Source of the DNA: Escherichia phage JK1
Sequence record: MZ436830.1
Direction: 5' to 3' (one strand)
Length of the DNA stretch: 64,000 bases
The translations under genes were made by a program, and so were the position numbers. This document shows, one piece after another, positions 1 to 64,000 of the stretch (within the stretch, counting starts at the first letter, position 1; each line of letters begins with the position of its first letter). Below the pieces are notes generated by a model. The model ran no database searches and was not told where the DNA came from. It saw nothing but the letters and a program-made list of their open reading frames with translations.

Positions 1-1
1 G

Positions 2-670
2 CTGGAAATCAACCGCGAAGTTGTTGATTGGATTAACTACTCCGCTCAGGCTGGTAAATCTGGTATGACCCTGACTCCGGGTTCTAAAGCTGGTGTATTT
101 GACTTCCAGGACCCAATCGATATTCGTGGTGCTCGCTGGGCGGGTGAATCCTTTAAAGCTCTGTTGTTCCAGATTGACAAAGAAGCAGTTGAAATTGCTC
201 GTCAGACCGGTCGTGGTGAAGGTAACTTCATTATCGCTTCCCGTAACGTAGTTAACGTTCTGGCTTCAGTTGATACTGGCATTTCTTATGCTGCACAAGG
301 TCTGGCTACCGGCTTTAACACTGATACTACCAAGTCAGTATTTGCTGGTGTTCTGGGTGGTAAATACCGCGTATATATCGACCAGTATGCTAAACAGGAT
401 TATTTCACTGTAGGTTATAAAGGTCCGAACGAAATGGATGCTGGTATTTACTATGCTCCATATGTAGCTCTGACTCCGCTGCGTGGTTCCGATCCGAAGA
501 ACTTCCAACCGGTAATGGGGTTCAAAACTCGTTACGGTATCGGTATCAACCCATTTGCAGAATCCGCTGCTCAGGCTCCGGCTTCTCGCATCCAGAGCGG
601 TATGCCTTCTATTCTGAATAGCCTTGGTAAAAACGCTTACTTCCGCCGTGTATATGTTAAAGGTATCTAA
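2..670 (+). CDS. 23: Major capsid protein gp23, C-terminal part (5' end lies outside the window)
   Basis: Open frame from window edge; translation ...FKTRYGIGINPFAESAAQAPASRIQSGMPSILNSLGKNAYFRRVYVKGI matches remembered T4 gp23 C-terminus; followed by hairpin terminator. Confidence 0.9.
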   Translation: MEINREVVDWINYSAQAGKSGMTLTPGSKAGVFDFQDPIDIRGARWAGESFKALLFQIDKEAVEIARQTGRGEGNFIIASRNVVNVLASVDTGISYAAQGLATGFNTDTTKSVFAGVLGGKYRVYIDQYAKQDYFTVGYKGPNEMDAGIYYAPYVALTPLRGSDPKNFQPVMGFKTRYGIGINPFAESAAQAPASRIQSGMPSILNSLGKNAYFRRVYVKGI

Positions 671-685
671 TCTTTGACGATTTAA

Positions 686-714
686 GGGACCTTCGGGTCC
701 CTTTAGTTGTTTTT
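686..714 (+). terminator. Intrinsic terminator after gene 23
   Basis: GGGACCUUCGGGUCCC hairpin (UUCG loop) followed by U-rich tract. Confidence 0.75.
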
Positions 715-718
715 ATGG

Positions 719-726
719 TATAAATA
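719..726 (+). promoter_or_regulatory. Late promoter (TATAAATA) for gene 24
   Basis: Exact TATAAATA ~28 nt upstream of ATG 754. Confidence 0.7.
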
Positions 727-753
727 AATCATATAAACCAAAAGGAAAGCGCA

Positions 754-2037
754 ATGGCTAAAATCAACGAACTTCTGCGCGAATCAACCACAACGAATAG
801 CAACTCAATCGGTCGCCCAAATCTCGTTGCTTTGACTCGCGCTACCACTAAATTAATATATTCTGACATTGTAGCAACGCAAAGAACTAATCAACCTGTT
901 GCTGCTTTTTATGGTATCAAATACCTTAACCCAGACAACGAATTTACATTTAAAACTGGTGCTACTTACGCTGGCGAAGCTGGATATGTAGACCGAGAAC
1001 AAATCACAGAATTAACAGAAGAGTCTAAATTAACTCTCAATAAAGGCGATTTATTCAAATATAATAATATCGTTTATAAAGTATTAGAAGATACTCCATT
1101 TGCTGATATTGAAGAAAGCGACTTAGAGTTAGCTCTTCAGATTGCAATTGTTCTTTTAAAGGTTCGTCTATTTTCTGATGCTGCAGTAACAAGCAAATTT
1201 GAAAGCTCTGATAGTGAAATTGCGGATGCTAGATTCCAGATTAATAAATGGCAAACCGCAGTTAAATCTCGTAAACTTAAAACTGGCATCACAGTTGAAT
1301 TAGCACAAGATTTAGAAGCAAACGGATTCGATGCTCCTAATTTCTTGGAAGATTTGCTTGCAACTGAAATGGCGGATGAAATCAATAAAGATATTTTGCA
1401 GTCTTTGATTACAGTGTCAAAACGCTATAAAGTTACAGGAATTACTGATACTGGATTCATTGATTTGAGTTATGCATCTGCACCTGAAGCCGGTCGTTCA
1501 TTATACCGAATGGTATGCGAAATGGTTTCACATATCCAGAAAGAATCAACTTATACAGCAACGTTCTGTGTTGCTTCAGCTCGTGCCGCTGCGATTCTTG
1601 CTGCATCAGGTTGGTTAAAACATAAACCAGAAGATGACAAATATCTTTCACAAAATGCCTACGGGTTCTTAGCTAATGGTTTACCGCTTTATTGCGATAC
1701 CAACAGCCCATTAGATTATGTAATCGTTGGCGTAGTAGAAAATATTGGTGAAAAAGAAATTGTTGGATCAATTTTCTATGCTCCGTATACAGAAGGTCTT
1801 GACTTAGATGACCCTGAACATGTAGGTGCATTTAAAGTTGTAGTTGATCCAGAAAGTTTGCAGCCATCTATCGGTTTATTAGTTAGATATGCTTTATCTG
1901 CAAATCCTTACACTGTAGCAAAAGATGAAAAAGAAGCAAGAATAATTGATGGTGGAGACATGGATAAAATGGCGGGTCGTTCAGATTTGTCTGTTTTATT
2001 AGGTGTTAAGCTACCAAAAATTATCATTGATGAATAA
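754..2037 (+). CDS. 24: Head vertex protein gp24
   Basis: 427 aa, ATG preceded by AAGGAAAG and late promoter; synteny after gene 23; paralogous relation to gp23 expected. Confidence 0.9.
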   Translation: MAKINELLRESTTTNSNSIGRPNLVALTRATTKLIYSDIVATQRTNQPVAAFYGIKYLNPDNEFTFKTGATYAGEAGYVDREQITELTEESKLTLNKGDLFKYNNIVYKVLEDTPFADIEESDLELALQIAIVLLKVRLFSDAAVTSKFESSDSEIADARFQINKWQTAVKSRKLKTGITVELAQDLEANGFDAPNFLEDLLATEMADEINKDILQSLITVSKRYKVTGITDTGFIDLSYASAPEAGRSLYRMVCEMVSHIQKESTYTATFCVASARAAAILAASGWLKHKPEDDKYLSQNAYGFLANGLPLYCDTNSPLDYVIVGVVENIGEKEIVGSIFYAPYTEGLDLDDPEHVGAFKVVVDPESLQPSIGLLVRYALSANPYTVAKDEKEARIIDGGDMDKMAGRSDLSVLLGVKLPKIIIDE

Positions 2038-2040
2038 AAC

Positions 2041-2064
2041 AAAGGGACCTTTCGGTCCCTTTTT
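2041..2064. terminator. Bidirectional hairpin terminator between gene 24 and rnlB
   Basis: AAAGGGACCUUUCGGUCCCUUUUU: stem-loop flanked by A-run and U-run. Confidence 0.7.
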
Positions 2065-2066
2065 AT

Positions 2067-3071
2067 TTAACTTACCAATTCAATCCAAGCCGGACGAAGT
2101 ACATCTTGTACCATTTTAACTAATTCCTTCTTAATCAAAGAAGGATTATCCGCTTGAGTTAGAGTAATACCTTCACGAGAAGTTTCTTCCAAAATATCTT
2201 GAACCGTTAGTCCCATCACCTTTCCAAAATCTTTTGGACCAATTTCACCAATTTTAGAAATAACGTTATTTACTCGATTCAGTGTAACGTAACAAGCTAA
2301 AATTCCCAGCAATTTGTTATCAGCTTCTGACAGTTTAACTTTAGCTTTAATAGGCTTGTCAGACTTTTTCTTTTCACTAAATTTAGAATTCTTGCATTTG
2401 ATGGCTACACGATTGCGATTAGGCAGCCAAGAAGGATAACAAGGTTTCAATACATATCCTTCAGCGGTAAATACTTCGCCTTTGGCTTCAGCTTTCCAAA
2501 CACATTTGTTAGCGTCAATTAAACCTGCATTATCTACGGTAAAATTATAAGACGGAACAACAGAATCCAAATCATTTGGAAGTTTAATAAGATCTTCAAA
2601 TTTACCACGACCCAAAAGTGGAGCGATTTTAAACCCAAATGAATTACAAAACGATTCCATCATGTAATCATCAACATAAGTTACATCACCACTTTCGGTA
2701 GTGACAATAATGTCAAATACATAAAAATCTTTATCGCCATAATCAACATTCTTCTGAATGCCAGGTCCAGCGAATTCGCCAAAAACTTGATAAGTCACAA
2801 CAGCTGAAGTTTCCATAATTTCTTGGACAGCTTTAATAGAATCTTCGTAATTCTTTAAAATAATTTCATAACCGAAGAAATCTTCAGCAGGAAGAATCGG
2901 TCCAGTACGTTTAGCGCAAGTTACTTTATCACGCTCAATAATCAATGAGAAATTTGTGCCGTGAATCTTTTCACGAGCTACCCATTCGCCGCCAGTCAAT
3001 CCTAAGCTATAAATTTTTTCAATAAATTTAGAGTTGTAATGATTTTCAAGACTGCTATACTTTTTAAACAT
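2067..3071 (-). CDS. rnlB: RNA ligase 2
   Basis: 334 aa; nucleotidyltransferase motif I KIHGTN; matches remembered T4 Rnl2; synteny. Confidence 0.9.
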
Positions 3072-3080
3072 AATTAATCC

Positions 3081-3359
3081 TCAAAATGTAATTTCTAACC
3101 AATCACCATCACGCTGATCACTATTGACTTTAAAATTAAATCCTTCTTTTCTCAGCCAATCACCAATTTCCTCAGTAATCAATTTATCGCGAGCAGTACA
3201 ATAATAACTAAAATATGTTTTACCTTGTTCAGCTGCTTTATTAGCAAGTTCCGAAAAATCTTTAATAAAACACTCTAGCTTAAACTGTTTACTTTTTAAT
3301 GCTTTTTCACGTAATTGATTAGCAAAAGATTCATTTTCATAAAGATCATACTGTTCCAT
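3081..3359 (-). CDS. Hypothetical protein (92 aa)
   Basis: ORF with ATG start, synteny between rnlB and hoc. Confidence 0.6.
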   Translation of the reverse strand: MEQYDLYENESFANQLREKALKSKQFKLECFIKDFSELANKAAEQGKTYFSYYCTARDKLITEEIGDWLRKEGFNFKVNSDQRDGDWLEITF

Positions 3360-3561
3360 TTTTCACCTTTTTATTGATATGTCTTTTTCTATAGACAACT
3401 TTTTCTCGAGTTTCAAATTTATTCTTAGCAGTCATAGCTCGAGCCCATAATACAGCCACTTCTTTCGCCTGTAAGTTTAATTCACGAGCAATTTCAATGA
3501 ATGACTTTCCAGACTCATGAAGAGTAAACACCACAACCTCAGTTCTCATAATCAATCTCAT
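3346..3561 (-). CDS. Hypothetical small basic protein (71 aa), possible helix-turn-helix
   Basis: ORF; segment SFIEIARELNLQAKEVAVLW resembles an HTH by eye only. Confidence 0.5.
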   Translation of the reverse strand: MRLIMRTEVVVFTLHESGKSFIEIARELNLQAKEVAVLWARAMTAKNKFETREKVVYRKRHINKKVKNGTV

Positions 3562-3614
3562 GTTATCGAGTTGGTGCCATTATATACATCATTTTCTGAG
3601 TGTGTTTTGTGTGC

Positions 3615-3644
3615 TTTCAAAATGAAGAAAGGGGCCGAAGCCCC
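3615..3644 (-). terminator. Hairpin terminator after hoc
   Basis: GGGGCUUCGGCCCC on - strand followed by U-rich sequence. Confidence 0.5.
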
Positions 3645-3650
3645 TTATGA

Positions 3651-5069
3651 TTATGGATAGGTATAGATGATACCAGTTTCTAAAGCAGTTTTATGAATGA
3701 TGTATCCATTACGCGATTCTTGGACATCAACTTCTGGATAGTCTTTCATCATCTTCTGAAGAGTGTAACGATGCAGGTAGTATTTACTATCTGGATCTTC
3801 AGTTTTCCAATCTTTACCTTCTTCAGTCATTTTTTGAATTTCATCCATAACCCACCAACCGCACCAGATGTAAGCTGAGCTACGGTGTGGAAGAGGATGA
3901 ACATAAGGTAATTCACCTTCTGGTTCTGGAGCAACTTTATCAGTTACCTGAACTTGACCTTCTGCTGTAATAGTTTTGCTATCATAATCAGTAGCAGTAA
4001 CAATTGCCGTAACTTCAATAGTTTGACTTCCAATAGATGAGGTATCAACGGTATATACATTAGTTGACCCTTCTACAGGAGAAGAATCTTTCTTCCATGA
4101 ATACGCAATTTGCGCTTCTTCTGGAGCATCAGTGACATTAGCAGTAAATGTAGCCGAAGCATCTTGTTGAACGTTAATAGAAGGAGGAGTCAATGTAACC
4201 TGTGGATTCATTGTCTTCTTATTAACCGTTAATGATACTTCATTCGAAGTAACCTCCTTTTCATTGTAATTTTCTGCAGTTACTTGCGCTACACATTTAA
4301 TTCTTTTTACTCCACTTGTAGTTGGAGTATAGTTAAATGTAGCAGAAGTTGCTTCACCAATTTGAGAATCATCTACATACCACTGATACGTAGCAGATGC
4401 TCCACCAGGTTGAGAAGCTAAGGCAGCAGTAAATTGAACTGGGGTTCCAATTACTCCAGCTGGAGGACTATCAGGAGTTACTGCCAAGGTAGTTGTCTGT
4501 GTCTTTTTATTAACAGTCAGTGACACTTCATTAGAAGTAACTTCCTTTGCATCATAATCTGTCGCGGTTACTTGAGCTACACACTTAATTGTTTTAACTC
4601 CGCTTGCGTCAGGAGTGTAATTGAATGTAGCAGAAGTTGCTTCGCTTACAGGAGAACCGTCAACGTGCCATTGATACGTAGCAGACGCTCCTGGTGGCTG
4701 TGAAGCCAAGGCAGCAGTAAATTCAACGGCTGTTCCGATTACTCCTTCCGGAGGACTAGCAGGAGTTACGGCTAATGTAGTTGTTTGTGTCTTATTTTGA
4801 ACTGTGATAGTTGTACTAATTTCTGCTGTTTCAGGTTCAGATTCTGCAACTTGATTGGTTGCAACTACTTTAATAGTCTTTTGACCGGCAGGTCCTTTTA
4901 GTACATAACTAAAAGTTGCTGACGTTTCTTCCTGTGGAGCGTCGTCTACAGTCCAAGCATATGTAATAGGTCCATCTCCAGTTTGACCACTGGGTGTAGC
5001 AGTAAACTGCTGAGTCTGATCTATAACTCCAGTAGGTGTTTTAGGAGTTATATCAACTGTAAAAGCCAT
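3651..5069 (-). CDS. hoc: Highly immunogenic outer capsid protein Hoc (472 aa, four Ig-like modules plus capsid-binding C-terminus)
   Basis: Tandem Ig-like modules and C-terminus ...HRYTLQKMMKDYPEVD...IIYTYP; synteny; longer than remembered T4 Hoc. Confidence 0.85.
   Translation of the reverse strand: MAFTVDITPKTPTGVIDQTQQFTATPSGQTGDGPITYAWTVDDAPQEETSATFSYVLKGPAGQKTIKVVATNQVAESEPETAEISTTITVQNKTQTTTLAVTPASPPEGVIGTAVEFTAALASQPPGASATYQWHVDGSPVSEATSATFNYTPDASGVKTIKCVAQVTATDYDAKEVTSNEVSLTVNKKTQTTTLAVTPDSPPAGVIGTPVQFTAALASQPGGASATYQWYVDDSQIGEATSATFNYTPTTSGVKRIKCVAQVTAENYNEKEVTSNEVSLTVNKKTMNPQVTLTPPSINVQQDASATFTANVTDAPEEAQIAYSWKKDSSPVEGSTNVYTVDTSSIGSQTIEVTAIVTATDYDSKTITAEGQVQVTDKVAPEPEGELPYVHPLPHRSSAYIWCGWWVMDEIQKMTEEGKDWKTEDPDSKYYLHRYTLQKMMKDYPEVDVQESRNGYIIHKTALETGIIYTYP
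4221..4796 (-). repeat. Tandem duplication of a 288-bp Ig-like domain module inside hoc
   Basis: Two consecutive 96-codon units (4509-4796 and 4221-4508) nearly identical at protein level, with synonymous drift. Confidence 0.85.
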
Positions 5070-5078
5070 AAGTTATCC

Positions 5079-5759
5079 TTATTTTAATGTTACGAAAGAA
5101 GAATTACGTGTTTCACGAATTAGAACTGATCCGTCGCGATTAATGTAATAAATTAAGCTAAATAAAGTTTGGTGCGCCGACGCGTGTTCAAAACTAGTTG
5201 GGTGAGATTTCCAATCCGGAGTTTCAGCAATCCACTGGTAAATCCACCAAGGAACAGTGCAGAATCCTGGATTTTTTCCAATCAGCTGAAGATTCGGACT
5301 AAAGTTTTCCGGAAGAGTAAATACAGACGGCTTTTCAGATTCAATAATCTCAGCTACAGCCTGCTCAAATTTTTCTTCAACAAAAGGAGTATCTTCAATC
5401 AAAACATCGGTATTTTCAGGAATTTTATCCGTTTCTACTACTTCAATTTTAATGTCAGATTTAACCGGAGAATCAATCAGAAGTGCTGCCTCTGGATTGA
5501 CTTCTTCATCGTCATATTTTAATCCGTCTGCAGCATCAGCAGCATCAATTAAGTCTTTAATAGATAACCCATCAGTCTCTGGCATAGGTTCACTAGCGAG
5601 CTTCTGGAGGGCTTCTTCAATATCATTAACGATATTATCAAAAGATTTATTCTTTTTGACCTTTATACCAAACTGTTCAGCATATTCAGCTAATTTAGCT
5701 TTAGCTTCTTTATTATCATCAAGAGCCTTCAGCTCTGCAATATAATCTTTATCTATCAT
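5079..5759 (-). CDS. inh: Acidic protein, probable inhibitor of prohead protease (Inh)
   Basis: 226 aa acidic ORF in the position between hoc and uvsW; assignment by synteny. Confidence 0.6.
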   Translation of the reverse strand: MIDKDYIAELKALDDNKEAKAKLAEYAEQFGIKVKKNKSFDNIVNDIEEALQKLASEPMPETDGLSIKDLIDAADAADGLKYDDEEVNPEAALLIDSPVKSDIKIEVVETDKIPENTDVLIEDTPFVEEKFEQAVAEIIESEKPSVFTLPENFSPNLQLIGKNPGFCTVPWWIYQWIAETPDWKSHPTSFEHASAHQTLFSLIYYINRDGSVLIRETRNSSFVTLK

Positions 5760-5772
5760 AATATTTCCTCAG

Positions 5773-5780
5773 TATAAATA
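5773..5780 (+). promoter_or_regulatory. Late promoter for uvsW
   Basis: TATAAATA ~30 nt upstream of ATG 5810. Confidence 0.65.
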
Positions 5781-5809
5781 TAGATATATTTATTACATGG
5801 TATTTAGAC

Positions 5810-7321
5810 ATGACTGACATTAAAGTACATTTTTATGATTTTAGTCACGTGAGAATTGATTGTGAAGAAAGTACATTTCATGAACTCCGTGATTTCTTTA
5901 GCTTTGAAGCTGATGGGTATCGTTTTAATCCGAAGTACAAATATGGCCACTGGGATGGACGAATCCGTCTTTTAGATTATAATCGCCTTCTTCCATTCGG
6001 TTTAGTCGGGCAAATTAAAAAGTTCTGCGATAACTTTGGCTATAAAGCCTGGATTGACCCACAGATTAACGAAAAAGAAGAATTATCAAGAAAAGATTTT
6101 GATGAATGGCTTTCTAAATTAGAAATCTATTCAGGAAATAAAAGAATTGAACCGCATTGGTATCAAAAAGATGCAGTGTTCGAAGGATTAGTTAATCGTC
6201 GTAGAATTCTTAATCTTCCAACATCCGCAGGTAAATCTTTAATTCAAGCTTTGCTTGCTCGGTATTATTTGGAAAATTATGAAGGCAAAATTCTTATCAT
6301 TGTTCCAACAACTGCTCTGACAACTCAGATGGCTGATGACTTTGTTGACTATCGTTTATTCAGTCATGCAATGATAAAGAAAATCGGCGGTGGAGCATCA
6401 AAAGATGATAAATATAAAAATGATGCACCAGTCGTTGTTGGTACATGGCAAACTGTAGTAAAACAACCGAAAGAATGGTTCTCACAGTTTGGAATGATGA
6501 TGAATGATGAATGCCATCTTGCTACAGGAAAAAGTATTTCATCTATCATATCAGGTTTAAATAACTGTATGTTTAAATTTGGTTTGTCTGGTTCATTACG
6601 TGATGGCAAAGCTAATATCATGCAGTATGTTGGAATGTTTGGTGAAATATTTAAGCCAGTAACGACTTCTAAATTAATGGAAGATGGACAAGTAACTGAG
6701 TTAAAAATTAATAGTATTTTTCTTCGCTATCCAGATGAGTTCACTACTAAATTAAAGGGAAAAACTTACCAAGAAGAAATAAAAATTATTACTGGACTCA
6801 GTAAAAGAAATAAATGGATCGCTAAATTAGCTATTAAGCTTGCGCAAAAAGATGAAAACGCTTTTGTCATGTTTAAACACGTATCGCACGGTAAAGCTAT
6901 TTTCGATTTAATTAAAAATGAATACGATAAAGTTTATTACGTATCAGGGGAAGTTGATACCGAAACCCGCAATATAATGAAAACCTTAGCTGAAAATGGT
7001 AAAGGAATAATTATAGTAGCTAGTTATGGTGTATTTTCTACTGGTATTTCAGTTAAAAATCTGCATCACGTTGTTTTAGCGCACGGTGTTAAATCAAAAA
7101 TCATTGTATTACAAACAATCGGTCGTGTATTACGTAAGCATGGTTCTAAGACAATAGCAACCGTCTGGGACCTCATAGATGATTGTGGCGTTAAGCCAAA
7201 ATCTGCTAATACGAAAAAGAAATATGTTCATTTGAACTATCTTTTAAAACACGGCATTGATCGTATTCAGCGCTATGCAGATGAAAAATTTAATTACGTA
7301 ATGAAAACAGTTAATTTATAA
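5810..7321 (+). CDS. uvsW: UvsW RNA-DNA/DNA helicase
   Basis: 503 aa; Walker A-like PTSAGKS and DExH box MMNDECH; late promoter upstream. Confidence 0.9.
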   Translation: MTDIKVHFYDFSHVRIDCEESTFHELRDFFSFEADGYRFNPKYKYGHWDGRIRLLDYNRLLPFGLVGQIKKFCDNFGYKAWIDPQINEKEELSRKDFDEWLSKLEIYSGNKRIEPHWYQKDAVFEGLVNRRRILNLPTSAGKSLIQALLARYYLENYEGKILIIVPTTALTTQMADDFVDYRLFSHAMIKKIGGGASKDDKYKNDAPVVVGTWQTVVKQPKEWFSQFGMMMNDECHLATGKSISSIISGLNNCMFKFGLSGSLRDGKANIMQYVGMFGEIFKPVTTSKLMEDGQVTELKINSIFLRYPDEFTTKLKGKTYQEEIKIITGLSKRNKWIAKLAIKLAQKDENAFVMFKHVSHGKAIFDLIKNEYDKVYYVSGEVDTETRNIMKTLAENGKGIIIVASYGVFSTGISVKNLHHVVLAHGVKSKIIVLQTIGRVLRKHGSKTIATVWDLIDDCGVKPKSANTKKKYVHLNYLLKHGIDRIQRYADEKFNYVMKTVNL

Positions 7322-7346
7322 GGGCTTCGGCCCTTTGGAGAAAAAG

Positions 7347-7577
7347 ATGTTACTAGAATTTAAACAATTTCTTTATGAAGCTTCTATTGATGAATTTATG
7401 GGTAAAATTGCCTCTTGTCAAACATTAGAAGGTTTAGAAGAACTTGAAGCTTATTATAAGAAAAGAGTTAAAGAAACTGAATTAAAAGATACTGATGACA
7501 TCTCAGTCAGAGATGCTTTGGCAGGAAAAAGAGCTGAATTAGAAGATTCAGACGATGAAGTAGAAGAAAGCTTTTAA
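7347..7577 (+). CDS. uvsW.1: UvsW.1 small protein (76 aa)
   Basis: ATG at 7347 with GGAG 6 nt upstream (ORF-track start 7335 is TTG); acidic C-terminus. Confidence 0.7.
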   Translation: MLLEFKQFLYEASIDEFMGKIASCQTLEGLEELEAYYKKRVKETELKDTDDISVRDALAGKRAELEDSDDEVEESF

Positions 7578-7632
7578 ATTAAAAAAGGCCCAACCAAAAA
7601 GGAAGGGCCAAAACTATAGACTAAAGGTCACA

Positions 7633-7800
7633 CTATAGCAAAAGTTGTGTTTCATTTAATTGTTCTTCCGAACTTTCTGAAACTGGTAGTTCTTTAATGT
7701 AATTATAGCAAGGCCCAGGATGTACAGGACCTTTGTCTGTTTCAACAACCAATGCAGAATCGATTGGAGTTTTACAGACAACACAAATCTTATCTGACAT
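7633..7800 (-). CDS. Small Cys-containing protein (55 aa)
   Basis: Not in ORF track (<60 aa); GAGGAG RBS then ATG at 7800; CVVC...PGPC; late promoter at 7831-7838. Confidence 0.5.
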   Translation of the reverse strand: MSDKICVVCKTPIDSALVVETDKGPVHPGPCYNYIKELPVSESSEEQLNETQLLL

Positions 7801-7830
7801 GATTGTCTCCTCTGAATTATATATATATTC

Positions 7831-7838
7831 TATTTATA
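7831..7838 (-). promoter_or_regulatory. Late promoter for the 55-aa ORF
   Basis: TATAAATA on - strand ~30 nt upstream of ATG 7800. Confidence 0.55.
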
Positions 7839-8058
7839 CAACTCTCATATGCATATCAATGCCCATATCTTTAGAATAAAAATATTCATCAAGATATCCG
7901 GCAAATTTTCCTTTAATATAAATGACATCTTCACCACACGGGTGGTCGGCCAGGATACGAATATCCTGACGCTTAAGATTATACTTTTTCATTAAGAATT
8001 GAATTTCCGTTTCAAATTCTTCTTCATAATTAAAAGCATCATCAATGCTATATCTCAT
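7834..8058 (-). CDS. Hypothetical protein (74 aa)
   Basis: ORF immediately downstream of uvsY. Confidence 0.6.
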   Translation of the reverse strand: MRYSIDDAFNYEEEFETEIQFLMKKYNLKRQDIRILADHPCGEDVIYIKGKFAGYLDEYFYSKDMGIDMHMRVV

Positions 8059-8471
8059 TATTTTCCAGCCTCAAATGCTCGCATGTCTTGAATATGCTTA
8101 ATAGCAAATCCACGTGATTTGATAGCATCAAGAGCTCCGCTACAGAAATCTAATAAAATCCCCCAATACTGTAACGAGGTATCAATCTTTAAAACATCCT
8201 TATCAGCTGATAGAACTGTCTTCATTTCTGATTTCTCGTAACGATCCATACTAAATTCATCACCATCTCCTCGTCCCGAGTAGTAGTCTAATTTAGCTTT
8301 AAGAGCAACTTTTTTCTGTGCATCAATTCTAAGCATTTCCTTTTTAATACTTGAATGCTTATTAAGCCATTTACTATATAACATCACATTATTAGCTGCT
8401 TCATACTGTAATTTAGTCGAATCTATAAACACATCTTTCTTCAATTCTTCTTGAAGATCTTCTAATCTCAT
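8058..8471 (-). CDS. uvsY: UvsY recombination mediator
   Basis: 137 aa; matches remembered T4 UvsY size; MotA-box middle promoter upstream. Confidence 0.9.
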   Translation of the reverse strand: MRLEDLQEELKKDVFIDSTKLQYEAANNVMLYSKWLNKHSSIKKEMLRIDAQKKVALKAKLDYYSGRGDGDEFSMDRYEKSEMKTVLSADKDVLKIDTSLQYWGILLDFCSGALDAIKSRGFAIKHIQDMRAFEAGK

Positions 8472-8511
8472 ATTGTTCTCTATTCAATTGTTATTGGATG
8501 GACTTAGATTC

Positions 8512-8537
8512 ATTATACCACGTTTATACGTGAAGCA
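8512..8537 (-). promoter_or_regulatory. MotA-dependent middle promoter of uvsY (origin-associated in T4)
   Basis: - strand reads TAATGCTTCA-13 nt-TATAAT about 40 nt upstream of uvsY ATG. Confidence 0.6.
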
Positions 8538-8936
8538 TTATACTCTATTACTGGAAGCCAGTTGTAGTTTTATCTGCTCAATGTCATCAGGGTTATCAAT
8601 GACCGAAAAGCGTATTTCTACTATCAGAGTATAATCATCATAAACTGGTATAACATTAACTGCTAATTTATCAATACGTGGCTCATAGTTTCTTACTGCG
8701 CTTTCGATATTACGCTCAACCGTGTCAGCAGTAAGAGGAGTCATATTCTCAAAAAGTTGGTCAGATAAATCACATCCAAATTCAGGGTCAAACGGTCTTG
8801 AACCTTTTCTTGTTGTAATAATTCCTAAAAGACTATTTTTAATTGACCTTAATCCAAGTGATCTTGAAACGTCTTTGTTCCAATCCATTTTCATCTCTGG
8901 GTCAATATCAGAATAAAGCTTATTAATATTTGCCAT
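8538..8936 (-). CDS. 25: Baseplate wedge protein gp25
   Basis: 132 aa; synteny 25-26 divergent from 51. Confidence 0.9.
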   Translation of the reverse strand: MANINKLYSDIDPEMKMDWNKDVSRSLGLRSIKNSLLGIITTRKGSRPFDPEFGCDLSDQLFENMTPLTADTVERNIESAVRNYEPRIDKLAVNVIPVYDDYTLIVEIRFSVIDNPDDIEQIKLQLASSNRV

Positions 8937-9562
8937 TACAATAGCTCAAAGAATTCTTTGAGTCCTCTTATTACATGAGCGTGAGTTTTTCCACACTCTG
9001 GACACTTAATTGGAACAGCCAAATAAACGGTAGGCTTTAAAAGCATATCTTTTATAGCTACAATATCTGACTCTGTGATGATAGAATATAAATCTTCCAG
9101 TTCTTTTTCATTTAAGTCTTCAACTGGAATGCTTTCACCGTTAGCATGAATCGTTTCTATGCATGATACTATCATGTGGGCTATATTTTTATCATCAAAA
9201 ATTTTAGGGTAATGGAATTTAATTTTAATGTCACCCAGTGTATACCAGAGGTCTTCTGGTGCATCTATTTGTGTATGTAATAGATTTATATGGGTTGGTA
9301 TTTCAGTTCCACAGGTGCACTTCCAGGAGTTTTCGTGATTAACTTCTCCAAGAGAATGCGCCCATAAATGAATCAACAATAGTTCTGATTCTTGGCGGTT
9401 TAAATCTTTTGCATTTGTGCAGTCTTTGATTAGCTTTTTAACAATTACTTCTACGGAACCATTATTTTTGGCAGTAATAAGTTCTAGATATTCTTTAAGC
9501 GTGAATGCGCGACAATTGATTATTTTAGAACCAACTCTCACATCAAATTTGTATTCATACAT
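8936..9562 (-). CDS. 26: Baseplate hub protein gp26
   Basis: 208 aa; synteny; palindromic late promoter upstream. Confidence 0.85.
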
Positions 9563-9583
9563 ATTTAGCTCCTTTATTTATCA

Positions 9584-9595
9584 TATTTATAAATA
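9584..9595. promoter_or_regulatory. Divergent overlapping late promoters for genes 26 and 51
   Basis: Palindrome TATTTATAAATA reads TATAAATA on both strands, between divergent ATGs 9562 and 9613. Confidence 0.65.
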
Positions 9596-9612
9596 GAATA
9601 AAAGGAGCATCT

Positions 9613-10362
9613 ATGGCAAACATTATTCGTTGTAAATTACCAGATGGTGTTCATCGTTTTAAACCATTTACGGTAGAAGATTATCGAGATTTTTTGTTAG
9701 TTCGAAACGATATAGAACATCGGTCACCACAAGAACAAAAAGAAATAATTGCTGATTTAATTGCCGATTATTTTGGAGACTATCCGAAGACTTGGCAACC
9801 ATTTATATTTTTGCAGGTATTTGTAGGGTCAATAGGTAAAACTAAAGTACCGGTCACATTTGTATGTCCAAAATGTAAAAAAGAAAAGACAGTTCCATTT
9901 GAAATATATCAAAAAGAATTAAAGGAACCTGTTTTTGATGTAGCTAATGTTAAAATTAAATTAAAGTTTCCTTCTGAGTTTTATGAAAATAAAGCAAAGA
10001 TGATTACTGAAAATATTCATTCTGTTCAAGTAGATGAAATATGGTATGATTGGAAGGAAATTAGCGAGTCCAGTCAAATAGAACTAGTTGACGCCATCGA
10101 GATAGAAACATTAGAAAAAATTCTCGATGCAATGAATCCTATTAATTTAACTCTACATATGTCATGCTGTAATAAGTACATTAAAAAATACACTGATATA
10201 GTAGACGTGTTTAAGCTATTAGTTAACCCAGATGAGATATTTACTTTTTATCAAATTAATCACACACTCGTAAAAAGTAATTATAGCTTAAATTCAATAA
10301 TGAAAATGATTCCTGCCGAGCGCGGATTCGTATTAAAACTGATTGAGAAGGATAAACAATAA
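9613..10362 (+). CDS. 51: Baseplate hub assembly protein gp51
   Basis: 249 aa; AAAGGAG RBS; late promoter; synteny. Confidence 0.85.
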
Positions 10363-11537
10363 TGAGTATGTTGCAACGCCCCGGATATCCAAATCTCAGC
10401 GTTAAATTATTTGATAGCTACGACGCTTGGAGTAATAATAGATTTGTTGAATTAGCTGCTACTATTACCACATTAACTATGCGGGATTCTCTTTATGGAC
10501 GAAATGAAGGAATGCTGCAGTTTTATGATTCTAAAAATATCCACACAAAAATGGATGGAAATGAAATAATTCAAATTTCTGTAGCTAATGCAAACGATAT
10601 TAATAATGTTAAAACACGAATTTATGGATGCAAGCATTTTTCCGTGTCAGTAGATTCAAAAGGTGATAACATCATTGCTATTGAATTGGGAACTATTCAT
10701 TCTATAGAAAATCTTAAATTTGGTAGACCATTTTTCCCTGATGCAGGTGAATCTATAAAAGAAATGCTTGGTGTCATTTATCAAGACCGCACATTATTAA
10801 CTCCAGCAATAAATGCTATAAATGCTTATGTTCCTGATATTCCATGGACTAGTACATTTGAAAATTATTTGTCCTATGTAAGAGAAGTTGCTCTAGCTGT
10901 AGGAAGTGACAAATTTGTATTTGTGTGGCAAGACATCATGGGAGTTAACATGATGGACTATGATATGATGATAAATCAAGAACCATATCCAATGATTGTC
11001 GGCGAGCCATCTTTAATAGGTCAATTCATCCAAGAATTAAAATATCCATTAGCATATGATTTCGTTTGGTTGACTAAATCGAATCCTCACAAACGTGACC
11101 CAATGAAAAATGCTACTATCTATGCGCATTCATTTTTAGATTCTTCATTGCCAATGATTACTACGGGAAAGGGCGAAAACTCTATTGTAGTGTCAAGGTC
11201 AGGTGCTTATTCTGAAATGACTTATAGGAATGGCTATGAAGAAGCTATTCGTCTTCAAACTATGGCGCAATACGATGGCTATGCTAAATGTTCTACTGTC
11301 GGTAATTTTAACTTGACTCCTGGCGTTAAAATTATTTTTAATGATAGTAAAAACCAATTTAAAACAGAATTTTACGTTGATGAAGTCATCCATGAATTAT
11401 CCAATAATAATTCAGTAACTCATCTATATATGTTCACTAATGCAACGAAACTGGAAACAATAGACCCAGTTAAGGTTAAAAATGAATTTAAATCTGATAC
11501 TACCACTGAAGAAAGTAGTTCTTCCAATAAGCAATAA
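10362..11537 (+). CDS. 27: Baseplate hub protein gp27
   Basis: 391 aa; ATGA overlap with gene 51 stop. Confidence 0.9.
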
Positions 11538-12015
11538 AGAAGTTTCTATTCCTAAAATGGGTCTTAAACACTATAACATTTTAAAAGATGTTAAAGGTCC
11601 TGATGAAAATTTAAAACTTCTTATTGATTCTATTTGTCCGAATTTATCACCGGCAGAAGTTGATTTCGTTTCTATTCATCTATTGGAATTTAATGGAAAG
11701 ATTAAATCTCGTAAAGAAATAGATGGTTATACTTATGACATTAATGATGTTTATGTATGCCAAAGATTGGAATTTCAATACCAAGGAAATACATTTTATT
11801 TTAGACCTCCTGGAAAATTTGAACAATTTTTAACTGTAAGCGATATGTTATCCAAATGCTTGCTTAAGGTCAATGATGAAGTTAAAGAAATTAATTTTCT
11901 TGAGATGCCAGCATTCGTTTTAAAATGGGCAAATGATATTTTTACAACTTTAGCAATTCCTGGCCCTAATGGTCCAATAACCGGAATTGGCAATATTATT
12001 GGATTATTTGAATGA
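11482..12015 (+). CDS. 28: Baseplate hub distal subunit gp28
   Basis: 177 aa; overlaps 3' end of gene 27 by 56 nt. Confidence 0.8.
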
Positions 12016-13784
12016 AAAAGCCACAAGAAATGCAAACGATGCGTAGAAAAGTTATTTCAGATAATAAACCAACACAGGAAGCGGCTAAATCCGCTTCCAA
12101 CACTTTATCTGGACTTAACGATATATCTATGAAATTGGATGATGCTCAAGCTGCCTCTGAATTAATAGCTCAAACTGTCGAAGAAAAATCGAATGAAATA
12201 GTTGGAGCAATTGACAACGTAGAAAGCGCAGTGAGTGATACTACCGCAGGTTCTGAGTTAATTGCCGAAACTGTTGAAATTGGCAATAATATCAATAAAG
12301 AAATAGGCGAATCACTCGGAAGCAAATTAGATAAATTAACGAGTTTATTAGAACAAAAAATTCAGACAGCTGGAATTCAACAGACTGGAACGAGTTTAGC
12401 AGTAGTCGAAAATGCTATTCCTGTTAAAGTTGTTGAGGATGATACAGCTGAATCTGTGGGTCCTTTATTACCGGCCCCTGAAGCAGTTAATAATGATCCT
12501 GACGCTGATTTTTTCCCTACCCCTCAGCCAGTTGAACCCAAACAAGAATCGCCAGAAGAAAAACAGAAAAAAGAAGCATTTAACTTAAAATTATCTCAAG
12601 CTTTAGATAAATTAACGAAGACTGTTGATTTTGGATTTAAAAAATCCATTTCAATTACTGATAAAATATCAAGCATGCTATTTAAGTACACCGTCAGTGC
12701 TGCTATTGAAGCTGCTAAAATGACTGCAATGATATTGGCTGTTGTTGTTGGAATAGACCTGTTGATGGTTCATTTTAAATACTGGTCAGATAAATTTTCA
12801 AAAGCCTGGGATTTATATAGTGGCAACTTTACTAAATTCTCTAGCGAAACTGGAACATGGGGTCCTTTATTACAGAGCATCTTTGATTCTATTGATAAAA
12901 TTAAACAACTTTGGGAAGCGGGAGATTGGGGTGGATTGACAACAGCTATTGTTGAAGGGCTCGGAAGTGTTCTTTTTAATTTAGGAGAGCTTATTCAATT
13001 AGGTATGGCTAAATTATCTGCAGCAATTCTTCGAGTCATTCCTGGCATGAAGGATACTGCTGATGAAGTAGAAGGAAGAGCACTGGAAAATTTCCAAAAT
13101 ACTACTGGAGCATCTCTCAATAAAGAAGACCAGGAAAAAGTTGCAAATTATCAAGATAAACGAATGAACGGAGACCTTGGTCCGATAGCAAAAGGATTAG
13201 ATAAAATTGCTAATTGGAAAACTCGTGCATCTAATTGGATTCGTGGGGTTGATAATAAAGAAGCACTAACTACCGACGAAGAACGTGCAGCAGAAGAAGA
13301 AAAATTAAAGCAACTTTCACCTGAAGAAAGAAAAAATGCTTTAATGAAGGCTAATGAAGCCCGTGCCGCAATGATTCGCTTTGAAAAATATGCTGATTCA
13401 GCTGATATGAGTAAAGACTCAACGGTTAAATCTGTTGAATCTGCCTATGAAGACCTTAAAAAACGGATGGATGACCCGGATTTAAATAATTCACCGGCAG
13501 TTAAAAAAGAACTTGCTGCTAGATTTTCTAAAATTGATGCTACTTATCAAGAGCTCAAGAAAAATCAGCCTAATGCCAAACCTGAAACTTCTGCTAAATC
13601 GCCAGAAGCAAAACAAGTCCAGGTAATAGAAAAGAACAAAGCACAGCAAGCTCCTGTTCAACAAGCATCTCCTTCAATCAACAATACTAATAATGTTATT
13701 AAGAAAAATACTGTCGTTCATAATATGACACCTGTCACAAGCACAACTGCTCCTGGTGTATTTGATGCGACTGGGGTTAATTAA
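12012..13784 (+). CDS. 29: Baseplate hub / tail length determining protein gp29
   Basis: 590 aa, long helical Ala/Glu/Lys-rich regions. Confidence 0.85.
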   Translation: MKKPQEMQTMRRKVISDNKPTQEAAKSASNTLSGLNDISMKLDDAQAASELIAQTVEEKSNEIVGAIDNVESAVSDTTAGSELIAETVEIGNNINKEIGESLGSKLDKLTSLLEQKIQTAGIQQTGTSLAVVENAIPVKVVEDDTAESVGPLLPAPEAVNNDPDADFFPTPQPVEPKQESPEEKQKKEAFNLKLSQALDKLTKTVDFGFKKSISITDKISSMLFKYTVSAAIEAAKMTAMILAVVVGIDLLMVHFKYWSDKFSKAWDLYSGNFTKFSSETGTWGPLLQSIFDSIDKIKQLWEAGDWGGLTTAIVEGLGSVLFNLGELIQLGMAKLSAAILRVIPGMKDTADEVEGRALENFQNTTGASLNKEDQEKVANYQDKRMNGDLGPIAKGLDKIANWKTRASNWIRGVDNKEALTTDEERAAEEEKLKQLSPEERKNALMKANEARAAMIRFEKYADSADMSKDSTVKSVESAYEDLKKRMDDPDLNNSPAVKKELAARFSKIDATYQELKKNQPNAKPETSAKSPEAKQVQVIEKNKAQQAPVQQASPSINNTNNVIKKNTVVHNMTPVTSTTAPGVFDATGVN

Positions 13785-13792
13785 GGAATAAT

Positions 13793-14887
13793 ATGGCAAT
13801 TGTTAAAGAAATAACTGCTGATTTAATTAAAAAGTCCGGTGAGAAAATTTCAGCCGGACAGAGTACTAAATCAGAAGTAGGAACTAAAACATACACAGCC
13901 CAGTTTCCAACTGGGCGTGCTAGTGGTAATGACACTACAGGGGACTTCCAGGTAACAGATCTATATAAGAATGGATTATTATTTACTGCATACAATATGT
14001 CATCTAGGGATTCTGGAAGTCTTAGATCGATGAGATCTAACTACTCTTCTTCATCTTCGAGTATTTTACGTACAGCCAGAAACACTATCAGTAATACAGT
14101 ATCAAAACTGTCAAATGGATTAATATCAGATAATAATTCAGGAACAATAAGTAAAGCCCCTGTTGCAAATATTCTTTTACCAAGATCTAAATCCGATGTT
14201 GATACATCATCACATAGATTTAATGATGTTCAAGAAAGTCTTATCAGCAGAGGCGGAGGTACTGCTACTGGTGTGCTAAGTAATATTGCTTCAACTGCAG
14301 TATTTGGAGCACTGGAAAGTATAACACAAGGTATAATGGCTGATAATAATGAACAAATATACACTACGGCTCGAAGTATGTATGGTGGTGCTGAAAATAG
14401 AACTAAAGTGTTTACTTGGGATTTGACTCCACGTTCAACAGAAGATTTAATGGCTATTATTAATATCTATCAATATTTTAACTATTTTTCTTATGGTGAA
14501 ACTGGTAAATCTCAATATGCTGCTGAAATAAAGGGGTATTTAGATGATTGGTATCGTTCTACGTTAATTGAACCTTTATCTCCGGAAGACGCAGCTAAAA
14601 ATAAAACACTATTTGAGAAAATGACATCGAGTTTAACTAACGTTCTAGTAGTTTCAAACCCGACAATTTGGATGGTGAAAAACTTTGGTGCAACATCTAA
14701 GTTTGATGGAAAAACGGAAATATTTGGCCCATGCCAAATACAAAGCATCAGATTTGATAAAACACCTAATGGTAACTTTAACGGATTAGCTATTGCTCCA
14801 AACCTCCCTAGTACATTTACTCTTGAGATTACTATGAGAGAAATTATCACGTTAAACCGTGCTTCTTTATATGCGGGGACTTTTTAA
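13793..14887 (+). CDS. 48: Baseplate tail tube cap gp48
   Basis: 364 aa; synteny. Confidence 0.85.
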   Translation: MAIVKEITADLIKKSGEKISAGQSTKSEVGTKTYTAQFPTGRASGNDTTGDFQVTDLYKNGLLFTAYNMSSRDSGSLRSMRSNYSSSSSSILRTARNTISNTVSKLSNGLISDNNSGTISKAPVANILLPRSKSDVDTSSHRFNDVQESLISRGGGTATGVLSNIASTAVFGALESITQGIMADNNEQIYTTARSMYGGAENRTKVFTWDLTPRSTEDLMAIINIYQYFNYFSYGETGKSQYAAEIKGYLDDWYRSTLIEPLSPEDAAKNKTLFEKMTSSLTNVLVVSNPTIWMVKNFGATSKFDGKTEIFGPCQIQSIRFDKTPNGNFNGLAIAPNLPSTFTLEITMREIITLNRASLYAGTF

Positions 14888-15852
14888 TGTATTCTTTAGA
14901 GGAATTTAATAATCAAGCAATAAACGCAGATTTCCAACGTAATAATATGTTTAGCTGCGTTTTTGCGACAACTCCATCAACTAAAAGCTCTTCGTTGATA
15001 AGTTCAATTAGCAACTTTTCTTATAATAACTTGGGCCTAAATTCAGATTGGTTAGGATTGACTCAAGGTGATATTAATCAGGGAATTACCACGCTAATTA
15101 CTGCTGGCACACAAAAACTGATAAGAAAATCAGGGGTTAGTAAATATCTTATTGGTGCCATGAGTCAACGTACAGTTCAAAGTTTATTAGGCTCATTTAC
15201 AGTTGGTACATATTTAATTGACTTCTTTAACATGGCATATAACTCATCTGGATTGATGATATACTCTGTAAAAATGCCAGAGAATAGATTATCCTATGAA
15301 ACTGACTGGAACTACAATTCTCCTAATATTCGCATAACCGGGAGAGAATTAGACCCTTTGGTTATTTCATTTAGAATGGATTCAGAAGCTTGTAACTATC
15401 GTGCAATGCAAGACTGGGTTAACTCCGTTCAAGACCCAGTAACTGGATTACGCGCTTTGCCACAGGATGTCGAGGCAGATATTCAGGTTAATCTTCATTC
15501 TCGTAATGGATTGCCTCATACTGCGGTGATGTTCACCGGATGCATTCCAATATCAGTGAGCGCTCCTGAGTTATCATATGATGGAGATAACCAAATAACT
15601 ACATTTGATGTTACTTTTGCGTACAGAGTGATGCAGGCTGGAGCGGTTGATAGGCAAGCTGCGCTTGAATGGCTTGAATCTGCTGCTATAAATGGTATTC
15701 AAAGCGTTCTCGGAAATAGTGGAGGTGTTACTGGACTATCTAATTCGCTTTCACGACTTAGTAGATTAGGAGGGACTGCTGGAAGCATTTCAAACATTAA
15801 TACTATGACAGGAATTGTTAATTCGCAGAGTAAAATATTAGGAGCAATATAA
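14887..15852 (+). CDS. 54: Baseplate tail tube initiator gp54
   Basis: 321 aa; ATGA-type overlap with gene 48; hairpin terminator after stop. Confidence 0.85.
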   Translation: MYSLEEFNNQAINADFQRNNMFSCVFATTPSTKSSSLISSISNFSYNNLGLNSDWLGLTQGDINQGITTLITAGTQKLIRKSGVSKYLIGAMSQRTVQSLLGSFTVGTYLIDFFNMAYNSSGLMIYSVKMPENRLSYETDWNYNSPNIRITGRELDPLVISFRMDSEACNYRAMQDWVNSVQDPVTGLRALPQDVEADIQVNLHSRNGLPHTAVMFTGCIPISVSAPELSYDGDNQITTFDVTFAYRVMQAGAVDRQAALEWLESAAINGIQSVLGNSGGVTGLSNSLSRLSRLGGTAGSISNINTMTGIVNSQSKILGAI

Positions 15853-15856
15853 CAAT

Positions 15857-15886
15857 GGGGACCTTTCGGTCCCCATATTTTTATTT
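15857..15886 (+). terminator. Intrinsic terminator after gene 54
   Basis: GGGGACCUUUCGGUCCCC hairpin followed by AUAUUUUUAUUU. Confidence 0.7.
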
Positions 15887-16171
15887 ACGGAATGAAATGA
15901 AAGCAGAAACTGAAGCAACTAAACTGTCTTCAATATAAACTTCAATTTTTACCGGAGCTTCTGACTCGAATTTACCTGTTACTACACCTTGGAAAATACT
16001 TTCAGTTTGTTCTGGCTTTGAAAAATTTTCAGAAGGAAAAATTCCGAACTTTTTATCTGTTCCAAAAATTTTGATAAATTCATCATAAACTGCTTCATTA
16101 AAAGCATTATCAGCAGGAATAACGCCTTCAACTACAAGTTCTTGACCCAAAAAGCGCAAAGAAGATTTCAT
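15881..16171 (-). CDS. Hypothetical protein (96 aa)
   Basis: ORF with GAGGAA RBS, early-type promoter at 16203-16232. Confidence 0.6.
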   Translation of the reverse strand: MKSSLRFLGQELVVEGVIPADNAFNEAVYDEFIKIFGTDKKFGIFPSENFSKPEQTESIFQGVVTGKFESEAPVKIEVYIEDSLVASVSAFISFRK

Positions 16172-16202
16172 TTTGTGTTCCTCATGTTATGTCAGTAAGA
16201 CT

Positions 16203-16232
16203 ACTATAACACAACACGAGGGACTTGTAAAC
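16203..16232 (-). promoter_or_regulatory. Early promoter (GTTTAC-N18-TATAGT)
   Basis: -35 GTTTAC (16227-16232) and -10 TATAGT (16203-16208) on - strand; part of a 52-bp repeat. Confidence 0.5.
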
Positions 16233-18289
16233 TACATCTTGAACTTTTTAGACATTCCGTTGATGTTAACCAAAGAAGCCAAGATTTGAGAAACTTCGTT
16301 TTCCTCTTCTTTTGATTCTTCTACAAGGAATTGATTAAATCCAGCCATTGGACGAACTTCACCAGTTTCCATTAAATGGTCGCCATCATATACTGATTCT
16401 TCTAATTGTTCAGAAGGAGGAACGATTGTACCTTCTATTAGATACTTGTTATAAGCAGTTTCTTTCATAAAGTACGTGCTCACTTTATTAATCTTCAGTA
16501 AAATTCCACGCGGTAGAATAACTTCAGCTTCTGATGGAAATCCTGATAAATGACCTGGAACGATAACTTTGATTCGCTCAGCTCCTTTAATTACCATACC
16601 CACGCTAGTTTCAGCATCTTCATTAGCATATGTAGAATGACTACCCATATGCATCAAATCTTCTGCATCAACGGAACCTTCTCCTTCACCAGAAAATACT
16701 GCGCCGGAATCATCTAGAGCCATATAGTTTTTACCATGCTCACCGAAGATATTTGGTTTAAGCGATGTGGATACGAAGTTCTTGAAATAGAACATTTTAT
16801 TTTCAATGTTATGACGCAAAGTTTTAAAGGTAACTTCTTGCCCACGATAAAGAGTAGTTCCTGGAGGAAGAACAGAACCTTTAGCAAATGCAGAATCCAA
16901 CGTCTCGATGTGTTTAATAGCTCGTTCCATATATTCTTCACGGGTAGAATCAGGTTTACCTAAAAGGAACGAGTTCATTTCAACATATGAATCTGCACAA
17001 TAATCTTCAATTACATCAGATTCAGCTTGGGTTAATCCTTTTGGAGTTACTTCGGTGCTTGCGTATTCATATGCCTGAGCAGCAGATTCATTAATCAATT
17101 TATAAATGCCATTCATTACAAATTGAATAATAGCTGTCTTTTCATCTGGCGTAGCTTTAGAACCTTTAACCAAATCATTGATAATTTTCTTAATAACATC
17201 AAAGCTATTAGAAATATTAATGTCAGCAAGATCGCTTAAAATTTTATCAGTTTTATAATCAAAGAATTCTTTATTCTTTAAATATTCTTGAGAACCTTGA
17301 TATGTTATATCGCTCTGCAACTTGATGGATGGATCACGTAAACGTGCATGGGCTAATGCAATATGATTTCGGAAACTTTCTAGTTCATAATCGTTAGATT
17401 TAAAACGAGAAGCACTCCTCATACCACCGATAGCTCCTTTGCTGAAGTTTGAACCAATCTGAATAACGCCAGAGTTCATTGGTCCTTCTGCTTTATATAC
17501 CGGAACTTTAGATTCAAACTCTTGATATTTCTTAGCAGCGAAGCTATCACCCTGAAGTGAAGCATCAACAGTAGAATATTGAGCTTGTGCTGCTAATCGA
17601 CGACTAATTTTAGTTTTCTGAATAACAGCTTGATCCGTGCGCTTATCATTTTCTAAAGCAATAGAAGCAGCGACAGCGACAGCTTTAGGAACAGCATTAC
17701 CTGTTTTAACGTCTACATAAACATCACCAACCTTTGATTCAACTTTTGTGAATAACTCAGTTGAAATAGGAGGTACACCTGGAATGTCTTCTAAATTGGC
17801 ATTTTTACGGTAAACCATAATATATGCATATTTCTTATCATAGTCCCAGATTTCCTTTAAAAGAACATATCGACCTGCTCCTTTAGTACGTACTAAACGG
17901 TCAGCAATAACTTGCATTTGACGAGCTGCGCCATTTGTTTTACTTTTTAGTACGCGGAATAGGCATGCGTCGATTTTATACTGTTTCATTGTTTGAAGAG
18001 CAGTATCAAAAACAGCATTAATGACGCCAATTGGATTTCCACCCAAGTTTCTAAGCTTGACTAACGATAATTTCTCGTTGACACCTATCATTACGATATG
18101 CATCATTTTGTCGCCTGGCTTAACGTTTTTATTCGTATCACCGCCAGAGGTGTATGTACAAAATCTAAATCCAGGAAGAACGCTTTCTTCACCGGCTTGA
18201 ATAGCAAAAATTTGTGGTATTTTATGCTTAGGATTTAAGTTAACAACCGGCGCCGAAGCGCCGTCAAATAATTCTGTAATAAGTTCCAT
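16232..18289 (-). CDS. alt: Alt-family ADP-ribosyltransferase (685 aa)
   Basis: R-S-E ART signature in C-terminal half (LYRGQ ... FVSTSL ... EAEVILPRG); N-terminal MELITE peptide; synteny next to gene 54. Confidence 0.8.
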   Translation of the reverse strand: MELITELFDGASAPVVNLNPKHKIPQIFAIQAGEESVLPGFRFCTYTSGGDTNKNVKPGDKMMHIVMIGVNEKLSLVKLRNLGGNPIGVINAVFDTALQTMKQYKIDACLFRVLKSKTNGAARQMQVIADRLVRTKGAGRYVLLKEIWDYDKKYAYIMVYRKNANLEDIPGVPPISTELFTKVESKVGDVYVDVKTGNAVPKAVAVAASIALENDKRTDQAVIQKTKISRRLAAQAQYSTVDASLQGDSFAAKKYQEFESKVPVYKAEGPMNSGVIQIGSNFSKGAIGGMRSASRFKSNDYELESFRNHIALAHARLRDPSIKLQSDITYQGSQEYLKNKEFFDYKTDKILSDLADINISNSFDVIKKIINDLVKGSKATPDEKTAIIQFVMNGIYKLINESAAQAYEYASTEVTPKGLTQAESDVIEDYCADSYVEMNSFLLGKPDSTREEYMERAIKHIETLDSAFAKGSVLPPGTTLYRGQEVTFKTLRHNIENKMFYFKNFVSTSLKPNIFGEHGKNYMALDDSGAVFSGEGEGSVDAEDLMHMGSHSTYANEDAETSVGMVIKGAERIKVIVPGHLSGFPSEAEVILPRGILLKINKVSTYFMKETAYNKYLIEGTIVPPSEQLEESVYDGDHLMETGEVRPMAGFNQFLVEESKEEENEVSQILASLVNINGMSKKFKM

Positions 18290-18292
18290 GAT

Positions 18293-20386
18293 TTATCCTT
18301 GAACGAACTTGTAAGGCATGTTTGTAATATCTATGCAAGACGCAATAATTCCAAGAGATGATTCTACTTTCTGTTTAACGTTTGATGAAACAAATGATGC
18401 AAAGTCAACTTTGTCTTCTATTTCAATATCACCTGTCATTGCAACTACTTCGCCGGTTTCCATTAGATGGTCACCGTCATAAATTACCGATTCGGTGAGT
18501 TCTTCTGTGGTCATAACTTCAGCTTGAATAAGTTTTGTATTATTAGATGTTGTTCCGTCATTATTAGAAGCATCAGTTATTTTATTAACTTTAACCATCA
18601 ATCCGCGCGGTAGAATAACTTCAGCTTCTGTTGCTATTCCTAGACTTCCTGGATATACAACATTAACTTTATGTGCGCCGTCAATTGCCCATCCTATTTG
18701 AACTTTAACGTATTCAGGATTTTCTTTATACGCTCTTATTTCGTTTGGATTAATAGTTATTCCTTCTTCATTTTTATCAACTGTTAATTCATTGCGAGCT
18801 TCTGGTTCTAAAAGACCAATACCAGCATGTGTAATTCCAAAACGTCCAAAAATGATAGGAGTTAAAGAAGTAGATACAAAATTTCTGAAGTAGAACACTT
18901 TATTTTTAACTAACGCTTCATATATAGGAGCAGTCATACTTTGAGCACGATAAACTGTAATGCCTTCTGGTATACGGTCACCATTTTCAAAAGCTGAATC
19001 TAAGTTATTTATAGCAGATTCAATTTCTTTTTCACTCATTACATCATATCGTTCTGGATTGTAACGACCTAAAAGAAGATTATTGATGTCAGTATATCCT
19101 GAACCGCAATATTCTCTAATGCCACGCTTTTGTGATGGAGTATATTTAGAACCATCGCGGGCAATAGTAATATCAATCATTGGACCAGCACCAATTCCAG
19201 AAAAACTGTAAATCATTCGTTTGAGGAATTTAGTTTTTGCTGCGTTCCAGGAATTTTTAGTTATTTCTTCCCAGACTTCATCTGGTTGTCCTTTACGATT
19301 TTTATTATGATTAGCAAGCCATTTATCTTTATAATCTTCAAAGAATTGATTTACAGCTGCTGCGTATTTCTCTAAACATTTTATTGAAGTAGTTGGTTCA
19401 TTTTTAATTGCATTAAAAATTACTTCTTTAATTTTTTCTGAAACTTCACCGACTTGACTCATTGGAAAGAATTTATAATCATAGTGAAGTTCATCTGCCG
19501 TTCCTTCAGCAATAATTTTTGCTGCCTTTGTTTTAGAAGCTAATGAATTAATTCCAATTTTCATTTCTTCTGCTTCGGGAATTAAAGGTGCAGTAGCTGG
19601 TTTATTAAAATTAGCTGCTGTAGATTCATACTTCTGGAATAATTCACTTTCAAATCTAGAAGATTCCAATGACTGACTTTGTGCAATTGCTCTACGGGAA
19701 ATTTTAACTTTAACGATTACAGCTTGGTCAGAACGTTTATCGTTTTCTTGCGCAATAGATGCTGCAATTGCCTCATTTTTAGTTACTTGGGCTCCAGTAT
19801 CTTTATTGATATAAACATCACCAACCTTCGATTCAACCTTAGTAAAGAGTTCAGTACTAATTTCTGGAACTCCTGGAATGTCTTCTAGTGATACGTTTTT
19901 ACGATGTATAAGAATATATGCATACTTTTTATCGTAATCCCAGAGTTCCTTAAGAAGGACGTATCTGCCACCTGAACGACTACGGATAAGTCTATCAGCA
20001 ATAACTTGAATTTGTCGAGCTTGACCAGCGGTTTTAGACTTAAGAATACGAAGCATACAAGCATCAATTTTATATTGACGCATTGTTTGCATTGCAACAG
20101 TAAAAACTGAATTGATATAATTAATTGGGCTTGGACCAAGACCTTTCAATTTAGCAATTGAACCTTTAGCAGTTAATGTAAAAGGAACAATATGCATCAT
20201 TTTGTCGCCCATTTTTAAATCACGATTAGTATCACCTCCAGATGTATAGGTACATAAACGAAAGCCTGGTTGTTCAATTGCATCATCAACATGAACTGAA
20301 AAAATTTGTGGTATTTTCTTCTTTGGATTTAAGTTTGTAATCGGAAGAGTAGTATCTTCGTCAAATAATTCTGTAATGAGTTCCAT
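18293..20386 (-). CDS. Second Alt-family ADP-ribosyltransferase paralog (697 aa)
   Basis: Paralog of adjacent ORF: same N-terminal ~230 aa and same ART triad (VYRAQ ... FVSTSL ... EAEVILPRG); late promoter at 20410-20417. Confidence 0.8.
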   Translation of the reverse strand: MELITELFDEDTTLPITNLNPKKKIPQIFSVHVDDAIEQPGFRLCTYTSGGDTNRDLKMGDKMMHIVPFTLTAKGSIAKLKGLGPSPINYINSVFTVAMQTMRQYKIDACMLRILKSKTAGQARQIQVIADRLIRSRSGGRYVLLKELWDYDKKYAYILIHRKNVSLEDIPGVPEISTELFTKVESKVGDVYINKDTGAQVTKNEAIAASIAQENDKRSDQAVIVKVKISRRAIAQSQSLESSRFESELFQKYESTAANFNKPATAPLIPEAEEMKIGINSLASKTKAAKIIAEGTADELHYDYKFFPMSQVGEVSEKIKEVIFNAIKNEPTTSIKCLEKYAAAVNQFFEDYKDKWLANHNKNRKGQPDEVWEEITKNSWNAAKTKFLKRMIYSFSGIGAGPMIDITIARDGSKYTPSQKRGIREYCGSGYTDINNLLLGRYNPERYDVMSEKEIESAINNLDSAFENGDRIPEGITVYRAQSMTAPIYEALVKNKVFYFRNFVSTSLTPIIFGRFGITHAGIGLLEPEARNELTVDKNEEGITINPNEIRAYKENPEYVKVQIGWAIDGAHKVNVVYPGSLGIATEAEVILPRGLMVKVNKITDASNNDGTTSNNTKLIQAEVMTTEELTESVIYDGDHLMETGEVVAMTGDIEIEDKVDFASFVSSNVKQKVESSLGIIASCIDITNMPYKFVQG

Positions 20387-20409
20387 CATATCCTCTCTAG
20401 TGTTTATTC

Positions 20410-20417
20410 TATTTATA
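20410..20417 (-). promoter_or_regulatory. Late promoter for the upstream Alt-family gene
   Basis: TATAAATA on - strand ~20 nt upstream of ATG 20386/20389. Confidence 0.6.
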
Positions 20418-20418
20418 A

Positions 20419-20440
20419 AATTAAAGGCCCGAAGGCCTTT
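20419..20440 (-). terminator. Hairpin (possible terminator) upstream of the alt late promoter
   Basis: AAAGGCCUUCGGGCCUUU on - strand followed by AAUUUUAU. Confidence 0.4.
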
Positions 20441-20627
20441 AATAATCTATTGGTAAGAGAGTACGATATATTTCAAACTTTGGACCTTTTTCATAGGCAT
20501 CAAATGTTTCTGTGAATTTATTATAAGCATATGCATCTATAAATTCAATCATGATTTGTGATACAGAAGTAGAAACATCTCCACCTTCTTTTTGAGCCAC
20601 GACAATTGTTTCTAAGTAAGCTTTCAT
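20439..20627 (-). CDS. Hypothetical protein (62 aa)
   Basis: ORF downstream of DNA ligase gene. Confidence 0.5.
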   Translation of the reverse strand: MKAYLETIVVAQKEGGDVSTSVSQIMIEFIDAYAYNKFTETFDAYEKGPKFEIYRTLLPIDY

Positions 20628-22087
20628 AGACCAGTTACCTCATGAAAATCACCAAATACATCTTCGAATGTATTAGCTTTAGTTTTATCTTCACGCAAAC
20701 GAATCGCAATTGGAAGAAATAATTTAACGTAATCAGTGCGGCCATCGGATTTTAACCAACCGTTGCATTCGCACTCTAGAATTTTTCCAATATAATAATT
20801 TTGGTTTTCCATAATGCGAGTACGGTCAAGTTCATGTGATTTTACGCCGGCTTTATCTTTTAAGCCTGAACCGGCATTTACCTTAATTTTTCCACACTCT
20901 GACTCAAGAATAAATCCACCTGCTTTAGTAGGGTCTTTACGGTGAGGATAAATTCCTACAATTTTTAAATCAACATCAATTACTTCTTTAAATTTATAGA
21001 GATTTTTTGAACGAGCATTTTCCCATAATCCATCGATATTTTTGAGAATAATACCTTCAAGACCTTGATCAATATACTTTTTGTAAATTACCTTAGCTTC
21101 ATCTAGGTTATTTACTACTTGGTTTTCAATTAAAATTACTTTATCATAGCCTGATGTCATTTGTTCTAGTTTAGAAAAACGTACATCATACTTTAAACGA
21201 AATGCAGGAAGACCATATATTTCTACTAATGGAACATAATCCCAGACCTGAAACTTCATGCATTGTGCTTCTTTTTCGGAAATGGTTCCCTTTAAAGATT
21301 TATTAGCGATTCCATTAGAAGTAGTACGTGATTCAGCTACTTCGGCGAATTCTTTAGCTTTACTAATTTCAGGATAAGCATCAAAAAGAAAATCTAGGCC
21401 TTCTGGCTCCTTTTTAACTTGCTCATGGTATACCAATTCGCCATCAATTAACACACCTTCTGGATGAATCTGGCGGGCTTCAGCGGTCATTTTGATTAAC
21501 TCTTCCTTAAGAAGATCTAATCCTAGATATTCATTACCAGCTCGTGATAAAAGACGGACATCATCTAATTCATCACCTCTAACTTCAGCAAAACACCGAG
21601 CTCCATCTGCTTTTAATTGTGCAAAGGCTGGAAATTTGATATTCTTACTAATGCCTTTTTCATCATAAGAACTTGCGAGCATTTGAGGTTGTTCAGGAAT
21701 TAAACCTGGCCAAACTTTGTTTGCAATAGATACTGAAGCACCACATTCAAGGTCTCGCATCATCACTCGACGCAAAACTTCAACATCATCTTTTTTACCA
21801 TCGGTGATATATCCAGTTAATTCCTCAATTGCCGCATTTCCAGTCAATTTCCGAGTAGCTAACGTGAATTCAATGAAGTCAAGCATATCGGTAAGAGTCA
21901 ACATTCCAAAACTCTGGGTAGCAATACCAGGTTTAGGCCATTTCTTGATATAATACTGTAACCCACGAGAATAAGTCAGACGATATACTCGTTTAAGCAA
22001 TTCATTATCTTTATTCTTTTCAAGAATTGCTTGCTTCTGCTTAGTTGAACCAATAGATGCTATTTCGTTCAGAATTTTAAGAATCAT
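20624..22087 (-). CDS. 30: ATP-dependent DNA ligase gp30
   Basis: 487 aa; adenylation motif KADGAR; matches remembered T4 DNA ligase over full length. Confidence 0.95.
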   Translation of the reverse strand: MILKILNEIASIGSTKQKQAILEKNKDNELLKRVYRLTYSRGLQYYIKKWPKPGIATQSFGMLTLTDMLDFIEFTLATRKLTGNAAIEELTGYITDGKKDDVEVLRRVMMRDLECGASVSIANKVWPGLIPEQPQMLASSYDEKGISKNIKFPAFAQLKADGARCFAEVRGDELDDVRLLSRAGNEYLGLDLLKEELIKMTAEARQIHPEGVLIDGELVYHEQVKKEPEGLDFLFDAYPEISKAKEFAEVAESRTTSNGIANKSLKGTISEKEAQCMKFQVWDYVPLVEIYGLPAFRLKYDVRFSKLEQMTSGYDKVILIENQVVNNLDEAKVIYKKYIDQGLEGIILKNIDGLWENARSKNLYKFKEVIDVDLKIVGIYPHRKDPTKAGGFILESECGKIKVNAGSGLKDKAGVKSHELDRTRIMENQNYYIGKILECECNGWLKSDGRTDYVKLFLPIAIRLREDKTKANTFEDVFGDFHEVTGL

Positions 22088-22353
22088 TGTTCATCCTTTA
22101 GAGTTTGGTTTACAGCTCTATTATAAATCAATTCATCATTAAGCTCAGTCAAAGACCTGTGGTACGTTGTTCTAACTTTATTTCCTTGCATCCAGTGCTT
22201 GACGTAAATGAAACCTTGCTCTACACATTTTTTAAAAATTCGTTCGTCTTTTTGAGCTCGGAATTCTGGATTGCATCTAAAAAATTGATTTACGTGACCG
22301 TAATCACGTGTAGTATTACCTTCATTTTCATAAATAGTGTGAACGACAAACAT
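22084..22353 (-). CDS. Hypothetical protein (89 aa)
   Basis: ORF overlapping ligase start by 4 nt. Confidence 0.6.
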   Translation of the reverse strand: MFVVHTIYENEGNTTRDYGHVNQFFRCNPEFRAQKDERIFKKCVEQGFIYVKHWMQGNKVRTTYHRSLTELNDELIYNRAVNQTLKDEQ

Positions 22354-23192
22354 TAGAATGCTCCTTGGAAAATATTATCACCACTAGTAGGTCTATTATA
22401 CAAATACTCTATGCCACCAGGTTTAATATAGTTCCATGTCTGAAACGGATGTGTCTGATATGGATGATATAGATGATTATAAGGATTAAATCCAGGAGTT
22501 CTCCAGGTAGTGTTCCAAGGAAAAGAATCGTTTTTGATCATCTTCTCAATTACATCTTTTATAAATTTTTCACTATCAAAACTTTCTTTATTTTCCTTCG
22601 ATGGAAAAAGCTTATTCTCTACATCATTCCATGTATAAACTCGCTGTGCAGTTTTTGGAATACTGTCACGCTCTCCTCGAGCCATCCAATAAACTGGAAC
22701 ATTTAATATTTCACTCGCATGATCGCAGTGGTGAGCGAGATCGTCAATATAACAAATTACGTTATATTTCTCTTTTGCCTTTTTGAACAACTCTTCTTTT
22801 GAAGAATCATGGCCACACATCAATACTTCTGAGAAGGCACCAGGAAAAAGAGCATTCAAATTAAATTGACGATTCAGCAGAGCGTCAATAGAATCACCCA
22901 ATGCTGTAACAGCTACAAAATTATAATCTTCTTTTAATTTGTTAATTACACACAGAGCATCTTTATATGGAGACAAGTAACGAATAAAATCTGAACGATT
23001 ATATTTTTCAATTAACTTGACACCAAGTTCTTCATCGCAATTAAAGAGCTTACCAGGAGAAATAAATTTTTCGTCCTGAATCATTTTTAAAATATGTTCT
23101 AATGGAAGATTATATTTTTGGGCAAAATAAGGAAGACCTGATTGCCAGCTTAAACATACACCATCAATATCAGTCAAAATAGTAGGCTTCAT
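22353..23192 (-). CDS. HAD-like hydrolase/phosphatase candidate (279 aa)
   Basis: N-terminal ILTDIDGV resembles HAD motif I DxDG(T/V); otherwise unassigned. Confidence 0.55.
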   Translation of the reverse strand: MKPTILTDIDGVCLSWQSGLPYFAQKYNLPLEHILKMIQDEKFISPGKLFNCDEELGVKLIEKYNRSDFIRYLSPYKDALCVINKLKEDYNFVAVTALGDSIDALLNRQFNLNALFPGAFSEVLMCGHDSSKEELFKKAKEKYNVICYIDDLAHHCDHASEILNVPVYWMARGERDSIPKTAQRVYTWNDVENKLFPSKENKESFDSEKFIKDVIEKMIKNDSFPWNTTWRTPGFNPYNHLYHPYQTHPFQTWNYIKPGGIEYLYNRPTSGDNIFQGAF

Positions 23193-23653
23193 AGAGAGTC
23201 TCTTAGTAGGTTTAACACATCAATAAATTCAGCTTCGGTTAGTATTGTATCATCTTTTGTTAGACCACTAGCCATGCTGTGCTTCAAAACTTTTCCTTTC
23301 GAGGCTTGTAATGCATCACGAAAGCCCTTGTTTTGGATCGCTGCTTCAAAATATGCATTTGTGTATAATTCTTTCCACGCCGGGGAGTATCTTGAAAACG
23401 GAACTCCGAGCCAGAAGAGGGTCCCACGGTCCTGAGCTCTTGCATAAGACCTTCCAGCTTGCTGTGCGGCAAGCCCGGATAACCCAAATATACGACGTTG
23501 TTGTTCAACATTTTTCACCTTGCACCCTTGGAGGAATCCTTCAAGACCTCCAAATTGAATACCATCCATAACGAAAGGCCATTTGGCGAAATTACTTAAT
23601 GCACATGATGGCCACCTAAAATTGCTTCTAATCTCTAACTCAGACATTTTCAA
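23189..23653 (-). CDS. NADAR/YbiA (DUF1768)-like protein (154 aa)
   Basis: Segment LSNFAKWPFVMDGIQFGGLEGFLQGCK resembles YbiA-family core (FSNF..WP..DG....EH.FQA.K). Confidence 0.6.
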   Translation of the reverse strand: MKMSELEIRSNFRWPSCALSNFAKWPFVMDGIQFGGLEGFLQGCKVKNVEQQRRIFGLSGLAAQQAGRSYARAQDRGTLFWLGVPFSRYSPAWKELYTNAYFEAAIQNKGFRDALQASKGKVLKHSMASGLTKDDTILTEAEFIDVLNLLRDSL

Positions 23654-23846
23654 TGCTTATAATTTCAACATCAGCCCAATGACCATAGCAAGGAAGACGA
23701 AATTCAACTGGCCAGTTAGGGTCCTTTTCTAATATAATAGACTTAACTTGTGGTTCTTCATGTTCATCAGTATATGGATTTTTATCTGTTACTTTATATG
23801 TGACCTTAATGTACTGAATTCCAAAAATCTTATTAATTATATTCAT
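23640..23846 (-). CDS. Hypothetical protein (68 aa)
   Basis: ORF in operon-like array. Confidence 0.55.
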   Translation of the reverse strand: MNIINKIFGIQYIKVTYKVTDKNPYTDEHEEPQVKSIILEKDPNWPVEFRLPCYGHWADVEIISIENV

Positions 23847-24040
23847 ACTAGTTCCTTTAATCCGTAAATAGGAGATAATTCATCACCCATACGAAGGTCT
23901 TCATTTCCATCTACCCAGGAAACAATATAAGCCTCTTTTATTTGAACACCACTCCATTTAAATGGAGGTAGAACCTTAGAAATTAATCCAGGTATACCAA
24001 CTCCCTTTAATTCAACAGTTTGACCTAAAAAGAATTTCAT
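23843..24040 (-). CDS. Hypothetical protein (65 aa)
   Basis: ORF in operon-like array. Confidence 0.55.
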   Translation of the reverse strand: MKFFLGQTVELKGVGIPGLISKVLPPFKWSGVQIKEAYIVSWVDGNEDLRMGDELSPIYGLKELV

Positions 24041-24327
24041 TAGAACCTCATCTGAAAACCGTGCGATTTAACATTACCGCCGCCAATATCAGAAATGTTA
24101 ATTTCACGCGCAATTGAAGGGTCAATGTCAATTTCGCGATTGAGTTTAGTGATAGCTAAAGTATCACGCCCATTTACAGTACGGAATTCTAAAGGACAAA
24201 CCACATCAACGTAATTTTTAATCGATTCACTGGTAGGTTGCAAATGAGCAGGAAGGTCTTTGGGCGCCTTTGAGAAAACCACTTCACAGAAATTTTTACG
24301 GGTATCAAAATAAGTAGTCATAAACAT
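24040..24327 (-). CDS. Hypothetical protein (95 aa)
   Basis: ORF with GAGGAAAA RBS. Confidence 0.6.
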   Translation of the reverse strand: MFMTTYFDTRKNFCEVVFSKAPKDLPAHLQPTSESIKNYVDVVCPLEFRTVNGRDTLAITKLNREIDIDPSIAREINISDIGGGNVKSHGFQMRF

Positions 24328-24368
24328 GGTATTTTCCTCAGTAAGGGGCCGAAGCCCCTCATTTTATT

Positions 24369-24734
24369 TTAAATATCAAATTCATTAAGAACTACATCAA
24401 AGATTGCTTCGAGATGTTCAGGTTTAGCTCTGTTACTCAGAATATGACGAATCCAAGTTTTAACCAAAAGCTTGCGATTAGCACCATTCCAACAAGGATG
24501 AGTCCCTAAATCGCGTTGACGGAAATCATCATCCAGAGCGATTTTAAAGTTGGAACCTTCCATTGTGATTGAAACCGTGATGCCATTTTCAAATCGCATA
24601 TAAACGTAATTAGGAGTCATATACTGTTCAATTTCGCATACTGATCCATTTTGATGTTTCCAAAGGCAGATAGTATCAATAGAACCTGCAATACCATTAG
24701 AAACATATTTACGTTCAAAGTTGATGTAGTTCAT
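24369..24734 (-). CDS. Hypothetical protein (121 aa)
   Basis: Start moved to ATG 24734 with GGAG RBS (ORF-track start is TTG). Confidence 0.6.
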   Translation of the reverse strand: MNYINFERKYVSNGIAGSIDTICLWKHQNGSVCEIEQYMTPNYVYMRFENGITVSITMEGSNFKIALDDDFRQRDLGTHPCWNGANRKLLVKTWIRHILSNRAKPEHLEAIFDVVLNEFDI

Positions 24735-24770
24735 TTTATTCTCCAAGATGTTTAATTGCGGTACAGGTAT

Positions 24771-24799
24771 ATAATATCATATCCTGTACCAAAGTAAAC
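24771..24799 (-). promoter_or_regulatory. Early promoter (GTTTAC-N17-TATTAT) inside inverted repeat
   Basis: -35 at 24794-24799, -10 at 24771-24776; flanked by GGTACAGG/CCTGTACC inverted repeat. Confidence 0.45.
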
Positions 24800-24803
24800 T
24801 ATT

Positions 24804-25172
24804 TTATGCAACTTTAATCCAATTATCTAAATTTAATTCACCTTTGGCTTTCATTTTTTCAATCAAGAGGTCAGCGGTAATACGACCATTTTGATACCAC
24901 GTAACATCTTCAGAGTAACCAGTTTCTTTATCTTCATAAGTCTCACAACGAATTTTACCAATAATCAAAGTTTTCAATTCGTATGTATCTCCAGTAAAAA
25001 AGTTAGTTAACATTATTTTCCAAGAGAAATCATCAGAAGGACCTTCAGGAGTCATGCAACCTACAAATTCAAATTGTTCTTTGTATAAGTGCCACTGAAG
25101 TTCTTTAGTTTCGATAGCTTTATAGCCGTCGTGATCTTTACCTTTGATGTATGAGTTAAGATTGATTTTCAT
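24804..25172 (-). CDS. Hypothetical protein (122 aa)
   Basis: ORF with early-type promoter upstream. Confidence 0.6.
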   Translation of the reverse strand: MKINLNSYIKGKDHDGYKAIETKELQWHLYKEQFEFVGCMTPEGPSDDFSWKIMLTNFFTGDTYELKTLIIGKIRCETYEDKETGYSEDVTWYQNGRITADLLIEKMKAKGELNLDNWIKVA

Positions 25173-25199
25173 TTTATTCTCCTTTGTTTGTGTAAGATA

Positions 25200-25229
25200 A
25201 TACTATCACAAAGGAACTATACTGTAAAC
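25200..25229 (-). promoter_or_regulatory. Early promoter candidate
   Basis: GTTTAC at 25224-25229, TAGTAT-like -10 18 nt away; ~30 nt upstream of ATG 25172. Confidence 0.4.
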
Positions 25230-25282
25230 AACTTTATGCAATCTTTGGAAAATAAAAAAGGACTCCCGAAGGAGTCCTCAAC

Positions 25283-25501
25283 TTATGCTTTCTGCTTACC
25301 AAAACGAGAAGCATCATCTCGAAGAACCGCACGTGCTCGACGCATGATCTTCTCAACAGTTTGATTAATACGAGAGTTCGACCCACGCTTGTAGCCAGCG
25401 CGTTTAGAATCACCAACTTTCTTTTCAACTGCTTTCTTTGCTTTAGCTTGTTTTGCCATTATAAATTCTCTTTTAAATGAAAATGCAGGACTTATTGGCA
25501 T
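25283..25501 (-). CDS. Small highly basic protein (58-72 aa, start uncertain)
   Basis: Lys/Arg-rich ORF; alternative start MAKQAKAKK at 25459. Confidence 0.45.
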   Translation of the reverse strand: MPISPAFSFKREFIMAKQAKAKKAVEKKVGDSKRAGYKRGSNSRINQTVEKIMRRARAVLRDDASRFGKQKA

Positions 25502-25578
25502 TGCCTGCGCAAGCCCTCAAGGGGTACTTAGGTTTTGAATATTTACCGACAGGATAACCATAAACCTCGTCAACATAA

Positions 25579-25827
25579 TTACTTCAGTGTTACCACAAAG
25601 TGACGAACTGCTTTTCGTGCAGCAGAAGCCAAAGGCTTAGCATATTTAAGCTCATCTTTTTCCTGGAGCTCAGCGGCTAATGCAGTTTGAGCAGGATTCA
25701 GATGTTTGAAATAACGCAGGATTTCAAGAGCTTCGGCTTCAACATCAATAGATGCGCCATAGTTTTCGTGACCATTATTCCATGCGTTTCGTTGCAGTTC
25801 AAGAGCGTGTTGTAATTGTTTAATCAT
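25579..25827 (-). CDS. rIII: rIII lysis inhibition accessory protein
   Basis: 82 aa; position immediately downstream of gene 31. Confidence 0.75.
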   Translation of the reverse strand: MIKQLQHALELQRNAWNNGHENYGASIDVEAEALEILRYFKHLNPAQTALAAELQEKDELKYAKPLASAARKAVRHFVVTLK

Positions 25828-25974
25828 TTAAAAATTCTCGTTAGAGATTAAAACTCGGTAGTCACGTTCTTCTGAATTTCATCTTCTTTCGACAGATCTC
25901 TCAGTTGTAGACTACCACATAGAATTGTTCGGTTAACTTATTATTCCGACACCCAATTCATATTATTATTTATA

Positions 25975-26310
25975 TCACTTATAAAGACACGGAATAGCTT
26001 TATAGTGACAAGTAACGAATTTTTGTTTAATTTCTTTTGGCTGCTTAAGACCCAGAGCTACAAAAGGATGCGGAACATTTCGAATTTGACCAACTGGAAG
26101 AGAAGTCAAATCACCAACTTCGCAGAAACCTTCAGGAACATCAGGACCAACAGAGTGAACTACACACAGTTCAGGAACTTCACCTTGAACACGTTTACCG
26201 ATAATAAGTCCTGATTCTGTAACTTCTTCATCACCAGCCTGTGCAGGTTCAGAAACTAAAATAACATATTCACCGACAGCACGAATTGGTAGCTGTTGTA
26301 CTTCAGACAT
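25975..26310 (-). CDS. 31: Co-chaperonin gp31 (GroES analogue)
   Basis: 111 aa; AGGAAA RBS; MotA-box middle promoter upstream; synteny. Confidence 0.85.
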
Positions 26311-26340
26311 CGTTTTTCCTTTTTGTTAACAGATGAATTA

Positions 26341-26365
26341 ATAATAACAAATAATTCTTAAAGCA
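26341..26365 (-). promoter_or_regulatory. MotA-dependent middle promoter of gene 31
   Basis: - strand AAATGCTTTA (MotA box) -12 nt- TATTAT upstream of gene 31 ATG. Confidence 0.55.
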
Positions 26366-26366
26366 T

Positions 26367-26675
26367 TTATTTACCAATAAATTGGAGTAAATGCTCAACT
26401 TTCATACCATTAACGGAAATCAATTTGTCAATAGAAAAACCTCGCCATGCACCAAGTTCAACATCAAATACTGGAATCATGTCAGTAGATTCTTTCCGAG
26501 TAGATTCAGTCAATTTACCAGTTTGCATGGTTGGCATAAAGTCTGCATCACGAGTACCTTTCATAGTACGAATAGTACCATCAGACTTTTCAAAAACTAC
26601 GTTTGAAACACCCATGGACAATTTAGTTTTCAAAATTTCACGAATTGCTACTTTCTGCTCAGTTGTCAGTTTCAT
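26367..26675 (-). CDS. Hypothetical protein (102 aa)
   Basis: ORF. Confidence 0.6.
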   Translation of the reverse strand: MKLTTEQKVAIREILKTKLSMGVSNVVFEKSDGTIRTMKGTRDADFMPTMQTGKLTESTRKESTDMIPVFDVELGAWRGFSIDKLISVNGMKVEHLLQFIGK

Positions 26676-26912
26676 TTATTTACCTATTACAGTTTTAATA
26701 TGAGTTGTTCCACGTTCTTTAAGGGTGGAAAGTAATTTTTGGCATTTTTCTAAATCAGATTTCCAACTATACGGTCTATCAATACTAGTCCAATCAGTTT
26801 TATAATACTGTTTCCATTTAGAGAAAAAATATTTCTTATACTCTACAGCAAATGAGATGTTCTCATTAGAATAAGAACTAATTGCTGTAAGCTTTACCAA
26901 ACGAAATTTCAT
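26676..26912 (-). CDS. Hypothetical protein (78 aa)
   Basis: ORF. Confidence 0.55.
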   Translation of the reverse strand: MKFRLVKLTAISSYSNENISFAVEYKKYFFSKWKQYYKTDWTSIDRPYSWKSDLEKCQKLLSTLKERGTTHIKTVIGK

Positions 26913-27493
26913 TATTCACCACAGAATTCGTTGATATTTTCCCAATTTAACTTATTCAAGTTTTTCTTAGGAACATTAAACACTTCAATACCCGCATTTC
27001 GCAGAATATCATCCCAGCCAGGTTTATTTTTATCGTATGTTTCGCAATAAACCAGCTTTTTAATACCAGATTGAGCTATCGCTTTTGCACAATCTGGGCA
27101 AGGAGAAAGTGTTACATACATAGTAGCACCTTCAATAGAAGAACCATTTCGCGCAGCAAACAAAATTGCATTTAGTTCAGCATGAATTTCATTTTTAGAT
27201 GACCATTCCGAGTGAGCACTACGATGTTCTTTCGCCAAAACAAAACGATCAGTTGAACCAAATGATACGCATTCAGGCTTATGGCCTTGAATGATAGTGT
27301 GTTTAGGCTTATTCAACAACCAACCTTGCTCAGCAGCATAATCACAACAGTTCACACCCCCTGCGGGGGAACCATTATACCCAGTAGAAATAATACGTCC
27401 ATTCTTTTCAATTACTGCTCCTACCTTCCAGGAGCAACATTTTGATTCCTGTGATACTAAATATGCAATTTGAAGTACTGTACTCGCTTTCAT
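26912..27493 (-). CDS. cd: dCMP deaminase
   Basis: 193 aa; zinc-binding cytidine deaminase motifs HAELNAI and PCPDCAKAI. Confidence 0.9.
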   Translation of the reverse strand: MKASTVLQIAYLVSQESKCCSWKVGAVIEKNGRIISTGYNGSPAGGVNCCDYAAEQGWLLNKPKHTIIQGHKPECVSFGSTDRFVLAKEHRSAHSEWSSKNEIHAELNAILFAARNGSSIEGATMYVTLSPCPDCAKAIAQSGIKKLVYCETYDKNKPGWDDILRNAGIEVFNVPKKNLNKLNWENINEFCGE

Positions 27494-27828
27494 TTCATAA
27501 TCACCAGATAAGCAGATTTAGCAGTTTCAACACGATAAATTTCGTGACGAAGTTTAGTTATACTTTTAATAACAGAACTAATTATATTCTGCCCATCTTT
27601 AAAGCGGTTTTTCTTATCAATAAAAATTGCGCCAACCATCTTTTTGTGAAGCTCAACTGGATACTTCGTCACAATAATAGCATCATACACAGAAGGATGA
27701 ATACTATTCACTAGAGTATCATTCATTAAAGTTATTCTAATGAACTGTGCTGTTTCAGAATCAAGCGCTCTATGATCGCCAGTATCATTTTCAAGACAAT
27801 TATCAATTATATCAGTTAAATTCATCAT
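27490..27828 (-). CDS. Hypothetical protein (112 aa)
   Basis: ORF overlapping cd start (ATGA). Confidence 0.6.
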   Translation of the reverse strand: MMNLTDIIDNCLENDTGDHRALDSETAQFIRITLMNDTLVNSIHPSVYDAIIVTKYPVELHKKMVGAIFIDKKNRFKDGQNIISSVIKSITKLRHEIYRVETAKSAYLVIMK

Positions 27829-28061
27829 AGTACGCCATACACCCTTTGTGCTTCAACTAATCCATCAAAATCCAGTTTAAGATGCGATATTTGATCGCCA
27901 TCACCTGGATTCACAATTACTAATACTGAACGAGGAGTTTCGGTAATAACACGAACCGATGTTTCAGGAAATCGTTCAGAAACCTTATTTACCAATTCCT
28001 GTGCAAATAGTTTAACTTTTTCTTGGAATTCTTTAACAGTAATTGGTTTTTCACTTAGCAT
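27825..28061 (-). CDS. Hypothetical protein (78 aa)
   Basis: ORF, GAGGAA RBS, early promoter upstream. Confidence 0.6.
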   Translation of the reverse strand: MLSEKPITVKEFQEKVKLFAQELVNKVSERFPETSVRVITETPRSVLVIVNPGDGDQISHLKLDFDGLVEAQRVYGVL

Positions 28062-28091
28062 TTTGTTTTCCTCATTTGTTTTGGTAGAGCT

Positions 28092-28121
28092 ATAATATCA
28101 CAACTCTACCGTAAAGTAAAC
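28092..28121 (-). promoter_or_regulatory. Early promoter (GTTTAC-N18-TATTAT) inside inverted repeat
   Basis: -35 28116-28121, -10 28092-28097; GGTAGAG/CTCTACC inverted repeat around -10. Confidence 0.45.
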
Positions 28122-28123
28122 TG

Positions 28124-28399
28124 TTAAATTGCTTTGAATTCTGATGTCTGTGATTCAAAGCGAATATCGCCTTTGATGACTAGCTCAGCATCAAGACCAA
28201 ATACGACAATGATATGCGCAGAACCTGGATACAGCGTAATGGCAATAGAATCCACCTGGTCTGGAAGCAAAGTGTTCAATACATGAGTCACTTGAGCATG
28301 AATTCGAAGCTCGGCTGCGTTATCAAGCTTTTCAAACATATTATTAGCGATAATTTGGCTAAAAACTACTTCTACGATTTTAGAATAAGTCGGAAACAT
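28124..28399 (-). CDS. Hypothetical protein (91 aa)
   Basis: ORF. Confidence 0.6.
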   Translation of the reverse strand: MFPTYSKIVEVVFSQIIANNMFEKLDNAAELRIHAQVTHVLNTLLPDQVDSIAITLYPGSAHIIVVFGLDAELVIKGDIRFESQTSEFKAI

Positions 28400-28401
28400 A
28401 T

Positions 28402-28594
28402 TTACCTCACATAATTTTCTTCAAGCCAATCAATAACATCCAACGCATTATCAAAAGTTGAACCATCTACTTTTTCTTCTGTTTCATAATCAAGAACATC
28501 TAAGCCTAATCTTCCGTTAACAATAGGCCATAAACAAAATAGATATTTCTTTTCTTTTTCAATTTTATCACAAAGACGATAAATCTTTTCTAGG

Positions 28595-28602
<8 letters not shown>
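28402..28602 (-). CDS. Hypothetical protein (66 aa)
   Basis: ORF. Confidence 0.55.
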
Positions 28603-30017
<1,415 letters not shown>

Positions 30018-30251
30018 TTATTTTTTCTCAACCAATGATTGAATATAATCATGCAGGTCTTTAGATGCTTTACCCCACTTATTTTGATATTCATTTTTGA
30101 GATTAGCGCGTGATTGAGCTAATAAAACATCATTAGTTGGAGGTAAAGATTCTAATCGCTGAATCTGGCGTCCATAAATCATTGCAGCCATCTCGGATTC
30201 ATAAATCAATCCTTTAAGATGTTCAAATTGATGCCATGAAATCATTTGCAT
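30018..30251 (-). CDS. Hypothetical protein (77 aa)
   Basis: ORF. Confidence 0.55.
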   Translation of the reverse strand: MQMISWHQFEHLKGLIYESEMAAMIYGRQIQRLESLPPTNDVLLAQSRANLKNEYQNKWGKASKDLHDYIQSLVEKK

Positions 30252-30541
30252 TTATCCTCTTTTAACTCTTGACGATAATAACATATCATAGTTTTCTGGT
30301 CATGTACATATCGTTTTACATCATTAAGCCAAATACGAAATTCCTGGGAATCTTCAAATGGCATACCGACCCAAGCTTTACCATCAATAACTTTAACTTG
30401 CCAAGATAGTTTAGCTTCATCATATGACTTTATTTGTACAGGCCAATTAGGATGAACTGTTTCTTTCTTTACTTCTAGAGGCTTTGTCGAACAACCAACT
30501 AGAAGACCAATAGATAATATTACTGCTGATAGTTTAATCAT
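30242..30541 (-). CDS. pseT.2: Outer-membrane lipoprotein, o-spanin candidate
   Basis: 99 aa; signal peptide with lipobox LLVGC; ATGA-coupled to upstream i-spanin candidate; T4 pseT.2/pseT.3 are recalled spanin genes. Confidence 0.7.
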   Translation of the reverse strand: MIKLSAVILSIGLLVGCSTKPLEVKKETVHPNWPVQIKSYDEAKLSWQVKVIDGKAWVGMPFEDSQEFRIWLNDVKRYVHDQKTMICYYRQELKEDKCK

Positions 30542-30891
30542 TTAGAAAGGTCCTGGATGTCTTCTGCGAACTTGTTGAAGGAGTTGTTGATTTGTTTTTC
30601 AACCAATCCTGGCTTATGAGCCACCACATCCGCCTTCTTTGCGTCTTTGCGCAGTTTTTCATTTTCACGCTCAATAGCAGCAATTGCCTCACGATTTTTA
30701 TTATTCATCGCATCAATATAATTATACTGAATTCGCAAATTATTTAATGCTAAGGCGTTTTCATTGGCCGTTTTTGTAATTTCAGTAACCGATGTTTCTA
30801 ATCTTTCTACCTTATTTTTTAAAATAATAGATGTTCCGCCAAATACTATTACAAGTAATAGCAAACCTGCTGTCGTATTACTTAATTGCAT
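30538..30891 (-). CDS. pseT.3: Inner-membrane coiled-coil protein, i-spanin candidate
   Basis: 117 aa; N-terminal TM helix LLLLVIVFGG then coiled-coil-like periplasmic region. Confidence 0.7.
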   Translation of the reverse strand: MQLSNTTAGLLLLVIVFGGTSIILKNKVERLETSVTEITKTANENALALNNLRIQYNYIDAMNNKNREAIAAIERENEKLRKDAKKADVVAHKPGLVEKQINNSFNKFAEDIQDLSK

Positions 30892-31388
30892 AAAGTTTTA
30901 ATAACCTCTATAATATCGTCTTGAGAAAGACCGTTAATTAAAATATGATGTTCCGCCGGAGATTTAGAAATTTTAAAGCATGCCGCAACATCTTCTGCCA
31001 TATCCGATGCGCTACGATTTGGATTACTAATTCCAAGACGATGTTTTCCCGTTAAAGGATTAACGATGATATAGCATTTACAGCTATTGATATGAACATT
31101 AGGTTGAGTCTGATTAATGAACACTTCACAATCATACTTAGCGAGTTGATTTTCTAAAAAGACTTTCATCTCTTCAACCGCATCAGGAAGCATATCACGG
31201 GCTTGCTCAAGACGACGATTTCGATATTCTTTAATGGTCGTTTTCCGCTTGACTTGCTTAGCTAAATCTTTCTTAAGATCGGTGATATATCCAACTCGAC
31301 GATTTCCTTTAAATACAGAAATCCCATCTGTAGTATCACCGTATGCTTCAACGACCATTTCAGTAGTAATAAGCTGCAAATCCATCAT
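30882..31388 (-). CDS. alc: Alc (inhibitor of host transcription on cytosine DNA)
   Basis: 167-168 aa; synteny between spanins and rnlA; early promoter upstream. Confidence 0.75.
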   Translation of the reverse strand: MMDLQLITTEMVVEAYGDTTDGISVFKGNRRVGYITDLKKDLAKQVKRKTTIKEYRNRRLEQARDMLPDAVEEMKVFLENQLAKYDCEVFINQTQPNVHINSCKCYIIVNPLTGKHRLGISNPNRSASDMAEDVAACFKISKSPAEHHILINGLSQDDIIEVIKTLCN

Positions 31389-31416
31389 AAAGTCCTCATG
31401 CTATGTCAGTAAGATT

Positions 31417-31446
31417 ACTATAACACAACACGAGGGACTTGTAAAC
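31417..31446 (-). promoter_or_regulatory. Early promoter upstream of alc (copy of 52-bp repeat)
   Basis: GTTTAC (31441-31446) -N18- TATAGT (31417-31422). Confidence 0.5.
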
Positions 31447-31449
31447 AGC

Positions 31450-33037
<1,588 letters not shown>

Positions 33038-33045
33038 AATAAAAT

Positions 33046-33059
33046 GGGCCTTGCGGCCC
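33046..33059 (-). other. GC hairpin between nrdB and denA (RNA structure or terminator)
   Basis: GGGCCGCAAGGCCC followed by AUUUUAUU immediately before denA ATG. Confidence 0.4.
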
Positions 33060-33064
33060 ACTCC

Positions 33065-34243
33065 TTAAAAGTATTTTTTAAAACTCATCATAACTTTATC
33101 ATCAACGTCATTATCAATCTGTGCTACAAGATAAGATGACAGTTCTACTTCTTGCGGCGCGGATTGAACATTATCAGAATTAAGATATTCACGAATCCAA
33201 GGATATGGATGTTTAACCGGAGCATCGGTAATTGGGCATGGAAGACCACACTGTTTCATACGAGATACAGTTAAGTAATCAATAAAGCTCCACATGCTAT
33301 TTGTATTTAATCCAGGAACATCGCCATCTTTAAATAAATGAACTGCCCAATCTTTTTCTTGGCGGTTAACTTCCATGAAAATATCAACTGCTTCTTGTTC
33401 ACACTCTTGAGCAATTTTAACCCATTCATCGCCATCAGTACCGGATTGAAGCTGACGAATAATATATTGAGTGCCTTTAAGGTGAAGCTGCTCATCACGT
33501 GCAATGAACTTCATAATCTTGGCATTACCTTCCATGATTTCCATGTTCTTGTGGAAGTTAAAGGTACACGCGAAAGATACATAAAAACGAATAGCTTCTA
33601 AGGCATTAATAACGTACAAACAGAGGTAAAGAGATTTCATTAAAGCACGTTTAGCTTCGGCTTCTTGTTTAATAGCTCGGTTTAAACGAAAGTCGGCATC
33701 AGGAGATTCTTTAGCTAGTTCTACAAATTCTTTAGCGTTTTCCCAATAACGAGTTTTAGTCAGAACATCATCATAATAACGTCCAATGGATTCAGCACGT
33801 TTCATAATAGCTTCATCTAATACAATCTCATCAAATACCTTCGACGGATCAGTATAAAGATTTCGCATGATATGTGTATATGAACGGCTGTGAATAGTTT
33901 CACTAAAAGTCCACGTAGCAACCCATGTATCAAGGCTCGGGTCTGAAATTAATGACATAAGTACAGCAGACGGCGCACGACCCTGAATGCTATCCAAAAG
34001 TGATTGATACTTCAGATTATTAGTAAAAATATTTTGCTGATACTGAGGAAGCTTATTAAACTGTGCAGCATCCATCATTAAGTTTACTTCTTCAGGCCGC
34101 CAGAAAAATGATAATTGCTTTTCGGTTAAATCTTCAAAAACTTTATGACGTTGAATATCATAACGCGCAATACCAAGGCCTGAACCAAAAAACATAGGTT
34201 CTTTTAAAACATCAACTGGATTTGTATTAAAAACTGTGCTCAT
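33065..34243 (-). CDS. nrdB: Ribonucleotide reductase small subunit (uninterrupted)
   Basis: 392 aa continuous ORF; ferritin-like R2 fold inferred; synteny. Confidence 0.9.
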   Translation of the reverse strand: MSTVFNTNPVDVLKEPMFFGSGLGIARYDIQRHKVFEDLTEKQLSFFWRPEEVNLMMDAAQFNKLPQYQQNIFTNNLKYQSLLDSIQGRAPSAVLMSLISDPSLDTWVATWTFSETIHSRSYTHIMRNLYTDPSKVFDEIVLDEAIMKRAESIGRYYDDVLTKTRYWENAKEFVELAKESPDADFRLNRAIKQEAEAKRALMKSLYLCLYVINALEAIRFYVSFACTFNFHKNMEIMEGNAKIMKFIARDEQLHLKGTQYIIRQLQSGTDGDEWVKIAQECEQEAVDIFMEVNRQEKDWAVHLFKDGDVPGLNTNSMWSFIDYLTVSRMKQCGLPCPITDAPVKHPYPWIREYLNSDNVQSAPQEVELSSYLVAQIDNDVDDKVMMSFKKYF

Positions 34244-34294
34244 AAATTTTCCACTTAGTTAATAGATAGTGACTCGTCCATGAGTCAAATTATA

Positions 34295-36559
34295 TCATAA
34301 TTTACAGGATGAACAATCTTCAGCTTTTGGAGTTTCTATTTCATAATCATCAGTACCAGAACCATCGCGGGTATTATGATAATAGAAATTTTTTCCGCCA
34401 AAATACCAAAAATACAAAAGGTCATCAATCATTATTGACATTGGAACCTTTCCTTTTGGAAAAATCTGCGGGTCATAATATGTATTCGCCGAAGCTGATT
34501 GACAAACCCATTTCAGCATAATAGCTACCTGCGTAAGATAAGGTTTATTACCTTTCTTAGCTAATTTCCATGTATAATCATAGAGGTCTATGTTATGCTC
34601 AATATTGGGCACGACTTGATTAAAGGAGCCCTCTTTTGATTCTTTAACAGAGACTGGTCCACGTGGAGGCTCGATACCGTTTGTACTGTTAGAAACTTGG
34701 GAAGATGACTCACATGGCATAAGTGCTGATAATGTGCTATTACGGATGCCAAAGAGCTTAAGGTCTTCCCGCAGCGACGACCAGTCACAAACGTATTTTG
34801 GAGCTGCGATTTGGTCAATCTTTTTATTGTACCAGTCGATAGGTAATTCGCCTCGAGACCAACGAGTGTCTGAATAATATTCGCAAGGTCCTTTTTCTTT
34901 GGCGAGCTTAATGGATGCTTTAATGAGTCCATACTGTAATCTCTCAAATAGTTCATGTGTTAAATCGTTAGCATCTTCATAAGAAGCAAAGTTACTTGCC
35001 AGCCAAGCTGCATAGTTAGTAACACCTACACCAAGGTTTCGACGCTTTTTAGCTTTTTCTGCTTCAGGAACTGGATATCCTTGGTAATCCAAAAGATTAT
35101 CAAGAGCACGAACTTGAACTTCTGCCAATTCATTAATTTTATCTTGGTCTTGCCAATCGAAGTTATCCAGCACAAATGCAGATAACGTGCACAATCCAAT
35201 TTCAGCATCGGGGCTATTCACATCATTTGTTGGAATAGCAATTTCACAGCACAAGTTACTCTGACGAATAGGTGCCTTTTCACGAATAAATGGAGTATAG
35301 TTATTCGTATTATCAATGAACTGTACATAAATCCTTGCTGTTCCTGAGCGTTCAGTCATGAGCAATTCAAATAGTTCACGGGCTTTAATACGCTTTTTAC
35401 GAATATTAGGATCTTTTTCTGCTGCTTCGTATAATTCACGGAAACGGTCTTGGTCTTTAAAATAAGAATAATAAAGCTCGCCACCCATTTCATGCGGACT
35501 GAACAAAGTAATGTAGTCGTTCTTTCCAAAACGTTCCATCATCAAATCATTCAGTTGAACACCATAATCCATATGACGAATGCGGTTTTCTTCTACGCCT
35601 TTGTTATTTTTCAAAACGAGAAGATTTTCAACTTCCAAATGCCAAATAGGATAATAAGCAGTAGCAGCGCCGCCACGAATTCCACCCTGTGAACATGATT
35701 TAACTGCAGTCTGAAAATGTTTCCAAAAAGGAATAACACCAGTATGACGTACTTCACCCATGCCAATCTTAGAACCTTCGGCACGAATCATACCAACGTT
35801 AATACCAATTCCAGCACGTTTGGAGATATATTCAACAATTGAAGCGGAAGCCTTATTGATAGACTTTAATGAATCACCTGCCTCAATAACAACACATGAA
35901 CTAAACTGTCGAGTCGGAGTACGACAACCAGCCATAATAGGAGTTGGTAATGAAATCTGTCGAGTAGATACTGCTTCATAAAAACGGATAACGTGTTTTA
36001 ATCTATCAACAGGTTCATCTTGATGCAGTGCCATTCCAATAGTCATAAATGCAAACTGTGGAGTTTCATAAATTTGACCAGTGGTTTTATCTTTAACTAA
36101 ATATTTTTCTTTTAATTGCATCGCCCCGGAATAAGTAAATTCCATATCCCGCTCGTGCTTAATTTTTGATTCTAAAAATGTAATTTCTTCTGCTGAATAT
36201 TTTGACAATAATTCAGGGTCATATTTACCTGCATTTACACAATAAGAAATATGGTCAATAAATGAACGTGGTTCATACTGCCCATAAACATGCTTACGAA
36301 GAGCGAACATTAAACAACGTGCAGCTACATATTGGTAATCAGGCTCTTCAACCGAAATAGAATTCGCAGCAGCCTTAATGACAATAGTCTGAATATCATC
36401 AGTTGTCATTCCATCACGGAGATAAGATTTAATATTTTCATATAATTCATAAGGATCTACTGATGTTCCCTCAGCTGCCCAAGATAAAACTTTAATAATT
36501 TTTTGTGGGTCAAAGCTCTGAGAAACACCACTACTTTTGATAACATTAATTAATTGCAT
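34295..36559 (-). CDS. nrdA: Ribonucleotide reductase large subunit
   Basis: 754 aa; class I RNR; synteny. Confidence 0.9.
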   Translation of the reverse strand: MQLINVIKSSGVSQSFDPQKIIKVLSWAAEGTSVDPYELYENIKSYLRDGMTTDDIQTIVIKAAANSISVEEPDYQYVAARCLMFALRKHVYGQYEPRSFIDHISYCVNAGKYDPELLSKYSAEEITFLESKIKHERDMEFTYSGAMQLKEKYLVKDKTTGQIYETPQFAFMTIGMALHQDEPVDRLKHVIRFYEAVSTRQISLPTPIMAGCRTPTRQFSSCVVIEAGDSLKSINKASASIVEYISKRAGIGINVGMIRAEGSKIGMGEVRHTGVIPFWKHFQTAVKSCSQGGIRGGAATAYYPIWHLEVENLLVLKNNKGVEENRIRHMDYGVQLNDLMMERFGKNDYITLFSPHEMGGELYYSYFKDQDRFRELYEAAEKDPNIRKKRIKARELFELLMTERSGTARIYVQFIDNTNNYTPFIREKAPIRQSNLCCEIAIPTNDVNSPDAEIGLCTLSAFVLDNFDWQDQDKINELAEVQVRALDNLLDYQGYPVPEAEKAKKRRNLGVGVTNYAAWLASNFASYEDANDLTHELFERLQYGLIKASIKLAKEKGPCEYYSDTRWSRGELPIDWYNKKIDQIAAPKYVCDWSSLREDLKLFGIRNSTLSALMPCESSSQVSNSTNGIEPPRGPVSVKESKEGSFNQVVPNIEHNIDLYDYTWKLAKKGNKPYLTQVAIMLKWVCQSASANTYYDPQIFPKGKVPMSIMIDDLLYFWYFGGKNFYYHNTRDGSGTDDYEIETPKAEDCSSCKL

Positions 36560-36876
36560 AAGTCCTCAACTTGAAAATCGTCTTTAAACAATCGGTTAAC
36601 TATATGAGCTATTATATCACCATGACACGGCTTTGGTTTACATGTGCATCCTAGCCTCATTCCACGTAAAGGCTCTAAATGTGCTTTAGTTATTTCTCCG
36701 GATTTAATTCGACGTATAAAATCTTTTTTGAATAATTCAATGGCAGCCTCCCGGCTGCCAGCATCTTTACCGACGTAATTTCCCCAAAATGTACCACGGT
36801 GAATATTAACATCAAAGTCGGATTTGTATTTATTCACTACCCGGCATAGACGGCCCGGTTGGTAATAATTCTTCAT
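36550..36876 (-). CDS. Hypothetical protein (108 aa)
   Basis: ORF overlapping nrdA start. Confidence 0.6.
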
Positions 36877-37093
36877 ATTGTTTTTCCGTTAATACAGTAA
36901 TATCATAGTAACAATCGGAAGAAGTTTTAACTGTGGAAATTTTATTGTCAAAATACTCACGAGTCATTTTATGAGTATAGTATTTTTTACCATAAATGGT
37001 AATAGGCTGTTCTGGTCCTGGAACTTCTAACTCGCTTGGATTAGGAAGTGTAAAAAGAACGACACCAGAAGTATCTTTAAATCGTAAAATCAT
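36830..37093 (-). CDS. Hypothetical protein (87 aa)
   Basis: ORF. Confidence 0.55.
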
Positions 37094-37950
37094 ATTGCCA
37101 TTTTCCCTTTAATTGCTGGATGCGATTCATAATTTTCAAGGATAAAATCTTTCGGTTTCATGTATTCAGTTAACCAGTAAAGCTGTGTTTCGGTGTCACA
37201 ATTTCCAAACTCTATAGGCCAATCAATTTTAAGTTCACATAGTTCTTTAGGCTCACGACGTAAAATTTCTTTACATTGCTCAGTATGATTCATATAGATG
37301 TGAGTATTACCACCAGAAAATATCAAATCTCCTGGGATAAGATTACACATCTTAGCCACAATATGCGTCAAGGCAGCGTACGAGGCAATGTTGAATGGCA
37401 AGCCCAAGAAAACATCTACACTTCTTTGGTACCATTGTAAATCAAGATAACCATTACGCACATTAAACTGATAGAACATATGACAGGGCGGTAATGCCAT
37501 TTGATTGATTTCAGCTGGATTCCATGCTGAAACGATTTGACGTCGATCAGTTGGTAATTTTTTAATACGATCAATAGTTTCAACTAATTGATCCACACCA
37601 CCGAAATCACGCCATTGTTTACCGTATATAGGACCAAGTTCACCACTATGATATCCTAGGTCTTTAGCCTGGTTTTCATAGTTATCGTCCCAAATAGTTT
37701 TACCTTGAATAAGACTACCATGAGTGCGAAGACGTAAATCATTAACATTGGTAGAACCGGAAATAAACCATAAAAGCTCAGCAATGCATGCATTCCAGGC
37801 GAGCTTCTTAGTTGTTACTGCAGGAAAACCTTTGGTTAAATCCCATCGTAATTTAGTACCGAACAAAGCAATTGTTCCTGTGCCCGTTCGGTCATCGGTT
37901 TCATAGCCATTTTCAAAAATGTCTTTAATTAAATCTTGGTATTGTTTCAT
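37090..37950 (-). CDS. td: Thymidylate synthase (uninterrupted, no intron)
   Basis: 286 aa continuous ORF; active-site LPPCH; C-terminal ...[10 protein letters not shown]. Confidence 0.95.
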
Positions 37951-37994
37951 TTAGTACCTTATATAAATTATAATACATTTTATGAAGCTAATAA

Positions 37995-38342
37995 TTAATA
38001 CGGTTTAGCATCAAATTTTCTCTCAATTTCAGGCGTGAAATATAATTCTTTACCGCGTTTGGAAAAGCGACCAATAATATGATAATTATTCTCATCAAAC
38101 GTAATATTACCAATATCCATAGCTTTCAACCAAATATCGATATTTCTATCCAGCTTTATGTCAAAATTCCAATACGGAGAACTATTACCGAAAATACTGC
38201 AAGCGGATTCAGTGAAACAGCTACTATAAATCTTGTCTTTAGGAACTACTAATTGATAGACACCTTTAATAAACTGAGGACCCTGCCACTTTGGCTGTTT
38301 CTCGTCTTTTTCTAACAGAATAGGGTAATAATTAAAATTCAT
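37995..38342 (-). CDS. Hypothetical protein (115 aa) between frd and td
   Basis: ORF with ATG; no recognisable motif. Confidence 0.55.
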   Translation of the reverse strand: MNFNYYPILLEKDEKQPKWQGPQFIKGVYQLVVPKDKIYSSCFTESACSIFGNSSPYWNFDIKLDRNIDIWLKAMDIGNITFDENNYHIIGRFSKRGKELYFTPEIERKFDAKPY

Positions 38343-38361
38343 ATTTCCGCCACGCGTTATT

Positions 38362-39188
<827 letters not shown>

Positions 39189-39199
39189 ATTATCTCCTA

Positions 39200-39532
39200 T
39201 TAAAAAGGATCAGGAACATATCCGCTAGCTTTAATCATTTTAATTAACGTTAACATTCCTTTGTTAACTGCTCGTGAGATTTCATCAAAAACTTCATCAC
39301 TAAAAAGTTCTAACACGCCCTTCTGAACTTTTAATTTACAGCCAACAATTTCTTCATCGCCTATAGTAAATTCATTACCACCAATTCCACCGAAAAACTT
39401 AATTACACCAGTTAACTGTCTTCCACGAGAATATGGGTCGTGTGATAAAGTAATATGAGTCACCCCGGGTACAGTTTTAAATTGGCAGCGAATATTTACT
39501 TGTGAAATTCCAGTTACATGAATGTCAGACAT
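39200..39532 (-). CDS. Hypothetical protein (110 aa)
   Basis: ORF. Confidence 0.6.
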   Translation of the reverse strand: MSDIHVTGISQVNIRCQFKTVPGVTHITLSHDPYSRGRQLTGVIKFFGGIGGNEFTIGDEEIVGCKLKVQKGVLELFSDEVFDEISRAVNKGMLTLIKMIKASGYVPDPF

Positions 39533-39542
39533 AATATTTTCC

Positions 39543-39785
39543 TCAAATAGACTTTTTCACAATTTTCCAATCAGCTTTAAACTGATCGACGTCAGAGTGA
39601 TAAATCCAAAATCCTGCGCTTTCACCGTCTTCATAAAGCGGACACCCATCACATTCATCTTCCCATCCCATGCCACGTAAAAGGTGTTCAGCTTTTTCAA
39701 CAAGTTCAGAATCTTTACCGATGATATTAAAATACCATTTACCTCTAACTTCCGAATCTTTGATGCTCTGACGTTGTAATCTCAT
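39543..39785 (-). CDS. Hypothetical protein (80 aa)
   Basis: ORF with GAGGAG RBS and early promoter. Confidence 0.6.
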   Translation of the reverse strand: MRLQRQSIKDSEVRGKWYFNIIGKDSELVEKAEHLLRGMGWEDECDGCPLYEDGESAGFWIYHSDVDQFKADWKIVKKSI

Positions 39786-39811
39786 TTTATTCTCCTCAAG
39801 TTGATAAGGCT

Positions 39812-39841
39812 ATAGTATCATTACCATAGCCCGTTGTAAAC
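39812..39841 (-). promoter_or_regulatory. Early promoter (GTTTAC-N18-TACTAT) inside inverted repeat
   Basis: -35 39836-39841, -10 39812-39817; GGCTAT/ATAGCC inverted repeat. Confidence 0.45.
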
Positions 39842-39843
39842 AA

Positions 39844-40104
39844 TTATTTTTGAATTTTATCGAGCCACTTACCAAGCTTAATCATTTCTTTAGTAGCCTT
39901 TTCCATACTTCTGAACTTGACCAATAGAGGATAGGTATCGACACCCATAACTAAACTGGTTACAAGACTGTGTTCACCCACAAGCCATAACGAATACGTT
40001 TGAATATCGAGCCCGTAATTTCTGTCTTTATGGACCCGTACACCCATCACTTCAAATTTCTCACTAGCTTTTTCTACCGCATCCAGGAAATCATCTTTAG
40101 TCAT
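39844..40104 (-). CDS. Hypothetical protein (86 aa)
   Basis: Start moved to internal ATG 40104 to avoid 41-nt overlap. Confidence 0.5.
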   Translation of the reverse strand: MTKDDFLDAVEKASEKFEVMGVRVHKDRNYGLDIQTYSLWLVGEHSLVTSLVMGVDTYPLLVKFRSMEKATKEMIKLGKWLDKIQK

Positions 40105-40105
40105 A

Positions 40106-40486
40106 TTAGGCCTTAAAAGTTTTTCGCAAAAGTTCAATGATTTCATCTACATTGTTTTCATCTACAATGCAGTGAATTTTTGTTACGCCAGAAACCTTGT
40201 CTTTGACTTCATTTTCTTCAGAAGTCGGTTCTTTATACTCACGAAAACAATGAAATTCATCTTCGCAAATTTCTAAAAGTCTATCTTTGAGGTAAAAATG
40301 CTTTCCATTTGCGCATTCAATGTGTTTTACTGCTTTATATCCATTAGCGACGGAAACTTCTTTAACTTCAAACCATCCGCCATTATCTCGAATAGCTTTA
40401 ACGATTGATGAATTAGAACGTGGGCTATAATTAATAAATGTATCAATAAGTCTTGGAACAAGTTCATACTTTTTGCCAATATACAT
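40106..40486 (-). CDS. Hypothetical protein (126 aa)
   Basis: ORF. Confidence 0.6.
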   Translation of the reverse strand: MYIGKKYELVPRLIDTFINYSPRSNSSIVKAIRDNGGWFEVKEVSVANGYKAVKHIECANGKHFYLKDRLLEICEDEFHCFREYKEPTSEENEVKDKVSGVTKIHCIVDENNVDEIIELLRKTFKA

Positions 40487-40530
40487 TATGTTTTCCTCAT
40501 TTTAACGGGGCTGTAATAGCCCCTTAATAA

Positions 40531-40761
40531 TTATTGTTCAATCAGTCCCATGTAAAATTCTGCGTCTTCAGAATCCATGCCGTCACAATACTCATTAGCC
40601 ATAAAGCGGGTGAGGTCTTCAAGAGGACCTTCAATGACAATAGAAAAATTGCAATAATTGGGATCATCGTGAATACTTGTGATACTAAGCTCAGGATAAC
40701 GATTACGAATAATTTCTTCAATATATTCAAAATCAACGATGTCAATATCAACTTTAGCCAT
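40531..40761 (-). CDS. Hypothetical acidic protein (76 aa)
   Basis: ATG 40761 with AAGAGGAAA RBS. Confidence 0.55.
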
Positions 40762-40804
40762 ATTATTTTCCTCTTTAATCATCAGCAGTATTGCCGATAG
40801 TTGT

Positions 40805-40834
40805 ATAGTACCACAGTCCTTGTGGTATGTAAAC
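40805..40834 (-). promoter_or_regulatory. Early promoter, member of repeated promoter-leader cassette
   Basis: GTTTAC (40829-40834) -N18- TACTAT (40805-40810) with conserved GTGGTACTATACAACTATC block. Confidence 0.5.
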
Positions 40835-40845
40835 TGTTTTGTGAA

Positions 40846-40884
40846 AAAATTTTTGAAATAAAAAAGGGGACCCTAGAGGTCCCC
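40846..40884 (-). terminator. Intrinsic terminator after gene 32
   Basis: GGGGACC-CUAGA-GGUCCCC hairpin then UUUUUUAUUU on - strand. Confidence 0.75.
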
Positions 40885-40906
40885 AATTAATTAGTAATAT
40901 AATCTA

Positions 40907-41815
40907 TTAAAGGTCATTCAAAAGGTCATCCAGGTCCGTGTCATCAGCACTAGATGAACTACCAGAGCTTGAGCTCATAAAATCATCTTCAGTTTTTGTA
41001 TTGAAGTCATCAACATTGAATGCATCCAAATCATCAGCAACTTTATCAGCTTTCTTAGCGGCAGTTGCTGCAGCACCACCCATAGCAGCAGTTCCCATAA
41101 CTTGACTGAACTTAGTGCTCAGTTCTTCAAACGATTTGAATTTATCTTTAGAAGTCATTTCAGAAAGGTCAACCATTTGTTCGAACAGTTCTTTCTGGAA
41201 AGATTCATCATCAATGTTTGGAATCGCAGATTGATTCAGGAATTTAGATTCATCGTAGTTACTAAAACCAGAAACTTGTTTAACTTTCAGTACAAAGTTA
41301 GCACCTTCCCAAGGACAAGTTACATCAACCGGAGTTTCACCCATTTCAACATCAACTGCAATCATTGCGTTGATTTTATCCCAGATTTTCTTACCGAAAC
41401 GGTATTTAAATACTTTACCTTCATTTTCTGGAGCAGCTGGGTCTTTTACTACAAGAATGTTAGCCCAGTAAGAAGTTTTACGTTTAACAAGACTGTACTC
41501 TTTATTGTCAGTGTTGTACAGATCATTTTTACTAATGTATTGACATACTGGGCAAGAATCGTAATCACCGTGGGTAGATGAACAATTTTCGATATACCAT
41601 TTACCATTTTTCTTGAAACCGTGATTTACAAGAATTGCGAATGGTGCTTGTTCATCATTTTTAGACGGAAGAAAACGAATTACTGCTTGACCGTTACCCG
41701 CATTGTCGAGTTTCAGTTTCCACTCGCCTTTATCTTCAGAAGAAAAACCACCTTTATTTCCAGCCAGTTTAGCCATTTGTGCAGCGAGTTCAGCAGTAGA
41801 TTTACGTTTAAACAT
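40907..41815 (-). CDS. 32: Single-stranded DNA-binding protein gp32
   Basis: 302 aa; acidic Ser/Asp-rich C-terminus ...[22 protein letters not shown]; leader with operator. Confidence 0.95.
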
Positions 41816-41890
41816 TTTTATTTCCTTTTTAATTTAATTAACAGTTGGTGCTATGACGATGTATGACCTCATAGCTGGTCAGTGAGATAA
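41816..41890 (-). promoter_or_regulatory. Gene 32 translational operator (pseudoknot region plus AU-rich unstructured leader)
   Basis: Leader reads ...CACUGACCAGCUAUGAGGUCAUACAUCGUCAUAGCACC...UUAAUUAAAUUAAAAAGGAAAUAAAAAUG, as remembered for the T4 gp32 autoregulatory site. Confidence 0.6.
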
Positions 41891-41891
41891 T

Positions 41892-41914
41892 TATAATCTA
41901 TTTATAATAAGCAA
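41892..41914 (-). promoter_or_regulatory. Nested middle (MotA box TTGCTTA -12- TATAAT) and late (TATAAATA) promoters for gene 32
   Basis: - strand reads ATTGCTTATTATAAATAGATTATAAT; TATAAATA at 41899-41906. Confidence 0.55.
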
Positions 41915-42568
41915 TTAATACTTACAAGATTTCACAGTTTCAATGAAAACATTTTTAGCTTTCTGTGAATCAATATTTAAAATTTTTCTATAAGCCTTTA
42001 ACTTTATAGAATAATTATTCCAGACTAAATTATCAGTCTGTTCATCATGTTTATCGATTATATTTAAAAACGAATCAAGCAAGATAAACGTCTCAAACGA
42101 AATTATATTCGATTGCAGAAGTTTAAAAATATAACTTGACTGAACTTTTGGATTATACTCAAAGATTTCTTTAAAAGCAGAAACTTCAACTTTTTTACTA
42201 AAATAATAAATGTTGCGAATATCTTCTTCAAACTTAAATTTAATTTGCTTTAAGCGTCCGATATATTCACGATAAAACACAAGTGCATCAGCGTCAGAGA
42301 TGTCGCCAATCCAAGCATCTTGGTTAGCAACCAAATTACTTATAAAGATTAAAGCAAGTTCCTTTAATTTATATTTTTCTGATAACTTCTGGAAAAAATA
42401 CTTATCCCTTCGCTTTTGATAAGCGGCATCAGACACCCGCATGCACCAATTATACTTAATAACATCATACTTTCCATTCATATGCTGTTTTATCATTAAG
42501 TATAATTTATAAACTGATTTACCATCAATGTATCTTTCACCACCAGCAGGCATGCGGAGTTTAATCAT
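41915..42568 (-). CDS. 59: Helicase loader gp59
   Basis: 217 aa; synteny directly upstream of gene 32. Confidence 0.9.
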   Translation of the reverse strand: MIKLRMPAGGERYIDGKSVYKLYLMIKQHMNGKYDVIKYNWCMRVSDAAYQKRRDKYFFQKLSEKYKLKELALIFISNLVANQDAWIGDISDADALVFYREYIGRLKQIKFKFEEDIRNIYYFSKKVEVSAFKEIFEYNPKVQSSYIFKLLQSNIISFETFILLDSFLNIIDKHDEQTDNLVWNNYSIKLKAYRKILNIDSQKAKNVFIETVKSCKY

Positions 42569-42903
42569 AGTAGAAAATCTAATGTATTAGTTTTTTCACA
42601 ACGAACAACAGAAGGACGTAAAAGATTTTCGTCAATAGCTTCCGACTGAATTTTTTCAATTATACCCGAAGGAATAAATTTAGCAAATTGAGTTTCAGGA
42701 ATAGAGTTTTCTTCCAAGAATGCTGTCGTAGCTTCAAGATAACTCATTCCAAACTCTTCTACCATTTTTTCAATAATAAATCCATTTTCTTGACGATCAA
42801 GAAGCTTTGCTATTTCATCCTTTTCTTTCTTGATTGAAAGTTCTTTTTCTGAAAGACCGGTCTCATCGACCGGGCGAATATCATTTAGAGAAAACTGTGT
42901 CAT
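42565..42903 (-). CDS. 33: Late transcription co-activator gp33
   Basis: 112 aa from ATG 42903 (ORF-track start is TTG). Confidence 0.85.
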   Translation of the reverse strand: MTQFSLNDIRPVDETGLSEKELSIKKEKDEIAKLLDRQENGFIIEKMVEEFGMSYLEATTAFLEENSIPETQFAKFIPSGIIEKIQSEAIDENLLRPSVVRCEKTNTLDFLL

Positions 42904-43150
42904 AAAGTTCAACTACCTCTTCAGTTTCAGCTTCAAACACATCACGGTTATCTTTATGATACAAAGCTAATAGACGATTAAACATCTTACCATCAACGCC
43001 AAGTTCATCTTTGGCACGAATTCGAATATCTTTAATCAGTTCATTATAACCGGAAATTTTCAGTTTATGATCAGATGCTTCTTTAATAAATTTAGCCAAG
43101 TCTTCGCCATGGATAGCTTCATCAAATTCAACCATTTCTTTTTTAGCCAT
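42881..43150 (-). CDS. dsbA: Double-stranded DNA-binding protein DsbA
   Basis: 89 aa; synteny between rnh and 33. Confidence 0.8.
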   Translation of the reverse strand: MAKKEMVEFDEAIHGEDLAKFIKEASDHKLKISGYNELIKDIRIRAKDELGVDGKMFNRLLALYHKDNRDVFEAETEEVVELYDTVFSK

Positions 43151-43158
43151 TATTCACC

Positions 43159-44076
43159 TCAAAATTCATTAATGCTATTAGTTAATTTAGAAAGACCCGC
43201 TTTTACAAAATATGAATAAATTTTGCCACGCGGTGGTAATTTATATGAATTATAGTAATTCACAATGTTTGAAGCAATATTATCAGGAATATAATCAAAA
43301 TCAATTAGAACTAAATTTTCTTTATAACGATTATATTCAGATTCTGTGAGAAGCACCTTAGCTTGCTCACGGTCATTAGCAATAGCTTCAACGATTGAAG
43401 TTTTCATTGAAGGAGTTCGTTCACCTTCAACTCTGGTAAACCAAAAGTCAGATCGTACTTTAACTGAAGCAACGTTATCCTTTTTGTCGCCTTTAAGGAT
43501 TTTAGTCATACAGTCAATTTCAGCAGAACCGCTTTTAATTTTAACCCATTTCTTATGCATCGGTGACCATTGCTTAACATTTGGGTATTTGTGAAGCTGT
43601 GTAAAGTCACCATCCGATGAAATGATTAAAATCTTGTGTCCTTCTAAAGAGAACTTTTTAACAAGAACAGCAATGTGGTCATCTGCTTCATACTTATCAA
43701 TATCCATAACAATGTATGGCATATAAGCTTTCAATTCATCTATAACTTTATGACTGGATTCAAAATAACCTTCCCAGTCCCAAGTCGATTCTTCTCGTGC
43801 TTTTCCACGGTTTTTCTTATAATAATAAGCGAAATCACGACGCCAGTATCCAGATTTCGCGTTATCAATACACAGTACAATTTTAGTGTATCCAAGCGTT
43901 TTTGCTTTTTTGACATTAAACTTAATTGAGTTCAATATCAAATGACGAACCATTGATAAATTAATTTTTTCTTTATCTGGGAAGTTTACCAGAGCAGTTG
44001 AAAGCGCAATTTGACTAAAGTCAATAAAGCAAATTCCTTCTTTGTAATCTTCATCCAGCATCATTTCTAAATCCAT
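43159..44076 (-). CDS. rnh: RNase H / 5'-3' flap exonuclease
   Basis: 305 aa from ATG 44076; FEN-family acidic clusters. Confidence 0.9.
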   Translation of the reverse strand: MDLEMMLDEDYKEGICFIDFSQIALSTALVNFPDKEKINLSMVRHLILNSIKFNVKKAKTLGYTKIVLCIDNAKSGYWRRDFAYYYKKNRGKAREESTWDWEGYFESSHKVIDELKAYMPYIVMDIDKYEADDHIAVLVKKFSLEGHKILIISSDGDFTQLHKYPNVKQWSPMHKKWVKIKSGSAEIDCMTKILKGDKKDNVASVKVRSDFWFTRVEGERTPSMKTSIVEAIANDREQAKVLLTESEYNRYKENLVLIDFDYIPDNIASNIVNYYNSYKLPPRGKIYSYFVKAGLSKLTNSINEF

Positions 44077-44138
44077 ATGAACCTCGTTCAATTAGTGAGA
44101 TTTCTATTATATACCATCCGAATCTTAAAGTAAACAAG

Positions 44139-44146
44139 TATAAATA
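44139..44146 (+). promoter_or_regulatory. Late promoter for gene 34
   Basis: TATAAATA ~35 nt upstream of ATG 44181. Confidence 0.7.
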
Positions 44147-44180
44147 CTTATTATTGAAAACACAATAGGAGCCCGGGAGA

Positions 44181-47100
44181 ATGGCCGAGATTAAAAGAAA
44201 GTTCAGAGCAGAAGATGGTCTGGACGCAGGTGGTGATAAAATAATCAACGTAGCTTTAGCTGATCGTACCGTAGGAACTGACGGTGTTAACGTTGATTAC
44301 TTAATTCAAGAAAACACAGTTCAACAATACGATCCAACTCGTGGATATTTAAAAGATTTTGTAATCATTTATGATAACCGCTTTTGGGCTGCTATAAATG
44401 ATATTCCAAAACCGGCAGGAGCTTTTAATAGCGGACGCTGGAGAGCATTACGTACCGATGCTAACTGGATTACAGTCTCATCTGGTTCATATCAATTAAA
44501 ATCCGGTGAAGCTATTTCGGTTAACACTGCAGCTGGTAATGATATTACATTTACTTTACCATCTACCCCAATTGACGGTGATACTATCGTTCTCCAAGAT
44601 ATTGGAGGAAAACCTGGAGTTAACCAAGTTTTAATTGTAGCTCCAGTGCAAAGTATTGTAAACTTTAGAGGTGAACAGGTACGTTCAGTACTAATGACTC
44701 ATCCAAAGTCACAGCTAGTTTTAATTTTTAGTAATCGTCTGTGGCAAATGTATGTAGCTGATTATAGTAGAGAAGCTGTAGTTGTAACACCAGCGAATAC
44801 TTATCAAGCGCAATCTAATGATTTTATCGTGCGTAGATTTACTTCTGCTGCACCAATTAATGTTAAACTTCCAAGATTTGCTAATCATGGCGATATTATT
44901 AATTTCGTCGATTTAGATAAACTGAATCCACTTTATCATACAATTGTTACTACATACGATGAAACGACTTCAGTACAAGAAGTTGGAACTCATTCCATTG
45001 AAGGCCGTACATCGATTGACGGTTTCTTGATGTTTGATGATAATGAGAAATTGTGGAGATTGTTTGACGGGGATAGTAAAGCACGTTTACGCATTATAAC
45101 GACTAATTCTAATATTCGTCCAAACGAAGAAGTTATGGTATTTGGTGCGAATAACGGAACAACTCAGACAATTGAACTTCAGCTTCCTACTGATATTTCT
45201 GTTGGTGATACTGTTAAAATTTCCATGAATTACATGAGAAAAGGACAAACAGTTAAAATCAAAGCTGCAGGTGAAGATAAAATTGCTTCTTCAGTTCAAT
45301 TGCTGCAATTCCCAAAACGCTCAGAATATCCACCTGAAGCTGAATGGGTTACAGTTCAAGAATTAGTTTTTAACGGTGAAACTAATTATGTTCCAGTTTT
45401 ACAACTTGCTTATATAGAAGATTCTGATGGAAAATACTGGGTTGTACAGCAAAACGTTCCAACTGTAGAAAGAGTTGATTCTTTAAATGATTCTACTAGA
45501 GCAAGATTAGGCGTAATTGCTTTAGCTACACAAGCTCAAGCTAATGTCGATTTAGAAAATTCTCCACAAAAAGAATTAGCAATTACTCCAGAAACATTAG
45601 CTAATCGTACTGCTACTGAAACTCGTAGAGGTATCGCAAGAATAGCAACTACTGCTCAAGTGAATCAGAACACCACATTCTCTTTTGCTGATGATATTAT
45701 CATCACTCCTAAAAAGCTGAATGAAAGAACTGCTACAGAAACTCGCAGAGGTGTCGCAGAAATTGCTACGCAGCAGGAAACTAATACAGGTACTGATGAT
45801 ACTACAATCATCACTCCTAAAAAGCTTCAAGCTCGTCAAGGTTCTGAATCATTATCTGGTATTGTAACTTTTGTATCTACTGCAGGTGCTACTCCAGCTT
45901 CTAGCCGTGAATTAAATGGTACGAATGTTTATAATAAAAACACTAATAATTTAGTTGTTTCACCTAAAGCTTTGGATCAGTATAAAGCTACTCCAACACA
46001 GCAAGGTGCAGTAATTTTAGCAGTTGAAAGTGAAGTAATTGCTGGACAAAGTCAGGAAGGATGGGCAAATGCTGTTGTAACGCCAGAAACGTTACATAAA
46101 AAGACATCAACTGATGGAAGAATTGGTTTAATTGAAATTGCTACGCAAAGTGAAGTTAATACAGGAACTGATTATACTCGTGCAGTCACTCCTAAAACTT
46201 TAAATGACCGTAGAGCAACTGAAAGTTTAAGTGGTATAGCTGAAATTGCTACACAGGTTGAATTCGACGCAGGCGTCGACGATACTCGTATCTCTACACC
46301 ATTAAAAATTAAAACCAGATTTAATAGTACTGATCGTACTTCTGTTGTTGCTCTATCTGGATTAGTTGAATCAGGAACTCTCTGGGACCATTATACCCTT
46401 AATATTCTTGAAGCAAATGAGACACAGCGTGGTACACTTCGTGTAGCTACACAGGTCGAAGCTGCTGCAGGAACATTAGATAATGTTTTAATAACTCCTA
46501 AAAAGCTTTTAGGTACTAAATCTACCGAATCGCAAGAAGGTGTTATTAAAGTTGCAACTCAGTCTGAAACTGTAGCTGGAACGTCAGCAAATACTGCTGT
46601 ATCTCCAAAAAATTTAAAATGGATTGCGCAGAGTGAACCAACCTGGGCAGCTACTACTGCGATAAGAGGTTTTGTTAAAACTTCATCCGGTTCAATTACA
46701 TTCGTTGGTAATGATACAGTCGGTTCTACCCAAGATTTAGAACTGTATGAGAAAAATAGCTATGCAGTATCACCATATGAATTAAACCGTGTATTAGCAA
46801 ATTATTTACCGTTAAAAGCAAAAGCTGCTGATACAAATTTATTGGATGGTCTAGATTCATCTCAGTTCATTCGTAGGGATATTGCACAGACGGTTAATGG
46901 TTCACTAACCTTAACCCAACAAACGAATCTGAGTGCCCCTCTTGTATCATCTAGTACTGCTACGTTTGGTGGTTCAGTTTCGGCAAATAGTACATTAACT
47001 ATTTCTAATACTGGAACTGCAACTCGTCTGATTTTTGAGAAAGGACCTCAAACTGGAACTAACCCAGCACAGACGATGACTATTAGAGTTTGGGGAAATC

Positions 47101-48050
47101 AGTTTGGCGGCGGTTCAGATACAACACGTTCTACTGTATTTGAAGTTGGTGATGAAACGTCTAATCACTTTTATTCTCAACGTAATAAAGCTGGGAATAT
47201 AACGTTTAGTATCAATGGTACTGTAATGCCAATAAACATTAATGCTTCGGGTTCTTTAAATGCGAATGGCGTTGCAACATTTGGTAGTTCAGTTACAGCC
47301 AATGGTGAATTCATCAGCAAGTCTGCAAATGCTTTTAGAGCAATAAACGGTGATTATGGGTTCTTTATTCGCAATGATGCTGCTAATACCTATTTTATGC
47401 TCACTGCATCCGGTGATCAGACTGGCGGATTTAATGGATTACGTCCTTTGTCTATTAATAATGCATCTGGCCAAGTAACGATTGGTGAAAGCTTAATAAT
47501 TGCCAAAGGTGCTACTATAAATTCAGGTGGTTTGACTGTTAACTCAAGAATTCGTTCTCAGGGTACTAAAACATCTGACTTATATACCCGTGCGCCAACA
47601 TCTGATACTGTAGGATTCTGGTCAATTGATATTAATGATTCAGCTACTTATAACCAGTTCCCGGGTTATTTTAAAATGGTTGAAAAAACTAATGAAGTGA
47701 CTGGACTTCCGTACTTAGAACGTGGCGAAGAAGTTAAATCTCCTGGTACACTGACACAGTTTGGTAACACACTTGATTCGCTTTACCAAGATTGGATTAC
47801 TTATCCAACGACACCAGAAGCGCGTACCACTCGCTGGACACGTACATGGCAGAAAACCAAAAACTCTTGGTCAAGTTTTGTTCAGGTATTTGACGGAGGT
47901 AACCCTCCTCAACCATCTGATATCGGTGCTTTACCATCTGATAATGCTACAATGGGGAATCTTACTATTCGTGATTTCTTACGAATTGGTAATGTTCGCA
48001 TTATTCCTGACCCAGTGAATAAAACTGTTAAATTTGAATGGGTTGAATAA
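44181..48050 (+). CDS. 34: Long tail fiber proximal subunit gp34
   Basis: 1289 aa; internal ~40-aa repeats; late promoter upstream. Confidence 0.9.
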   Translation: MAEIKRKFRAEDGLDAGGDKIINVALADRTVGTDGVNVDYLIQENTVQQYDPTRGYLKDFVIIYDNRFWAAINDIPKPAGAFNSGRWRALRTDANWITVSSGSYQLKSGEAISVNTAAGNDITFTLPSTPIDGDTIVLQDIGGKPGVNQVLIVAPVQSIVNFRGEQVRSVLMTHPKSQLVLIFSNRLWQMYVADYSREAVVVTPANTYQAQSNDFIVRRFTSAAPINVKLPRFANHGDIINFVDLDKLNPLYHTIVTTYDETTSVQEVGTHSIEGRTSIDGFLMFDDNEKLWRLFDGDSKARLRIITTNSNIRPNEEVMVFGANNGTTQTIELQLPTDISVGDTVKISMNYMRKGQTVKIKAAGEDKIASSVQLLQFPKRSEYPPEAEWVTVQELVFNGETNYVPVLQLAYIEDSDGKYWVVQQNVPTVERVDSLNDSTRARLGVIALATQAQANVDLENSPQKELAITPETLANRTATETRRGIARIATTAQVNQNTTFSFADDIIITPKKLNERTATETRRGVAEIATQQETNTGTDDTTIITPKKLQARQGSESLSGIVTFVSTAGATPASSRELNGTNVYNKNTNNLVVSPKALDQYKATPTQQGAVILAVESEVIAGQSQEGWANAVVTPETLHKKTSTDGRIGLIEIATQSEVNTGTDYTRAVTPKTLNDRRATESLSGIAEIATQVEFDAGVDDTRISTPLKIKTRFNSTDRTSVVALSGLVESGTLWDHYTLNILEANETQRGTLRVATQVEAAAGTLDNVLITPKKLLGTKSTESQEGVIKVATQSETVAGTSANTAVSPKNLKWIAQSEPTWAATTAIRGFVKTSSGSITFVGNDTVGSTQDLELYEKNSYAVSPYELNRVLANYLPLKAKAADTNLLDGLDSSQFIRRDIAQTVNGSLTLTQQTNLSAPLVSSSTATFGGSVSANSTLTISNTGTATRLIFEKGPQTGTNPAQTMTIRVWGNQFGGGSDTTRSTVFEVGDETSNHFYSQRNKAGNITFSINGTVMPININASGSLNANGVATFGSSVTANGEFISKSANAFRAINGDYGFFIRNDAANTYFMLTASGDQTGGFNGLRPLSINNASGQVTIGESLIIAKGATINSGGLTVNSRIRSQGTKTSDLYTRAPTSDTVGFWSIDINDSATYNQFPGYFKMVEKTNEVTGLPYLERGEEVKSPGTLTQFGNTLDSLYQDWITYPTTPEARTTRWTRTWQKTKNSWSSFVQVFDGGNPPQPSDIGALPSDNATMGNLTIRDFLRIGNVRIIPDPVNKTVKFEWVE
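45580..46640 (+). repeat. Internal ~40-codon sequence repeats within gene 34
   Basis: At least seven copies of pattern (I/V)TPxxL...T(E/D)...G(I/V)...IAT(Q/T)xE. Confidence 0.6.
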
Positions 48051-48058
48051 GAGGTATT

Positions 48059-49174
48059 ATGGAAAAATTTATGGCAGAGTTTGGACAAGGATATGTCCAA
48101 ACACCATTTTTATCGGAAAGCAATTCAGTAAGATATAAAATAAGCATAGCGGGTTCTTGCCCGCTTTCTACAGCAGGACCATACGTTAAATTTCAGGATA
48201 ATCCTGTAGGAAGTCAAACATTTAGCGCAGGCCTTCATTTAAGAGTTTTTGACCCTTCCACCGGAGCATTAGTTGATAGTAAATCATATGCTTTTTCGAC
48301 TTCAAATGATACTACATCAGCTGCCTTTGTTAGTTTCATGAATTCTTTGACGAATAATCGAATTGTTGCTATATTAACTAACGGAAAGGTTAATTTTCCT
48401 CCTGAAGTAGTATCTTGGTTAAGAACCGCCGGAACGTCTGCTTTTCCATCTGACTCTATATTGTCAAGATTCGACGTATCATATGCTGCTTTTTATACTT
48501 CTTCTAAAAGAGCTATTGCATTAGAGCATGTTAAACTGAGTAATAGAAAAAGCACAGATGATTATCAAACTATTTTAGATGTTGTATTTGACAGTTTAGA
48601 AGACGTCGGAGCTACCGGGTTTCCAAGAAGAACGTATGAAAGTGTTGAGCAATTTATGTCGGCAGTCGGTGGAACTAATAACGAAATTGCGAGATTGCCA
48701 ACTTCAGCTGCTATAAGTAAATTATCTGATTATAATTTAATTCCTGGTGATGTTCTTTATCTTAAAGCACAGCTATATGCTGATGCTGATTTACTTGCAC
48801 TTGGAACTACAAATATATCTATCCGTTTTTATAATGCATCTAATGGATATATTTCCTCGACACAAGCTGAGTTTACTGGGCAAGCTGGGTCATGGGAATT
48901 AAAGGAAGATTATGTAGTTGTTCCAGAAAACGCAGTAGGATTTACGATATATGCACAAAGAACTGCGCAAGCTGGCCAAGGTGGCATGAGAAATTTAAGC
49001 TTTTCTGAAGTATCAAGAAACGGCGGTATTTCAAAACCTGCTGAATTTGGCGTCAATGGTATTCGTGTTAATTATATCTGTGAATCTGCTTCACCTCCGG
49101 ATATAATGGTACTTCCTACGCAAGCATCGTCTAAAGCTGGTAAAGTGTTTGGACAAGAATTTAGAGAAGTTTAA
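48059..49174 (+). CDS. 35: Long tail fiber hinge protein gp35
   Basis: 371 aa; synteny; hairpin terminator after stop. Confidence 0.85.
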   Translation: MEKFMAEFGQGYVQTPFLSESNSVRYKISIAGSCPLSTAGPYVKFQDNPVGSQTFSAGLHLRVFDPSTGALVDSKSYAFSTSNDTTSAAFVSFMNSLTNNRIVAILTNGKVNFPPEVVSWLRTAGTSAFPSDSILSRFDVSYAAFYTSSKRAIALEHVKLSNRKSTDDYQTILDVVFDSLEDVGATGFPRRTYESVEQFMSAVGGTNNEIARLPTSAAISKLSDYNLIPGDVLYLKAQLYADADLLALGTTNISIRFYNASNGYISSTQAEFTGQAGSWELKEDYVVVPENAVGFTIYAQRTAQAGQGGMRNLSFSEVSRNGGISKPAEFGVNGIRVNYICESASPPDIMVLPTQASSKAGKVFGQEFREV

Positions 49175-49179
49175 ATTGA

Positions 49180-49205
49180 GGGAGCCTTCGGGTTCCCTTT
49201 TTCTT
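49180..49205 (+). terminator. Intrinsic terminator after gene 35
   Basis: GGGAGCCUUCGGGUUCCC hairpin then UUUUUCUUU. Confidence 0.7.
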
Positions 49206-49213
49206 TATAAATA
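49206..49213 (+). promoter_or_regulatory. Late promoter for genes 36-37-38
   Basis: TATAAATA ~24 nt upstream of ATG 49237. Confidence 0.7.
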
Positions 49214-49236
49214 CTATTAAAATAAAGGGGCATACA

Positions 49237-49899
49237 ATGGCTGATTTAAAAGTAGGTTCAACAACTGGAGGCTCTGTCATTTGGCATCAAGGAAATTTTC
49301 CATTGAATCCAGCCGGTGACGATGTACTCTATAAATCATTTAAAATATATTCAGAATATAATAAACCGCAAGCTGCTGATAACGATTTCGTTTCTAAAGC
49401 TAATGGTGGTACTTACGCCGCGACTGTTCGATTTAATGGAGGCGTACATGTTCCTACTATAGGTAGTAGTCAACAGTGTGGTGTTTATCCAGGTAACGGT
49501 GATGCAGCTACTTTTGCTATGGCAAATATTGACATCGTTTCGTGGAATGGTATTGGTTTTAAATCATCACAAGGTTCAGCAGACCGAACTGTAGTAATTA
49601 ATACACGCAATGGTGATATTAGTACAAAAGGCGTTGTGACAGCAGTAGGTCAAATAAGAAGTAATGCAGTTTCTCCTGTATCAGCAAATGACCTTACTAG
49701 AAAGGACTATGTTGATGGAGCAATAAATACTGTTACGGCAAATGCGAACTCTAGAGTGTTGCGTTCTGGCGACACTATGACAGGTAATTTAACCGCACCA
49801 AACTTTTTCTCGCAGAATCCCGCATCTCAACCTTCACATGTTCCACGATTTGACCAAATCGTAATTAAGGATTCTGTTCAAGATTTCGGCTATTATTAA
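49237..49899 (+). CDS. 36: Long tail fiber proximal connector gp36
   Basis: 220 aa; late promoter at 49206-49213. Confidence 0.85.
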
Positions 49900-49907
49900 G
49901 AGGACTT

Positions 49908-52900
49908 ATGGCTACTTTAAAACAAATACAATTTAAAAGAAGCAAAACCGCAGGTGCACGTCCTGCTGCTTCAGTATTAGCCGAAGGTGAATTGGCTATA
50001 AACTTAAAAGATAGAACAATTTTTACTAAAGATGATACAGGAAATATCATTGATCTAGGTATTGCTAAAGGCGGTCAAATTGATGGAAATGTAACTATTG
50101 ATGGAACTTTACGCGTCAATGGACCAATAAACAACTTTGGAAATTTTTCTACAAGTGGTACTATTACGGCAAGTAATATTGTTTCTGCTACAGTATTCAG
50201 ATCAACATCCGGTTCATTTTATACAAGAGCAATAAATGATACTGCAAATGCCCATCTTTGGTTTGAAAATACAAATGGCTCAGAACGTGGCGTTTTATAT
50301 TCAAAACCGCAGTCTGAAAATGAAGGCGTAATTACAATGCGTGTTCGTCAAGGAACCGCTGCGGGAGCTCAAAATTCAGAATTTCATTTCATTTCTACTG
50401 ATGGCGGTATCTTCCAGGCACGCAAATTAACTGCTTTAACTTCTATTAGTACACCAACTATTAGTGTTAATTTAATTAATCATGATTCTAAAGCCTTTGG
50501 ACAATACGATTCACAATCTTTGGTTAACTATGTTTATCCTGGAACCGGTGAAACAAATGGTGTAAACTATCTTCGTAAAGTTCGTGCTAAGTCAGGCGGA
50601 ACTATGTGGCATGAAATCTGTACAGCTCAGACAGGACAAGCTGATGAAATGTCATGGTGGACTGGTAATACTCCTCAGTCTAAACAATACGGTATTCGTA
50701 ATGACGGACGAATGGCTGGACGTAATAGCCTTGCATTAGGTACATTCACTACAAATTTCCCGTCTAGTGATTATGGCAACGTCGGTGTAATGGGCGATAA
50801 ATATCTTGTTCTCGGTGACACTGTAACTGGCTTGTCATACAAAAAAACTGGTGTATTTGATCTAGTTGGCGGTGGATATTCTGTTGCTTCTATTACTCCT
50901 GACAGTTTCCGTAGTACTCGTAAAGGTATATTTGGTCGTTCCGAGGACCAAGGCACCACATGGATTATGCCTGGAACTAATGCCGCTTTCTTGTCTGTTC
51001 AAACGCAAGCTGATAATAACAATGCTGGAGACGGCCAGACGCATATTGGGTACAATGCTGGCGGTAAAATGAGTCATTATTTCCGCGGTAAAGGCAAAAC
51101 TAATATTAATACTCAGGAAGGTGTAGACGTTAACCCGGGTATATTGAAGTTAACCACCGGCGGTGAAAGTATTAGCTTTAATGCCGCAACTGGAAGTATT
51201 AATTCTACATTAGCTTTTCGTCTTAATAAAGGCATAATTATTGATGGACCTGATAATCAGGGATTCCAGTTTAACGCCCCGACGGCTGCAGATGGTACTA
51301 GAAGTATATACTGGAACAGTGGTACTCGCGCAGGTCAAAACAAAAGCCCTGTTACAGTTAAAGTGTGGGGTAATTCATTTAACGCATCGGGCGATCGTGC
51401 TCGTGAAACGGTTTTTGAAGTAGCTGATGGGCAAGGTTACCATTTTTATTCTCAGCGAGTTGCTCCCGGATCAGGTTCTACTGTCGGACCTATTCAATTT
51501 CGAGTTAATGGTGGTTTATTAACTTCTGGTGGTATTACATCATCTGGTTCTATTGTTACTGAATCAAGTTTAGTTGCCAATAATGGCATGTCAGTAAATG
51601 GTCAGGCTAAATTTGGCGGAACAGCAAACGCACTGAGAATTTGGAACGCTGAATACGGTGTTATTTTCCGTCGTTCTGAAAGTAACTTTTACATTATTCC
51701 AACCAATCAAAATGAAGGCGAAAGCGGAGACATTCATAGCTCTTTGAGACCTGTAAGAATAGGATTAAACGATGGCATGGTTGGGTTAGGAAGAGATTCT
51801 TTTATAGTAGATCAAAATAATGCTTTAACTACGATAAACAGTAACTCTCGCATTAATGCCAACTTTAGAATGCAATTAGGGCAGTCGACATATATTGATG
51901 CAGAATGCACTGATGCCGTTAGACCTGCAGGGGCTGGTTCATTTGCCTCGCAAAATAATGAAAACGTCCGTGCTCCGTTCTATATGAATATTAATCGCAC
52001 AGATACAAGTACTTACGTTCCAATTGTTAAACAGAGATACGTACAAAATAATAGTTGCTATTCTATTGGTACTTTAATAAATGGCGGTAACTTCAGAGTT
52101 CATTATCATGAAGGTGGTGATGGCGGTTCTACTGGCGCGATTATAAAGGATTTAGGTTGGGAATTTAATAAAAACGGTGATTTTTACTCTCCTGGTAAAT
52201 TAGGTGCTGGAAATATTCGTATCGGAACAGACGGTAATATTACGGGTGGTTCTGGTAATTTTGCTAACTTGAATACCACATTAAACCGTAAGGTCAATTC
52301 CGGATTTGTAACATACGGTGCAACTGCTGGATGGTATAAATTCGCTACAGTAACGATGCCACAATCTACTTCTACTGTTTCATTTACTATAACTGGTGGT
52401 AAAGGATTTAATACTGGACTGTTTACACAGTGTGCTATAACAGAAATTGTTCTTCGTACTGGTAATGACCGCCCAGCAGGTTTAAACGCCGTGATGTATA
52501 CCAGAACAGCTGCAGGTCTTACTGATATTGCTGTAGTTAATACCTCAGGAAATACATATGATATCTATGTTGAATCGGGTACTTATGCCAACCAATTAGC
52601 TTATACTTGGCATACAGTTGATAATGCTACCGTAGAAGTTATCGGCGCTTTTGGTCCTACTCAAAACCCAGTAGATTCTTTGCCAGTTGATCATGTTAAA
52701 GGCCAAGTAGCTAACATGCTTAACAACCTAGTAGACACTGGTAAAGTAAAACGCTATGTAGCAGAGTCGGAAATTGCTATTAATAACCCAACTGGTATTC
52801 GTATTACGAGTAATTATGATAGATCAGGTTCTAATTCCGTTTTATTTCGAAATGACGGTGGAAGCTTCTATATTTTACTGACCGACAAAAACTCTTCAGA

Positions 52901-53846
52901 CGGCGATAATAAAGCAACTGAAGGTGATTGGAATGGAAAACGACCATTTTCAATTGATATGACTGCTGGTACTGTTCGTCTTGGCGAAAATACTTCTTTT
53001 GGTAAAGATGTTACTATTGATGGAAGCATTAATTCACGAGTTAAAGTTGTCGGACAGTGGAATGTTGGCTTTTCTGATATTTCAGATGTGACTCGTGACC
53101 GTTCTGCATTTTTAGTGAATACGGGTGGCATTTCCAAGACAAGTCAATCTTATTACCCGCTATTTTCTGGATACAGTTTTTTAACTGACGCAGGTTATCG
53201 CCAATCGTTTGAATTTGGATGGTTAGGTGTTTCTGGTACTTGGCGTCAAGGCATTATTCGCATGCGTGGTGACAACCCATCGGGGCAACAGGCTCGTTGG
53301 ACTTTTGATATGGACGGAACATTTTATGCTCCTATACTATCATGCGGATCTGCGAGAGCATTCGGTGTCAATACATCAAATGGTCTCGGTGGAAACAGTA
53401 TAACATTTGGTGATAGCGATACTGGTATTAAGCAAAATGGCGATGGATTATTAGACATATATGCGAACAGCGTACAAGTGTTCCGTTTCCAAAACGGTGA
53501 TTTGTACTCATACAAAAATATAAATGCTCCAAACGTTTATATTCGTTCTGATATTCGTTTAAAATCCAACTTTAAGCCTATCGAAAATGCACTTGATAAA
53601 GTTGAAAAACTTAACGGTGTCATTTACGATAAAGCTGAATACATCGGTGGAGAGGCAATTGAAACTGAAGCGGGTATTGTGGCTCAAACGTTACAAGACG
53701 TTTTACCAGAAGCTGTCCGTGAAACAGAAGACAGCAAGGGTAATAAAATACTCACTGTTTCTTCTCAAGCCCAGATCGCTCTTCTGGTTGAAGCTGTGAA
53801 AACGCTTTCTTCTCGTGTAAAAGAACTTGAATCTAAACTTATGTAA
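49908..53846 (+). CDS. 37: Long tail fiber distal subunit gp37 with C-terminal intramolecular chaperone domain
   Basis: 1312 aa; C-terminal ~107 aa carry the S-D-x-R-x-K style autocleavage/chaperone signature ([10 protein letters not shown]...). Confidence 0.9.
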
Positions 53847-53876
53847 AAGAGGGCTTCGGCCCTCTAAGGATTTTTA

Positions 53877-54662
53877 ATGGCAATTGTAGGTGTTCCTGGC
53901 TGGATTGGTGAATCTGCCGTGAATGAAACTGGACAACGTTGGATGGATGCTGCAATGAGAGCAGTCCGTGTTTCAGTTCCCGGTTGGATGAGCTCAATGG
54001 CCGGACAATCTAAAGAAGTATATTATAGCATTGGTGCTAGTAATTCTTATAATAAAGATACATTAATAAACTGGATAAAAGCACAAGGGTCCACGCCTGT
54101 TGTTATTACTATTACAGGAAATATTGTTTCTCAATCTACTGGTGTTCCATGCTTAGATTTTCCTAGCTCATTAACTAATGCATACGTGACACTTAATATC
54201 AATTCAGGCGTGCATGTTTGGGGCCGTGGCGGGAATGGCGGAAATAACTCTGCCGGTGGAGCAGGAGGAACTGCAATAAATAATGGAATTGGAACTAGAT
54301 TGCGTATTAACAACAATGGTGTTATCGCAGGAGGCGGTGGCGGCGGTGGAGGCGGATATTATTCTCCTTTTTCACAAATGAAATTGACTTTTGGCGGTGG
54401 CGGCGGTCGTCCATTTGGTGCTGCTGGCGGGTCTGCTAATATGGAACAGGGCGCTACTGCTGGTACTATTTCTGCACCTGGTAAAGGGTCTGTCAATGGT
54501 ATCTATAATGGCGGGAATGGCGGTGATGCTGGTGCCGCAGGTGGTAAATGTAATATTCGTGGGCAAGGATCAGAATATAACGGCGGTGCGGCCGGTAAAG
54601 CTGTTACTGGTAATGCTCCAACTTGGACTAAGGTTGGTACAATATATGGTTCAAGAGTATAA
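53877..54662 (+). CDS. 38: Receptor-recognising tail fiber adhesin gp38 (T2/T6 type)
   Basis: 261 aa; poly-glycine motifs (GGGGGGGGGYY, GGGGGRPFG, NGGNGGDAG) separating variable segments. Confidence 0.85.
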   Translation: MAIVGVPGWIGESAVNETGQRWMDAAMRAVRVSVPGWMSSMAGQSKEVYYSIGASNSYNKDTLINWIKAQGSTPVVITITGNIVSQSTGVPCLDFPSSLTNAYVTLNINSGVHVWGRGGNGGNNSAGGAGGTAINNGIGTRLRINNNGVIAGGGGGGGGGYYSPFSQMKLTFGGGGGRPFGAAGGSANMEQGATAGTISAPGKGSVNGIYNGGNGGDAGAAGGKCNIRGQGSEYNGGAAGKAVTGNAPTWTKVGTIYGSRV

Positions 54663-54694
54663 TTTTTGAATAAATATCCTTAAAAGGAGGGTCT

Positions 54695-55351
54695 ATGGCA
54701 GCACCTAGAATATCATTTTCGCCCTCTGATATTCTATTTGGTGTTCTAGATCGCTTGTTCAAAGATAACGCTACCGGGAAAGTTCTTGCTTCCCGGGTAG
54801 CTGTCGTAATTCTTTTATTTATGATGGCGATTGTTTGGTATAGGGGAGATAGTTTCTTTGAGTACTATAAGCAATCAAAGTATGAAACATACAGTGAAAT
54901 TATTGAAAAGGAAAGAAATGCACGCTTTGAATCTGTCGCCCTGGAACAACTCCAGATAGTTCATATATCATCTGAGGCAGACTTTAGTGCGGTGTATTCT
55001 TTCCGCCCTAAAAACTTAAACTATTTTGTTGATATTATAGCATACGAAGGAAGATTACCTTCAACAATAACTGAAAAATCACTTGGAGGATATCCTGTTG
55101 ATAAAACTATGGATGAATATATAGTTCATTTAAATGGACGTCATTATTATTCTGACTCAAAATTTGCTTTTTTACCAACTAAAAAGCCTACTCCCGAAAT
55201 AAACTACATGTACAGTTGTCCATATTTTAATTTGGATAATATCTATGCTGGAACGATAACCATGTACTGGTATAGAAATGATCATATAAGTAATGACCGC
55301 CTTGAATCAATATGTGCTCAGGCGGCCAGAATATTAGGAAGGGCTAAATAA
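54695..55351 (+). CDS. t: Holin T
   Basis: 218 aa; single N-terminal TM segment (VVILLFMMAIVWY) with large periplasmic domain; AAAGGAGG RBS. Confidence 0.9.
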   Translation: MAAPRISFSPSDILFGVLDRLFKDNATGKVLASRVAVVILLFMMAIVWYRGDSFFEYYKQSKYETYSEIIEKERNARFESVALEQLQIVHISSEADFSAVYSFRPKNLNYFVDIIAYEGRLPSTITEKSLGGYPVDKTMDEYIVHLNGRHYYSDSKFAFLPTKKPTPEINYMYSCPYFNLDNIYAGTITMYWYRNDHISNDRLESICAQAARILGRAK

Positions 55352-55624
55352 TTATTTGTTCGTATACATCTCTAGATATCGATATACACCCTCAAAACCC
55401 TCGTTGAATTCGTCGATGAGGGTTTTCTTATCTTCTTGAGTTAATTCAGAAACAATTTTACGGAATGAATTCTGATTTAATTTTCTACCTTCATGCGTTA
55501 CTCCAATCTCATTCAGAAATGCAATAAAATTAGCACGATTCTCAACAATATCTTCTCTGGAAAATTTAATCAAAATAGATGCAACAGTAATAATTTCACG
55601 AACTGTATCAATGTTTTTATTCAT
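55352..55624 (-). CDS. asiA: Anti-sigma-70 factor AsiA
   Basis: 90 aa; matches remembered T4 AsiA. Confidence 0.9.
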   Translation of the reverse strand: MNKNIDTVREIITVASILIKFSREDIVENRANFIAFLNEIGVTHEGRKLNQNSFRKIVSELTQEDKKTLIDEFNEGFEGVYRYLEMYTNK

Positions 55625-55636
55625 TAACTATACCAC

Positions 55637-55789
55637 TCAATTAGTTGACTTTATTATAATATCATCAGACGCTTGATTTGTAAACTGGTCTGTGTTATTT
55701 TCTTCAAAAATTTTTTCTACGAATTCCTTGAACGACTCACGTTCCTGAGCTACATTATGCTCGATTACCTTTTCAAGATTATGACTCAT
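55637..55789 (-). CDS. Small hypothetical protein (50 aa)
   Basis: Not in ORF track; ATGA-coupled to upstream ORF stop. Confidence 0.4.
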   Translation of the reverse strand: MSHNLEKVIEHNVAQERESFKEFVEKIFEENNTDQFTNQASDDIIIKSTN

Positions 55790-56064
55790 TCGAAATAATC
55801 TTCAATTTCATAATCATGGACATAAATCATTATAGTTTTTAATACATCATCGATACTTTTTCCTGGAGCTGGAATTACGTAAAAATACCCTGCTTTTGAG
55901 AGGTCTTTATAAGTTCCAATCAAGAAATCATTATTCTCGAGATGTAGTTCTTCAACTAATTCATTAACAATTGAGTGGTATAAATTTGGTAGAAACTTAT
56001 ATAGCTTTTCTAGAATATCAATTTTGATTGTGTATTGAACCACGGACTGAGAATCAATAATCAT
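55786..56064 (-). CDS. Acidic protein (92 aa), possible Arn-like anti-restriction DNA mimic
   Basis: Size and net acidity; assignment by position only. Confidence 0.5.
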   Translation of the reverse strand: MIIDSQSVVQYTIKIDILEKLYKFLPNLYHSIVNELVEELHLENNDFLIGTYKDLSKAGYFYVIPAPGKSIDDVLKTIMIYVHDYEIEDYFE

Positions 56065-56147
56065 AGACCTTCCCCTTATGTTTCTGTTTGCGATTAGATT
56101 CTTTAAACGCTTTCTTCTTATCCTTATGAACAGAAGCTTTATTAAAA

Positions 56148-56366
56148 TTATGTTTTGCGACTAAATTGTTCATAGTGCTGAATTACCTCTCTTAAACATT
56201 TGCATGTGAATGAAAACTTTTTAGCTACACCACATTCAAATATATGTTCTCTTAAATCGCGTGTATCAGTATATCCCATCTCAACAATAAAATGCCGTAT
56301 TAGATTTTTATCTTTATCATTGAGAGAGTTAAAATAGTCAGATTTTGAATTAATTTCCCTGGCCAA
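56148..56366 (-). CDS. Hypothetical protein (72 aa)
   Basis: ORF. Confidence 0.55.
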   Translation of the reverse strand: MAREINSKSDYFNSLNDKDKNLIRHFIVEMGYTDTRDLREHIFECGVAKKFSFTCKCLREVIQHYEQFSRKT

Positions 56367-56646
56367 ATTGAATCACCTTCAGTTGACGTTTTAACTCTTT
56401 TATCATTTCTTCGTTCATCGCAATATAAAGATCGCGTAAAGCAGGTTTTAGCATGTCATTTATTATAGAACTAAATGGGCATACATAATCTTTTCCTACA
56501 AGCTTTTTGGTGAATTCCATATCACAGAACTTAAATCCCGGCTCATTGGTATAAATTCCCCAATTAGTTGACATCATTTTATTAGCATATTCCAGTGCCT
56601 GGATTTGATTCATAATTCCATCGATTTGAAACTTTTTAATATTCAT
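56350..56646 (-). CDS. Hypothetical protein (98 aa)
   Basis: ORF. Confidence 0.6.
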   Translation of the reverse strand: MNIKKFQIDGIMNQIQALEYANKMMSTNWGIYTNEPGFKFCDMEFTKKLVGKDYVCPFSSIINDMLKPALRDLYIAMNEEMIKELKRQLKVIQFGQGN

Positions 56647-57107
56647 TAGTAAAGGTCCTCAGAGTAAAGTTCTTTTTCACTACCACCACGTTCAATACGT
56701 ACTTGTCCAGCGTAAGTTGCAATAATCATTGCTTCTTCACGTGTCCAATAATTACTATATTGGTCAATAAACCCTTGGTCATCATCACAAACTTGTTGAG
56801 TAACTAATTGAGGTTTAACTACATCTAAAACTTCTGCCATATCTTTAGAATAATGACGAGCACCTGGAATAATAAGAGTTCGTCCATCTTTTAATTTAAA
56901 ACGGTTGGCTGCACAGACAATTCGTCGTTGATACTTTTGGTTTTCATCCCAGTACGCAGTCTGCCAACAGATTTCAGGAACTTCTTTCAGAATATCTTCT
57001 TCTGTGCATTTATAACCATGTGCTTTAAATTTTTGAACAAGACTTTCTGGAGTCTCACGAGATAAAGGAACATTCAACATTTTTAAACGATTAATAAATG
57101 GGTTCAT
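56646..57107 (-). CDS. Hypothetical protein (153 aa)
   Basis: ORF, ATGA coupling to downstream ORF. Confidence 0.6.
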
Positions 57108-57433
57108 TTAAACCATCCTTTAATACGTTGCCACAAAGTTTTCTGCTGAGCTTTGTTAACACCAATTGAACGAATAACTGGTTGAGATTCCTGGAATTCT
57201 TTATAATCAGCAAGGTAAATTTCGTAAGCTGCATCCGTAAATGAACTTATCGCTGCCATAAAATTATTGCGAATACCTACTGGAGCATCTTTACTTTCAC
57301 GAATAATCATGTATTTACCAGTCTTAATCTTTACGATAGTTCCAAGATAAGCTCCATGGTACCAAATATCCCAACCCTCTTGAGTAGGTTCTGCACAACG
57401 ACGAAGTTCATTGACAATTTCTAACTTGTTCAT
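57104..57433 (-). CDS. Hypothetical protein (109 aa)
   Basis: ORF directly downstream of motA. Confidence 0.6.
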
Positions 57434-57443
57434 TATTTATTCC

Positions 57444-58079
57444 TCACAGTTCAGATGCTACAGTGATTACTGCTTCAATGTTTTCTACTGAGCGTTTAAT
57501 GTCAAGATACACATTACCGTTTTTAGCGATTTTACATGACATTCCGATGTCAGTAAATTTCTGAATATGATGTTCCATCATTTTGTATCCAAAAATTCGC
57601 ATATTTCCATTGTTGTTAATTTCAAAATTACGAATTCCGTGAGTGCGTTTTTCTAAAATAGCAAGATAGTTACTGCGATAAGTTTCAACCTTTTTAAGAA
57701 CAAATCCATTTTCATCCAAAAGTTTTAACATGAGGTCTTTATCTTCTTCCATATCAGAAGTAATCTCGCGAGCTTTACGAGTTGCTCGTTTTTTCAGCAG
57801 TTCCGGAGCATTTTCCTGTGCGTATAAAGTTGCTGCGTTTGAAATAATATCCTGAGCTTCACCTGTAATGATTAATCCATCACCAGATTTCTCCACCAGG
57901 CCCTTTTTAATCAATACCCCAATATTACTATTAACTACTGCGTTACCTAAATCTGGATGCACCTCACGAACTTCTGCAGCTGTAATGAAATCTTTCTTAG
58001 CAATAGTAATTAAAATCGCAGCAGTTTTTTCATTCAGAACATCGTTAGAAGCTTTGATGATGTAAGTTACTTTAGACAT
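57444..58079 (-). CDS. motA: Middle-promoter transcription activator MotA
   Basis: 211 aa; matches remembered T4 MotA; early promoter upstream. Confidence 0.9.
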   Translation of the reverse strand: MSKVTYIIKASNDVLNEKTAAILITIAKKDFITAAEVREVHPDLGNAVVNSNIGVLIKKGLVEKSGDGLIITGEAQDIISNAATLYAQENAPELLKKRATRKAREITSDMEEDKDLMLKLLDENGFVLKKVETYRSNYLAILEKRTHGIRNFEINNNGNMRIFGYKMMEHHIQKFTDIGMSCKIAKNGNVYLDIKRSVENIEAVITVASEL

Positions 58080-58120
58080 TTTCTAATCTCCGTAATTCTG
58101 TATCAGTAGTTGATAGTTGT

Positions 58121-58150
58121 ATAGTACCACAGTATGCTTTGGTTGTAAAC
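58121..58150 (-). promoter_or_regulatory. Early promoter of motA (repeated cassette member)
   Basis: GTTTAC (58145-58150) -N18- TACTAT (58121-58126). Confidence 0.5.
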
Positions 58151-58160
58151 CGTTTTGTGA

Positions 58161-58201
58161 AAAAATTTTAAAATAAAAAAAGGGAGAGCCTCGGCTCTCC
58201 C
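58161..58201 (-). terminator. Intrinsic terminator between gene 52 unit and motA promoter
   Basis: GGGAGAGC-CGAG-GCUCUCCC hairpin followed by UUUUUUUAUUUU on - strand. Confidence 0.6.
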
Positions 58202-58206
58202 TAAAA

Positions 58207-58356
58207 TTACTGCATGACTGTGATAACTGTCATGATAACACGTTGAATTCCGAACGCAAGAAGACCTCCTGCTATGGCTGGAACAACGCCTAAACCCGCC
58301 AGTAAAATGCTACCAGATACTAATGCAGCGCTTGTAATACCAATGAATGGACTCAT
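58207..58356 (-). CDS. Small hydrophobic membrane peptide (49 aa)
   Basis: Not in ORF track; ATGA-coupled to gene 52 stop; followed by hairpin terminator. Confidence 0.5.
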   Translation of the reverse strand: MSPFIGITSAALVSGSILLAGLGVVPAIAGGLLAFGIQRVIMTVITVMQ

Positions 58357-59681
58357 TTGATTTCCTCTAAATCTTTGGTGTATTCGGTAACTACATCAGT
58401 AGTTTTCCAATATTCGTTTTCTTCTTTTTTAGCTTTAGCTTCTTCAGCAAGTTTCTTTGCTTCGTCGGAAGTCATATGAAAAATATTCATTCCAACTAGT
58501 TTATCAACATAAGAAGAATACATATCGATTTTCGAAAGTTCTTCGGTCAGTTCTTTACGAGTTTTACCCTGTACAACAATTTCACCTGAAATTACTTTCT
58601 TAATGAAATGTGCCTTGGCAAAGGCTAAACGAAAAGCTGACTCAGTTTCTTTAATTTTGTTATCAATTCGTTTTTGGACATAAGTTTTACGAACTTCGAC
58701 GAAGTCTTTGATTAAATCAACTACGTTATCGTAAACTTGCAGTTTTCCTTTCTCATTAATAACCGTAATATTCTGAGAACGACGCTCAATCAACCCGAAG
58801 TCTTTCATAATTTTTGCATGGCGTTCTTCTTCATTATCGCTCAAAGAATATTCTTTGCGGAATTTAACTTTAAAGCCGAAGCCGTGCTCACCACAAGCAT
58901 CATCCCATGTAATGAAGCCTTTATCTTCAAGCGGGTCTAAGATTTTACTCACATAAGTTTCACGATCATACTTATACGGAATCTCAGTGATATGCATTTG
59001 AGTTCGTGAAGTAAACTTATATGTTCCACGAATTTCATATTGCCCATCAATTTCAACGACTTCACCACGAAATTCTGGGAATTCTACTTTCGGTTTAGTT
59101 ACTTTCTTTCCTTGAAGAGCTTGCAGTACAGCTTTCTTAACAGAAGAAACGCTATGAGGAAGAATGTAAGTTGCATAACCAGTTGCAATACCGGAAACGC
59201 CATTAAGAAGAACAGTAGGAATAATAGGCAAATAGAAAGCAGGCGGAATGTGTTCTTTATCTTGATGTACTGGAGCATATTCAGTATCTTTATATACGTT
59301 ATAGAAATTTTTACTTACACGAGCAAAAATATAACGACTTGCTGCTGCTTTTTGAACGGTACGAGAACCAAAGTTTCCTTGACCATCTAACAAAGGAAAG
59401 TTATTATTCCAAGTATTAGCCATCAAAGCTCCCGCATCTTGTGCAGAGTTTTCGCCATGGTGATATCCAAGGTCCGCTACACCGCCTGCAATAGAAGCGA
59501 GTTTGTGAAACTTATCTTTATTTCCTCGTGCCAAATCAAGAGCTCGAGCAATAACAAATCGTTGAACTGGCTTAAATCCATCAATCATATTTGGGATAGC
59601 ACGATTTTCAACCGTGTACATAGCATAAGCCAATGCTTCATTATCAATGATACTTTTTAAATCGCGATTATTCAGTTGCAT
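58353..59681 (-). CDS. 52: DNA topoisomerase II medium subunit gp52
   Basis: 442 aa; GyrA-like N-terminal region; synteny. Confidence 0.9.
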   Translation of the reverse strand: MQLNNRDLKSIIDNEALAYAMYTVENRAIPNMIDGFKPVQRFVIARALDLARGNKDKFHKLASIAGGVADLGYHHGENSAQDAGALMANTWNNNFPLLDGQGNFGSRTVQKAAASRYIFARVSKNFYNVYKDTEYAPVHQDKEHIPPAFYLPIIPTVLLNGVSGIATGYATYILPHSVSSVKKAVLQALQGKKVTKPKVEFPEFRGEVVEIDGQYEIRGTYKFTSRTQMHITEIPYKYDRETYVSKILDPLEDKGFITWDDACGEHGFGFKVKFRKEYSLSDNEEERHAKIMKDFGLIERRSQNITVINEKGKLQVYDNVVDLIKDFVEVRKTYVQKRIDNKIKETESAFRLAFAKAHFIKKVISGEIVVQGKTRKELTEELSKIDMYSSYVDKLVGMNIFHMTSDEAKKLAEEAKAKKEENEYWKTTDVVTEYTKDLEEIK

Positions 59682-59685
59682 AAAT

Positions 59686-59826
59686 TTACCATACTAGTGA
59701 ATGTAGTGCCATAATAACATCAGAAATGAAAAGCACGACTTGAATTAATCCGAACATTACTCCATAATATAGTGCTACCAATAAAGCAGCAAGGGCTAAT
59801 GAATAGCCCAAGATTTTCTTAATCAT
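59686..59826 (-). CDS. Small hydrophobic membrane peptide (46 aa)
   Basis: Not in ORF track; MIKKILGYSLALAALLVALYYGVMFGLIQVV... Confidence 0.45.
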   Translation of the reverse strand: MIKKILGYSLALAALLVALYYGVMFGLIQVVLFISDVIMALHSLVW

Positions 59827-59977
59827 TAGTAGATAACAACACAAATGTTAAATATGCACACATACCCTGGGCTAAAGCTTGTGAAAACACACTGCTGGCA
59901 TCGATACAGATAGTTAAAACACATGCTACTATCCAACAAATAAATGAAATAACTCCTAATAATTTTGCGATATTCAT
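59819..59977 (-). CDS. Small membrane protein (52 aa), Ac-like
   Basis: ATG 59977 (MNIAKLLGVISFICWIVACVL...); size and position match T4 ac, identity unverified. Confidence 0.5.
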   Translation of the reverse strand: MNIAKLLGVISFICWIVACVLTICIDASSVFSQALAQGMCAYLTFVLLSTND

Positions 59978-59987
59978 AATATTCTCC

Positions 59988-60143
59988 TCAACTATTTTTA
60001 GAACCAATGTACGCGAATAATGATAAAATCGCTAATACGCCCTGAGCTGATGCTTGCAAAAATACTGAAGTTTCTCCAGTTATTACTGTTCCGATGCATA
60101 AAAAGAACCAACAGAAAAAGGCTATACCGTGAACAAATTTCAT
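59988..60143 (-). CDS. Small membrane protein (51 aa), paralog of adjacent Ac-like ORF
   Basis: Not in ORF track; shares ...VF.QA.AQG... core with neighbour. Confidence 0.45.
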   Translation of the reverse strand: MKFVHGIAFFCWFFLCIGTVITGETSVFLQASAQGVLAILSLFAYIGSKNS

Positions 60144-60150
60144 ATTTTCC

Positions 60151-60231
60151 TCACTGGCGTCCGAAGACGCCTTTGGTTTTAAGATTGTTACGATAGAACT
60201 GCATCACATGTTCGTTATAGAAATTACTCAT
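60151..60231 (-). CDS. stp: Stp peptide (26 aa)
   Basis: Not in ORF track; translation [26 protein letters not shown] matches remembered T4 Stp apart from one residue. Confidence 0.7.
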
Positions 60232-60686
60232 TAATATGCCTGCAAAACAAATTTAAAGTTATCAGCCAACATACGATTCATTTCTTCAAGTGTTTGATAC
60301 TCAGAATGATGATTACGAGTAAACGCTAAAGCTAACTGTCCTTTTCCAAATCCCGTCGTCAGAGGTTTCATCTTAGAAGCAGGCAGATAAAATACTGTGT
60401 ATGGAACATTGTTATTTGCAATAGTACGTGCAAGCTGAGACCGACGTTGACGAATATGACTTAGAACTGCACTGAATCCTTGCTTAGAACGCTGATTACC
60501 TACATAAAATCGTGCTGACACACATGGATTACTAAATGGACCACCGAGTTTACTCACTAAAAAGTAAAATCCAGGTTTAGATAAAATATCTTTATGCGGA
60601 GTTCCCAAAAACCACTCACCACCCTTGATTGTACCAATAACAGTAGCGCCTGCGTTGTTCAGATCAGTAACAGTCATGTATTTCAT
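60231..60686 (-). CDS. ndd: Nucleoid disruption protein Ndd
   Basis: 151 aa from ATG 60686 ([11 protein letters not shown]...). Confidence 0.85.
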
Positions 60687-60746
60687 ATTAATTTCCTCTA
60701 AATTATTTTCTACTCCAAGGCCGCATGAATACACGCGGCCATTAAA

Positions 60747-60962
60747 TTAATCGTCGCAGTCGACGCTCAATTCCCAAAACTCTTCTACGGTATAAGTTTC
60801 AGTATCATTTTCAATATAGAAACGTTCATTACTGTTATTTGCTAAAGTAGCATTAACTGTCGGTTTCTCGCTAGTGCTCTTAAGAGGTGAAATACGAATT
60901 AACTGATCACCGTTATCTAAACAGAAAATTTCACCAACTTTTACATCTTTAAAGATTTTCAT
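60747..60962 (-). CDS. Hypothetical protein (71 aa)
   Basis: ORF with GAGGTG RBS. Confidence 0.55.
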   Translation of the reverse strand: MKIFKDVKVGEIFCLDNGDQLIRISPLKSTSEKPTVNATLANNSNERFYIENDTETYTVEEFWELSVDCDD

Positions 60963-60970
60963 AATTCACC

Positions 60971-61078
60971 TCAAGGAGTATAAAATCCGAATGCAGTTGT
61001 TGACCATCCCATCCAATATGGAAAATTTGCACCAATGTAAAACATAAGAATATAAAACCAAATGTTTAGTAAATTCAT
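60971..61078 (-). CDS. Small hydrophobic peptide (35 aa)
   Basis: Not in ORF track; aromatic/hydrophobic; coupled to upstream stop. Confidence 0.35.
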   Translation of the reverse strand: MNLLNIWFYILMFYIGANFPYWMGWSTTAFGFYTP

Positions 61079-61275
61079 CATTTTACACCATTCCAAATTG
61101 TTTCAACTACGGATTTTAAACCATTTTGATGAATATCCATTCCGACTACTGCCATCAAATAGATTCCAACTACAACTGAACCTAAGGCAAAAATCAGCAT
61201 GAAAATGAATAAAGCCGGAAAAATATTATCGAAAAACCATTCAATAAATGTAAAAGCACTGCGTTTACGCTTCAT
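61078..61275 (-). CDS. Small membrane protein (65 aa)
   Basis: ATG 61275 with GAGGAAAAT RBS; two predicted TM segments. Confidence 0.5.
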   Translation of the reverse strand: MKRKRSAFTFIEWFFDNIFPALFIFMLIFALGSVVVGIYLMAVVGMDIHQNGLKSVVETIWNGVK

Positions 61276-61282
61276 ATTTTCC

Positions 61283-61396
61283 TCACATAAATCCAAAGTA
61301 AACGTTTAATACATCAATCATTAAAACGATTGGGAATATACTCAAAACTATTAGTATTATAACTACATTCCATATAGCTTTAATAATCTTTTTCAT
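61283..61396 (-). CDS. Small membrane peptide (37 aa)
   Basis: ATG 61396 after GGAGG leader; single TM helix. Confidence 0.45.
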   Translation of the reverse strand: MKKIIKAIWNVVIILIVLSIFPIVLMIDVLNVYFGFM

Positions 61397-61424
61397 TTTC
61401 TGTTCCTCCGTAGTTGATAGGGTA

Positions 61425-61454
61425 ATAGTACCACGGAAGAACAGTCTTGTAAAC
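61425..61454 (-). promoter_or_regulatory. Early promoter (repeated cassette member)
   Basis: GTTTAC (61449-61454) -N18- TACTAT (61425-61430), leader CAACUACGGAGG. Confidence 0.45.
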
Positions 61455-61639
61455 AACTTTTTTAAAAATATTCGTAATAAATGTGAATACCAACTACTAC
61501 CGCTGAAACCTGTGCAACCCACCACGCACAAGCAATAAGTACAGAATTCAAAATTTTCATAATAACCTCATCACAAAAGTAAATGTTAAACAAATTAATG
61601 GAATACTAATTAACCAAACAAAACACCACCATAATGAAC

Positions 61640-61903
61640 TCATAGTTCAATCTCAATGATTTCCAGGTGTTTTTGTTTTATTGCCTTTTTAACACAATCA
61701 TGGACTAAATATGACCATGAATCATTATATTCTCCATTAACTAATCGTTGGAGATCTTCACGTGATGATAAGTAAGGTTGATCTGATTCCCATTTTGATA
61801 AAAATACTGCAGTAAAAATATCTCCTTCACCTGTAGTTGAAGTCGTAAATGCAATAAATTCACCGGTAATTTTATGTTTAGCGTAATAAAATTTAAATTT
61901 CAT
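61640..61903 (-). CDS. Hypothetical protein (87 aa)
   Basis: ATG 61903 after GGAGGAG leader (ORF-track start further upstream lacks RBS). Confidence 0.55.
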   Translation of the reverse strand: MKFKFYYAKHKITGEFIAFTTSTTGEGDIFTAVFLSKWESDQPYLSSREDLQRLVNGEYNDSWSYLVHDCVKKAIKQKHLEIIEIEL

Positions 61904-61930
61904 TTTTACTCCTCCGTAGCTGATAGTTGT

Positions 61931-61960
61931 ATAGTACCACGGTCCTTGTGGTATGTAAAC
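61931..61960 (-). promoter_or_regulatory. Early promoter (repeated cassette member)
   Basis: GTTTAC (61955-61960) -N18- TACTAT (61931-61936), leader CAGCUACGGAGGAG. Confidence 0.45.
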
Positions 61961-61980
61961 CATTTTGTGAAATTTTTTTT

Positions 61981-62538
61981 TTAAATGGAAAGATACCATC
62001 CGTTGTAGTTGCTTTTTCTTACAACCTTACGAAGGTCTTCTCTGTCACCGATGAACTTCGGAGTGTACTGGATGACACCTGGATGAATTTCTTTAGTGTT
62101 GAATATAATTATACAGTCAGCGACTTGATGATTTAGAATGGGCCCTAGATTTATTCCAGAACCGTATGGATACTCTCCGCTGCATCCTGTTGTTACAGAA
62201 ATCCAACGTGAGTCAGTTTGATGTGTCTTAACTTCTACACGAAGCCCGCAGTATCTTGGATGCGCCAATACATCCCATGCGTATGTATACGGGTCATTAA
62301 CATCCTCTTGGCCTTTGTTAACATACCCGCTTAGCCAATCTGCTACAAAAAACTCTGCGTACACAGCGATACGACATCTTTCAATAACTTCTGCTTTATC
62401 CTGGTTCGGGTTTTGTTTTAAAGAGTATCTTGCTGTATCAGCAATTTTGACCTTCATTTCACTAGTCAAGTCACTGTTCGATAGGGTAAATGTCGGAATC
62501 TGAAATAGTCTCTGTAAACCCGGATTCGTTTTCTGCAT
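61981..62538 (-). CDS. denB: Endonuclease IV candidate
   Basis: 185 aa, size and position (between ndd cluster and rIIB) match T4 denB; AAGGAAAG RBS. Confidence 0.65.
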   Translation of the reverse strand: MQKTNPGLQRLFQIPTFTLSNSDLTSEMKVKIADTARYSLKQNPNQDKAEVIERCRIAVYAEFFVADWLSGYVNKGQEDVNDPYTYAWDVLAHPRYCGLRVEVKTHQTDSRWISVTTGCSGEYPYGSGINLGPILNHQVADCIIIFNTKEIHPGVIQYTPKFIGDREDLRKVVRKSNYNGWYLSI

Positions 62539-62800
62539 TTAGACTTTCCTTTTTACCACTGAGATAGGCGTTATATACTTTAAGAGTGCCATAATAAATT
62601 CGGTCATTTTCATCTAAAGACTCGCGGTCAAGTTCATCGAGCTCCTTTTTATCCATGACTATAACATCATTACAGTAAAGAAACCCAAGTTTTTCGTGAC
62701 CAAACTCAAATTTATTACAGTACACAATATTAGCGTGATGATTTCCGTGCAGTTTAATCTCTTTTATGTCGGAATCACCGATATTCATACAATAAATCAT
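62471..62800 (-). CDS. Hypothetical protein (109 aa)
   Basis: ORF; 3' end overlaps next gene by 68 nt. Confidence 0.5.
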   Translation of the reverse strand: MIYCMNIGDSDIKEIKLHGNHHANIVYCNKFEFGHEKLGFLYCNDVIVMDKKELDELDRESLDENDRIYYGTLKVYNAYLSGKKESLNAENESGFTETISDSDIYPIEQ

Positions 62801-62810
62801 AATTTTTCCT

Positions 62811-62840
62811 TAAAACAAAAGGGCCGAAGCCCTTTATTTT
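62811..62840. terminator. Bidirectional-looking hairpin terminator
   Basis: AAAAGGGCCGAAGCCCUUUAUUUU: stem-loop flanked by A and U runs. Confidence 0.5.
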
Positions 62841-63033
62841 ACTTGAATTGTGCAATTCTTTTCTCTAGACATTCAGCATAAGATTTCATTGAGATGAACT
62901 GTGAAAGTAGCAGTTCTTGCTCAACTGCACTAACTGTTAGAAACTTTGCGCTTTCTAAAAATTTACTCAGTGCATTAATTTTGAGCATTAATTGATCGTA
63001 TTCTTCTTTTACTCGTGCTTGATAACCTAACAT
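62839..63033 (-). CDS. Hypothetical protein (64 aa)
   Basis: ORF directly downstream of rIIB. Confidence 0.5.
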   Translation of the reverse strand: MLGYQARVKEEYDQLMLKINALSKFLESAKFLTVSAVEQELLLSQFISMKSYAECLEKRIAQFK

Positions 63034-63061
63034 AATTTTCCTTAGTTAAGGGCCGAAGCCC

Positions 63062-64000
63062 TTATTTAAATTGTTCAGTAACGTCTTCAACTACTTCGTA
63101 TTGGCAGGTACGCATTTTAGCATCGTTGTAATCAATCGGAATTGATACTACATCGCGAGGATGTACTTTAACTTTTACGACTCGACTGGTTGAACTGCCA
63201 AAGTGACGAATATAAGATTTAGAACACACATGCAGACCACGAGAACAAGTTTGTGTATCATCGTCATTTACACGAGTACGTGGCATTTTAACTACTTTAC
63301 CCGGACTGTTATCAAAGGTGTTTGAGTGACAGTCAAAGTAATTGCTACGAACTACTTTCCAAGCATAGAAGTAGCCATCTTCTGTAATTTCAATATCGTT
63401 TGCTACCAAGAAATCAAAGAGTCGAGATACTGCTTTTTGGCTCGGGTTTTCCAACAGATTTTCCAAGAACGGAAAATAAAATTCAAAGTTTTCGCCTTTT
63501 TCCATCGAATCGAGAATACGATCAACTAAACCAGACCGTAATTCAATATTTTGATAGAACAAGCTTCCACCTTCAATTCGAACATCGCCGGAAATATATT
63601 TTTCAACAGCGCGACGAACATTAATTTTTTGTGCCGCTTCTTCCAGCTTATCCGCTACAAGCAGATTAAGAATTTCCTGGAAGTTTGAATGAGTATTAGG
63701 AGTTGCGTTATAAGTTACACCGTCAACAGTAATTGAAATGAATTTTTTAGATGCATTCCAAATAATGTCAGATTTAGCAACTGGAGCAATAACTGCATCG
63801 CTATTAACTTTAACTGTAATATCACCACTAATAGTAACTTTAGGGCGTTTAGCTTCTTCAGCATTTTTCAAAACACGACGGATTGTGTCAACCGATACAT
63901 CCTTCCAATAAGCTAATTCCTGCTGAGTGTAATTACCACTTGAATACAATTTAACAATTTCAGCTTGTTCGTTTTTGGTCAGGCATTTAATATTGTACAT
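63062..64000 (-). CDS. rIIB: rIIB protein (complete CDS ending at window edge)
   Basis: 312 aa; ATG is the last three bases of the window (revcomp of cat 63998-64000). Confidence 0.85.
   Translation of the reverse strand: MYNIKCLTKNEQAEIVKLYSSGNYTQQELAYWKDVSVDTIRRVLKNAEEAKRPKVTISGDITVKVNSDAVIAPVAKSDIIWNASKKFISITVDGVTYNATPNTHSNFQEILNLLVADKLEEAAQKINVRRAVEKYISGDVRIEGGSLFYQNIELRSGLVDRILDSMEKGENFEFYFPFLENLLENPSQKAVSRLFDFLVANDIEITEDGYFYAWKVVRSNYFDCHSNTFDNSPGKVVKMPRTRVNDDDTQTCSRGLHVCSKSYIRHFGSSTSRVVKVKVHPRDVVSIPIDYNDAKMRTCQYEVVEDVTEQFK

Follow-up and report, generated by a model that had tools for sequence, protein, structure and literature searches.

Phage T4 carries group IA introns in td and nrdB, which harbor I-TevI and a defective I-TevIII, respectively. 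This raises the question of whether the same genes in Escherichia phage JK1 (MZ436830.1) are free of introns and homing endonucleases and, if so, whether they would act as natural recipients in mixed infection with T4. The original prediction, made from the letters of a 64,000-nucleotide stretch of this genome (hereafter the window), answered both in the affirmative. The T4 facts on which it drew agree with the T4 annotation, in which the joined coding sequences of td and nrdB hold I-TevI and I-TevIII and the 32-59 interval contains SegG.

Continuous genes and empty endonuclease loci

As predicted, td and nrdB are single uninterrupted ORFs of 286 and 392 residues (Table 1), each with one full-length Pfam match (Thymidylat_synt at 1.5e-94 and Ribonuc_red_sm at 3.1e-37, respectively). 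When both genes were aligned with the T4 exons, the junctions were seamless at 37402|37401 in td, where the 1017-nt T4 intron is missing, and at 33568|33567 in nrdB, where the 598-nt T4 intron is missing. The td insertion site corresponds to nt 549|550 of the coding sequence, and the exon junction is continuous in the alignment to spliced T4 td; nrdB is collinear with spliced T4 nrdB except for a variable patch at approximately residues 160-195. An intron in nrdA or nrdD had been named as an observation that would count against the prediction. However, nrdA aligns to T4 in one collinear piece, and nrdD is located at 43.5-46.4 kb of T4, outside the 105.8-168.9 kb that the window spans, so that this case does not apply here. 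None of td, nrdB and nrdA, all single collinear ORFs, has a frame-interrupting insertion relative to its spliced T4 orthologue. In the block, the genes follow the order denA, nrdB, nrdA, nrdA.1, nrdA.2, td, a 115-residue ORF and frd. With Rfam, no group I intron was matched at the gathering score in the whole 64 kb, nor even at E<=1 between 30000 and 44000.

The predicted lack of homing endonuclease ORFs held up in profile searches with Pfam, PHROGs and six-frame HMMs. The HNH, LAGLIDADG and NUMOD families were absent from the Pfam results for 95 of the 97 non-overlapping ORFs of at least 50 residues; the other two, tail-fibre genes 34 and 37, were covered by the six-frame searches. Using T4 I-TevI, I-TevIII, MobE, NrdB.1, SegD, SegE and SegG as queries, tblastn returned nothing below E = 0.3. 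Neither phmmer nor custom GIY-YIG and HNH HMMs detected a homing endonuclease in six-frame segments of at least 25 residues, where the best match of the HNH HMM (E 0.64) fell on an antisense fragment, and the PHROGs search of the window likewise gave none. Six T4 homing-endonuclease loci lie within the span of the window, namely segD, segE, the nrdB intron with I-TevIII, nrdB.1/mobE, the td intron with I-TevI, and segG, and all six are empty. The gene 32-59 spacer, put at about 100 bp beforehand, measures 99 bp.

The original prediction had also stated that the window holds no free-standing GIY-YIG or HNH-like ORF. While the HNH part was borne out by Pfam and the HMMs, the GIY-YIG part was not, as denA adjoins nrdB at 3 bp from the nrdB stop codon and is the only GIY-YIG match in the window by Pfam and six-frame HMMs. 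It scores 24.9 bits against PF01541 (gathering score, 22.6), is 99.3% identical to T4 denA, matches endonuclease II (PDB 2WSH) at 1.2e-86 over its whole length, and belongs to phrog_1111, an endonuclease family in PHROGs. The annotated ORF encodes 144 residues, or 136 from a downstream ATG start, and its position is common to T4, T2 and phiD1. We considered denA as a homing endonuclease and rejected it based on its lack of a C-terminal DNA-binding extension and of a sporadic distribution. As such, denA is a conserved core nuclease for host DNA and not a homing enzyme, and annotators should neither overlook it as a GIY-YIG gene nor take it for a homing one.

Table 1. Coordinates of the genes, empty sites and predicted targets in the window
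Feature	Position	Strand	Basis
Empty segD site, gene 23-24 spacer	671..753		T4 106522-107310 (segD) without counterpart
Empty segE site, inh-uvsW spacer	5760..5809		T4 112045-112679 (segE) without counterpart
denA (endonuclease II), free-standing GIY-YIG nuclease	32627..33061	-	Pfam PF01541, T4 denA, PDB 2WSH
nrdB, uninterrupted, 392 aa	33065..34243	-	Single ORF; Pfam Ribonuc_red_sm
Empty nrdB intron insertion site, CDS nt 676|677	33567..33568	-	Alignment to T4; phiD1 intron at identical junction
Predicted I-TevIII cleavage positions upstream of nrdB insertion site	33581..33584	-	Mapped from PMC1865063
Predicted MobE target in 5' part of nrdB (polymorphic nt 114-131 and FFWRPEE block)	34088..34130	-	Comparison with T2, PMC2790892
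nrdA-nrdB spacer, 51 bp; empty nrdB.1 and mobE site	34244..34294	-	T4 139720-140419 without counterpart
nrdA, uninterrupted, 754 aa	34295..36559	-	Single ORF; one collinear alignment to T4
nrdA.1 (DUF4326) and nrdA.2 (DUF5496), overlapping small genes as in T4	36550..37093	-	Pfam, T4 annotation
td, uninterrupted, 286 aa	37090..37950	-	Single ORF; Pfam Thymidylat_synt full-length
Predicted unoccupied I-TevI homing site (-30..+15)	37387..37431	-	Alignment to T4
Small ORFs without T4 counterpart	37995-38342 (115 aa), 38943-39188, 39200-39532, 39844-40146, 29697-30017		
Empty segG site, 99-bp gene 32-59 spacer	41816..41914	-	T4 SegG (147909-148541) missing

Target sequences in nrdB and td

The nrdB junction is nearly unchanged from T4, in that only 2 of the 120 nt in its flanks (+/-60 nt) differ from the T4 exons, at -5 and +17, and the predicted I-TevIII cleavage positions at -16 to -14, mapped from PMC1865063, are identical to T4 exon 1. 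In T2, the nicks made by MobE fall in nrdB codon 42, which is AAG in phages without mobE (PMC2790892). The window also has AAG at this codon (34118-34120), with one mismatch to T2 in each of the two blocks of the predicted MobE target and 3 differences in the 61 nt around it. All of the features described for a T2-type MobE recipient, that is, the lack of mobE, AAG at codon 42 and a conserved FFWRPEE block, are present (PMC2790892).

The td allele is divergent, with 77% nucleotide identity to both T4 td and T2 td, whereas the latter two are 96% identical to each other, and it is matched by 105 phage records at 95% identity or higher. The critical bases of the motif that I-TevI cleaves (5'-CNNNG-3') are the C at -27 and the G at -23 (PMC5009752), and both are kept in the window as CAAAG (37424-37428), in which the middle triplet is AAA compared with AAC in T4. 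Across the homing site, 12 of the 45 nt are changed from T4, every change being synonymous. Of these, five lie within the 20-bp primary binding region, which has the insertion site at its centre, and four in the spacer immediately 3' of the cleavage motif; position -1 is C where T4 has T. The site differs from that of T2 at 13 of 45 nt. Although T2 is a proven recipient, 6 of the 45 positions in its own site are changed from T4.

Invaded alleles and alternative explanations

The same td allele occurs with an intron inside it in Escherichia phages e11/2 (NC_024125) and Pu-Krd-SF4 (PQ759884), whose exons are 96-99% identical to the window outside a conversion tract. In e11/2, a 445-nt intron with a truncated I-TevI separates exons that are identical to the window at 530 of 549 and 306 of 312 positions. 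In Pu-Krd-SF4, the intron is 1016 nt long with an intact I-TevI of 245 residues, and exon 2 is identical at 309 of 312 positions. Donor-type bases in these two phages are confined to approximately -28 to +9 or +5, around the cleavage and insertion sites, and the tract of e11/2 (about -28 to +9) includes T at -1. Such a short donor-type tract is the mark that homing with co-conversion leaves. The td flanks of the window, on the other hand, carry the synonymous variants of their own lineage right through -28 to +12 and no donor-type tract. The uninvaded td of the window and its invaded versions in e11/2 and Pu-Krd-SF4 thus form a natural before-and-after pair with a very short co-conversion tract, which could serve for teaching or as a basis for measuring how well I-TevI tolerates a site that has diverged in nature.

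Considering the divergence of the td site, we asked whether the allele lacks the intron because it resists invasion, the synonymous changes blocking binding or cleavage by I-TevI. The number of changes, especially those in the primary binding region, fits such an escape variant, as do the C at -1, which is incompatible with a U at the 5' splice site and would not support the G.U pair of a group I 5' splice site, and the finding that certain CNNNG triplets are poor substrates or remain uncleaved (PMC5009752). However, the site is judged no more divergent (27%) than the whole gene (23%), so there is no sign of site-focused selection. In addition, C-27 and G-23 are retained, I-TevI tolerates sequence variation (PMC2988022, PMC5009752), as the recipient T2 illustrates, and e11/2 and Pu-Krd-SF4 carry the intron in this very allele with the short tract expected from cleavage and repair. 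Full resistance is thus unlikely. A milder form, in which the synonymous changes including C at -1 lower the homing efficiency of this td class (about 105 records at 95% identity or higher), seems to us equally doubtful. If true, it could help explain why about four-fifths of T4-like td genes have no intron although homing is efficient in laboratory experiments.

It could also be that the introns and endonuclease genes were formerly present in the lineage and were lost, in which case the sites are not ancestrally empty. Decayed relatives do exist (the truncated I-TevI of e11/2, td introns without an endonuclease ORF, and the defective I-TevIII of T4), a cycle of gain, decay and loss is the standard model as presented in the legend to Fig. 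6 of PMC5009752, and had the elements been lost when an empty allele recombined in, the outcome would look identical to the present state. A precise deletion from an allele like that of e11/2 would nevertheless leave a donor-type tract, of which the window td has none, and no remnant of any of the six elements was found by tblastn or six-frame phmmer and HMM searches, which makes a secondary loss improbable. Far less probable still is a novel homing endonuclease hidden among the small ORFs that T4 lacks. Compared with T4, these ORFs are inserted at gene junctions, and they are annotated as unknown function in PHROGs or match DUF7247, but they encode only 81-115 residues, none of them matches a nuclease motif or nuclease profile, and the 115-residue ORF sits at the same place in T2, phiD1 and Pu-Krd-SF4. 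The structure model of this ORF was uninformative (pLDDT 39.7).

Probable recipient configuration in comparison with T2, T4 and phiD1

Taken together, the region is in all likelihood the standard T-even nucleotide-precursor block in an unoccupied T2-type configuration, and its empty sites are expected recipients. The missing elements, the collinear exons, the conserved target sequences and the naturally occurring invaded forms of these alleles were observed directly, and actual cleavage and homing in phage JK1 would be predicted from them. In such a scheme, td, nrdB and nrdA would be expressed as ordinary continuous reading frames, and the empty sites would act as recipients upon mixed infection with an endonuclease-bearing relative. 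I-TevI would bind across its predicted site and cut near CAAAG, at 23 and 25 nt on the upstream side of the td insertion site. In nrdB, codon 42 would be nicked by MobE, and cuts 14 and 16 bp upstream of 33568|33567 would be expected from an intact I-TevIII such as that of RB3 or phiD1. SegG, SegE and SegD would act on gene 32, uvsW and the 23/24 region, respectively. With the donor genome as the repair template, the intron or endonuclease gene would then enter the recipient along with flanking donor sequence, resulting in marker exclusion. Since I-TevIII of T4 is truncated and inactive, transfer of the nrdB intron from T4 would be indirect and rely on MobE (PMC2790892).

This state is not special to the phage JK1 genome. 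With a coverage of at least 80%, the td intron was found in 197 records and the nrdB intron in 118, compared with 986 records holding the nrd-td region (about 20% and 12%), counts that include redundancy from RefSeq and GenBank copies and several T4 isolates. Intron-free td and nrdB are the common, ordinary state, already documented since the 1980s. Beyond annotation, the importance of the finding is slight. For an annotator, JK1 is a Tequatrovirus of the T2 type whose homing sites are empty.

The reading of these genes as natural recipients gains support from comparison with known phages, through the T2 layout, the AAG at codon 42, the phiD1 junction and the invaded td alleles. T2 (AP018813) is the classical recipient without introns or endonucleases, used as such in T4 x T2 marker-exclusion crosses (PMC2790892, PMC2988022), and has the same gene layout as the window: an nrdB of 1179 nt (90% identical, 1058/1179), a 51-bp nrdA-nrdB spacer, a continuous td of 861 nt, a 348-nt ORF between td and frd, and a 99-bp 32-59 spacer that is 100% identical. 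T4 shares the orthologous flanking genes and their order, but it has all six mobile elements of the span whereas the window has none, and T4 lacks the 115-residue ORF between td and frd. T4 is an outlier with 15 homing endonucleases, most T-even genomes having few (PMC2988022). Finally, Yersinia phage phiD1 (NC_027353), 97.8% identical to the window overall in the nrd-td region, carries a 1091-nt nrdB intron exactly at the junction that is empty in the window, with only one base differing in the exon flanks within +/-40 nt, at -5. The 269-residue endonuclease ORF of this intron is of the full-length I-TevIII type, as described for RB3.

Intron absence and homing-endonuclease loci

The window is a segment of a Tequatrovirus (T4-like) genome. 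In blastn it is collinear with positions 105,841-168,903 of T4 (NC_000866), a stretch that spans the genes from 23 (3' end) to rIIB, and its G+C content stays at 32-40% throughout. A 5.4-kb query around the nrd-td region matched 986 phage records, among them vB_Eco_EL, KMB22, phiD1, RB14 and RB18, with a top identity of 98.0%. Outside this region, the tandem Alt-like genes are both full-length and both match Pfam ADPrib_exo_Tox; T4 has one alt and the remnants alt.-1 and alt.-2, whereas T2 has two copies as in the window. The gene 37/38 module, which has no T4 counterpart or only ~76% identity to T2, is of the T2 receptor-recognition type with a glycine-rich gp38 adhesin (Pfam GP38), not the T4-type gp38 chaperone.

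Features of the window, with the state of six T4 homing-endonuclease loci
Feature	Position	Strand	Size or state
segD in T4, between 23 and 24	681/742		empty
segE in T4, between inh and uvsW	5796/5816		empty
Alt-like ADP-ribosyltransferase genes	16232-18289; 18293-20389	-	685 aa; 698 aa
Small ORFs inserted or replaced relative to T4	38943-39532; 39844-40146; 29697-30017	-	81, 110, 100 and 106 aa
denA (endonuclease II)	32627-33061	-	3 bases from nrdB stop
nrdB	33065-34243	-	392 aa
nrdB intron and defective I-TevIII in T4	33567/33568		empty
nrdB variable patch	33650-33760		CDS nt ~480-600
nrdB codon 42	34118-34120		AAG
nrdB.1 and mobE in T4, between nrdB and nrdA	34243-34299		spacer instead
nrdA	34295-36559	-	754 aa
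nrdA.1	36550-36876	-	
nrdA.2	36830-37093	-	
td	37090-37950	-	286 aa
td 3' mosaic patch	37090-37260		CDS nt ~690-860
td intron and I-TevI in T4	~37401/37402		empty
ORF between td and frd	37995-38342	-	115 aa
segG in T4, between 32 and 59	41878-41914		spacer instead
Genes 37 and 38	49908-54662	+	1312 aa; 261 aa

td, nrdB and nrdA each gave a full-length, single-domain Pfam match. When the window was aligned to the T4 exons after excision of the T4 introns (td, 1017 nt, flanked by TTGGGT and CTACCG; nrdB, 598 nt, flanked by TTTGCGT and GTACCT), both exon junctions were gap-free, placing the insertion sites between CDS nt 549 and 550 of td and between CDS nt 676 and 677 of nrdB. Both genes are uninterrupted ORFs, as the original prediction had stated. 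No intron-like insertion was present in nrdA, which formed a single collinear alignment with T4, and nrdD is located elsewhere (T4 43.5-46.4 kb). Rfam detected no RNA family in the whole window at the gathering score and no degenerate intron remnant in 30000-44000 at E<=1. A hairpin in the nrdA-nrdB spacer was rejected as a terminator, since it has no T-run and its pattern is about as frequent as in shuffled sequence.

Six T4 homing-endonuclease loci fall within the span covered by the window (T4 annotation; Table 1 of PMC2988022), and at each of them the window shows either a seamless junction or a short spacer; the 32-59 spacer, originally given as ~100 bp, measures 99 bp. Among the non-overlapping ORFs of at least 50 aa (95 of 97 scanned), no Pfam family of the HNH, LAGLIDADG or NUMOD type was found, and the six-frame searches covered the other two, tail-fibre genes 34 and 37. 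In tblastn of the window, the six T4 endonuclease proteins of the span and NrdB.1 gave chance-level matches only (E>0.3). Neither phmmer, queried with 13 homing-endonuclease proteins of T4 or phiD1, nor two home-made HMMs (GIY-YIG N-domains and HNH N-domains) revealed a homing endonuclease among 1186 six-frame segments, the sole near-significant match being denA (E = 0.055). PHROGs assigned all ORFs lacking a Pfam match or inserted relative to T4 to 'unknown function', with none nuclease-like. Profile searching by Pfam, HMMs and PHROGs agrees with the stated absence of a homing-endonuclease ORF.

The accompanying statement that the window holds no free-standing GIY-YIG or HNH ORF is borne out for HNH but fails for GIY-YIG, because denA, just beyond the interval originally described, scores 24.9 bits against the Pfam GIY-YIG family (curated cut-off, 22.6). 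This ORF is 99.3% identical to T4 denA, belongs to phrog_1111 ('endonuclease') and matches PDB 2WSH ('Endonuclease II') over its full length (1.2e-86). It lacks a DNA-binding extension, and its position is common to T4, T2 and phiD1. denA is a core host-DNA-degradation enzyme which has its catalytic fold in common with the Seg and I-Tev enzymes and is not a homing endonuclease; as such, the prediction stands in its main claim and not in that wording.

The frd-32 and pseT regions differ from T4 by the insertion or replacement of several small ORFs of unknown function, located at junctions (phrog_3183, 81 aa; DUF7247, 110 aa; phrog_4423, 100 aa; phrog_2364, 106 aa). Between td and frd lies an ORF (phrog_1928) with neither a known function nor a Pfam match. 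Its presence at this gene junction is polymorphic: T2, phiD1 and Pu-Krd-SF4 have it as well, while td and frd overlap directly in T4 and e11/2. A single-sequence AlphaFold model of this ORF gave a pLDDT of 39.7 and could not be used.

nrdB as a probable recipient allele

Within 60 nt on either side of the nrdB insertion site, only positions -5 and +17 differ from the T4 exons. The positions cleaved by I-TevIII, which lie upstream of the insertion site at 14 and 16 bp (PMC1865063), are the same in the window as in T4. In Yersinia phage phiD1, which is 97.8% identical to the window over the region, nrdB carries a 1091-nt insertion exactly between CDS nt 676 and 677 with a 269-aa 'intron-like DNA endonuclease' that the window lacks, and its exon flanks differ from those of the window by 1 base in 40 nt on either side.

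I-TevIII is truncated in T4, where MobE mobilises the nrdB intron in trans (PMC2790892). Considering that T4 I-TevIII is inactive, transfer of the nrdB intron from T4 would go via MobE. In T2, MobE nicks nrdB in codon 42, beside the block coding for FFWRPEE, and this codon is AAG in phages without mobE (PMC2790892), as it is in the window. The two proposed MobE target blocks each differ from T2 by 1 base. Elsewhere in the gene, a variable patch (aa ~160-195) is identical to T4 at only 28-38 of 60 nt, compared with >95% outside it, and an indel in this patch explains why the protein has 392 aa where that of T4 has 388.

The td allele and its intron-plus relatives

The td allele was unexpectedly divergent, with 77% nucleotide identity to both T4 and T2, while T2 and T4 td share 96%; about 105 records belong to its class at >=95% identity. 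In the I-TevI site (-30 to +15), 12 of the 45 positions differ from T4, all of them synonymous so that the encoded peptide is the same, compared with 6 of 45 in T2. Based on the published site requirements (PMC2988022, PMC5009752), the CNNNG motif retains its critical C-27 and G-23, reading CAAAG where T4 has CAACG. The 20-bp primary binding region contains 5 differences, and position -1 is C instead of T. An unusually divergent site as a sign of resistance was rejected, because divergence from T4 is 27% in the site and 23% over the whole gene, which gives no hint of selection specifically against recognition. As the homing site has nevertheless diverged substantially, we infer its susceptibility from sequence comparison.

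This allele also occurs in nature with an intron in place, as shown by comparison of window 37090-37950 with positions 351-1656 of L006 (e11/2, NC_024125) and 433-2309 of L007 (Pu-Krd-SF4, PQ759884). The td exons of e11/2 are identical to the window at 530/549 and 306/312 positions but enclose an intron of 445 nt that holds a truncated I-TevI (55-aa fragment), and in Pu-Krd-SF4, with exon 2 identical at 309/312, the intron measures 1016 nt and its 245-aa endonuclease is intact. Donor-type (T4/T2-like) bases occur in e11/2 td only at about -28 to +9, a stretch that begins shortly before the I-TevI cleavage position and closes shortly after the insertion site. In Pu-Krd-SF4 the donor-type tract covers <=5 nt on the exon-2 side, and exon 1 is mosaic further upstream. 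The pattern in both phages appears to be a very short co-conversion tract around the cut and insertion sites, as would be left by double-strand-break repair after cleavage at -23/-25, and the tract would also provide the T at -1 needed by the group I 5' splice site. This is good comparative evidence that the td allele of the window can be invaded, though on sequence alone the intron might instead have come by ordinary flanking recombination.

In a mosaic patch at the 3' end of td, only 16-36 of 60 nt are identical to T4 and the local amino-acid sequence differs from VISGLPYKFRYLSTKEQLKYVLKLR, the remaining protein being highly conserved. td of phiD1 (6082-6943 of L004, NC_027353) is annotated as two fragments; its span of 862 nt is one longer than in the window (861 nt), which probably reflects a one-base frameshift or a sequencing error in that record.

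Frequency of the intron-free state and comparison with T2

At >=80% coverage, 197 records of the phage collection contained the T4 td intron and 118 the nrdB intron, the numbers with any match being 260 and 191, respectively; for comparison, 986 records matched the nrd-td block and 1390 matched td at lower stringency. While these frequencies are rough because the collection is redundant (RefSeq and GenBank duplicates, several T4 isolates), the intron-free state of td and nrdB is clearly the majority.

The feature is real and correctly located, and its interpretation as recipient alleles is correct in outline given the T2 layout, the nrdB target sequences and the invaded td relatives, with the correction that nrdB transfer from T4 would proceed through MobE. 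T2 (AP018813) matches the window in the sizes of nrdB, the 51-bp spacer, nrdA, nrdA.1, nrdA.2 and td, and shares the td-frd ORF (348 nt) and the 99-bp 32-59 spacer, the latter at 100% identity. T2 has served as the experimental recipient, and in T4 x T2 co-infection the regions of T2-marker exclusion coincide with T4 endonuclease cleavage sites, while inheritance of segG, mobE and the introns is highly frequent (PMC2790892, PMC2988022). Taken together, the intron-free state of td and nrdB is already known, being the ordinary and long-known condition of T2-type phages.

Follow-up and report, generated by a model that had tools for sequence, protein, structure and literature searches.

Four short sequence blocks on the - strand of the window (the whole 64,000-nt stretch of DNA analyzed) are very probably sigma-70-dependent early (Pe) promoters of a T4-like coliphage, the copies of which also serve as homology patches for recombination. 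These cassettes precede a homolog of frd.3 (40785-40834), motA (58101-58150), a homolog of ndd.4 (61405-61454), and an 87-aa open reading frame (ORF) located ahead of the ndd.6 homolog (61911-61960). The sequence-only reading of this DNA, which took the cassettes for a mobile or recombinationally propagated promoter module, was essentially right in its interpretation. For T4 and its relatives, this promoter class is already known, and so is its use as a recombination module.

At all four sites, GTTTAC, an 18-nt spacer ending in GTGG, and TACTAT can be read on the - strand as described before, and the downstream ORFs (76-aa, motA, 37-aa, and 87-aa) are those named. In the sigma-70 register, every site reads TTTACA-N17-TACTAT with a TG at -15/-14 (i.e., an extended -10 TGn); the 18-nt spacer length is a consequence of the hexamer register chosen, since the sigma-70 register gives 17 bp. 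Three of the four copies share an exact 19-mer, GTGGTACTATACAACTATC, which has exactly three matches (40796-40814, 58112-58130, and 61922-61940), compared with none in 100 shuffled sequences even when three mismatches were allowed. Past its -10 hexamer, the 61.4 kb copy departs from the others and reads TACCCTATC before returning to the common sequence at CTATCAACTACGGAGG. The spacers of the 40.8 and 61.9 kb copies are nearly identical, as had been claimed, and differ at one of the 18 positions (ATACCACAAGGAC(T/C)GTGG).

A likeness confined to the -35 and -10 hexamers would have spoken against a shared module. Alignment revealed instead an extended block, which is longer than the sequence-only reading stated. 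A repeat search found three copies of 73 nt with 81-82% identity (40796-40868, 58112-58184, and 61922-61994), and the upstream part of the common block is an UP-like A/T tract. This extension takes the form (A/T)TTTCACAAAA(C/T)N-GTTTAC, with 0-1 mismatches at the three 73-nt sites, and may also be written as TTTTCACAAAAC-N-GTTTAC. In the frd.3 and motA copies, the likeness extends as far as the T-run of an intrinsic terminator. The window contains 12 matches to the looser pattern GTTTAC-N16-19-TANNAT (1.1 expected), and 11 of these 12 matches are on the - strand. No further hidden copies of the family were found in the 64-kb window, where only weak or distant relatives are present at 39841 and 24799. 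A second pair of early promoters (16179-16232 and 31393-31446, - strand) shows 96% identity over 54 nt, has the -10 hexamer TATAGT and a leader containing CATAACATGAGGA, and corresponds to T4 123093 and 136336. Pattern scans based on TANNAT overlook this pair.

The four sites, all on the - strand, differ in their surroundings. In the frd.3 promoter, GTTTAC (40834-40829) is followed by the spacer ATACCACAAGGACTGTGG and TACTAT (40810-40805), and the spacing places the predicted +1 at the A at 40798. The UP-like tract TCAAAAATTTTTTCACAAAACA (40835-40856) abuts the -35 hexamer, and the same tract is kept in the T4 promoter class. Farther upstream, the hairpin GGGGACCTCTAGGGTCCCC (40866-40884; -15.2 kcal/mol; none of 200 shuffles as stable) and the T-run after it make up an intrinsic terminator, which is predicted to end gene 32 transcription just ahead of the frd.3 promoter. 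This hairpin is flipped relative to T4 and three metagenomic relatives, which have GGGGACCCTAGAGGTCCCC; the sequences GGGGACCTCTAGGGTCCCC and GGGGACCCTAGAGGTCCCC are exact reverse complements. The ORF served by this promoter is the 76-aa frd.3 homolog (40531-40761; phrog_1764), the function of which is unknown.

The motA promoter has GTTTAC at 58150-58145, TACTAT at 58126-58121, and a predicted +1 at 58114. Its UP-like tract (..TTTTAAAATTTTTTCACAAAACG) occupies 58151-58172, and upstream of this tract is an intrinsic terminator, AGGGAGAGCCGAGGCTCTCCCT, followed by a T-run (58181-58202; -17.6 kcal/mol; z -4.35; none of 200 shuffles as stable). The matching position in the related phage R5505 is an annotated terminator. 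The motA gene (57444-58079; 211 aa) is preceded by a leader with GGAG 8 nt ahead of the ATG. The ndd.4 promoter, which reads TACTAT-TACCCTATCAACTACGGAGG, overlaps the 3' end of the preceding ORF, and neither an upstream terminator nor an evident stem-loop was found at this site (61454). It precedes the ndd.4 homolog, a 37-aa hydrophobic ORF (61283-61396; phrog_3098). The promoter of the 87-aa ORF has a predicted +1 at 61924 and the spacer ATACCACAAGGACCGTGG, which contains the inverted repeat TACCAC/GTGGTA. The 87-aa ORF itself (61640-61903; phrog_2390; unknown function) is variable among relatives; T4 lacks it, and phiD1 and teqsoen have a diverged allele. A Shine-Dalgarno sequence, GGAG or GAGG, lies 5-8 nt ahead of the ATG at all four sites (GGAG in three leaders). 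RNA structure in the four predicted 5' UTRs was no better than in shuffled sequences (z -1.55 to +0.79), which fits an open ribosome-binding site.

A 5-kb piece of the window has 96-98% identity to many T4-like coliphages, and the window belongs to a phage of the genus Tequatrovirus. T4 is collinear with the window from ~105.8 kb to the right end of its map at 168.9 kb. Several segments are present in T4 and missing from the window, namely segD, the nrdB and td introns with their endonuclease genes, nrdB.1 plus mobE, and segG; the corresponding points in the window are 681-742, 33567/33568, 34243-34299, 37398-37403, and 41878-41914. Segments that are extra relative to T4 are found at 29697-30011, 37953-38357, 38959-39521, 59990-60139, and 62552-62748. 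No match to T4 exists at the nucleotide level for the distal tail-fiber region (52273-54670; gene 38 and the end of gene 37), which is consistent with the known adhesin swapping in T-even phages. Within the region collinear with the T4 hoc gene, a tandem direct repeat of 288 nt with 79% identity is present at 4212-4787. In addition, a GGGGCCGAAGCCCC-type hairpin occurs at three sites in the window (24343-24360, 62818-62835, and 63047-63064), and the copy at 62818-62835 has a terminator score on both strands.

For comparison with T4, the complete T4 sequence was scanned with the same promoter pattern to locate orthologs. The T4 GenBank and RefSeq records hold no promoter annotation except for one note on Pe133295, and orthology was therefore set by sequence. 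Near-identical orthologs of the four cassettes are located at T4 146875 (frd.3), 163673 (motA; over a 151-nt block, this differs from the window only in a T/A run upstream of the UP-like tract), 166807 (ndd.4), and 167086 (ndd.6). Other T4 members of the subfamily lie ahead of imm.1 (27080), nrdC.8 (53943), nrdC.10 (55384), mobD.5 (58780), and e.8 (70696). The ndd.4 promoter of the window clusters with T4 166807, 53943, and 73572. Outside the fixed hexamers, identity within the subfamily averages 69%, compared with 39% among other early promoters. The sites form a tighter subfamily within the T4 early-promoter class, with the 61.4 kb copy falling in a sister cluster.

A T4 early promoter class with an extended consensus was reportedly described by Liebig and Rüger in 1989. 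The profile of 34 T4 sites gives a consensus from about -59 to +7, which consists of an A/T tract (~-59 to -37), GTTTACa, tGTGg, TAnnAT, and a..acTATCaaCT across the predicted start. All four window sites have GTTTACA where the class has GTTTAC(A/T), a 17-bp spacer with TGn and TAnnAT, an A/T-rich UP-like region at ~-40 to -60, and the conserved positions around +1. They are also found upstream of prereplicative genes, on the early-transcribed strand, and at positions orthologous to those in T4. Every sequence-level feature of the Pe class is present at the four sites. Such resemblance could also arise by pure convergence, with each copy separately selected toward an optimal sequence for the E. 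coli polymerase and no exchange between copies. The A/T tract, GTTTACa, tGTGg, TAnnAT, and cTATCaaCT are indeed common to most of the 34 otherwise unrelated T4 promoters, and the positions shared among T4 early promoters are known polymerase contact elements (PMC2988021; PMC2613000). These conserved elements reflect functional constraint and are not evidence for recombination; because they are a class-wide consensus, this part of the likeness offers no proof of exchange. The spacer is a different matter. Its conservation within the class as a whole is weak, and still the copies at 40.8 and 61.9 kb agree at 17 of its 18 positions. Considering this agreement together with the frd.3 spacer alleles and the T4 deletion junction described below, an explanation by convergence without exchange is quite unlikely.

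The frd.3 promoter provides one line of evidence. Between the window and T4, this promoter has identical flanks and unrelated spacers. The spacer in the window (ATACCACAAGGACTGTGG) is that of the ndd.6-region promoter, and the spacer in T4 (AAGCATAAAGCTTTATGG) is identical to that of the T4 nrdC.10 promoter. Four metagenomic relatives have a third type, that of e.8/imm.1 (ATCCTTGTCCTTCCATGG with its close variants). An IMG/VR scan with the frd.3 protein yielded only 10 loci, and allele frequencies were therefore obtained from three allele-specific 80-nt BLAST queries against the phage collection. Among ~480-500 records with the frd.3 leader, the window, T4, and third types were found in 84, 105, and 321 records, respectively, these figures being counts of database records and not of independent events. 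One orthologous promoter accordingly carries three very different spacers, each matching a different paralog, which is difficult to reconcile with convergence. At least two short-tract conversions from paralogous promoters are required to explain these alleles.

The ndd region supplies a second line of evidence. In place of the 87-aa ORF, T4 has the leader ATCAACTACTGATACGGATTTGGAGAATAAAATGAAAATC, which its imm.1 and nrdC.10 promoters also carry. The join between this leader and the final seven codons of the phiD1/teqsoen allele lies at the microhomology AAATGAAAATC. T4 lost the 87-aa ORF by way of this junction, which consists of the family leader and includes ~40 nt common to other T4 promoters, a further point that convergence does not account for. 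Only 113 records have the ORF at full length, and ~200 others have just the first 54 nt.

Gene content next to the cassettes also varies among relatives, a check that had been proposed in the sequence-only reading; ORFs flanked by cassettes are replaced or permuted, the exception being the motA copy, which has a conserved context. The homolog of gene 30.8 (24815-25155), located between promoters at 25229 and 24799, has ~50% identity to T4, whereas the flanking cassettes have 98-100%, and the transitions coincide with the start codon and the next GTTTAC. This segment is a sharply bounded mosaic. Among the 36 ends of homology breaks between the window and T4, five fall within cassettes, compared with 0.8 expected from the 2.2% of the window that the cassettes occupy (binomial p ~0.001). 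This test is rough, and part of the enrichment could mark where indels are tolerated (intergenic regions) rather than where they arise. More distant T4-like phages have frd.3, frd.2, the 100-aa ORF, and frd.1 in a permuted order, with frd.3 behind frd.2 and the 100-aa ORF. The small ORFs between gene 32 and frd (39200-40486) vary in content and order, and some close relatives have the 100-aa and 110-aa ORFs while others lack them. Taken together, the spacer alleles and the T4 junction support recombination between promoter copies, beyond what convergence alone would produce.

The mobility that the sequence-only reading offered as an alternative to recombinational propagation fares differently. 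Dispersed copies with variable ORFs between them might suggest a promoter-bearing, autonomous miniature mobile element (MITE- or integron-like) with its own transposase or integrase to move it, and an analogy to integron cassettes has been drawn for related promoter cassettes (PMC2839356). No transposase or recombinase associated with the four sites was found, and the copies have neither terminal inverted repeats nor target-site duplications. Moreover, all four copies are at positions orthologous to T4, and the exchange tracts are bounded by homology and not by fixed element ends. A transposon-like element was rejected for its lack of defined ends and target duplications and for the orthologous placement of all copies; we regard this explanation as having almost no chance of being correct. 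Recombination between copies is therefore the part of the earlier claim that stands, and autonomous mobility is the part that does not.

Inverted repeats are frequent in these promoters. Perfect inverted repeats of at least 7 bp that flank the -10 hexamer are found in 11 of the 34 T4 early promoters, compared with 2.2-2.8 expected (maximum 6-7 among 200 controls). The arms lie roughly at -27..-16 and -7..+3, and examples in the window are located at 28092-28121, 39812-39841, and 25200-25229. Because the upstream arm is outside the transcript, hairpin formation would be limited to DNA or read-through RNA. One may ask whether the spacer or leader contains an operator, in which TACCAC-N7-GTGGTA or ACAACTATC binds a regulator (phage or host) of a subset of early genes, for example during shut-off. 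The spacers of two sites (40834 and 61960) contain a 6-bp inverted repeat, T4 early promoters are enriched for inverted repeats around their -10 hexamers, and the mechanism of early-promoter shut-off is described as incompletely understood (PMC3014915). Nevertheless, the inverted repeats vary in sequence by promoter such that no single DNA-binding specificity fits, TACCAC/GTGGTA is missing from the motA and ndd.4 copies, and natural phages exchange the spacer for unrelated alleles. An operator of this kind is therefore very unlikely. A more speculative idea, also unlikely in our assessment, is that the 18-nt spacer is a swappable functional unit drawn from a pool of alleles that retune early promoters, with the inverted repeats around the -10 hexamer having an undescribed role in DNA or read-through RNA. 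If this were true, properties such as strength, Alt responsiveness, or shut-off timing could be retuned. The unit would be the spacer, in many cases a palindrome or small hairpin, with the invariant -35 and TGGTACTAT blocks on either side of it. Exchange between promoter copies would then be more than a by-product of homology.

Under the preferred explanation of Pe promoters that double as recombination homology, the alpha C-terminal domains of the sigma-70 holoenzyme would bind the A/T UP-like tract (about -59 to -37), with sigma region 4 contacting (G)TTTACA, region 3 contacting TG, and region 2 contacting TACTAT. Transcription would start at an A ~7 nt past the -10 hexamer, within the conserved cTATC, and would produce a short and largely unstructured leader (ATCAACTAC...) with a GGAG or GAGG Shine-Dalgarno sequence at its end. 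For the phage in the window, we infer promoter activity and start sites from T4 orthology and consensus spacing, and no usable RNA-seq start-site map of T4 was found in the literature. T4 early promoters are "uber" promoters that combine UP, -35, TGn, and -10 elements with extra consensus regions and are stimulated by Alt (Hinton 2010, PMC2988021). They are also extremely strong competitors for the host polymerase (PMC2988021; PMC2613000). The ADP-ribosylation of the alpha subunit by T4 Alt raises, rather than lowers, the activity of some early promoters (PMC2988021), and Alt may act on the window promoters in a similar manner. The Shine-Dalgarno sequence used most often in T4 is GGAG, which is also where the early RNase RegB cleaves (PMC3014915); by analogy, the GGAG in these leaders may also be the point at which RegB inactivates the early mRNAs. 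At the frd.3 and motA sites, the intrinsic terminator just upstream makes these two copies composite terminator-promoter cassettes, and would insulate the promoter from incoming transcription.

The copies share identical runs of 20-35 nt, which may act as recombination homology. Very short homologies suffice for T4 recombination (PMC9391042; PMC2839356), such that 20-35 identical bases should be ample substrate. The copies would thus be dispersed homology patches for the very active phage recombination system, which is presumably the pathway involved. Two outcomes are expected. Short tracts (e.g., the spacer) would be converted between copies, and small non-essential ORFs between cassettes would be deleted, replaced, or reordered.

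T4 early promoters have been argued to act as recombination linkers since 1994. This role was made explicit in 2010 (PMC2839356) and again in 2014 (PMC4122927), the latter at the same ndd locus. The presence of three spacer alleles at one orthologous promoter, each equal to the spacer of a different paralog, may be novel as a detail; no description of this polymorphism was found in the papers on T4 early promoters and PeSL (promoter-early stem-loop) cassettes that were examined. It is a clean natural case of ectopic conversion over short tracts and could serve to quantify such events in the large set of sequenced Tequatrovirus genomes. The gain for biology is small, as the polymorphism is a detail within a known picture. 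For annotation, four predicted transcription-unit starts and two predicted terminators can be marked in a T4-like genome, and the cassettes explain the variation in small ORFs around frd.3 and ndd between relatives.

Among known systems, the T4 Pe class shares with the window cassettes the UP-like tract, GTTTAC(A/T), TGn, TAnnAT, and the start region, as well as strand and genomic positions. There is no difference in kind; the frd.3 copy in the window has a different spacer allele from that in T4, and the copy at 61.9 kb is predicted to drive the 87-aa ORF, which is gone from T4. The UP-element promoters of E. coli (e.g., rrnB P1; Estrem et al. 1998, as cited in PMC2613000) likewise have an A/T-rich tract right upstream of the -35 hexamer. 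The tract TCAAAAATTTTTTCACAAAACA has about one mismatch to the full UP consensus, nnAAAWWTWTTTTnnAAAAnnn. Unlike promoters of the rrnB P1 type, those in the window are phage-encoded and join the UP element to an extended -10 and near-consensus hexamers.

PeSL cassettes were described in RB49 and phi1 (Arbiol et al. 2010, PMC2839356). In PST and T4, PeSLs have the consensus TTTACW-N17-TAYWAT and are associated with an exchange at ndd.4/.5 (Comeau et al. 2014, PMC4122927), a locus (Fig. 6A of that study) that corresponds to 61.4-61.9 kb of the window. All four window sites fit this consensus. In a PeSL, an A/T-rich tract and an early promoter lead into a Shine-Dalgarno sequence and the start codon of an ORF, and a stem-loop located either ahead of the promoter or inside it serves as terminator or attenuator. 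The order from A/T tract and promoter through Shine-Dalgarno sequence to start codon is found at all four sites. As with the window cassettes, PeSLs adjoin variable small ORFs and are proposed to provide homology for modular shuffling; an association with indels, replacements, or permutations between close relatives is seen at every window site except motA, which lies in a conserved and not a hyperplastic context. The stem-loop is the less consistent component. Clear terminators are present upstream at only two of the four sites (strong ones at 40834 and 58150), another site has a weak stem-loop, and 61454 has nothing convincing. The excision of mini-circles from neighboring PeSL copies is experimental for RB49/phi1 only (PMC2839356). 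Finally, the linkers of Botstein and the "morons" of lambdoid phages (as discussed in PMC2839356) offer two further parallels, namely conserved intergenic sequences that act as crossover points, and small genes with their own promoter and terminator that are gained or lost as units. Morons are thought to enter by illegitimate recombination with no shared flanking repeat, whereas the cassettes in the window have the same orientation as the surrounding early genes, and the shared promoter itself constitutes the homology.

Follow-up and report, generated by a model that had tools for sequence, protein, structure and literature searches.

The closest described counterparts of the locus examined here are the long tail fibre tips of the phages T2, T6, S16 and FriedrichMiescher (Bas39). 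The fibre protein gp37 of T2 is reportedly processed proteolytically at its C-terminus (Drexler et al. 1986), and S16 is said to recognise OmpC of Salmonella (Marti et al. 2013). From work on endosialidases and MYRF, a catalytic role is known for a serine and a lysine. In S16, the gp37 cleavage site is DLNVS^SDRRIKK, and removal of the C-terminal module exposes the face on which gp38 docks (PMC7917993). The S16 gp38 protein caps gp37 by means of three tryptophans and a polyglycine sandwich, and its glycine motifs form a hydrogen-bonded lattice of polyglycine helices (PMC6851490). Nearly all gp38 proteins that recognise Tsx have one common set of variable segments (PMC3157838).

As listed in Table 1, the window, i.e. 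the whole stretch of 64,000 nucleotides that was analysed, encodes the end at which the long tail fibre of a Tequatrovirus recognises its receptor; the phage is one of the T2/T6-like phages of E. coli, and its backbone is ~97% identical to those of JK38 and teqdroes. The open reading frames of g37 (1312 aa) and g38 (261 aa) are as stated in the first-pass annotation, and gp37 ends in the residues KELESKLM. Gene g38 sits between the chaperone-ending g37 and the holin gene t, an arrangement that recurs in 40+ related loci, and the nucleotide identity of t with every T-even relative compared was 90-100% (mostly 97-100%). The profile matches of the gp37 chaperone and gp38 features were all far beyond chance. 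Scans of the whole window for tRNAs and Rfam families gave no match. The exact TATAAATA box, which we take to be the T4 late-promoter consensus, likely drives g36-g37-g38, judging from what is known of T4; an exact TATAAATA was found neither from codon 1 of g37 to g38 nor directly 5' of g38. The sequence TATAAATG at 53519-53526 is one mismatch away from TATAAATA. The hairpin AGAGGGCTTCGGCCCTCT, located shortly before the ribosome-binding site of g38 (AAGGA, 53866-53870), has a folding energy of -13.4 kcal/mol (z = -2.07) and was flagged as terminator-like; it may act as an mRNA stabiliser or as a partial terminator.

Table 1. Features of the tail fibre tip region; nucleotide positions are those of the window, amino acid (aa) positions those of the protein named.
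Feature	Position	Strand	Basis
TATAAATA box, 24 nt upstream of g36	49206..49213	+	exact match
g37, long tail fibre distal subunit, 1312 aa	49908..53846, stop codon included	+	ORF; Pfam Gp34_trimer and Peptidase_S74
gp37 aa 1160-1213, distal tip, predicted gp38 docking platform, ends NVYIR	53385..53546	+	S16 homology, T2 identity
gp37 aa 1214-1312, intramolecular chaperone, Peptidase_S74	53547..53843	+	Pfam, PHROG, S16 cleavage-site alignment
gp37 S1214 and K1219, candidate catalytic pair	53547-53549 and 53562-53564	+	
C(UUCG)G tetraloop hairpin AGAGGGCTTCGGCCCTCT, between g37 stop and g38 ribosome-binding site	53848..53865	+	folding
g38, monomeric tail-fibre tip adhesin, 261 aa	53877..54662, stop codon included	+	Pfam Gp38_N and GP38
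gp38 aa 1-46, attachment domain, invariant W9, W22, W37	53877..54014	+	Pfam Gp38_N over aa 1-42
gp38 aa 47-115, linker and beta-helix body	54015..54221	+	S16 alignment; mean entropy 1.35 bit
gp38 aa 116-240, predicted receptor-binding polyglycine domain	54222..54596	+	entropy profile, S16 alignment
gp38 glycine motifs	aa 116-122, 127-131, 151-160, 173-185, 212-223, 236-240	+	
HVS1	gp38 aa 123-126, 54243-54254	+	entropy profile
HVS2	gp38 aa 161-172, 54357-54392	+	entropy profile
HVS3	gp38 aa 186-211, 54432-54509	+	entropy profile
HVS4	gp38 aa 224-235, 54546-54581	+	entropy profile
Direct GGN-codon repeats GGCGGTGGCGGCGGT at 54333 and 54393, 87% copy at 54342	54333..54407	+	flank HVS2
t, holin, conserved right flank of the cassette	54695..55351	+	Pfam Phage_holin_T, E 5e-116

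When the whole gp37 protein was searched, Peptidase_S74 matched aa 1214-1271 of 1312 with an E-value of 3e-15 and 56.7 bits, and with the chaperone segment alone the match covered positions 1-58 of the 58-position profile (E 7e-17, 61.9 bits), the curated cut-off being 22 bits. This segment aligns with the extreme C-terminus of the 25 PHROG families listed (32 matching), 22 of which are labelled tail. Both S16 gp37 (6f45_A) and the auto-processing domain of MYRF (7dc3) are homologues of the C-terminal module, the homology to S16 starting at gp37 aa 1158. The site reads YIR^SDIRLK, with S1214 at the predicted scissile bond and K1219 five residues on, and it aligns both with the S16 site and with the beginning of the MYRF domain. 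Upstream of gp38 homologues, 44 fibre ORFs were recovered, and 42 of them carry the motif VYIR^SDxRxK at 92-117 aa from their C-terminus. By analogy with its relatives, gp37 is predicted to cleave itself between R1213 and S1214 (53546/53547), releasing 99 aa, and NAPNVYIR would remain on the mature fibre. The first-pass annotation had placed a chaperone module of ~107 residues at the gp37 end, beginning at N1206 (codon from 53523); the whole-profile match upholds the module itself, but its length is 99 aa, and the domain proper runs from S1214 (53547).

Turning to gp38, the protein matched Pfam Gp38_N (PF21721, E 8e-18) and GP38 (PF05268, E 3.5e-72), as well as PHROG 2056 'tail fiber protein; host specificity' (E 2e-105) and PP01 gp38 (9v85, E 1e-33), and aligned over its full length with the crystal structure of S16 gp38 (6f45_D, E 2.7e-49). 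A full-length alignment to T4 gp38 (183 aa) was also sought and came out negative, BLASTP giving E = 19 with 5/23 identities, i.e. no similarity, which together with the S16 match confirms the initial assignment of gp38 as a T2/T6-type adhesin and not a T4 chaperone. The protein contains AGGGGGGGGGYY, GGGGGRPFG and NGGNGGDAG. Among 27 distinct homologues, the mean column entropy was 0.4-1.0 bit in the glycine motifs versus 2.1-2.7 bit in the segments between them, thus the glycine blocks do separate variable loops as had been proposed by eye, and the variable span given then (54222-54602, gp38 aa 116-242) is accurate. The same scheme of glycine motifs and variable segments is described in PMC3157838 and PMC12032242. 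The three tryptophans W9, W22 and W37 are invariant across the gp38 homologues compared and align with those of S16 gp38, and the glycine run of aa 151-160 (G152-G160) lines up with the S16 poly-Gly run, which is helix 3, residues 151-158 (PMC6851490). An AlphaFold2 model of gp38 alone, made from the single sequence, was unusable (pLDDT 29.5, pTM 0.25), and for that reason the loop positions rest on the S16 alignment; at the level of sequence homology, the S16 crystal structure settles the fold.

The names under which these proteins are deposited would allow a different reading of gp38, as several GenBank records name a protein of the same sequence 'distal long tail fiber assembly catalyst' or 'tail assembly protein', which would suit an assembly chaperone of the T4 type that is absent from the virion. 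These are legacy names, and the lack of similarity to T4 gp38, the homology of the whole protein to the adhesins of S16 and PP01, for which structures have been solved, and the T4 RefSeq annotation, which itself calls the 'gp38' of the T2 subfamily unrelated, make such a role practically untenable. It is also hardly credible that the C-terminal module of gp37 remains part of the virion in a structural role instead of being released as a chaperone. Not all Peptidase_S74 matches have been tested biochemically, but the Ser is conserved, as is the Lys five residues on, and 98 of the 99 residues are those of T2 gp37, which reportedly is processed. Moreover, the S16 docking face for gp38 is exposed only once the module has been removed (PMC7917993).

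The cassette comprising the putatively self-cleaving gp37 end and gp38 had been given a left edge at 53523. In 11 loci with unrelated shafts, nucleotide identity of 94-99% starts exactly at 53385, and the edge was moved to ~53385, adding the 54-aa docking tip of gp37. Judged from these comparisons, the stretch ~53385-54662 (gp37 tip, chaperone and gp38) behaves as an exchangeable module, and identical gp38 proteins are found behind gp37 proteins of 1237, 1253, 1260, 1261, 1273, 1289, 1301 and 1311 aa, and behind one split gene. The g37 gene shows 99.2% nucleotide identity to that of vB_Eco_Geo, the window being 100% identical to this phage until 53572, whereas most of g38 is 100% identical to BGP/Bas39, and Geo is down to 45-85% there. 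The window thus reads as a vB_Eco_Geo-type gp37 shaft joined to a Bas39-type adhesin. This pairing was absent from the phage collection searched, and an exact search of a public assembly index for the 1312-aa gp37 returned no record. Equating the window with vB_Eco_EL (gp37 of 1311 aa, identical gp38) was rejected, since the EL shaft is unrelated upstream of ~53190.

The gp38 protein occurs with 100% identity in 14 phage records, about a dozen phages (FriedrichMiescher, JLBYU22, teqhal, teqsoen, slur02/04/11/13, vB_Eco_BGP, vB_Eco_EL, vB_Eco_QOTSP and JK38). FriedrichMiescher (Bas39, MZ501066) is Tsx-dependent according to the BASEL S5 table, the BASEL receptor calls having been made on E. coli K-12. 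The segments HVS2, HVS3 and HVS4 are identical to those of T6 at 10/12, 20/26 and 10/12 positions, compared to 3/12, 18/30 and 7/12 for the OmpA-dependent Bas45 and 0/12, 5/26 and 3/15 for T2, and the match to OmpA-, OmpF- and FadL-type adhesins is much below that to T6. Based on the T6-kind loops and the identity to the gp38 of the Tsx-dependent Bas39, the nucleoside channel Tsx is predicted to serve as primary receptor on E. coli K-12. By its sequence, gp38 appears to be a combination of T6-like (Tsx) variable loops and a T2-like attachment domain. Of note, the loops of Bas43, another phage that uses Tsx, are rather different (6/12, 13/26 and 3/14), and because of this the map from sequence to receptor is loose. 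Sf22 was not among the 45 best-ranked gp38 matches.

It is quite unlikely, but deserves consideration, that the adhesin is as described and yet uses in its real host a receptor other than, or besides, Tsx (OmpA, OmpC, OmpF, FadL or LPS). Over the whole of gp38, the OmpA-dependent Bas45 is the closer relative (87% versus 65% for T6), thus overall identity misleads, and in phage PST a few changes in HVS2 and HVS3 add OmpA recognition (PMC3157838), therefore loop similarity by itself is not decisive. Several carriers of this gp38 are of Shigella origin, JK38 with the identical protein and A2 with 99.6% identity being recorded from this host, where another receptor could matter, and the loss of infection upon removal of a primary receptor is often not absolute (BASEL). 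Against this stand the residue-for-residue identity with the gp38 of Bas39 and the fact that the loops that discriminate Tsx from OmpA (HVS2 and the HVS3 insertion) are in the T6 form, and Tsx remains the receptor we favour. Another question concerns how the loops vary. The runs of GGN codons had initially been called prone to both slippage and recombination, and they could in theory constitute a slippage-driven hypervariable (contingency) locus that alters the length of gp38 codon by codon. The GGN-rich runs do contain short direct repeats, and in the related Yersinia phage ZN18 a stretch of 51 nt is exactly duplicated in tandem; the duplication is bounded by such repeats and has the same spacing as 54342/54393. 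However, the codons of the 9-Gly run are mixed (GGA GGC GGT GGC GGC GGT GGA GGC GGA), the longest perfect triplet repeat in it being two units, GGCGGC, and Tandem Repeats Finder detected a weak 9-nt period only. The glycine motifs of the 27 distinct homologues differ by substitutions and not by single-codon indels, the sole length change being the 17-aa duplication of ZN18. Their length is presumably constrained, given the polyglycine lattice of S16 (PMC6851490), and the word 'slippage' is absent from PMC3157838. Altogether, this makes a slippage locus very unlikely, and we retained only recombination between glycine motifs, for which the repeats, the ZN18 duplication and the mosaic structure argue.

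The repeats flanking HVS2 are a substrate for unequal crossing-over. A further-reaching proposal is that the pair at 54342 and 54393, 51 nt apart, predisposes to a ZN18-like duplication of 17 aa, comprising a glycine motif and HVS2, as a recurrent and selectable way of widening the host range from E. coli Tsx to other hosts, and that, separately, the Geo-shaft/Bas39-adhesin combination is an undeposited natural recombinant with its crossover in the chaperone-coding segment; we regard this as rather unlikely. A literature search for the ZN18/PYps47T duplication returned only irrelevant results.

Taken together, we consider it very probable that the locus encodes a tip cassette with a self-cleaving gp37 chaperone, a gp38 cap, Tsx as predicted receptor, and the properties of an exchangeable module. 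What was observed directly is the homology, the limits of the domains, the conservation of motifs, the mosaic structure, and the identity of gp38 with deposited adhesins, and cleavage, capping and Tsx binding are modelled on T2, S16 and Bas39. The predicted place of gp38 at the fibre tip of the virion, and its predicted receptor binding, are carried over from S16 (PMC6851490) and from the genetics of T6 (PMC3157838). The gp37 trimer would fold with the aid of its own C-terminal 99-aa chaperone (aa 1214-1312), and upon completion of the trimer each chain would cut itself between R1213 and S1214, after which the chaperone would depart. Its loss would expose a flat trimeric tip ending in ...NVYIR, on which a single gp38 would sit as a cap, with W9, W22 and W37 inserted into three equivalent pockets. 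In gp38 aa 116-240, the conserved glycine motifs would form a polyglycine sandwich that presents the four variable segments as distal receptor-contacting loops, and loops of the T6 kind would make contact with Tsx.

The tip cassette identified at the outset is correct but ordinary; the system is already known, and the biology of T-even adhesins gains nothing from it. For annotation and phage therapy, the analysis offers a concrete, predicted receptor call (Tsx), and for engineering it provides limits: a swap point at ~53385, a cleavage position at 53546/53547, and the coordinate spans of four variable loops. It also illustrates that one adhesin travels among many fibre shafts and that whole-protein identity is a poor guide to the receptor.

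Among the known systems compared, Bas39 has a gp38 that is the same at 261/261 aa, a gp37 tip that is the same at 53/54 and a chaperone at 99/99, and its gene order g36-g37-g38-t-asiA is that of the window. Its gp37 shaft differs, with 1260 aa versus 1312 aa here and a patchy ~70-88% nucleotide identity upstream of 53385. The gp38 of T6, the classical Tsx adhesin, and that of WilhelmHis/Bas35 share 10-11/12, 20/26 and 10-11/12 residues of HVS2, HVS3 and HVS4 with the window, and are 79-80% identical in the C-terminal domain. In the N-terminal 115 aa, however, T6 gp38 is only 47% identical (30/46 over aa 1-46), and the T6 gp37 tip and chaperone are a different variant, with 12/54 and 42/113 aa identical and a chaperone of 113 aa. 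The opposite holds for T2, where the last 153 aa of gp37 contain one difference (tip 54/54, chaperone 98/99) and aa 1-46 of gp38 match at 45/46, but the variable segments of gp38 are unrelated and the phage is listed as targeting FadL. With S16 (PDB 6F45), the alignment takes in the three tryptophans, the central poly-Gly helix, and both tip and chaperone of gp37, whereas the loops differ, and in S16 the chaperone counts 113 aa, with its cut at S^S instead of R^S. More distantly, the Peptidase_S74 domains of endosialidases and tailspikes and the MYRF domain resemble the gp37 end over the whole profile, in the cut-site Ser and the Lys five residues later, in the C-terminal helical segment, and in their location at the very C-terminal end of a trimeric fibre. 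In the endosialidases and tailspikes the cleaved face is the end of the fibre, whereas here it would be the docking site for a separate adhesin.

The T-even long tail fibre cluster occupies 44181-55351 on the (+) strand of the window, and the first-pass annotation, made from the sequence alone, was correct in all its ORF lengths, coordinates, and quoted peptides. The backbone is that of a Tequatrovirus, and 24 kb of the window share ~97% identity with Shigella phage JK38, teqdroes, and FriedrichMiescher. Exact TATAAATA boxes, the T4 late-promoter consensus, are present at 44139-44146 before g34 and at 49206-49213 before g36, and none is located directly before g38; the 12 such boxes in the window do not exceed the number expected from shuffling (8.9 +/- 2.5). 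A C(UUCG)G tetraloop hairpin (AGAGGGCTTCGGCCCTCT, 53848-53865, -13.4 kcal/mol) separates the g37 stop from the g38 Shine-Dalgarno sequence, and is also terminator-like since AAGGATTTTT comes next. In gp37, aa 464-671 (51297-51920) are homologous to the gp34 C-terminal region (PDB 4UXE/5NXF, E ~5e-17; Pfam Gp34_trimer) and are a shaft module common to the proximal and distal half-fibres. In the deposited records, g37 of JK38 (L056 1-4469, MK962755) appears as a pair of overlapping ORFs (906+ and 594 aa), and the otherwise identical g38 of Sf25 (MF327009, 83801-84471) is annotated in two pieces, reflecting either frameshifts or sequencing errors.

Genes of the tail fibre cluster and segments of gp38, with mean column entropy over 27 gp38 sequences
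Feature	Position	Strand	Length (aa)	Entropy (bit)
g34	44181-48050	+	1289	
g35	48059-49174	+	371	
g36	49237-49899	+	220	
g37	49908-53846	+	1312	
g38	53877-54662	+	261	
t (holin)	54695-55351	+	218	
Glycine motif	aa 116-122			0.40
Variable segment HVS1	aa 123-126			2.37
Glycine motif	aa 127-131			0.97
Glycine motif	aa 151-160			0.65
Variable segment HVS2	aa 161-172			2.69
Glycine motif	aa 173-185			0.70
Variable segment HVS3	aa 186-211			2.08
Glycine motif	aa 212-223			0.99
Variable segment HVS4	aa 224-235			2.57
Glycine motif	aa 236-240			0.79

The locus is a textbook T2/T6-type adhesin cassette, and the earlier interpretation holds with minor corrections. That gp38 is a T2/T6-type adhesin and not the T4 chaperone was borne out: there is no full-length alignment to T4 gp38, since BLASTP found no similarity (E = 19), and the whole length of the protein aligns with gp38 of Salmonella phage S16 (6F45 chain D, E 2.7e-49) and of PP01 (9V85, E 1e-33). 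Pfam recognizes two domains, Gp38_N (aa 1-42, E 8e-18) followed by GP38 (aa 47-261, E 3.5e-72), and PHROG 2056 ('tail fiber protein; host specificity') spans the entire protein (E 2e-105). W9, W22, and W37 are invariant in the gp38 alignments and match the S16 tryptophans that, according to the authors of the structure, insert into three pockets of the gp37 trimer (PMC6851490).

A putative different type of tip protein was observed in IMG/VR contigs (L031-L047, many ~176-183 kb), where an ORF from ~1186-1201 encodes a 158-176-aa protein with Gp38_N (Pfam E 1e-17 to 6e-22, four tested) and a non-glycine C-terminal part without Pfam match. Nearly all are preceded by a fibre ORF ending in VYIR|SDxRxK and a 92-98-aa chaperone, and these proteins look like alternative tip adhesins using the same docking system.

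To profile conservation, gp38 was taken from 37 IMG/VR loci and seven reference phages, and 27 distinct full-length sequences were retained. The resulting entropy pattern is that of the published scheme of five glycine-rich motifs and four hypervariable segments (PMC3157838, PMC12032242), and agrees with the variable span of 54222-54602 proposed before. The GGN runs had been considered prone to both slippage and recombination. Codon slippage is not supported: the nine-glycine run uses mixed codons (GGA GGC GGT GGC GGC GGT GGA GGC GGA), Tandem Repeats Finder gave only a weak 9-nt period, and none of the 27 distinct homologues showed a single-codon length change in the glycine motifs. Recombination is supported, with exact 15-nt direct repeats at 54333/54393 and 54227/54509, and with the T6-like g38 of Yersinia phage vB_YepM_ZN18 (L013 1662-1778, MN716856), in which 51 nt are exactly duplicated in tandem (2.3 copies at 100% match). 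This duplication adds 17 aa (GGGGGYYSPFSQMRLTF, the last part of a glycine motif together with HVS2), resulting in a gp38 of 277 aa, and the window GGN repeats at 54342 and 54393 (within 54342-54407) have the same 51-nt spacing. The g38 of PYps47T (834 nt) is equal in length to that of ZN18.

With two exceptions, the related loci compared share 94-99% nucleotide identity with the window starting precisely at 53385 (gp37 aa 1160). The boundary is abrupt in 11 loci with unrelated gp37 shafts, and high identity continues through g38 and t, whereas the upstream shaft is 70% identical or unalignable. The exchangeable module therefore takes in the 54-aa docking tip, and the left edge set previously at 53523, where codon N1206 begins, lies 138 nt too far to the right. 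The gp37 proteins preceding an identical gp38 come in at least nine lengths; they measure 1237, 1253, 1260, 1261, 1273, 1289, 1301, and 1311 aa, in addition to one split gene, and the window gp37 measures 1312 aa. The window shaft is 99.2% identical to that of vB_Eco_Geo, with zero mismatches over 53200-53572, and 54100-54639 is 100% identical to vB_Eco_BGP, whereas Geo shows 45-85% over most of this span. Informative sites place the crossover at ~53570-53740, within the chaperone-coding part. The best record in the phage collection for 52700-54700 reached at most 92.2%, and the exact 1312-aa gp37 is not on record; the shaft-adhesin pairing is thus new to the collections searched, each half being already known.

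The same gp38 has been deposited many times, being 100% identical in 14 records from about a dozen phages, including FriedrichMiescher, JLBYU22, teqhal, teqsoen, slur phages, vB_Eco_BGP, vB_Eco_EL, vB_Eco_QOTSP, and JK38, and the receptor of one carrier has been assigned experimentally: the BASEL S5 table lists Tsx and LPS deep core for FriedrichMiescher (Bas39).

Per-segment identity between the window gp38 and reference adhesins, with the receptor listed for each reference
Reference	Receptor	HVS2	HVS3	HVS4	aa 1-115
T6	Tsx	10/12	20/26	10/12	54/115
Bas35	Tsx	11/12	20/26	11/12	53/115
Bas43	Tsx	6/12	13/26	3/14	112/115
Bas45	OmpA	3/12	18/30	7/12	110/115
T2	FadL	0/12	5/26	3/15	88/115
Bas38	OmpF	1/12	5/26	3/15	57/115

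With 45 of the first 46 residues identical to T2, gp38 is a mosaic of a T2-like attachment half and a T6-like binding half. Whole-protein identity is misleading with respect to the receptor, since OmpA-dependent Bas45 is 87% identical and T6, which uses Tsx, 65%, in agreement with the reported closeness of one OmpA type to Tsx adhesins (PMC12032242). Relative to window 53877-54659, the Bas45 gp38 (PaulHMueller, L058 6147-6926) mainly lacks 5 aa in HVS2 and carries 4 additional aa in HVS3. Based on these comparisons, the receptor of the window gp38 is very probably Tsx, with the caveats that a few loop changes can add receptors, as in phage PST (PMC3157838), and that several carriers of this gp38 are from Shigella. 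The Krischvirus gp38s of GEC-3S, Sf20, and JK32 are 87-89% identical to that of the window and may be of the OmpA kind, as Bas45; the Bas45 loop pattern is present in L011, the one Krischvirus-length locus examined.

The proposed C-terminal chaperone of gp37 was recovered as a match to Peptidase_S74, the 'chaperone of endosialidase' family, spanning aa 1214-1271 (E 3e-15, 56.7 bits; Pfam cut-off 22 bits), and searching aa 1214-1312 alone covered the full profile (E 7e-17). Among 32 matching PHROG families, the 25 listed (22 labelled tail) are hit by this segment at their extreme C-terminus. In PDB sequence searches, aa 1158-1310 matched the S16 gp37 fragment of 6F45, and aa 1214-1277 the auto-processing domain of myelin regulatory factor (7DC3). 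Self-cleavage of S16 gp37 is reported to occur at DLNVS^SDRRIKK, releasing 113 residues and thereby exposing the gp38 docking face, and this site has been aligned to DVYIR^SDGRLKI of other phages (PMC7917993). Since the window reads NVYIR^SDIRLKS at the aligned site, a cut is predicted at R1213|S1214 (53546/53547), which would release 99 aa. The length of about 107 residues given earlier is therefore eight too many, because NAPNVYIR is predicted to remain on the mature fibre. VYIR-SDxRxK, or a close variant, is found 92-117 residues from the C-terminus in 42 of the 44 fibre ORFs recovered upstream of a gp38 homologue. The last 153 aa of gp37 show a single difference from T2 gp37 (tip 54/54, chaperone 98/99 identical), and proteolytic processing of gp37 was reportedly described in T2 by Drexler et al. 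in 1986 (cited in PMC3157838). Compared with S16, where a 113-aa piece is released at S^S, the piece predicted for the window gp37 is 99 aa and the cut is at R^S.

Follow-up and report, generated by a model that had tools for sequence, protein, structure and literature searches.

A predicted second Ac-family gene beside ac in the ndd–52 block of Escherichia phage JK1 and other T4-like phages

The ac gene is a classical marker of phage T4, and its mechanism is still debated. T4 with ac deleted or mutated becomes resistant to acriflavine, and expression of Ac in E. coli sensitises the cells to acriflavine (a 3-log drop) and to ampicillin (bioRxiv 10.1101/2025.06.30.662393). The classical ‘uptake’ view, that of Silver in the 1960s, holds that dye uptake is increased (as summarised in bioRxiv 10.1101/2025.06.30.662393). 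The preprint instead proposes that membrane-located Ac blocks AcrAB-TolC (bioRxiv 10.1101/2025.06.30.662393), and a 2026 PNAS paper repeats this block as an assumption (PMC13250531). In a 64,000-nt stretch of Escherichia phage JK1 (MZ436830.1; hereafter the window), a first-pass annotation made from the letters alone pointed to four very short ORFs between gene 52 and ndd and read two of them as a duplicated Ac-like pair. The questions raised by this locus are what the second Ac-like gene is, whether it is a working gene that may act as T4 Ac does, and how it came to stand next to ac. The homologue survey in the preprint covers BLASTN matches of 93–100% and mentions neither a second copy nor the TGETSV sequence type described below (bioRxiv 10.1101/2025.06.30.662393). 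We found no published discussion of a duplicated ac, although older subscription papers may mention one.

The ndd–52 interval of JK1

Positions 57400–61700 of JK1 align with many T4-like phages at 97–98% identity over the full length, and the segment corresponds to motA–52–ndd–denB of a Tequatrovirus, with every gene on the minus strand. We refer to the 52-aa Ac gene as acA and to the 51-aa gene as acB, both names being coined in this analysis. The features of the segment are as follows.

58181..58202, minus strand: terminator-like hairpin and T-run, 3' of motA.1; 9-bp stem with 6 GC pairs, then TTTTTTTATTT
58207..58356, minus strand: motA.1, 49 aa; 48/49 residues as in T4 MotA.1; PHROG 3487, E=1e-30
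58353..59681, minus strand: gene 52, topoisomerase II medium subunit; 442-aa ORF, gene 52 in T4 and relatives
59686..59826, minus strand: gene 52.1, 46-aa membrane protein; 100% identical to T4 gp52.1
59819..59977, minus strand: acA (= ac), 52 aa; T4 Ac orthologue by sequence, in the common form with the added Thr
59984..59989, minus strand: Shine–Dalgarno GAGGAG of acA; 6 nt before acA, overlapping the acB stop codon
59988..60143, minus strand: acB, second Ac gene, 51 aa; no T4 counterpart
60148..60152, minus strand: Shine–Dalgarno GAGGA (GAGGAA) of acB; 4 nt before acB, overlapping the stp stop
60151..60231, minus strand: stp, 26 aa; PF08133 and PHROG 6763
60156..60171, minus strand: GGCGUCUUCGGACGCC hairpin with a UUCG loop; inside the stp 3' end, directly upstream of the acB RBS
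60231..60686, minus strand: ndd, nucleoid disruption protein; 1 residue unlike T4 Ndd
60971..61078, minus strand: ndd.2, 35 aa (36 from the preceding ATG); matches T4 Ndd.2; PHROG 4135, E=3e-23
61078..61275, minus strand: T4 ndd.3 and ndd.2a as one intact 65-aa gene; Pfam DUF7248, E=4e-20; PHROG 2401
61283..61396, minus strand: ndd.4, 37 aa; PHROG 3098, E=5e-21

By sequence comparison, the window holds the known early-gene block ndd–stp–ac–52.1–52–motA.1 in a haplotype with two tandem Ac-family members. Its genes, duplicate included, are already known and annotated, and the two-copy version is a minority form that is largely ordinary. In the T4 reference ac comes directly after stp, whereas in JK1 it is acB that comes after stp. 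All four short ORFs of the first-pass annotation are present, each with an ATG start on the minus strand, and gene 52, ndd and stp had been named correctly, as had the Ac-like character of two of the ORFs. The remark that these ORFs are absent from the ORF track holds as the effect of a length cut-off, but they are annotated in public T4-like genomes. The RBS or start-stop coupling claimed for each is also found, with GAGGAG before acA, GAGGAA before acB, a 52.1 start that overlaps the 3' end of ac by 8 nt (AATGATTAA), and an stp start within TAATG at the ndd stop.

The neighbouring genes fit the same block. The gp52.1 protein matches Pfam DUF7396 (PF24129) over its full length (E=6e-23, 81.1 bits against a cut-off of 27) and PHROG 3595 (E=1e-25), and its gene adjoins gene 52 on the upstream side. 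T4 Stp inhibits EcoprrI and activates the host PrrC anticodon nuclease. The Stp of JK1 shares 25 of its 26 residues with T4 Stp, scores above the gathering threshold of PF08133 (Nuclease_act; E=3e-20, 71.5 bits against a cut-off of 25) and is encoded directly after ndd. The position is that of T4 stp; the differences are H5Y and the presence of acB as the next gene instead of ac. The GGCGUCUUCGGACGCC hairpin in the 3' end of stp has a minimum free energy of -12.2 kcal/mol (z=-2.1) and is kept in T4 and RB51 but lost from the T2-type haplotype described below. Further tiny ORFs that had been noted before motA (58207–58356) and after ndd (60971–61396) are real and correspond to motA.1, ndd.2, ndd.2a/ndd.3 and ndd.4. 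The motA.1 product is hydrophobic (GRAVY 1.61), the motA.1 start overlaps the gene 52 stop (ATGA), and phage Aplg8 has an annotated terminator at the same place as the JK1 hairpin at 58181..58202, where the transcription unit ndd…52–motA.1 is likely to stop. Two further differences from the T4 reference lie beyond ndd. In T4 a 1-nt deletion after the ATG splits the 65-aa gene into ndd.3 and ndd.2a, and at ndd.4 the upstream ATG of T4 is ACG in JK1, where GGAGGAA precedes the ATG.

The acA product is T4 Ac (NP_049877) except for one Thr inserted near the C-terminus, and proteins at least 99% identical to it are found in 329 phage records. In an ungapped BLASTP alignment, acA and acB share 17 of 40 residues (43%, E=6e-10). 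Their Smith–Waterman score is 85, against 24.1±4.9 for shuffles of one partner (maximum 52; 0 of 5,000 reach 85). The similarity is more than hydrophobic composition, given that acA or acB aligned with any further small membrane ORF nearby scores just 14–33. Each protein gives a full-length match to PHROG 2501 (acA, E=3.7e-25, residues 1–51; acB, E=4.9e-26, residues 1–50), both genes lie between ndd/stp and 52.1/52, and the two products have a common core, VFSQALAQG in acA and VFLQASAQG in acB. In relatives including vB_Eco_Geo and Aplg8, the positions equivalent to those of JK1 bear two neighbouring CDSs annotated as ‘acridine resistance’, a naming that, for the acB-type CDSs, comes from sequence similarity. 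As judged from these alignments, acA and acB are tandem paralogs related far above chance. This is how the first-pass annotation had read them from the shared core, and BLASTP, the Smith–Waterman comparison, PHROG 2501 and the GenBank annotation all agree with it. The ‘duplicated Ac-like’ pair thus stands as two Ac genes, with the refinement that the 52-aa ORF is T4 ac itself and just the 51-aa ORF is extra.

Compared with T4 Ac, acB is alike in length, in the two-helix plan, in the SVF-Q-A-QG core with the Gly needed for function, and in its position between stp and 52.1. It differs in being just 35–43% identical, in having TGETSV at the IDASSV of T4 Ac, in its tail, which is a basic SKNS, and in lacking the overlap with 52.1 that T4 ac has. 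The label PF26944 (Phage_T4_Ac) is precomputed on proteins P0004 and P0007, which are 71–76% identical to acB by BLASTP, and on P0009. A Pfam copy predating PF26944, together with NCBIfam, gave no match to either Ac protein, and the Ac family profile matched no NCBIfam model. A word-indexed protein search returned seven close relatives.

Predicted fold and possible action of the Ac proteins

The first-pass annotation had called both Ac products single-helix membrane peptides. This part does not hold against the structure predictions, as AF2 gives two-helix hairpins for both acA and acB. In the acB model the helices span residues 2–22 and 27–50 with a break at GETS (pLDDT 76), and in the acA model residues 3–24 and 28–51 with a break at I25–A27 (pLDDT 77); both models are built on a shallow 9-sequence alignment and are of moderate confidence (pLDDT 76–77). 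A published ESMFold model of T4 Ac likewise consists of two helices, joined at D26–A27 (bioRxiv 10.1101/2025.06.30.662393). According to the alignment and hydropathy, helix 1 is strongly hydrophobic and helix 2 bears an invariant polar stripe, S-V-F-x-Q-A-x-x-Q-G. Both proteins are about 50 aa long with two hydrophobic helices, and the family alignment is invariant at S, V, F, Q, A, Q and G. For acA and acB alike, the prediction is a hairpin of two helices joined by a short turn and lying in the inner membrane.

[quoted passage not shown] The invariant Gly of the core that both paralogs carry is G38 in T4 Ac and G35 in acB. As G38 lies within this core, the part of Ac with a demonstrated role is the part common to acA and acB. 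By analogy with T4 Ac, both proteins would be made early from the ndd-to-52 transcript and enter the host inner membrane, where they would raise intracellular acridines and other efflux substrates. In the leading proposal Ac would bind and block the AcrAB-TolC pump, and two Ac copies may target different host variants or pumps, or may act together. The small E. coli protein AcrZ (49 aa) binds AcrB; it is a single helix and serves the host pump as an accessory, not as an inhibitor. As Ac and AcrZ are both membrane peptides of about 50 aa and an action on AcrAB-TolC has been proposed for Ac, the two may be functional analogues, but homology between them was not detected: AcrZ chains are present in the PDB, and a PDB sequence search with the Ac family profile found 0 chains at E up to 10. 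That acB acts like T4 Ac, by efflux block, is a tentative reading, somewhat less likely than not, and the remaining probability is divided between the pore reading below and some other action.

In a rather unlikely alternative, no efflux pump is targeted: Ac oligomers would form small pores, or Ac would loosen the inner membrane in another way, and dyes would then enter faster. In both hairpins, a stripe of conserved polar residues along helix 2 (Q, Q, G, S) could line a channel or mediate self-association, and such an action would agree with the increased dye uptake of the early literature (cited in bioRxiv 10.1101/2025.06.30.662393), while ampicillin sensitisation fits general envelope damage as well as it fits efflux block. 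However, the preprint does not mention toxicity of Ac expression in drug-free cells, and the loss of the effect through a single change, G38R, is read by its authors as high specificity (bioRxiv 10.1101/2025.06.30.662393).

Two Ac types, four haplotypes and the history of the locus

The two-copy arrangement with acB is found in approximately 50 of approximately 530 T4-like records, about a tenth. At 95% identity or more, the acB protein is found in 47 records, with 99% or more in 39 of these, and acB DNA in 49 records. Beyond this close group, the single Ac of the Tequatrovirus phages RB51, RB33, Sf23 and pEC-M719 has 70–76% protein identity and approximately 86–91% DNA identity to acB. These four, like the single Ac of JK36 and RB69 (Mosigvirus), of F2, of JS98 (Dhakavirus) and of a Klebsiella Jiaodavirus phage, share with acB the TGET(S/T)V turn and, after it, F.QA..QG; RB69, JK36 and F2 carry TGETTVFQQAVSQG, JS98 carries TGETSVISQA and the Klebsiella phage KLB2 carries TGETSVISQALAQG. 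Phage F2 is filed under Tequatrovirus, yet there is hardly any difference between its Ac and the RB69 Ac. The Ac genes of RB51/RB33/Sf23, Mosigvirus, Dhakavirus and Jiaodavirus have the same neighbours as acB, and their identity to acB is 38–44% outside Tequatrovirus. In all of these phages the Ac gene stands alone and overlaps or abuts 52.1, whereas acB of JK1 lies upstream of a T4-type copy.

In contrast to the acB type with its TGET(S/T)V, acA and T4 Ac have IDASSV. The tblastn identities to acB are graded (100, 76, 68, 58 and 47%) and reach other genera, whereas acA forms a closed cluster, in which 459 records reach at least 80% identity and 0 fall between 60 and 80%. The acB-type core and this tblastn pattern indicate that acB is the widely shared type and T4 Ac the divergent one. 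A metagenomic Ac, P0009 (locus L013), is a single copy that combines TGE with an acA-like CAYLTF segment and bridges both types. The Ac profile gave 8 matches among 1.84 billion representative proteins, six of which are small clusters of Ac proteins of 48–52 aa, and this exhaustive search showed no sign of a bacterial homologue. The other two, P0012 (2254 aa) and P0014 (859 aa), match over 16 residues only and were treated as spurious.

Aligned to T4, JK1 has a clean 166-nt insertion that contains the whole of acB. Both edges of the insertion carry the head GAGGA(A/G)AAT(AT)TATGAA, which comprises an RBS and a start; the Shine–Dalgarno sequence of acB belongs to the upstream half of this RBS+ATGAA repeat and that of acA to the downstream half. 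Such near-identical edge repeats are the expected trace of a tandem duplication of an RBS-plus-gene unit, and they would also offer homologous sequence through which a precise deletion could follow later. In 50,697 phage records, searches specific to each junction found the following haplotypes.

T4-type, stp–acA junction: 360 records
Two-copy, acB–acA junction: 50 records
RB51-type, acB–52.1 junction: 31 records
T2-type relic: 31 records

The T4-type and relic counts come from junction-specific megablast, given that a looser search joined separate pieces and over-counted them (418 and 152). The three acA-bearing haplotypes sum to 441 records, which fits the 459 acA carriers. In the T2-type relic (T2, SHFML-11 and BCPEco_001), a truncated stp continues in frame at its 3' end into the final 18 nt of acB; the intact acB–acA spacer and then acA come next, a structure that can have arisen solely by deletion from the two-copy arrangement. 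The acA genes of T4 and the two-copy phages are 96–100% identical, while acB is only approximately 40% identical to acA. This indicates that the split between the copies is far older than the split between the phages, and that the single-copy state of T4 is likely a loss. Although the direction of the indel is itself an inference, loss of acB is the most likely origin of the T4-type state.

In the history we propose, an RBS-plus-ac unit would have been duplicated in tandem long ago, and the downstream copy would then have diverged strongly. T4-type phages may have lost acB through recombination between the two GAGGA(A/G)AAT..ATGAA repeats, T2-type phages would have lost most of acB along with the 3' end of stp, and in RB51-type phages the acB type alone would remain. 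The single-copy mixed type P0009 also makes it possible that a separate acA-like lineage existed and was brought in by recombination. It is improbable, in our estimate, that the two-copy state is instead the derived one, in which a phage with T4-type ac gained an RB51-like acB by illegitimate recombination during co-infection (‘allele stacking’) and the T4 state is original. The Ac locus is indeed polymorphic within one genus, with acA-only, acB-only and mixed haplotypes, and the interval from ndd to 52 is a hot spot where small genes are gained and lost; JS98 carries part of 52.1 and additional ORFs in it, and a small ORF of another kind stands there in the metagenomic contig L013. P0009, as an intermediate single-copy Ac, also indicates that acA-like sequences occur as single genes. 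However, stacking of acA-only and acB-only genomes is impossible by homologous recombination, and no single-copy donor close to JK1 acB was seen, the nearest being 70–76% identical in protein and approximately 86–91% in DNA. The near-identical RBS+ATGAA heads on both copies fit a tandem duplication unit, and the T2-type haplotype is clearly derived by deletion from the two-copy arrangement. Old duplication followed by loss is therefore the history that we retain.

Pairwise dN/dS among five acB-type genes is 0.12–0.68, and these estimates show that the acB type is under purifying selection. The acB frame and its strong Shine–Dalgarno sequence are intact in 50/50 two-copy records, and in 41 of these the DNA identity is 99% or higher. 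Together with the RBS, this conservation and the dN/dS values lead us to reject the idea that acB is a chance ORF without coding function. In T4, the transcripts of motA.1, 52.1, ac, stp and ndd.2–ndd.6 are classed as early, and a multi-omics study detected none of the proteins of these genes (PMC9697503 Table S2). This is no refutation of their translation, because tiny hydrophobic peptides would be expected to evade shotgun mass spectrometry and both ac and stp have genetic phenotypes. That acB is a redundant, decaying duplicate with no functional protein product is very improbable: repeated loss, in the 360 T4-type and 31 T2-type records, and the good growth of T4, the laboratory standard, without acB would fit it, but not the 50/50 intact two-copy records with a strong Shine–Dalgarno sequence, a dN/dS below 1 across acB-type genes, and four genera in which the acB type is the sole Ac kept.

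Significance of a second Ac branch

Taken as a whole, an account in which the diverged copies acA and acB stand in the early block through an old duplication, with lineage-wise loss, appears probable, its efflux-type mechanism being the more tentative part. A bolder version is that the acB type is an ancestral, genus-spanning envelope effector and T4 Ac a neofunctionalised duplicate, with the pair hitting different targets, such as separate RND pumps or host alleles, or forming a hetero-oligomer. We consider this version unlikely; if it is true, 60 years of T4 acridine work would reflect the derived half of a two-gene module that T4 has lost.

What is added here is modest: the orientation of the family, in which T4 Ac is the outlier, the set of four haplotypes, and the evidence for loss of acB in T4- and T2-type phages. 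The importance of the two-copy finding is likewise modest. T4-based work and BLASTN surveys at 93% identity or above have covered one Ac branch only. The second branch is the sole Ac of several other genera and stands beside T4-type ac in about one in ten T4-like phages, and the T4 reference is probably without a gene that its ancestors had. Phages with acA only, acB only, both, or a deletion relic form a ready comparison set. Should it prove true that efflux pumps are disabled by small phage peptides, natural Ac variants would be useful probes and would bear on the combination of phages with antibiotics.

Variants of stp and a hairpin at its 3' end

The Stp peptide of JK1 (60151-60231, minus strand) differs from T4 Stp by the substitution H5Y. 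In 31 records, stp encodes a predicted variant of 28 aa, as in phage BCPEco_001, and the same haplotype is found in T2 and SHFML-11. The tail of this variant derives from the final codons of acB, the second Ac gene, and the 28-aa form is therefore an stp–acB fusion that remained after a deletion. The last stp codons of the window also hold a hairpin with a UUCG loop, which has a minimum free energy of -12.2 kcal/mol (z=-2.1) and is followed 3 nt downstream by the acB Shine-Dalgarno sequence. It is kept in T4 and RB51 but is absent from the T2-type haplotype.

Stp features
L014 (phage BCPEco_001) 432-518: stp encoding the 28-aa variant
Window 60156-60171, minus strand: GGCGUCUUCGGACGCC hairpin within the last stp codons

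Small genes and promoter-like sites

Differences from the T4 annotation were seen in two of the ndd-series genes. The window carries one intact 65-aa gene where T4 has ndd.3 and ndd.2a annotated; in the T4 reference a single nucleotide is missing directly after the ATG (ATGAA-CGT, compared with ATGAAGCGT in the window), so that the two T4 genes are parts of the 65-aa gene, split by a 1-nt deletion. The T4 arrangement comes either from a frameshift or from a legacy of the sequencing. For ndd.4, the T4 annotation gives 42 aa from an upstream ATG. In the window this upstream codon is ACG, and the downstream ATG has GGAGGAA in front of it; hence the 37-aa form is likely to be the real product.

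Genes and promoter-like sites in the window, all on the minus strand
61078-61275: intact 65-aa gene, Pfam DUF7248
61283-61396: ndd.4, 37-aa form, GGAGGAA before the downstream ATG
61425-61453: TTTACA–17 nt–TACTAT, TG before the second hexamer, upstream of ndd.4
58121-58149: same pattern, including the TG, upstream of motA
61931-61959: same pattern, including the TG, upstream of the gene at 61640-61999

The three TTTACA–17 nt–TACTAT sites resemble T4 early promoters. The total of promoter-like sites is no higher than in shuffled sequences, and the three are therefore a pattern match only.

Weak matches to the Ac profile, and the ndd–52 interval in other genera

Two long proteins, P0012 (2254 aa, E=7e-5) and P0014 (859 aa, E=5e-4), matched the Ac profile weakly, through repeated 16-residue stretches over the TGETSVF…QA segment; these are probably repeats of similar composition. 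Other T-even genera have additional short hydrophobic ORFs in the ndd–52 interval, and several of these carry no annotation.

Small ORFs in the ndd–52 interval
L009 (phage JS98): 647-820, 1061-1135 and 1196-1357
L010: 737-910
L013 (metagenomic contig): 720-902

Within this interval, JS98 shares a 57-aa ORF (MRTFFVMGY…) with a Klebsiella phage and a 52/53-aa ORF (MIIIVFIE…) with a metagenomic contig, and it also has a 52.1 fragment. The ndd–52 interval looks like a hot spot for the exchange of small membrane genes.
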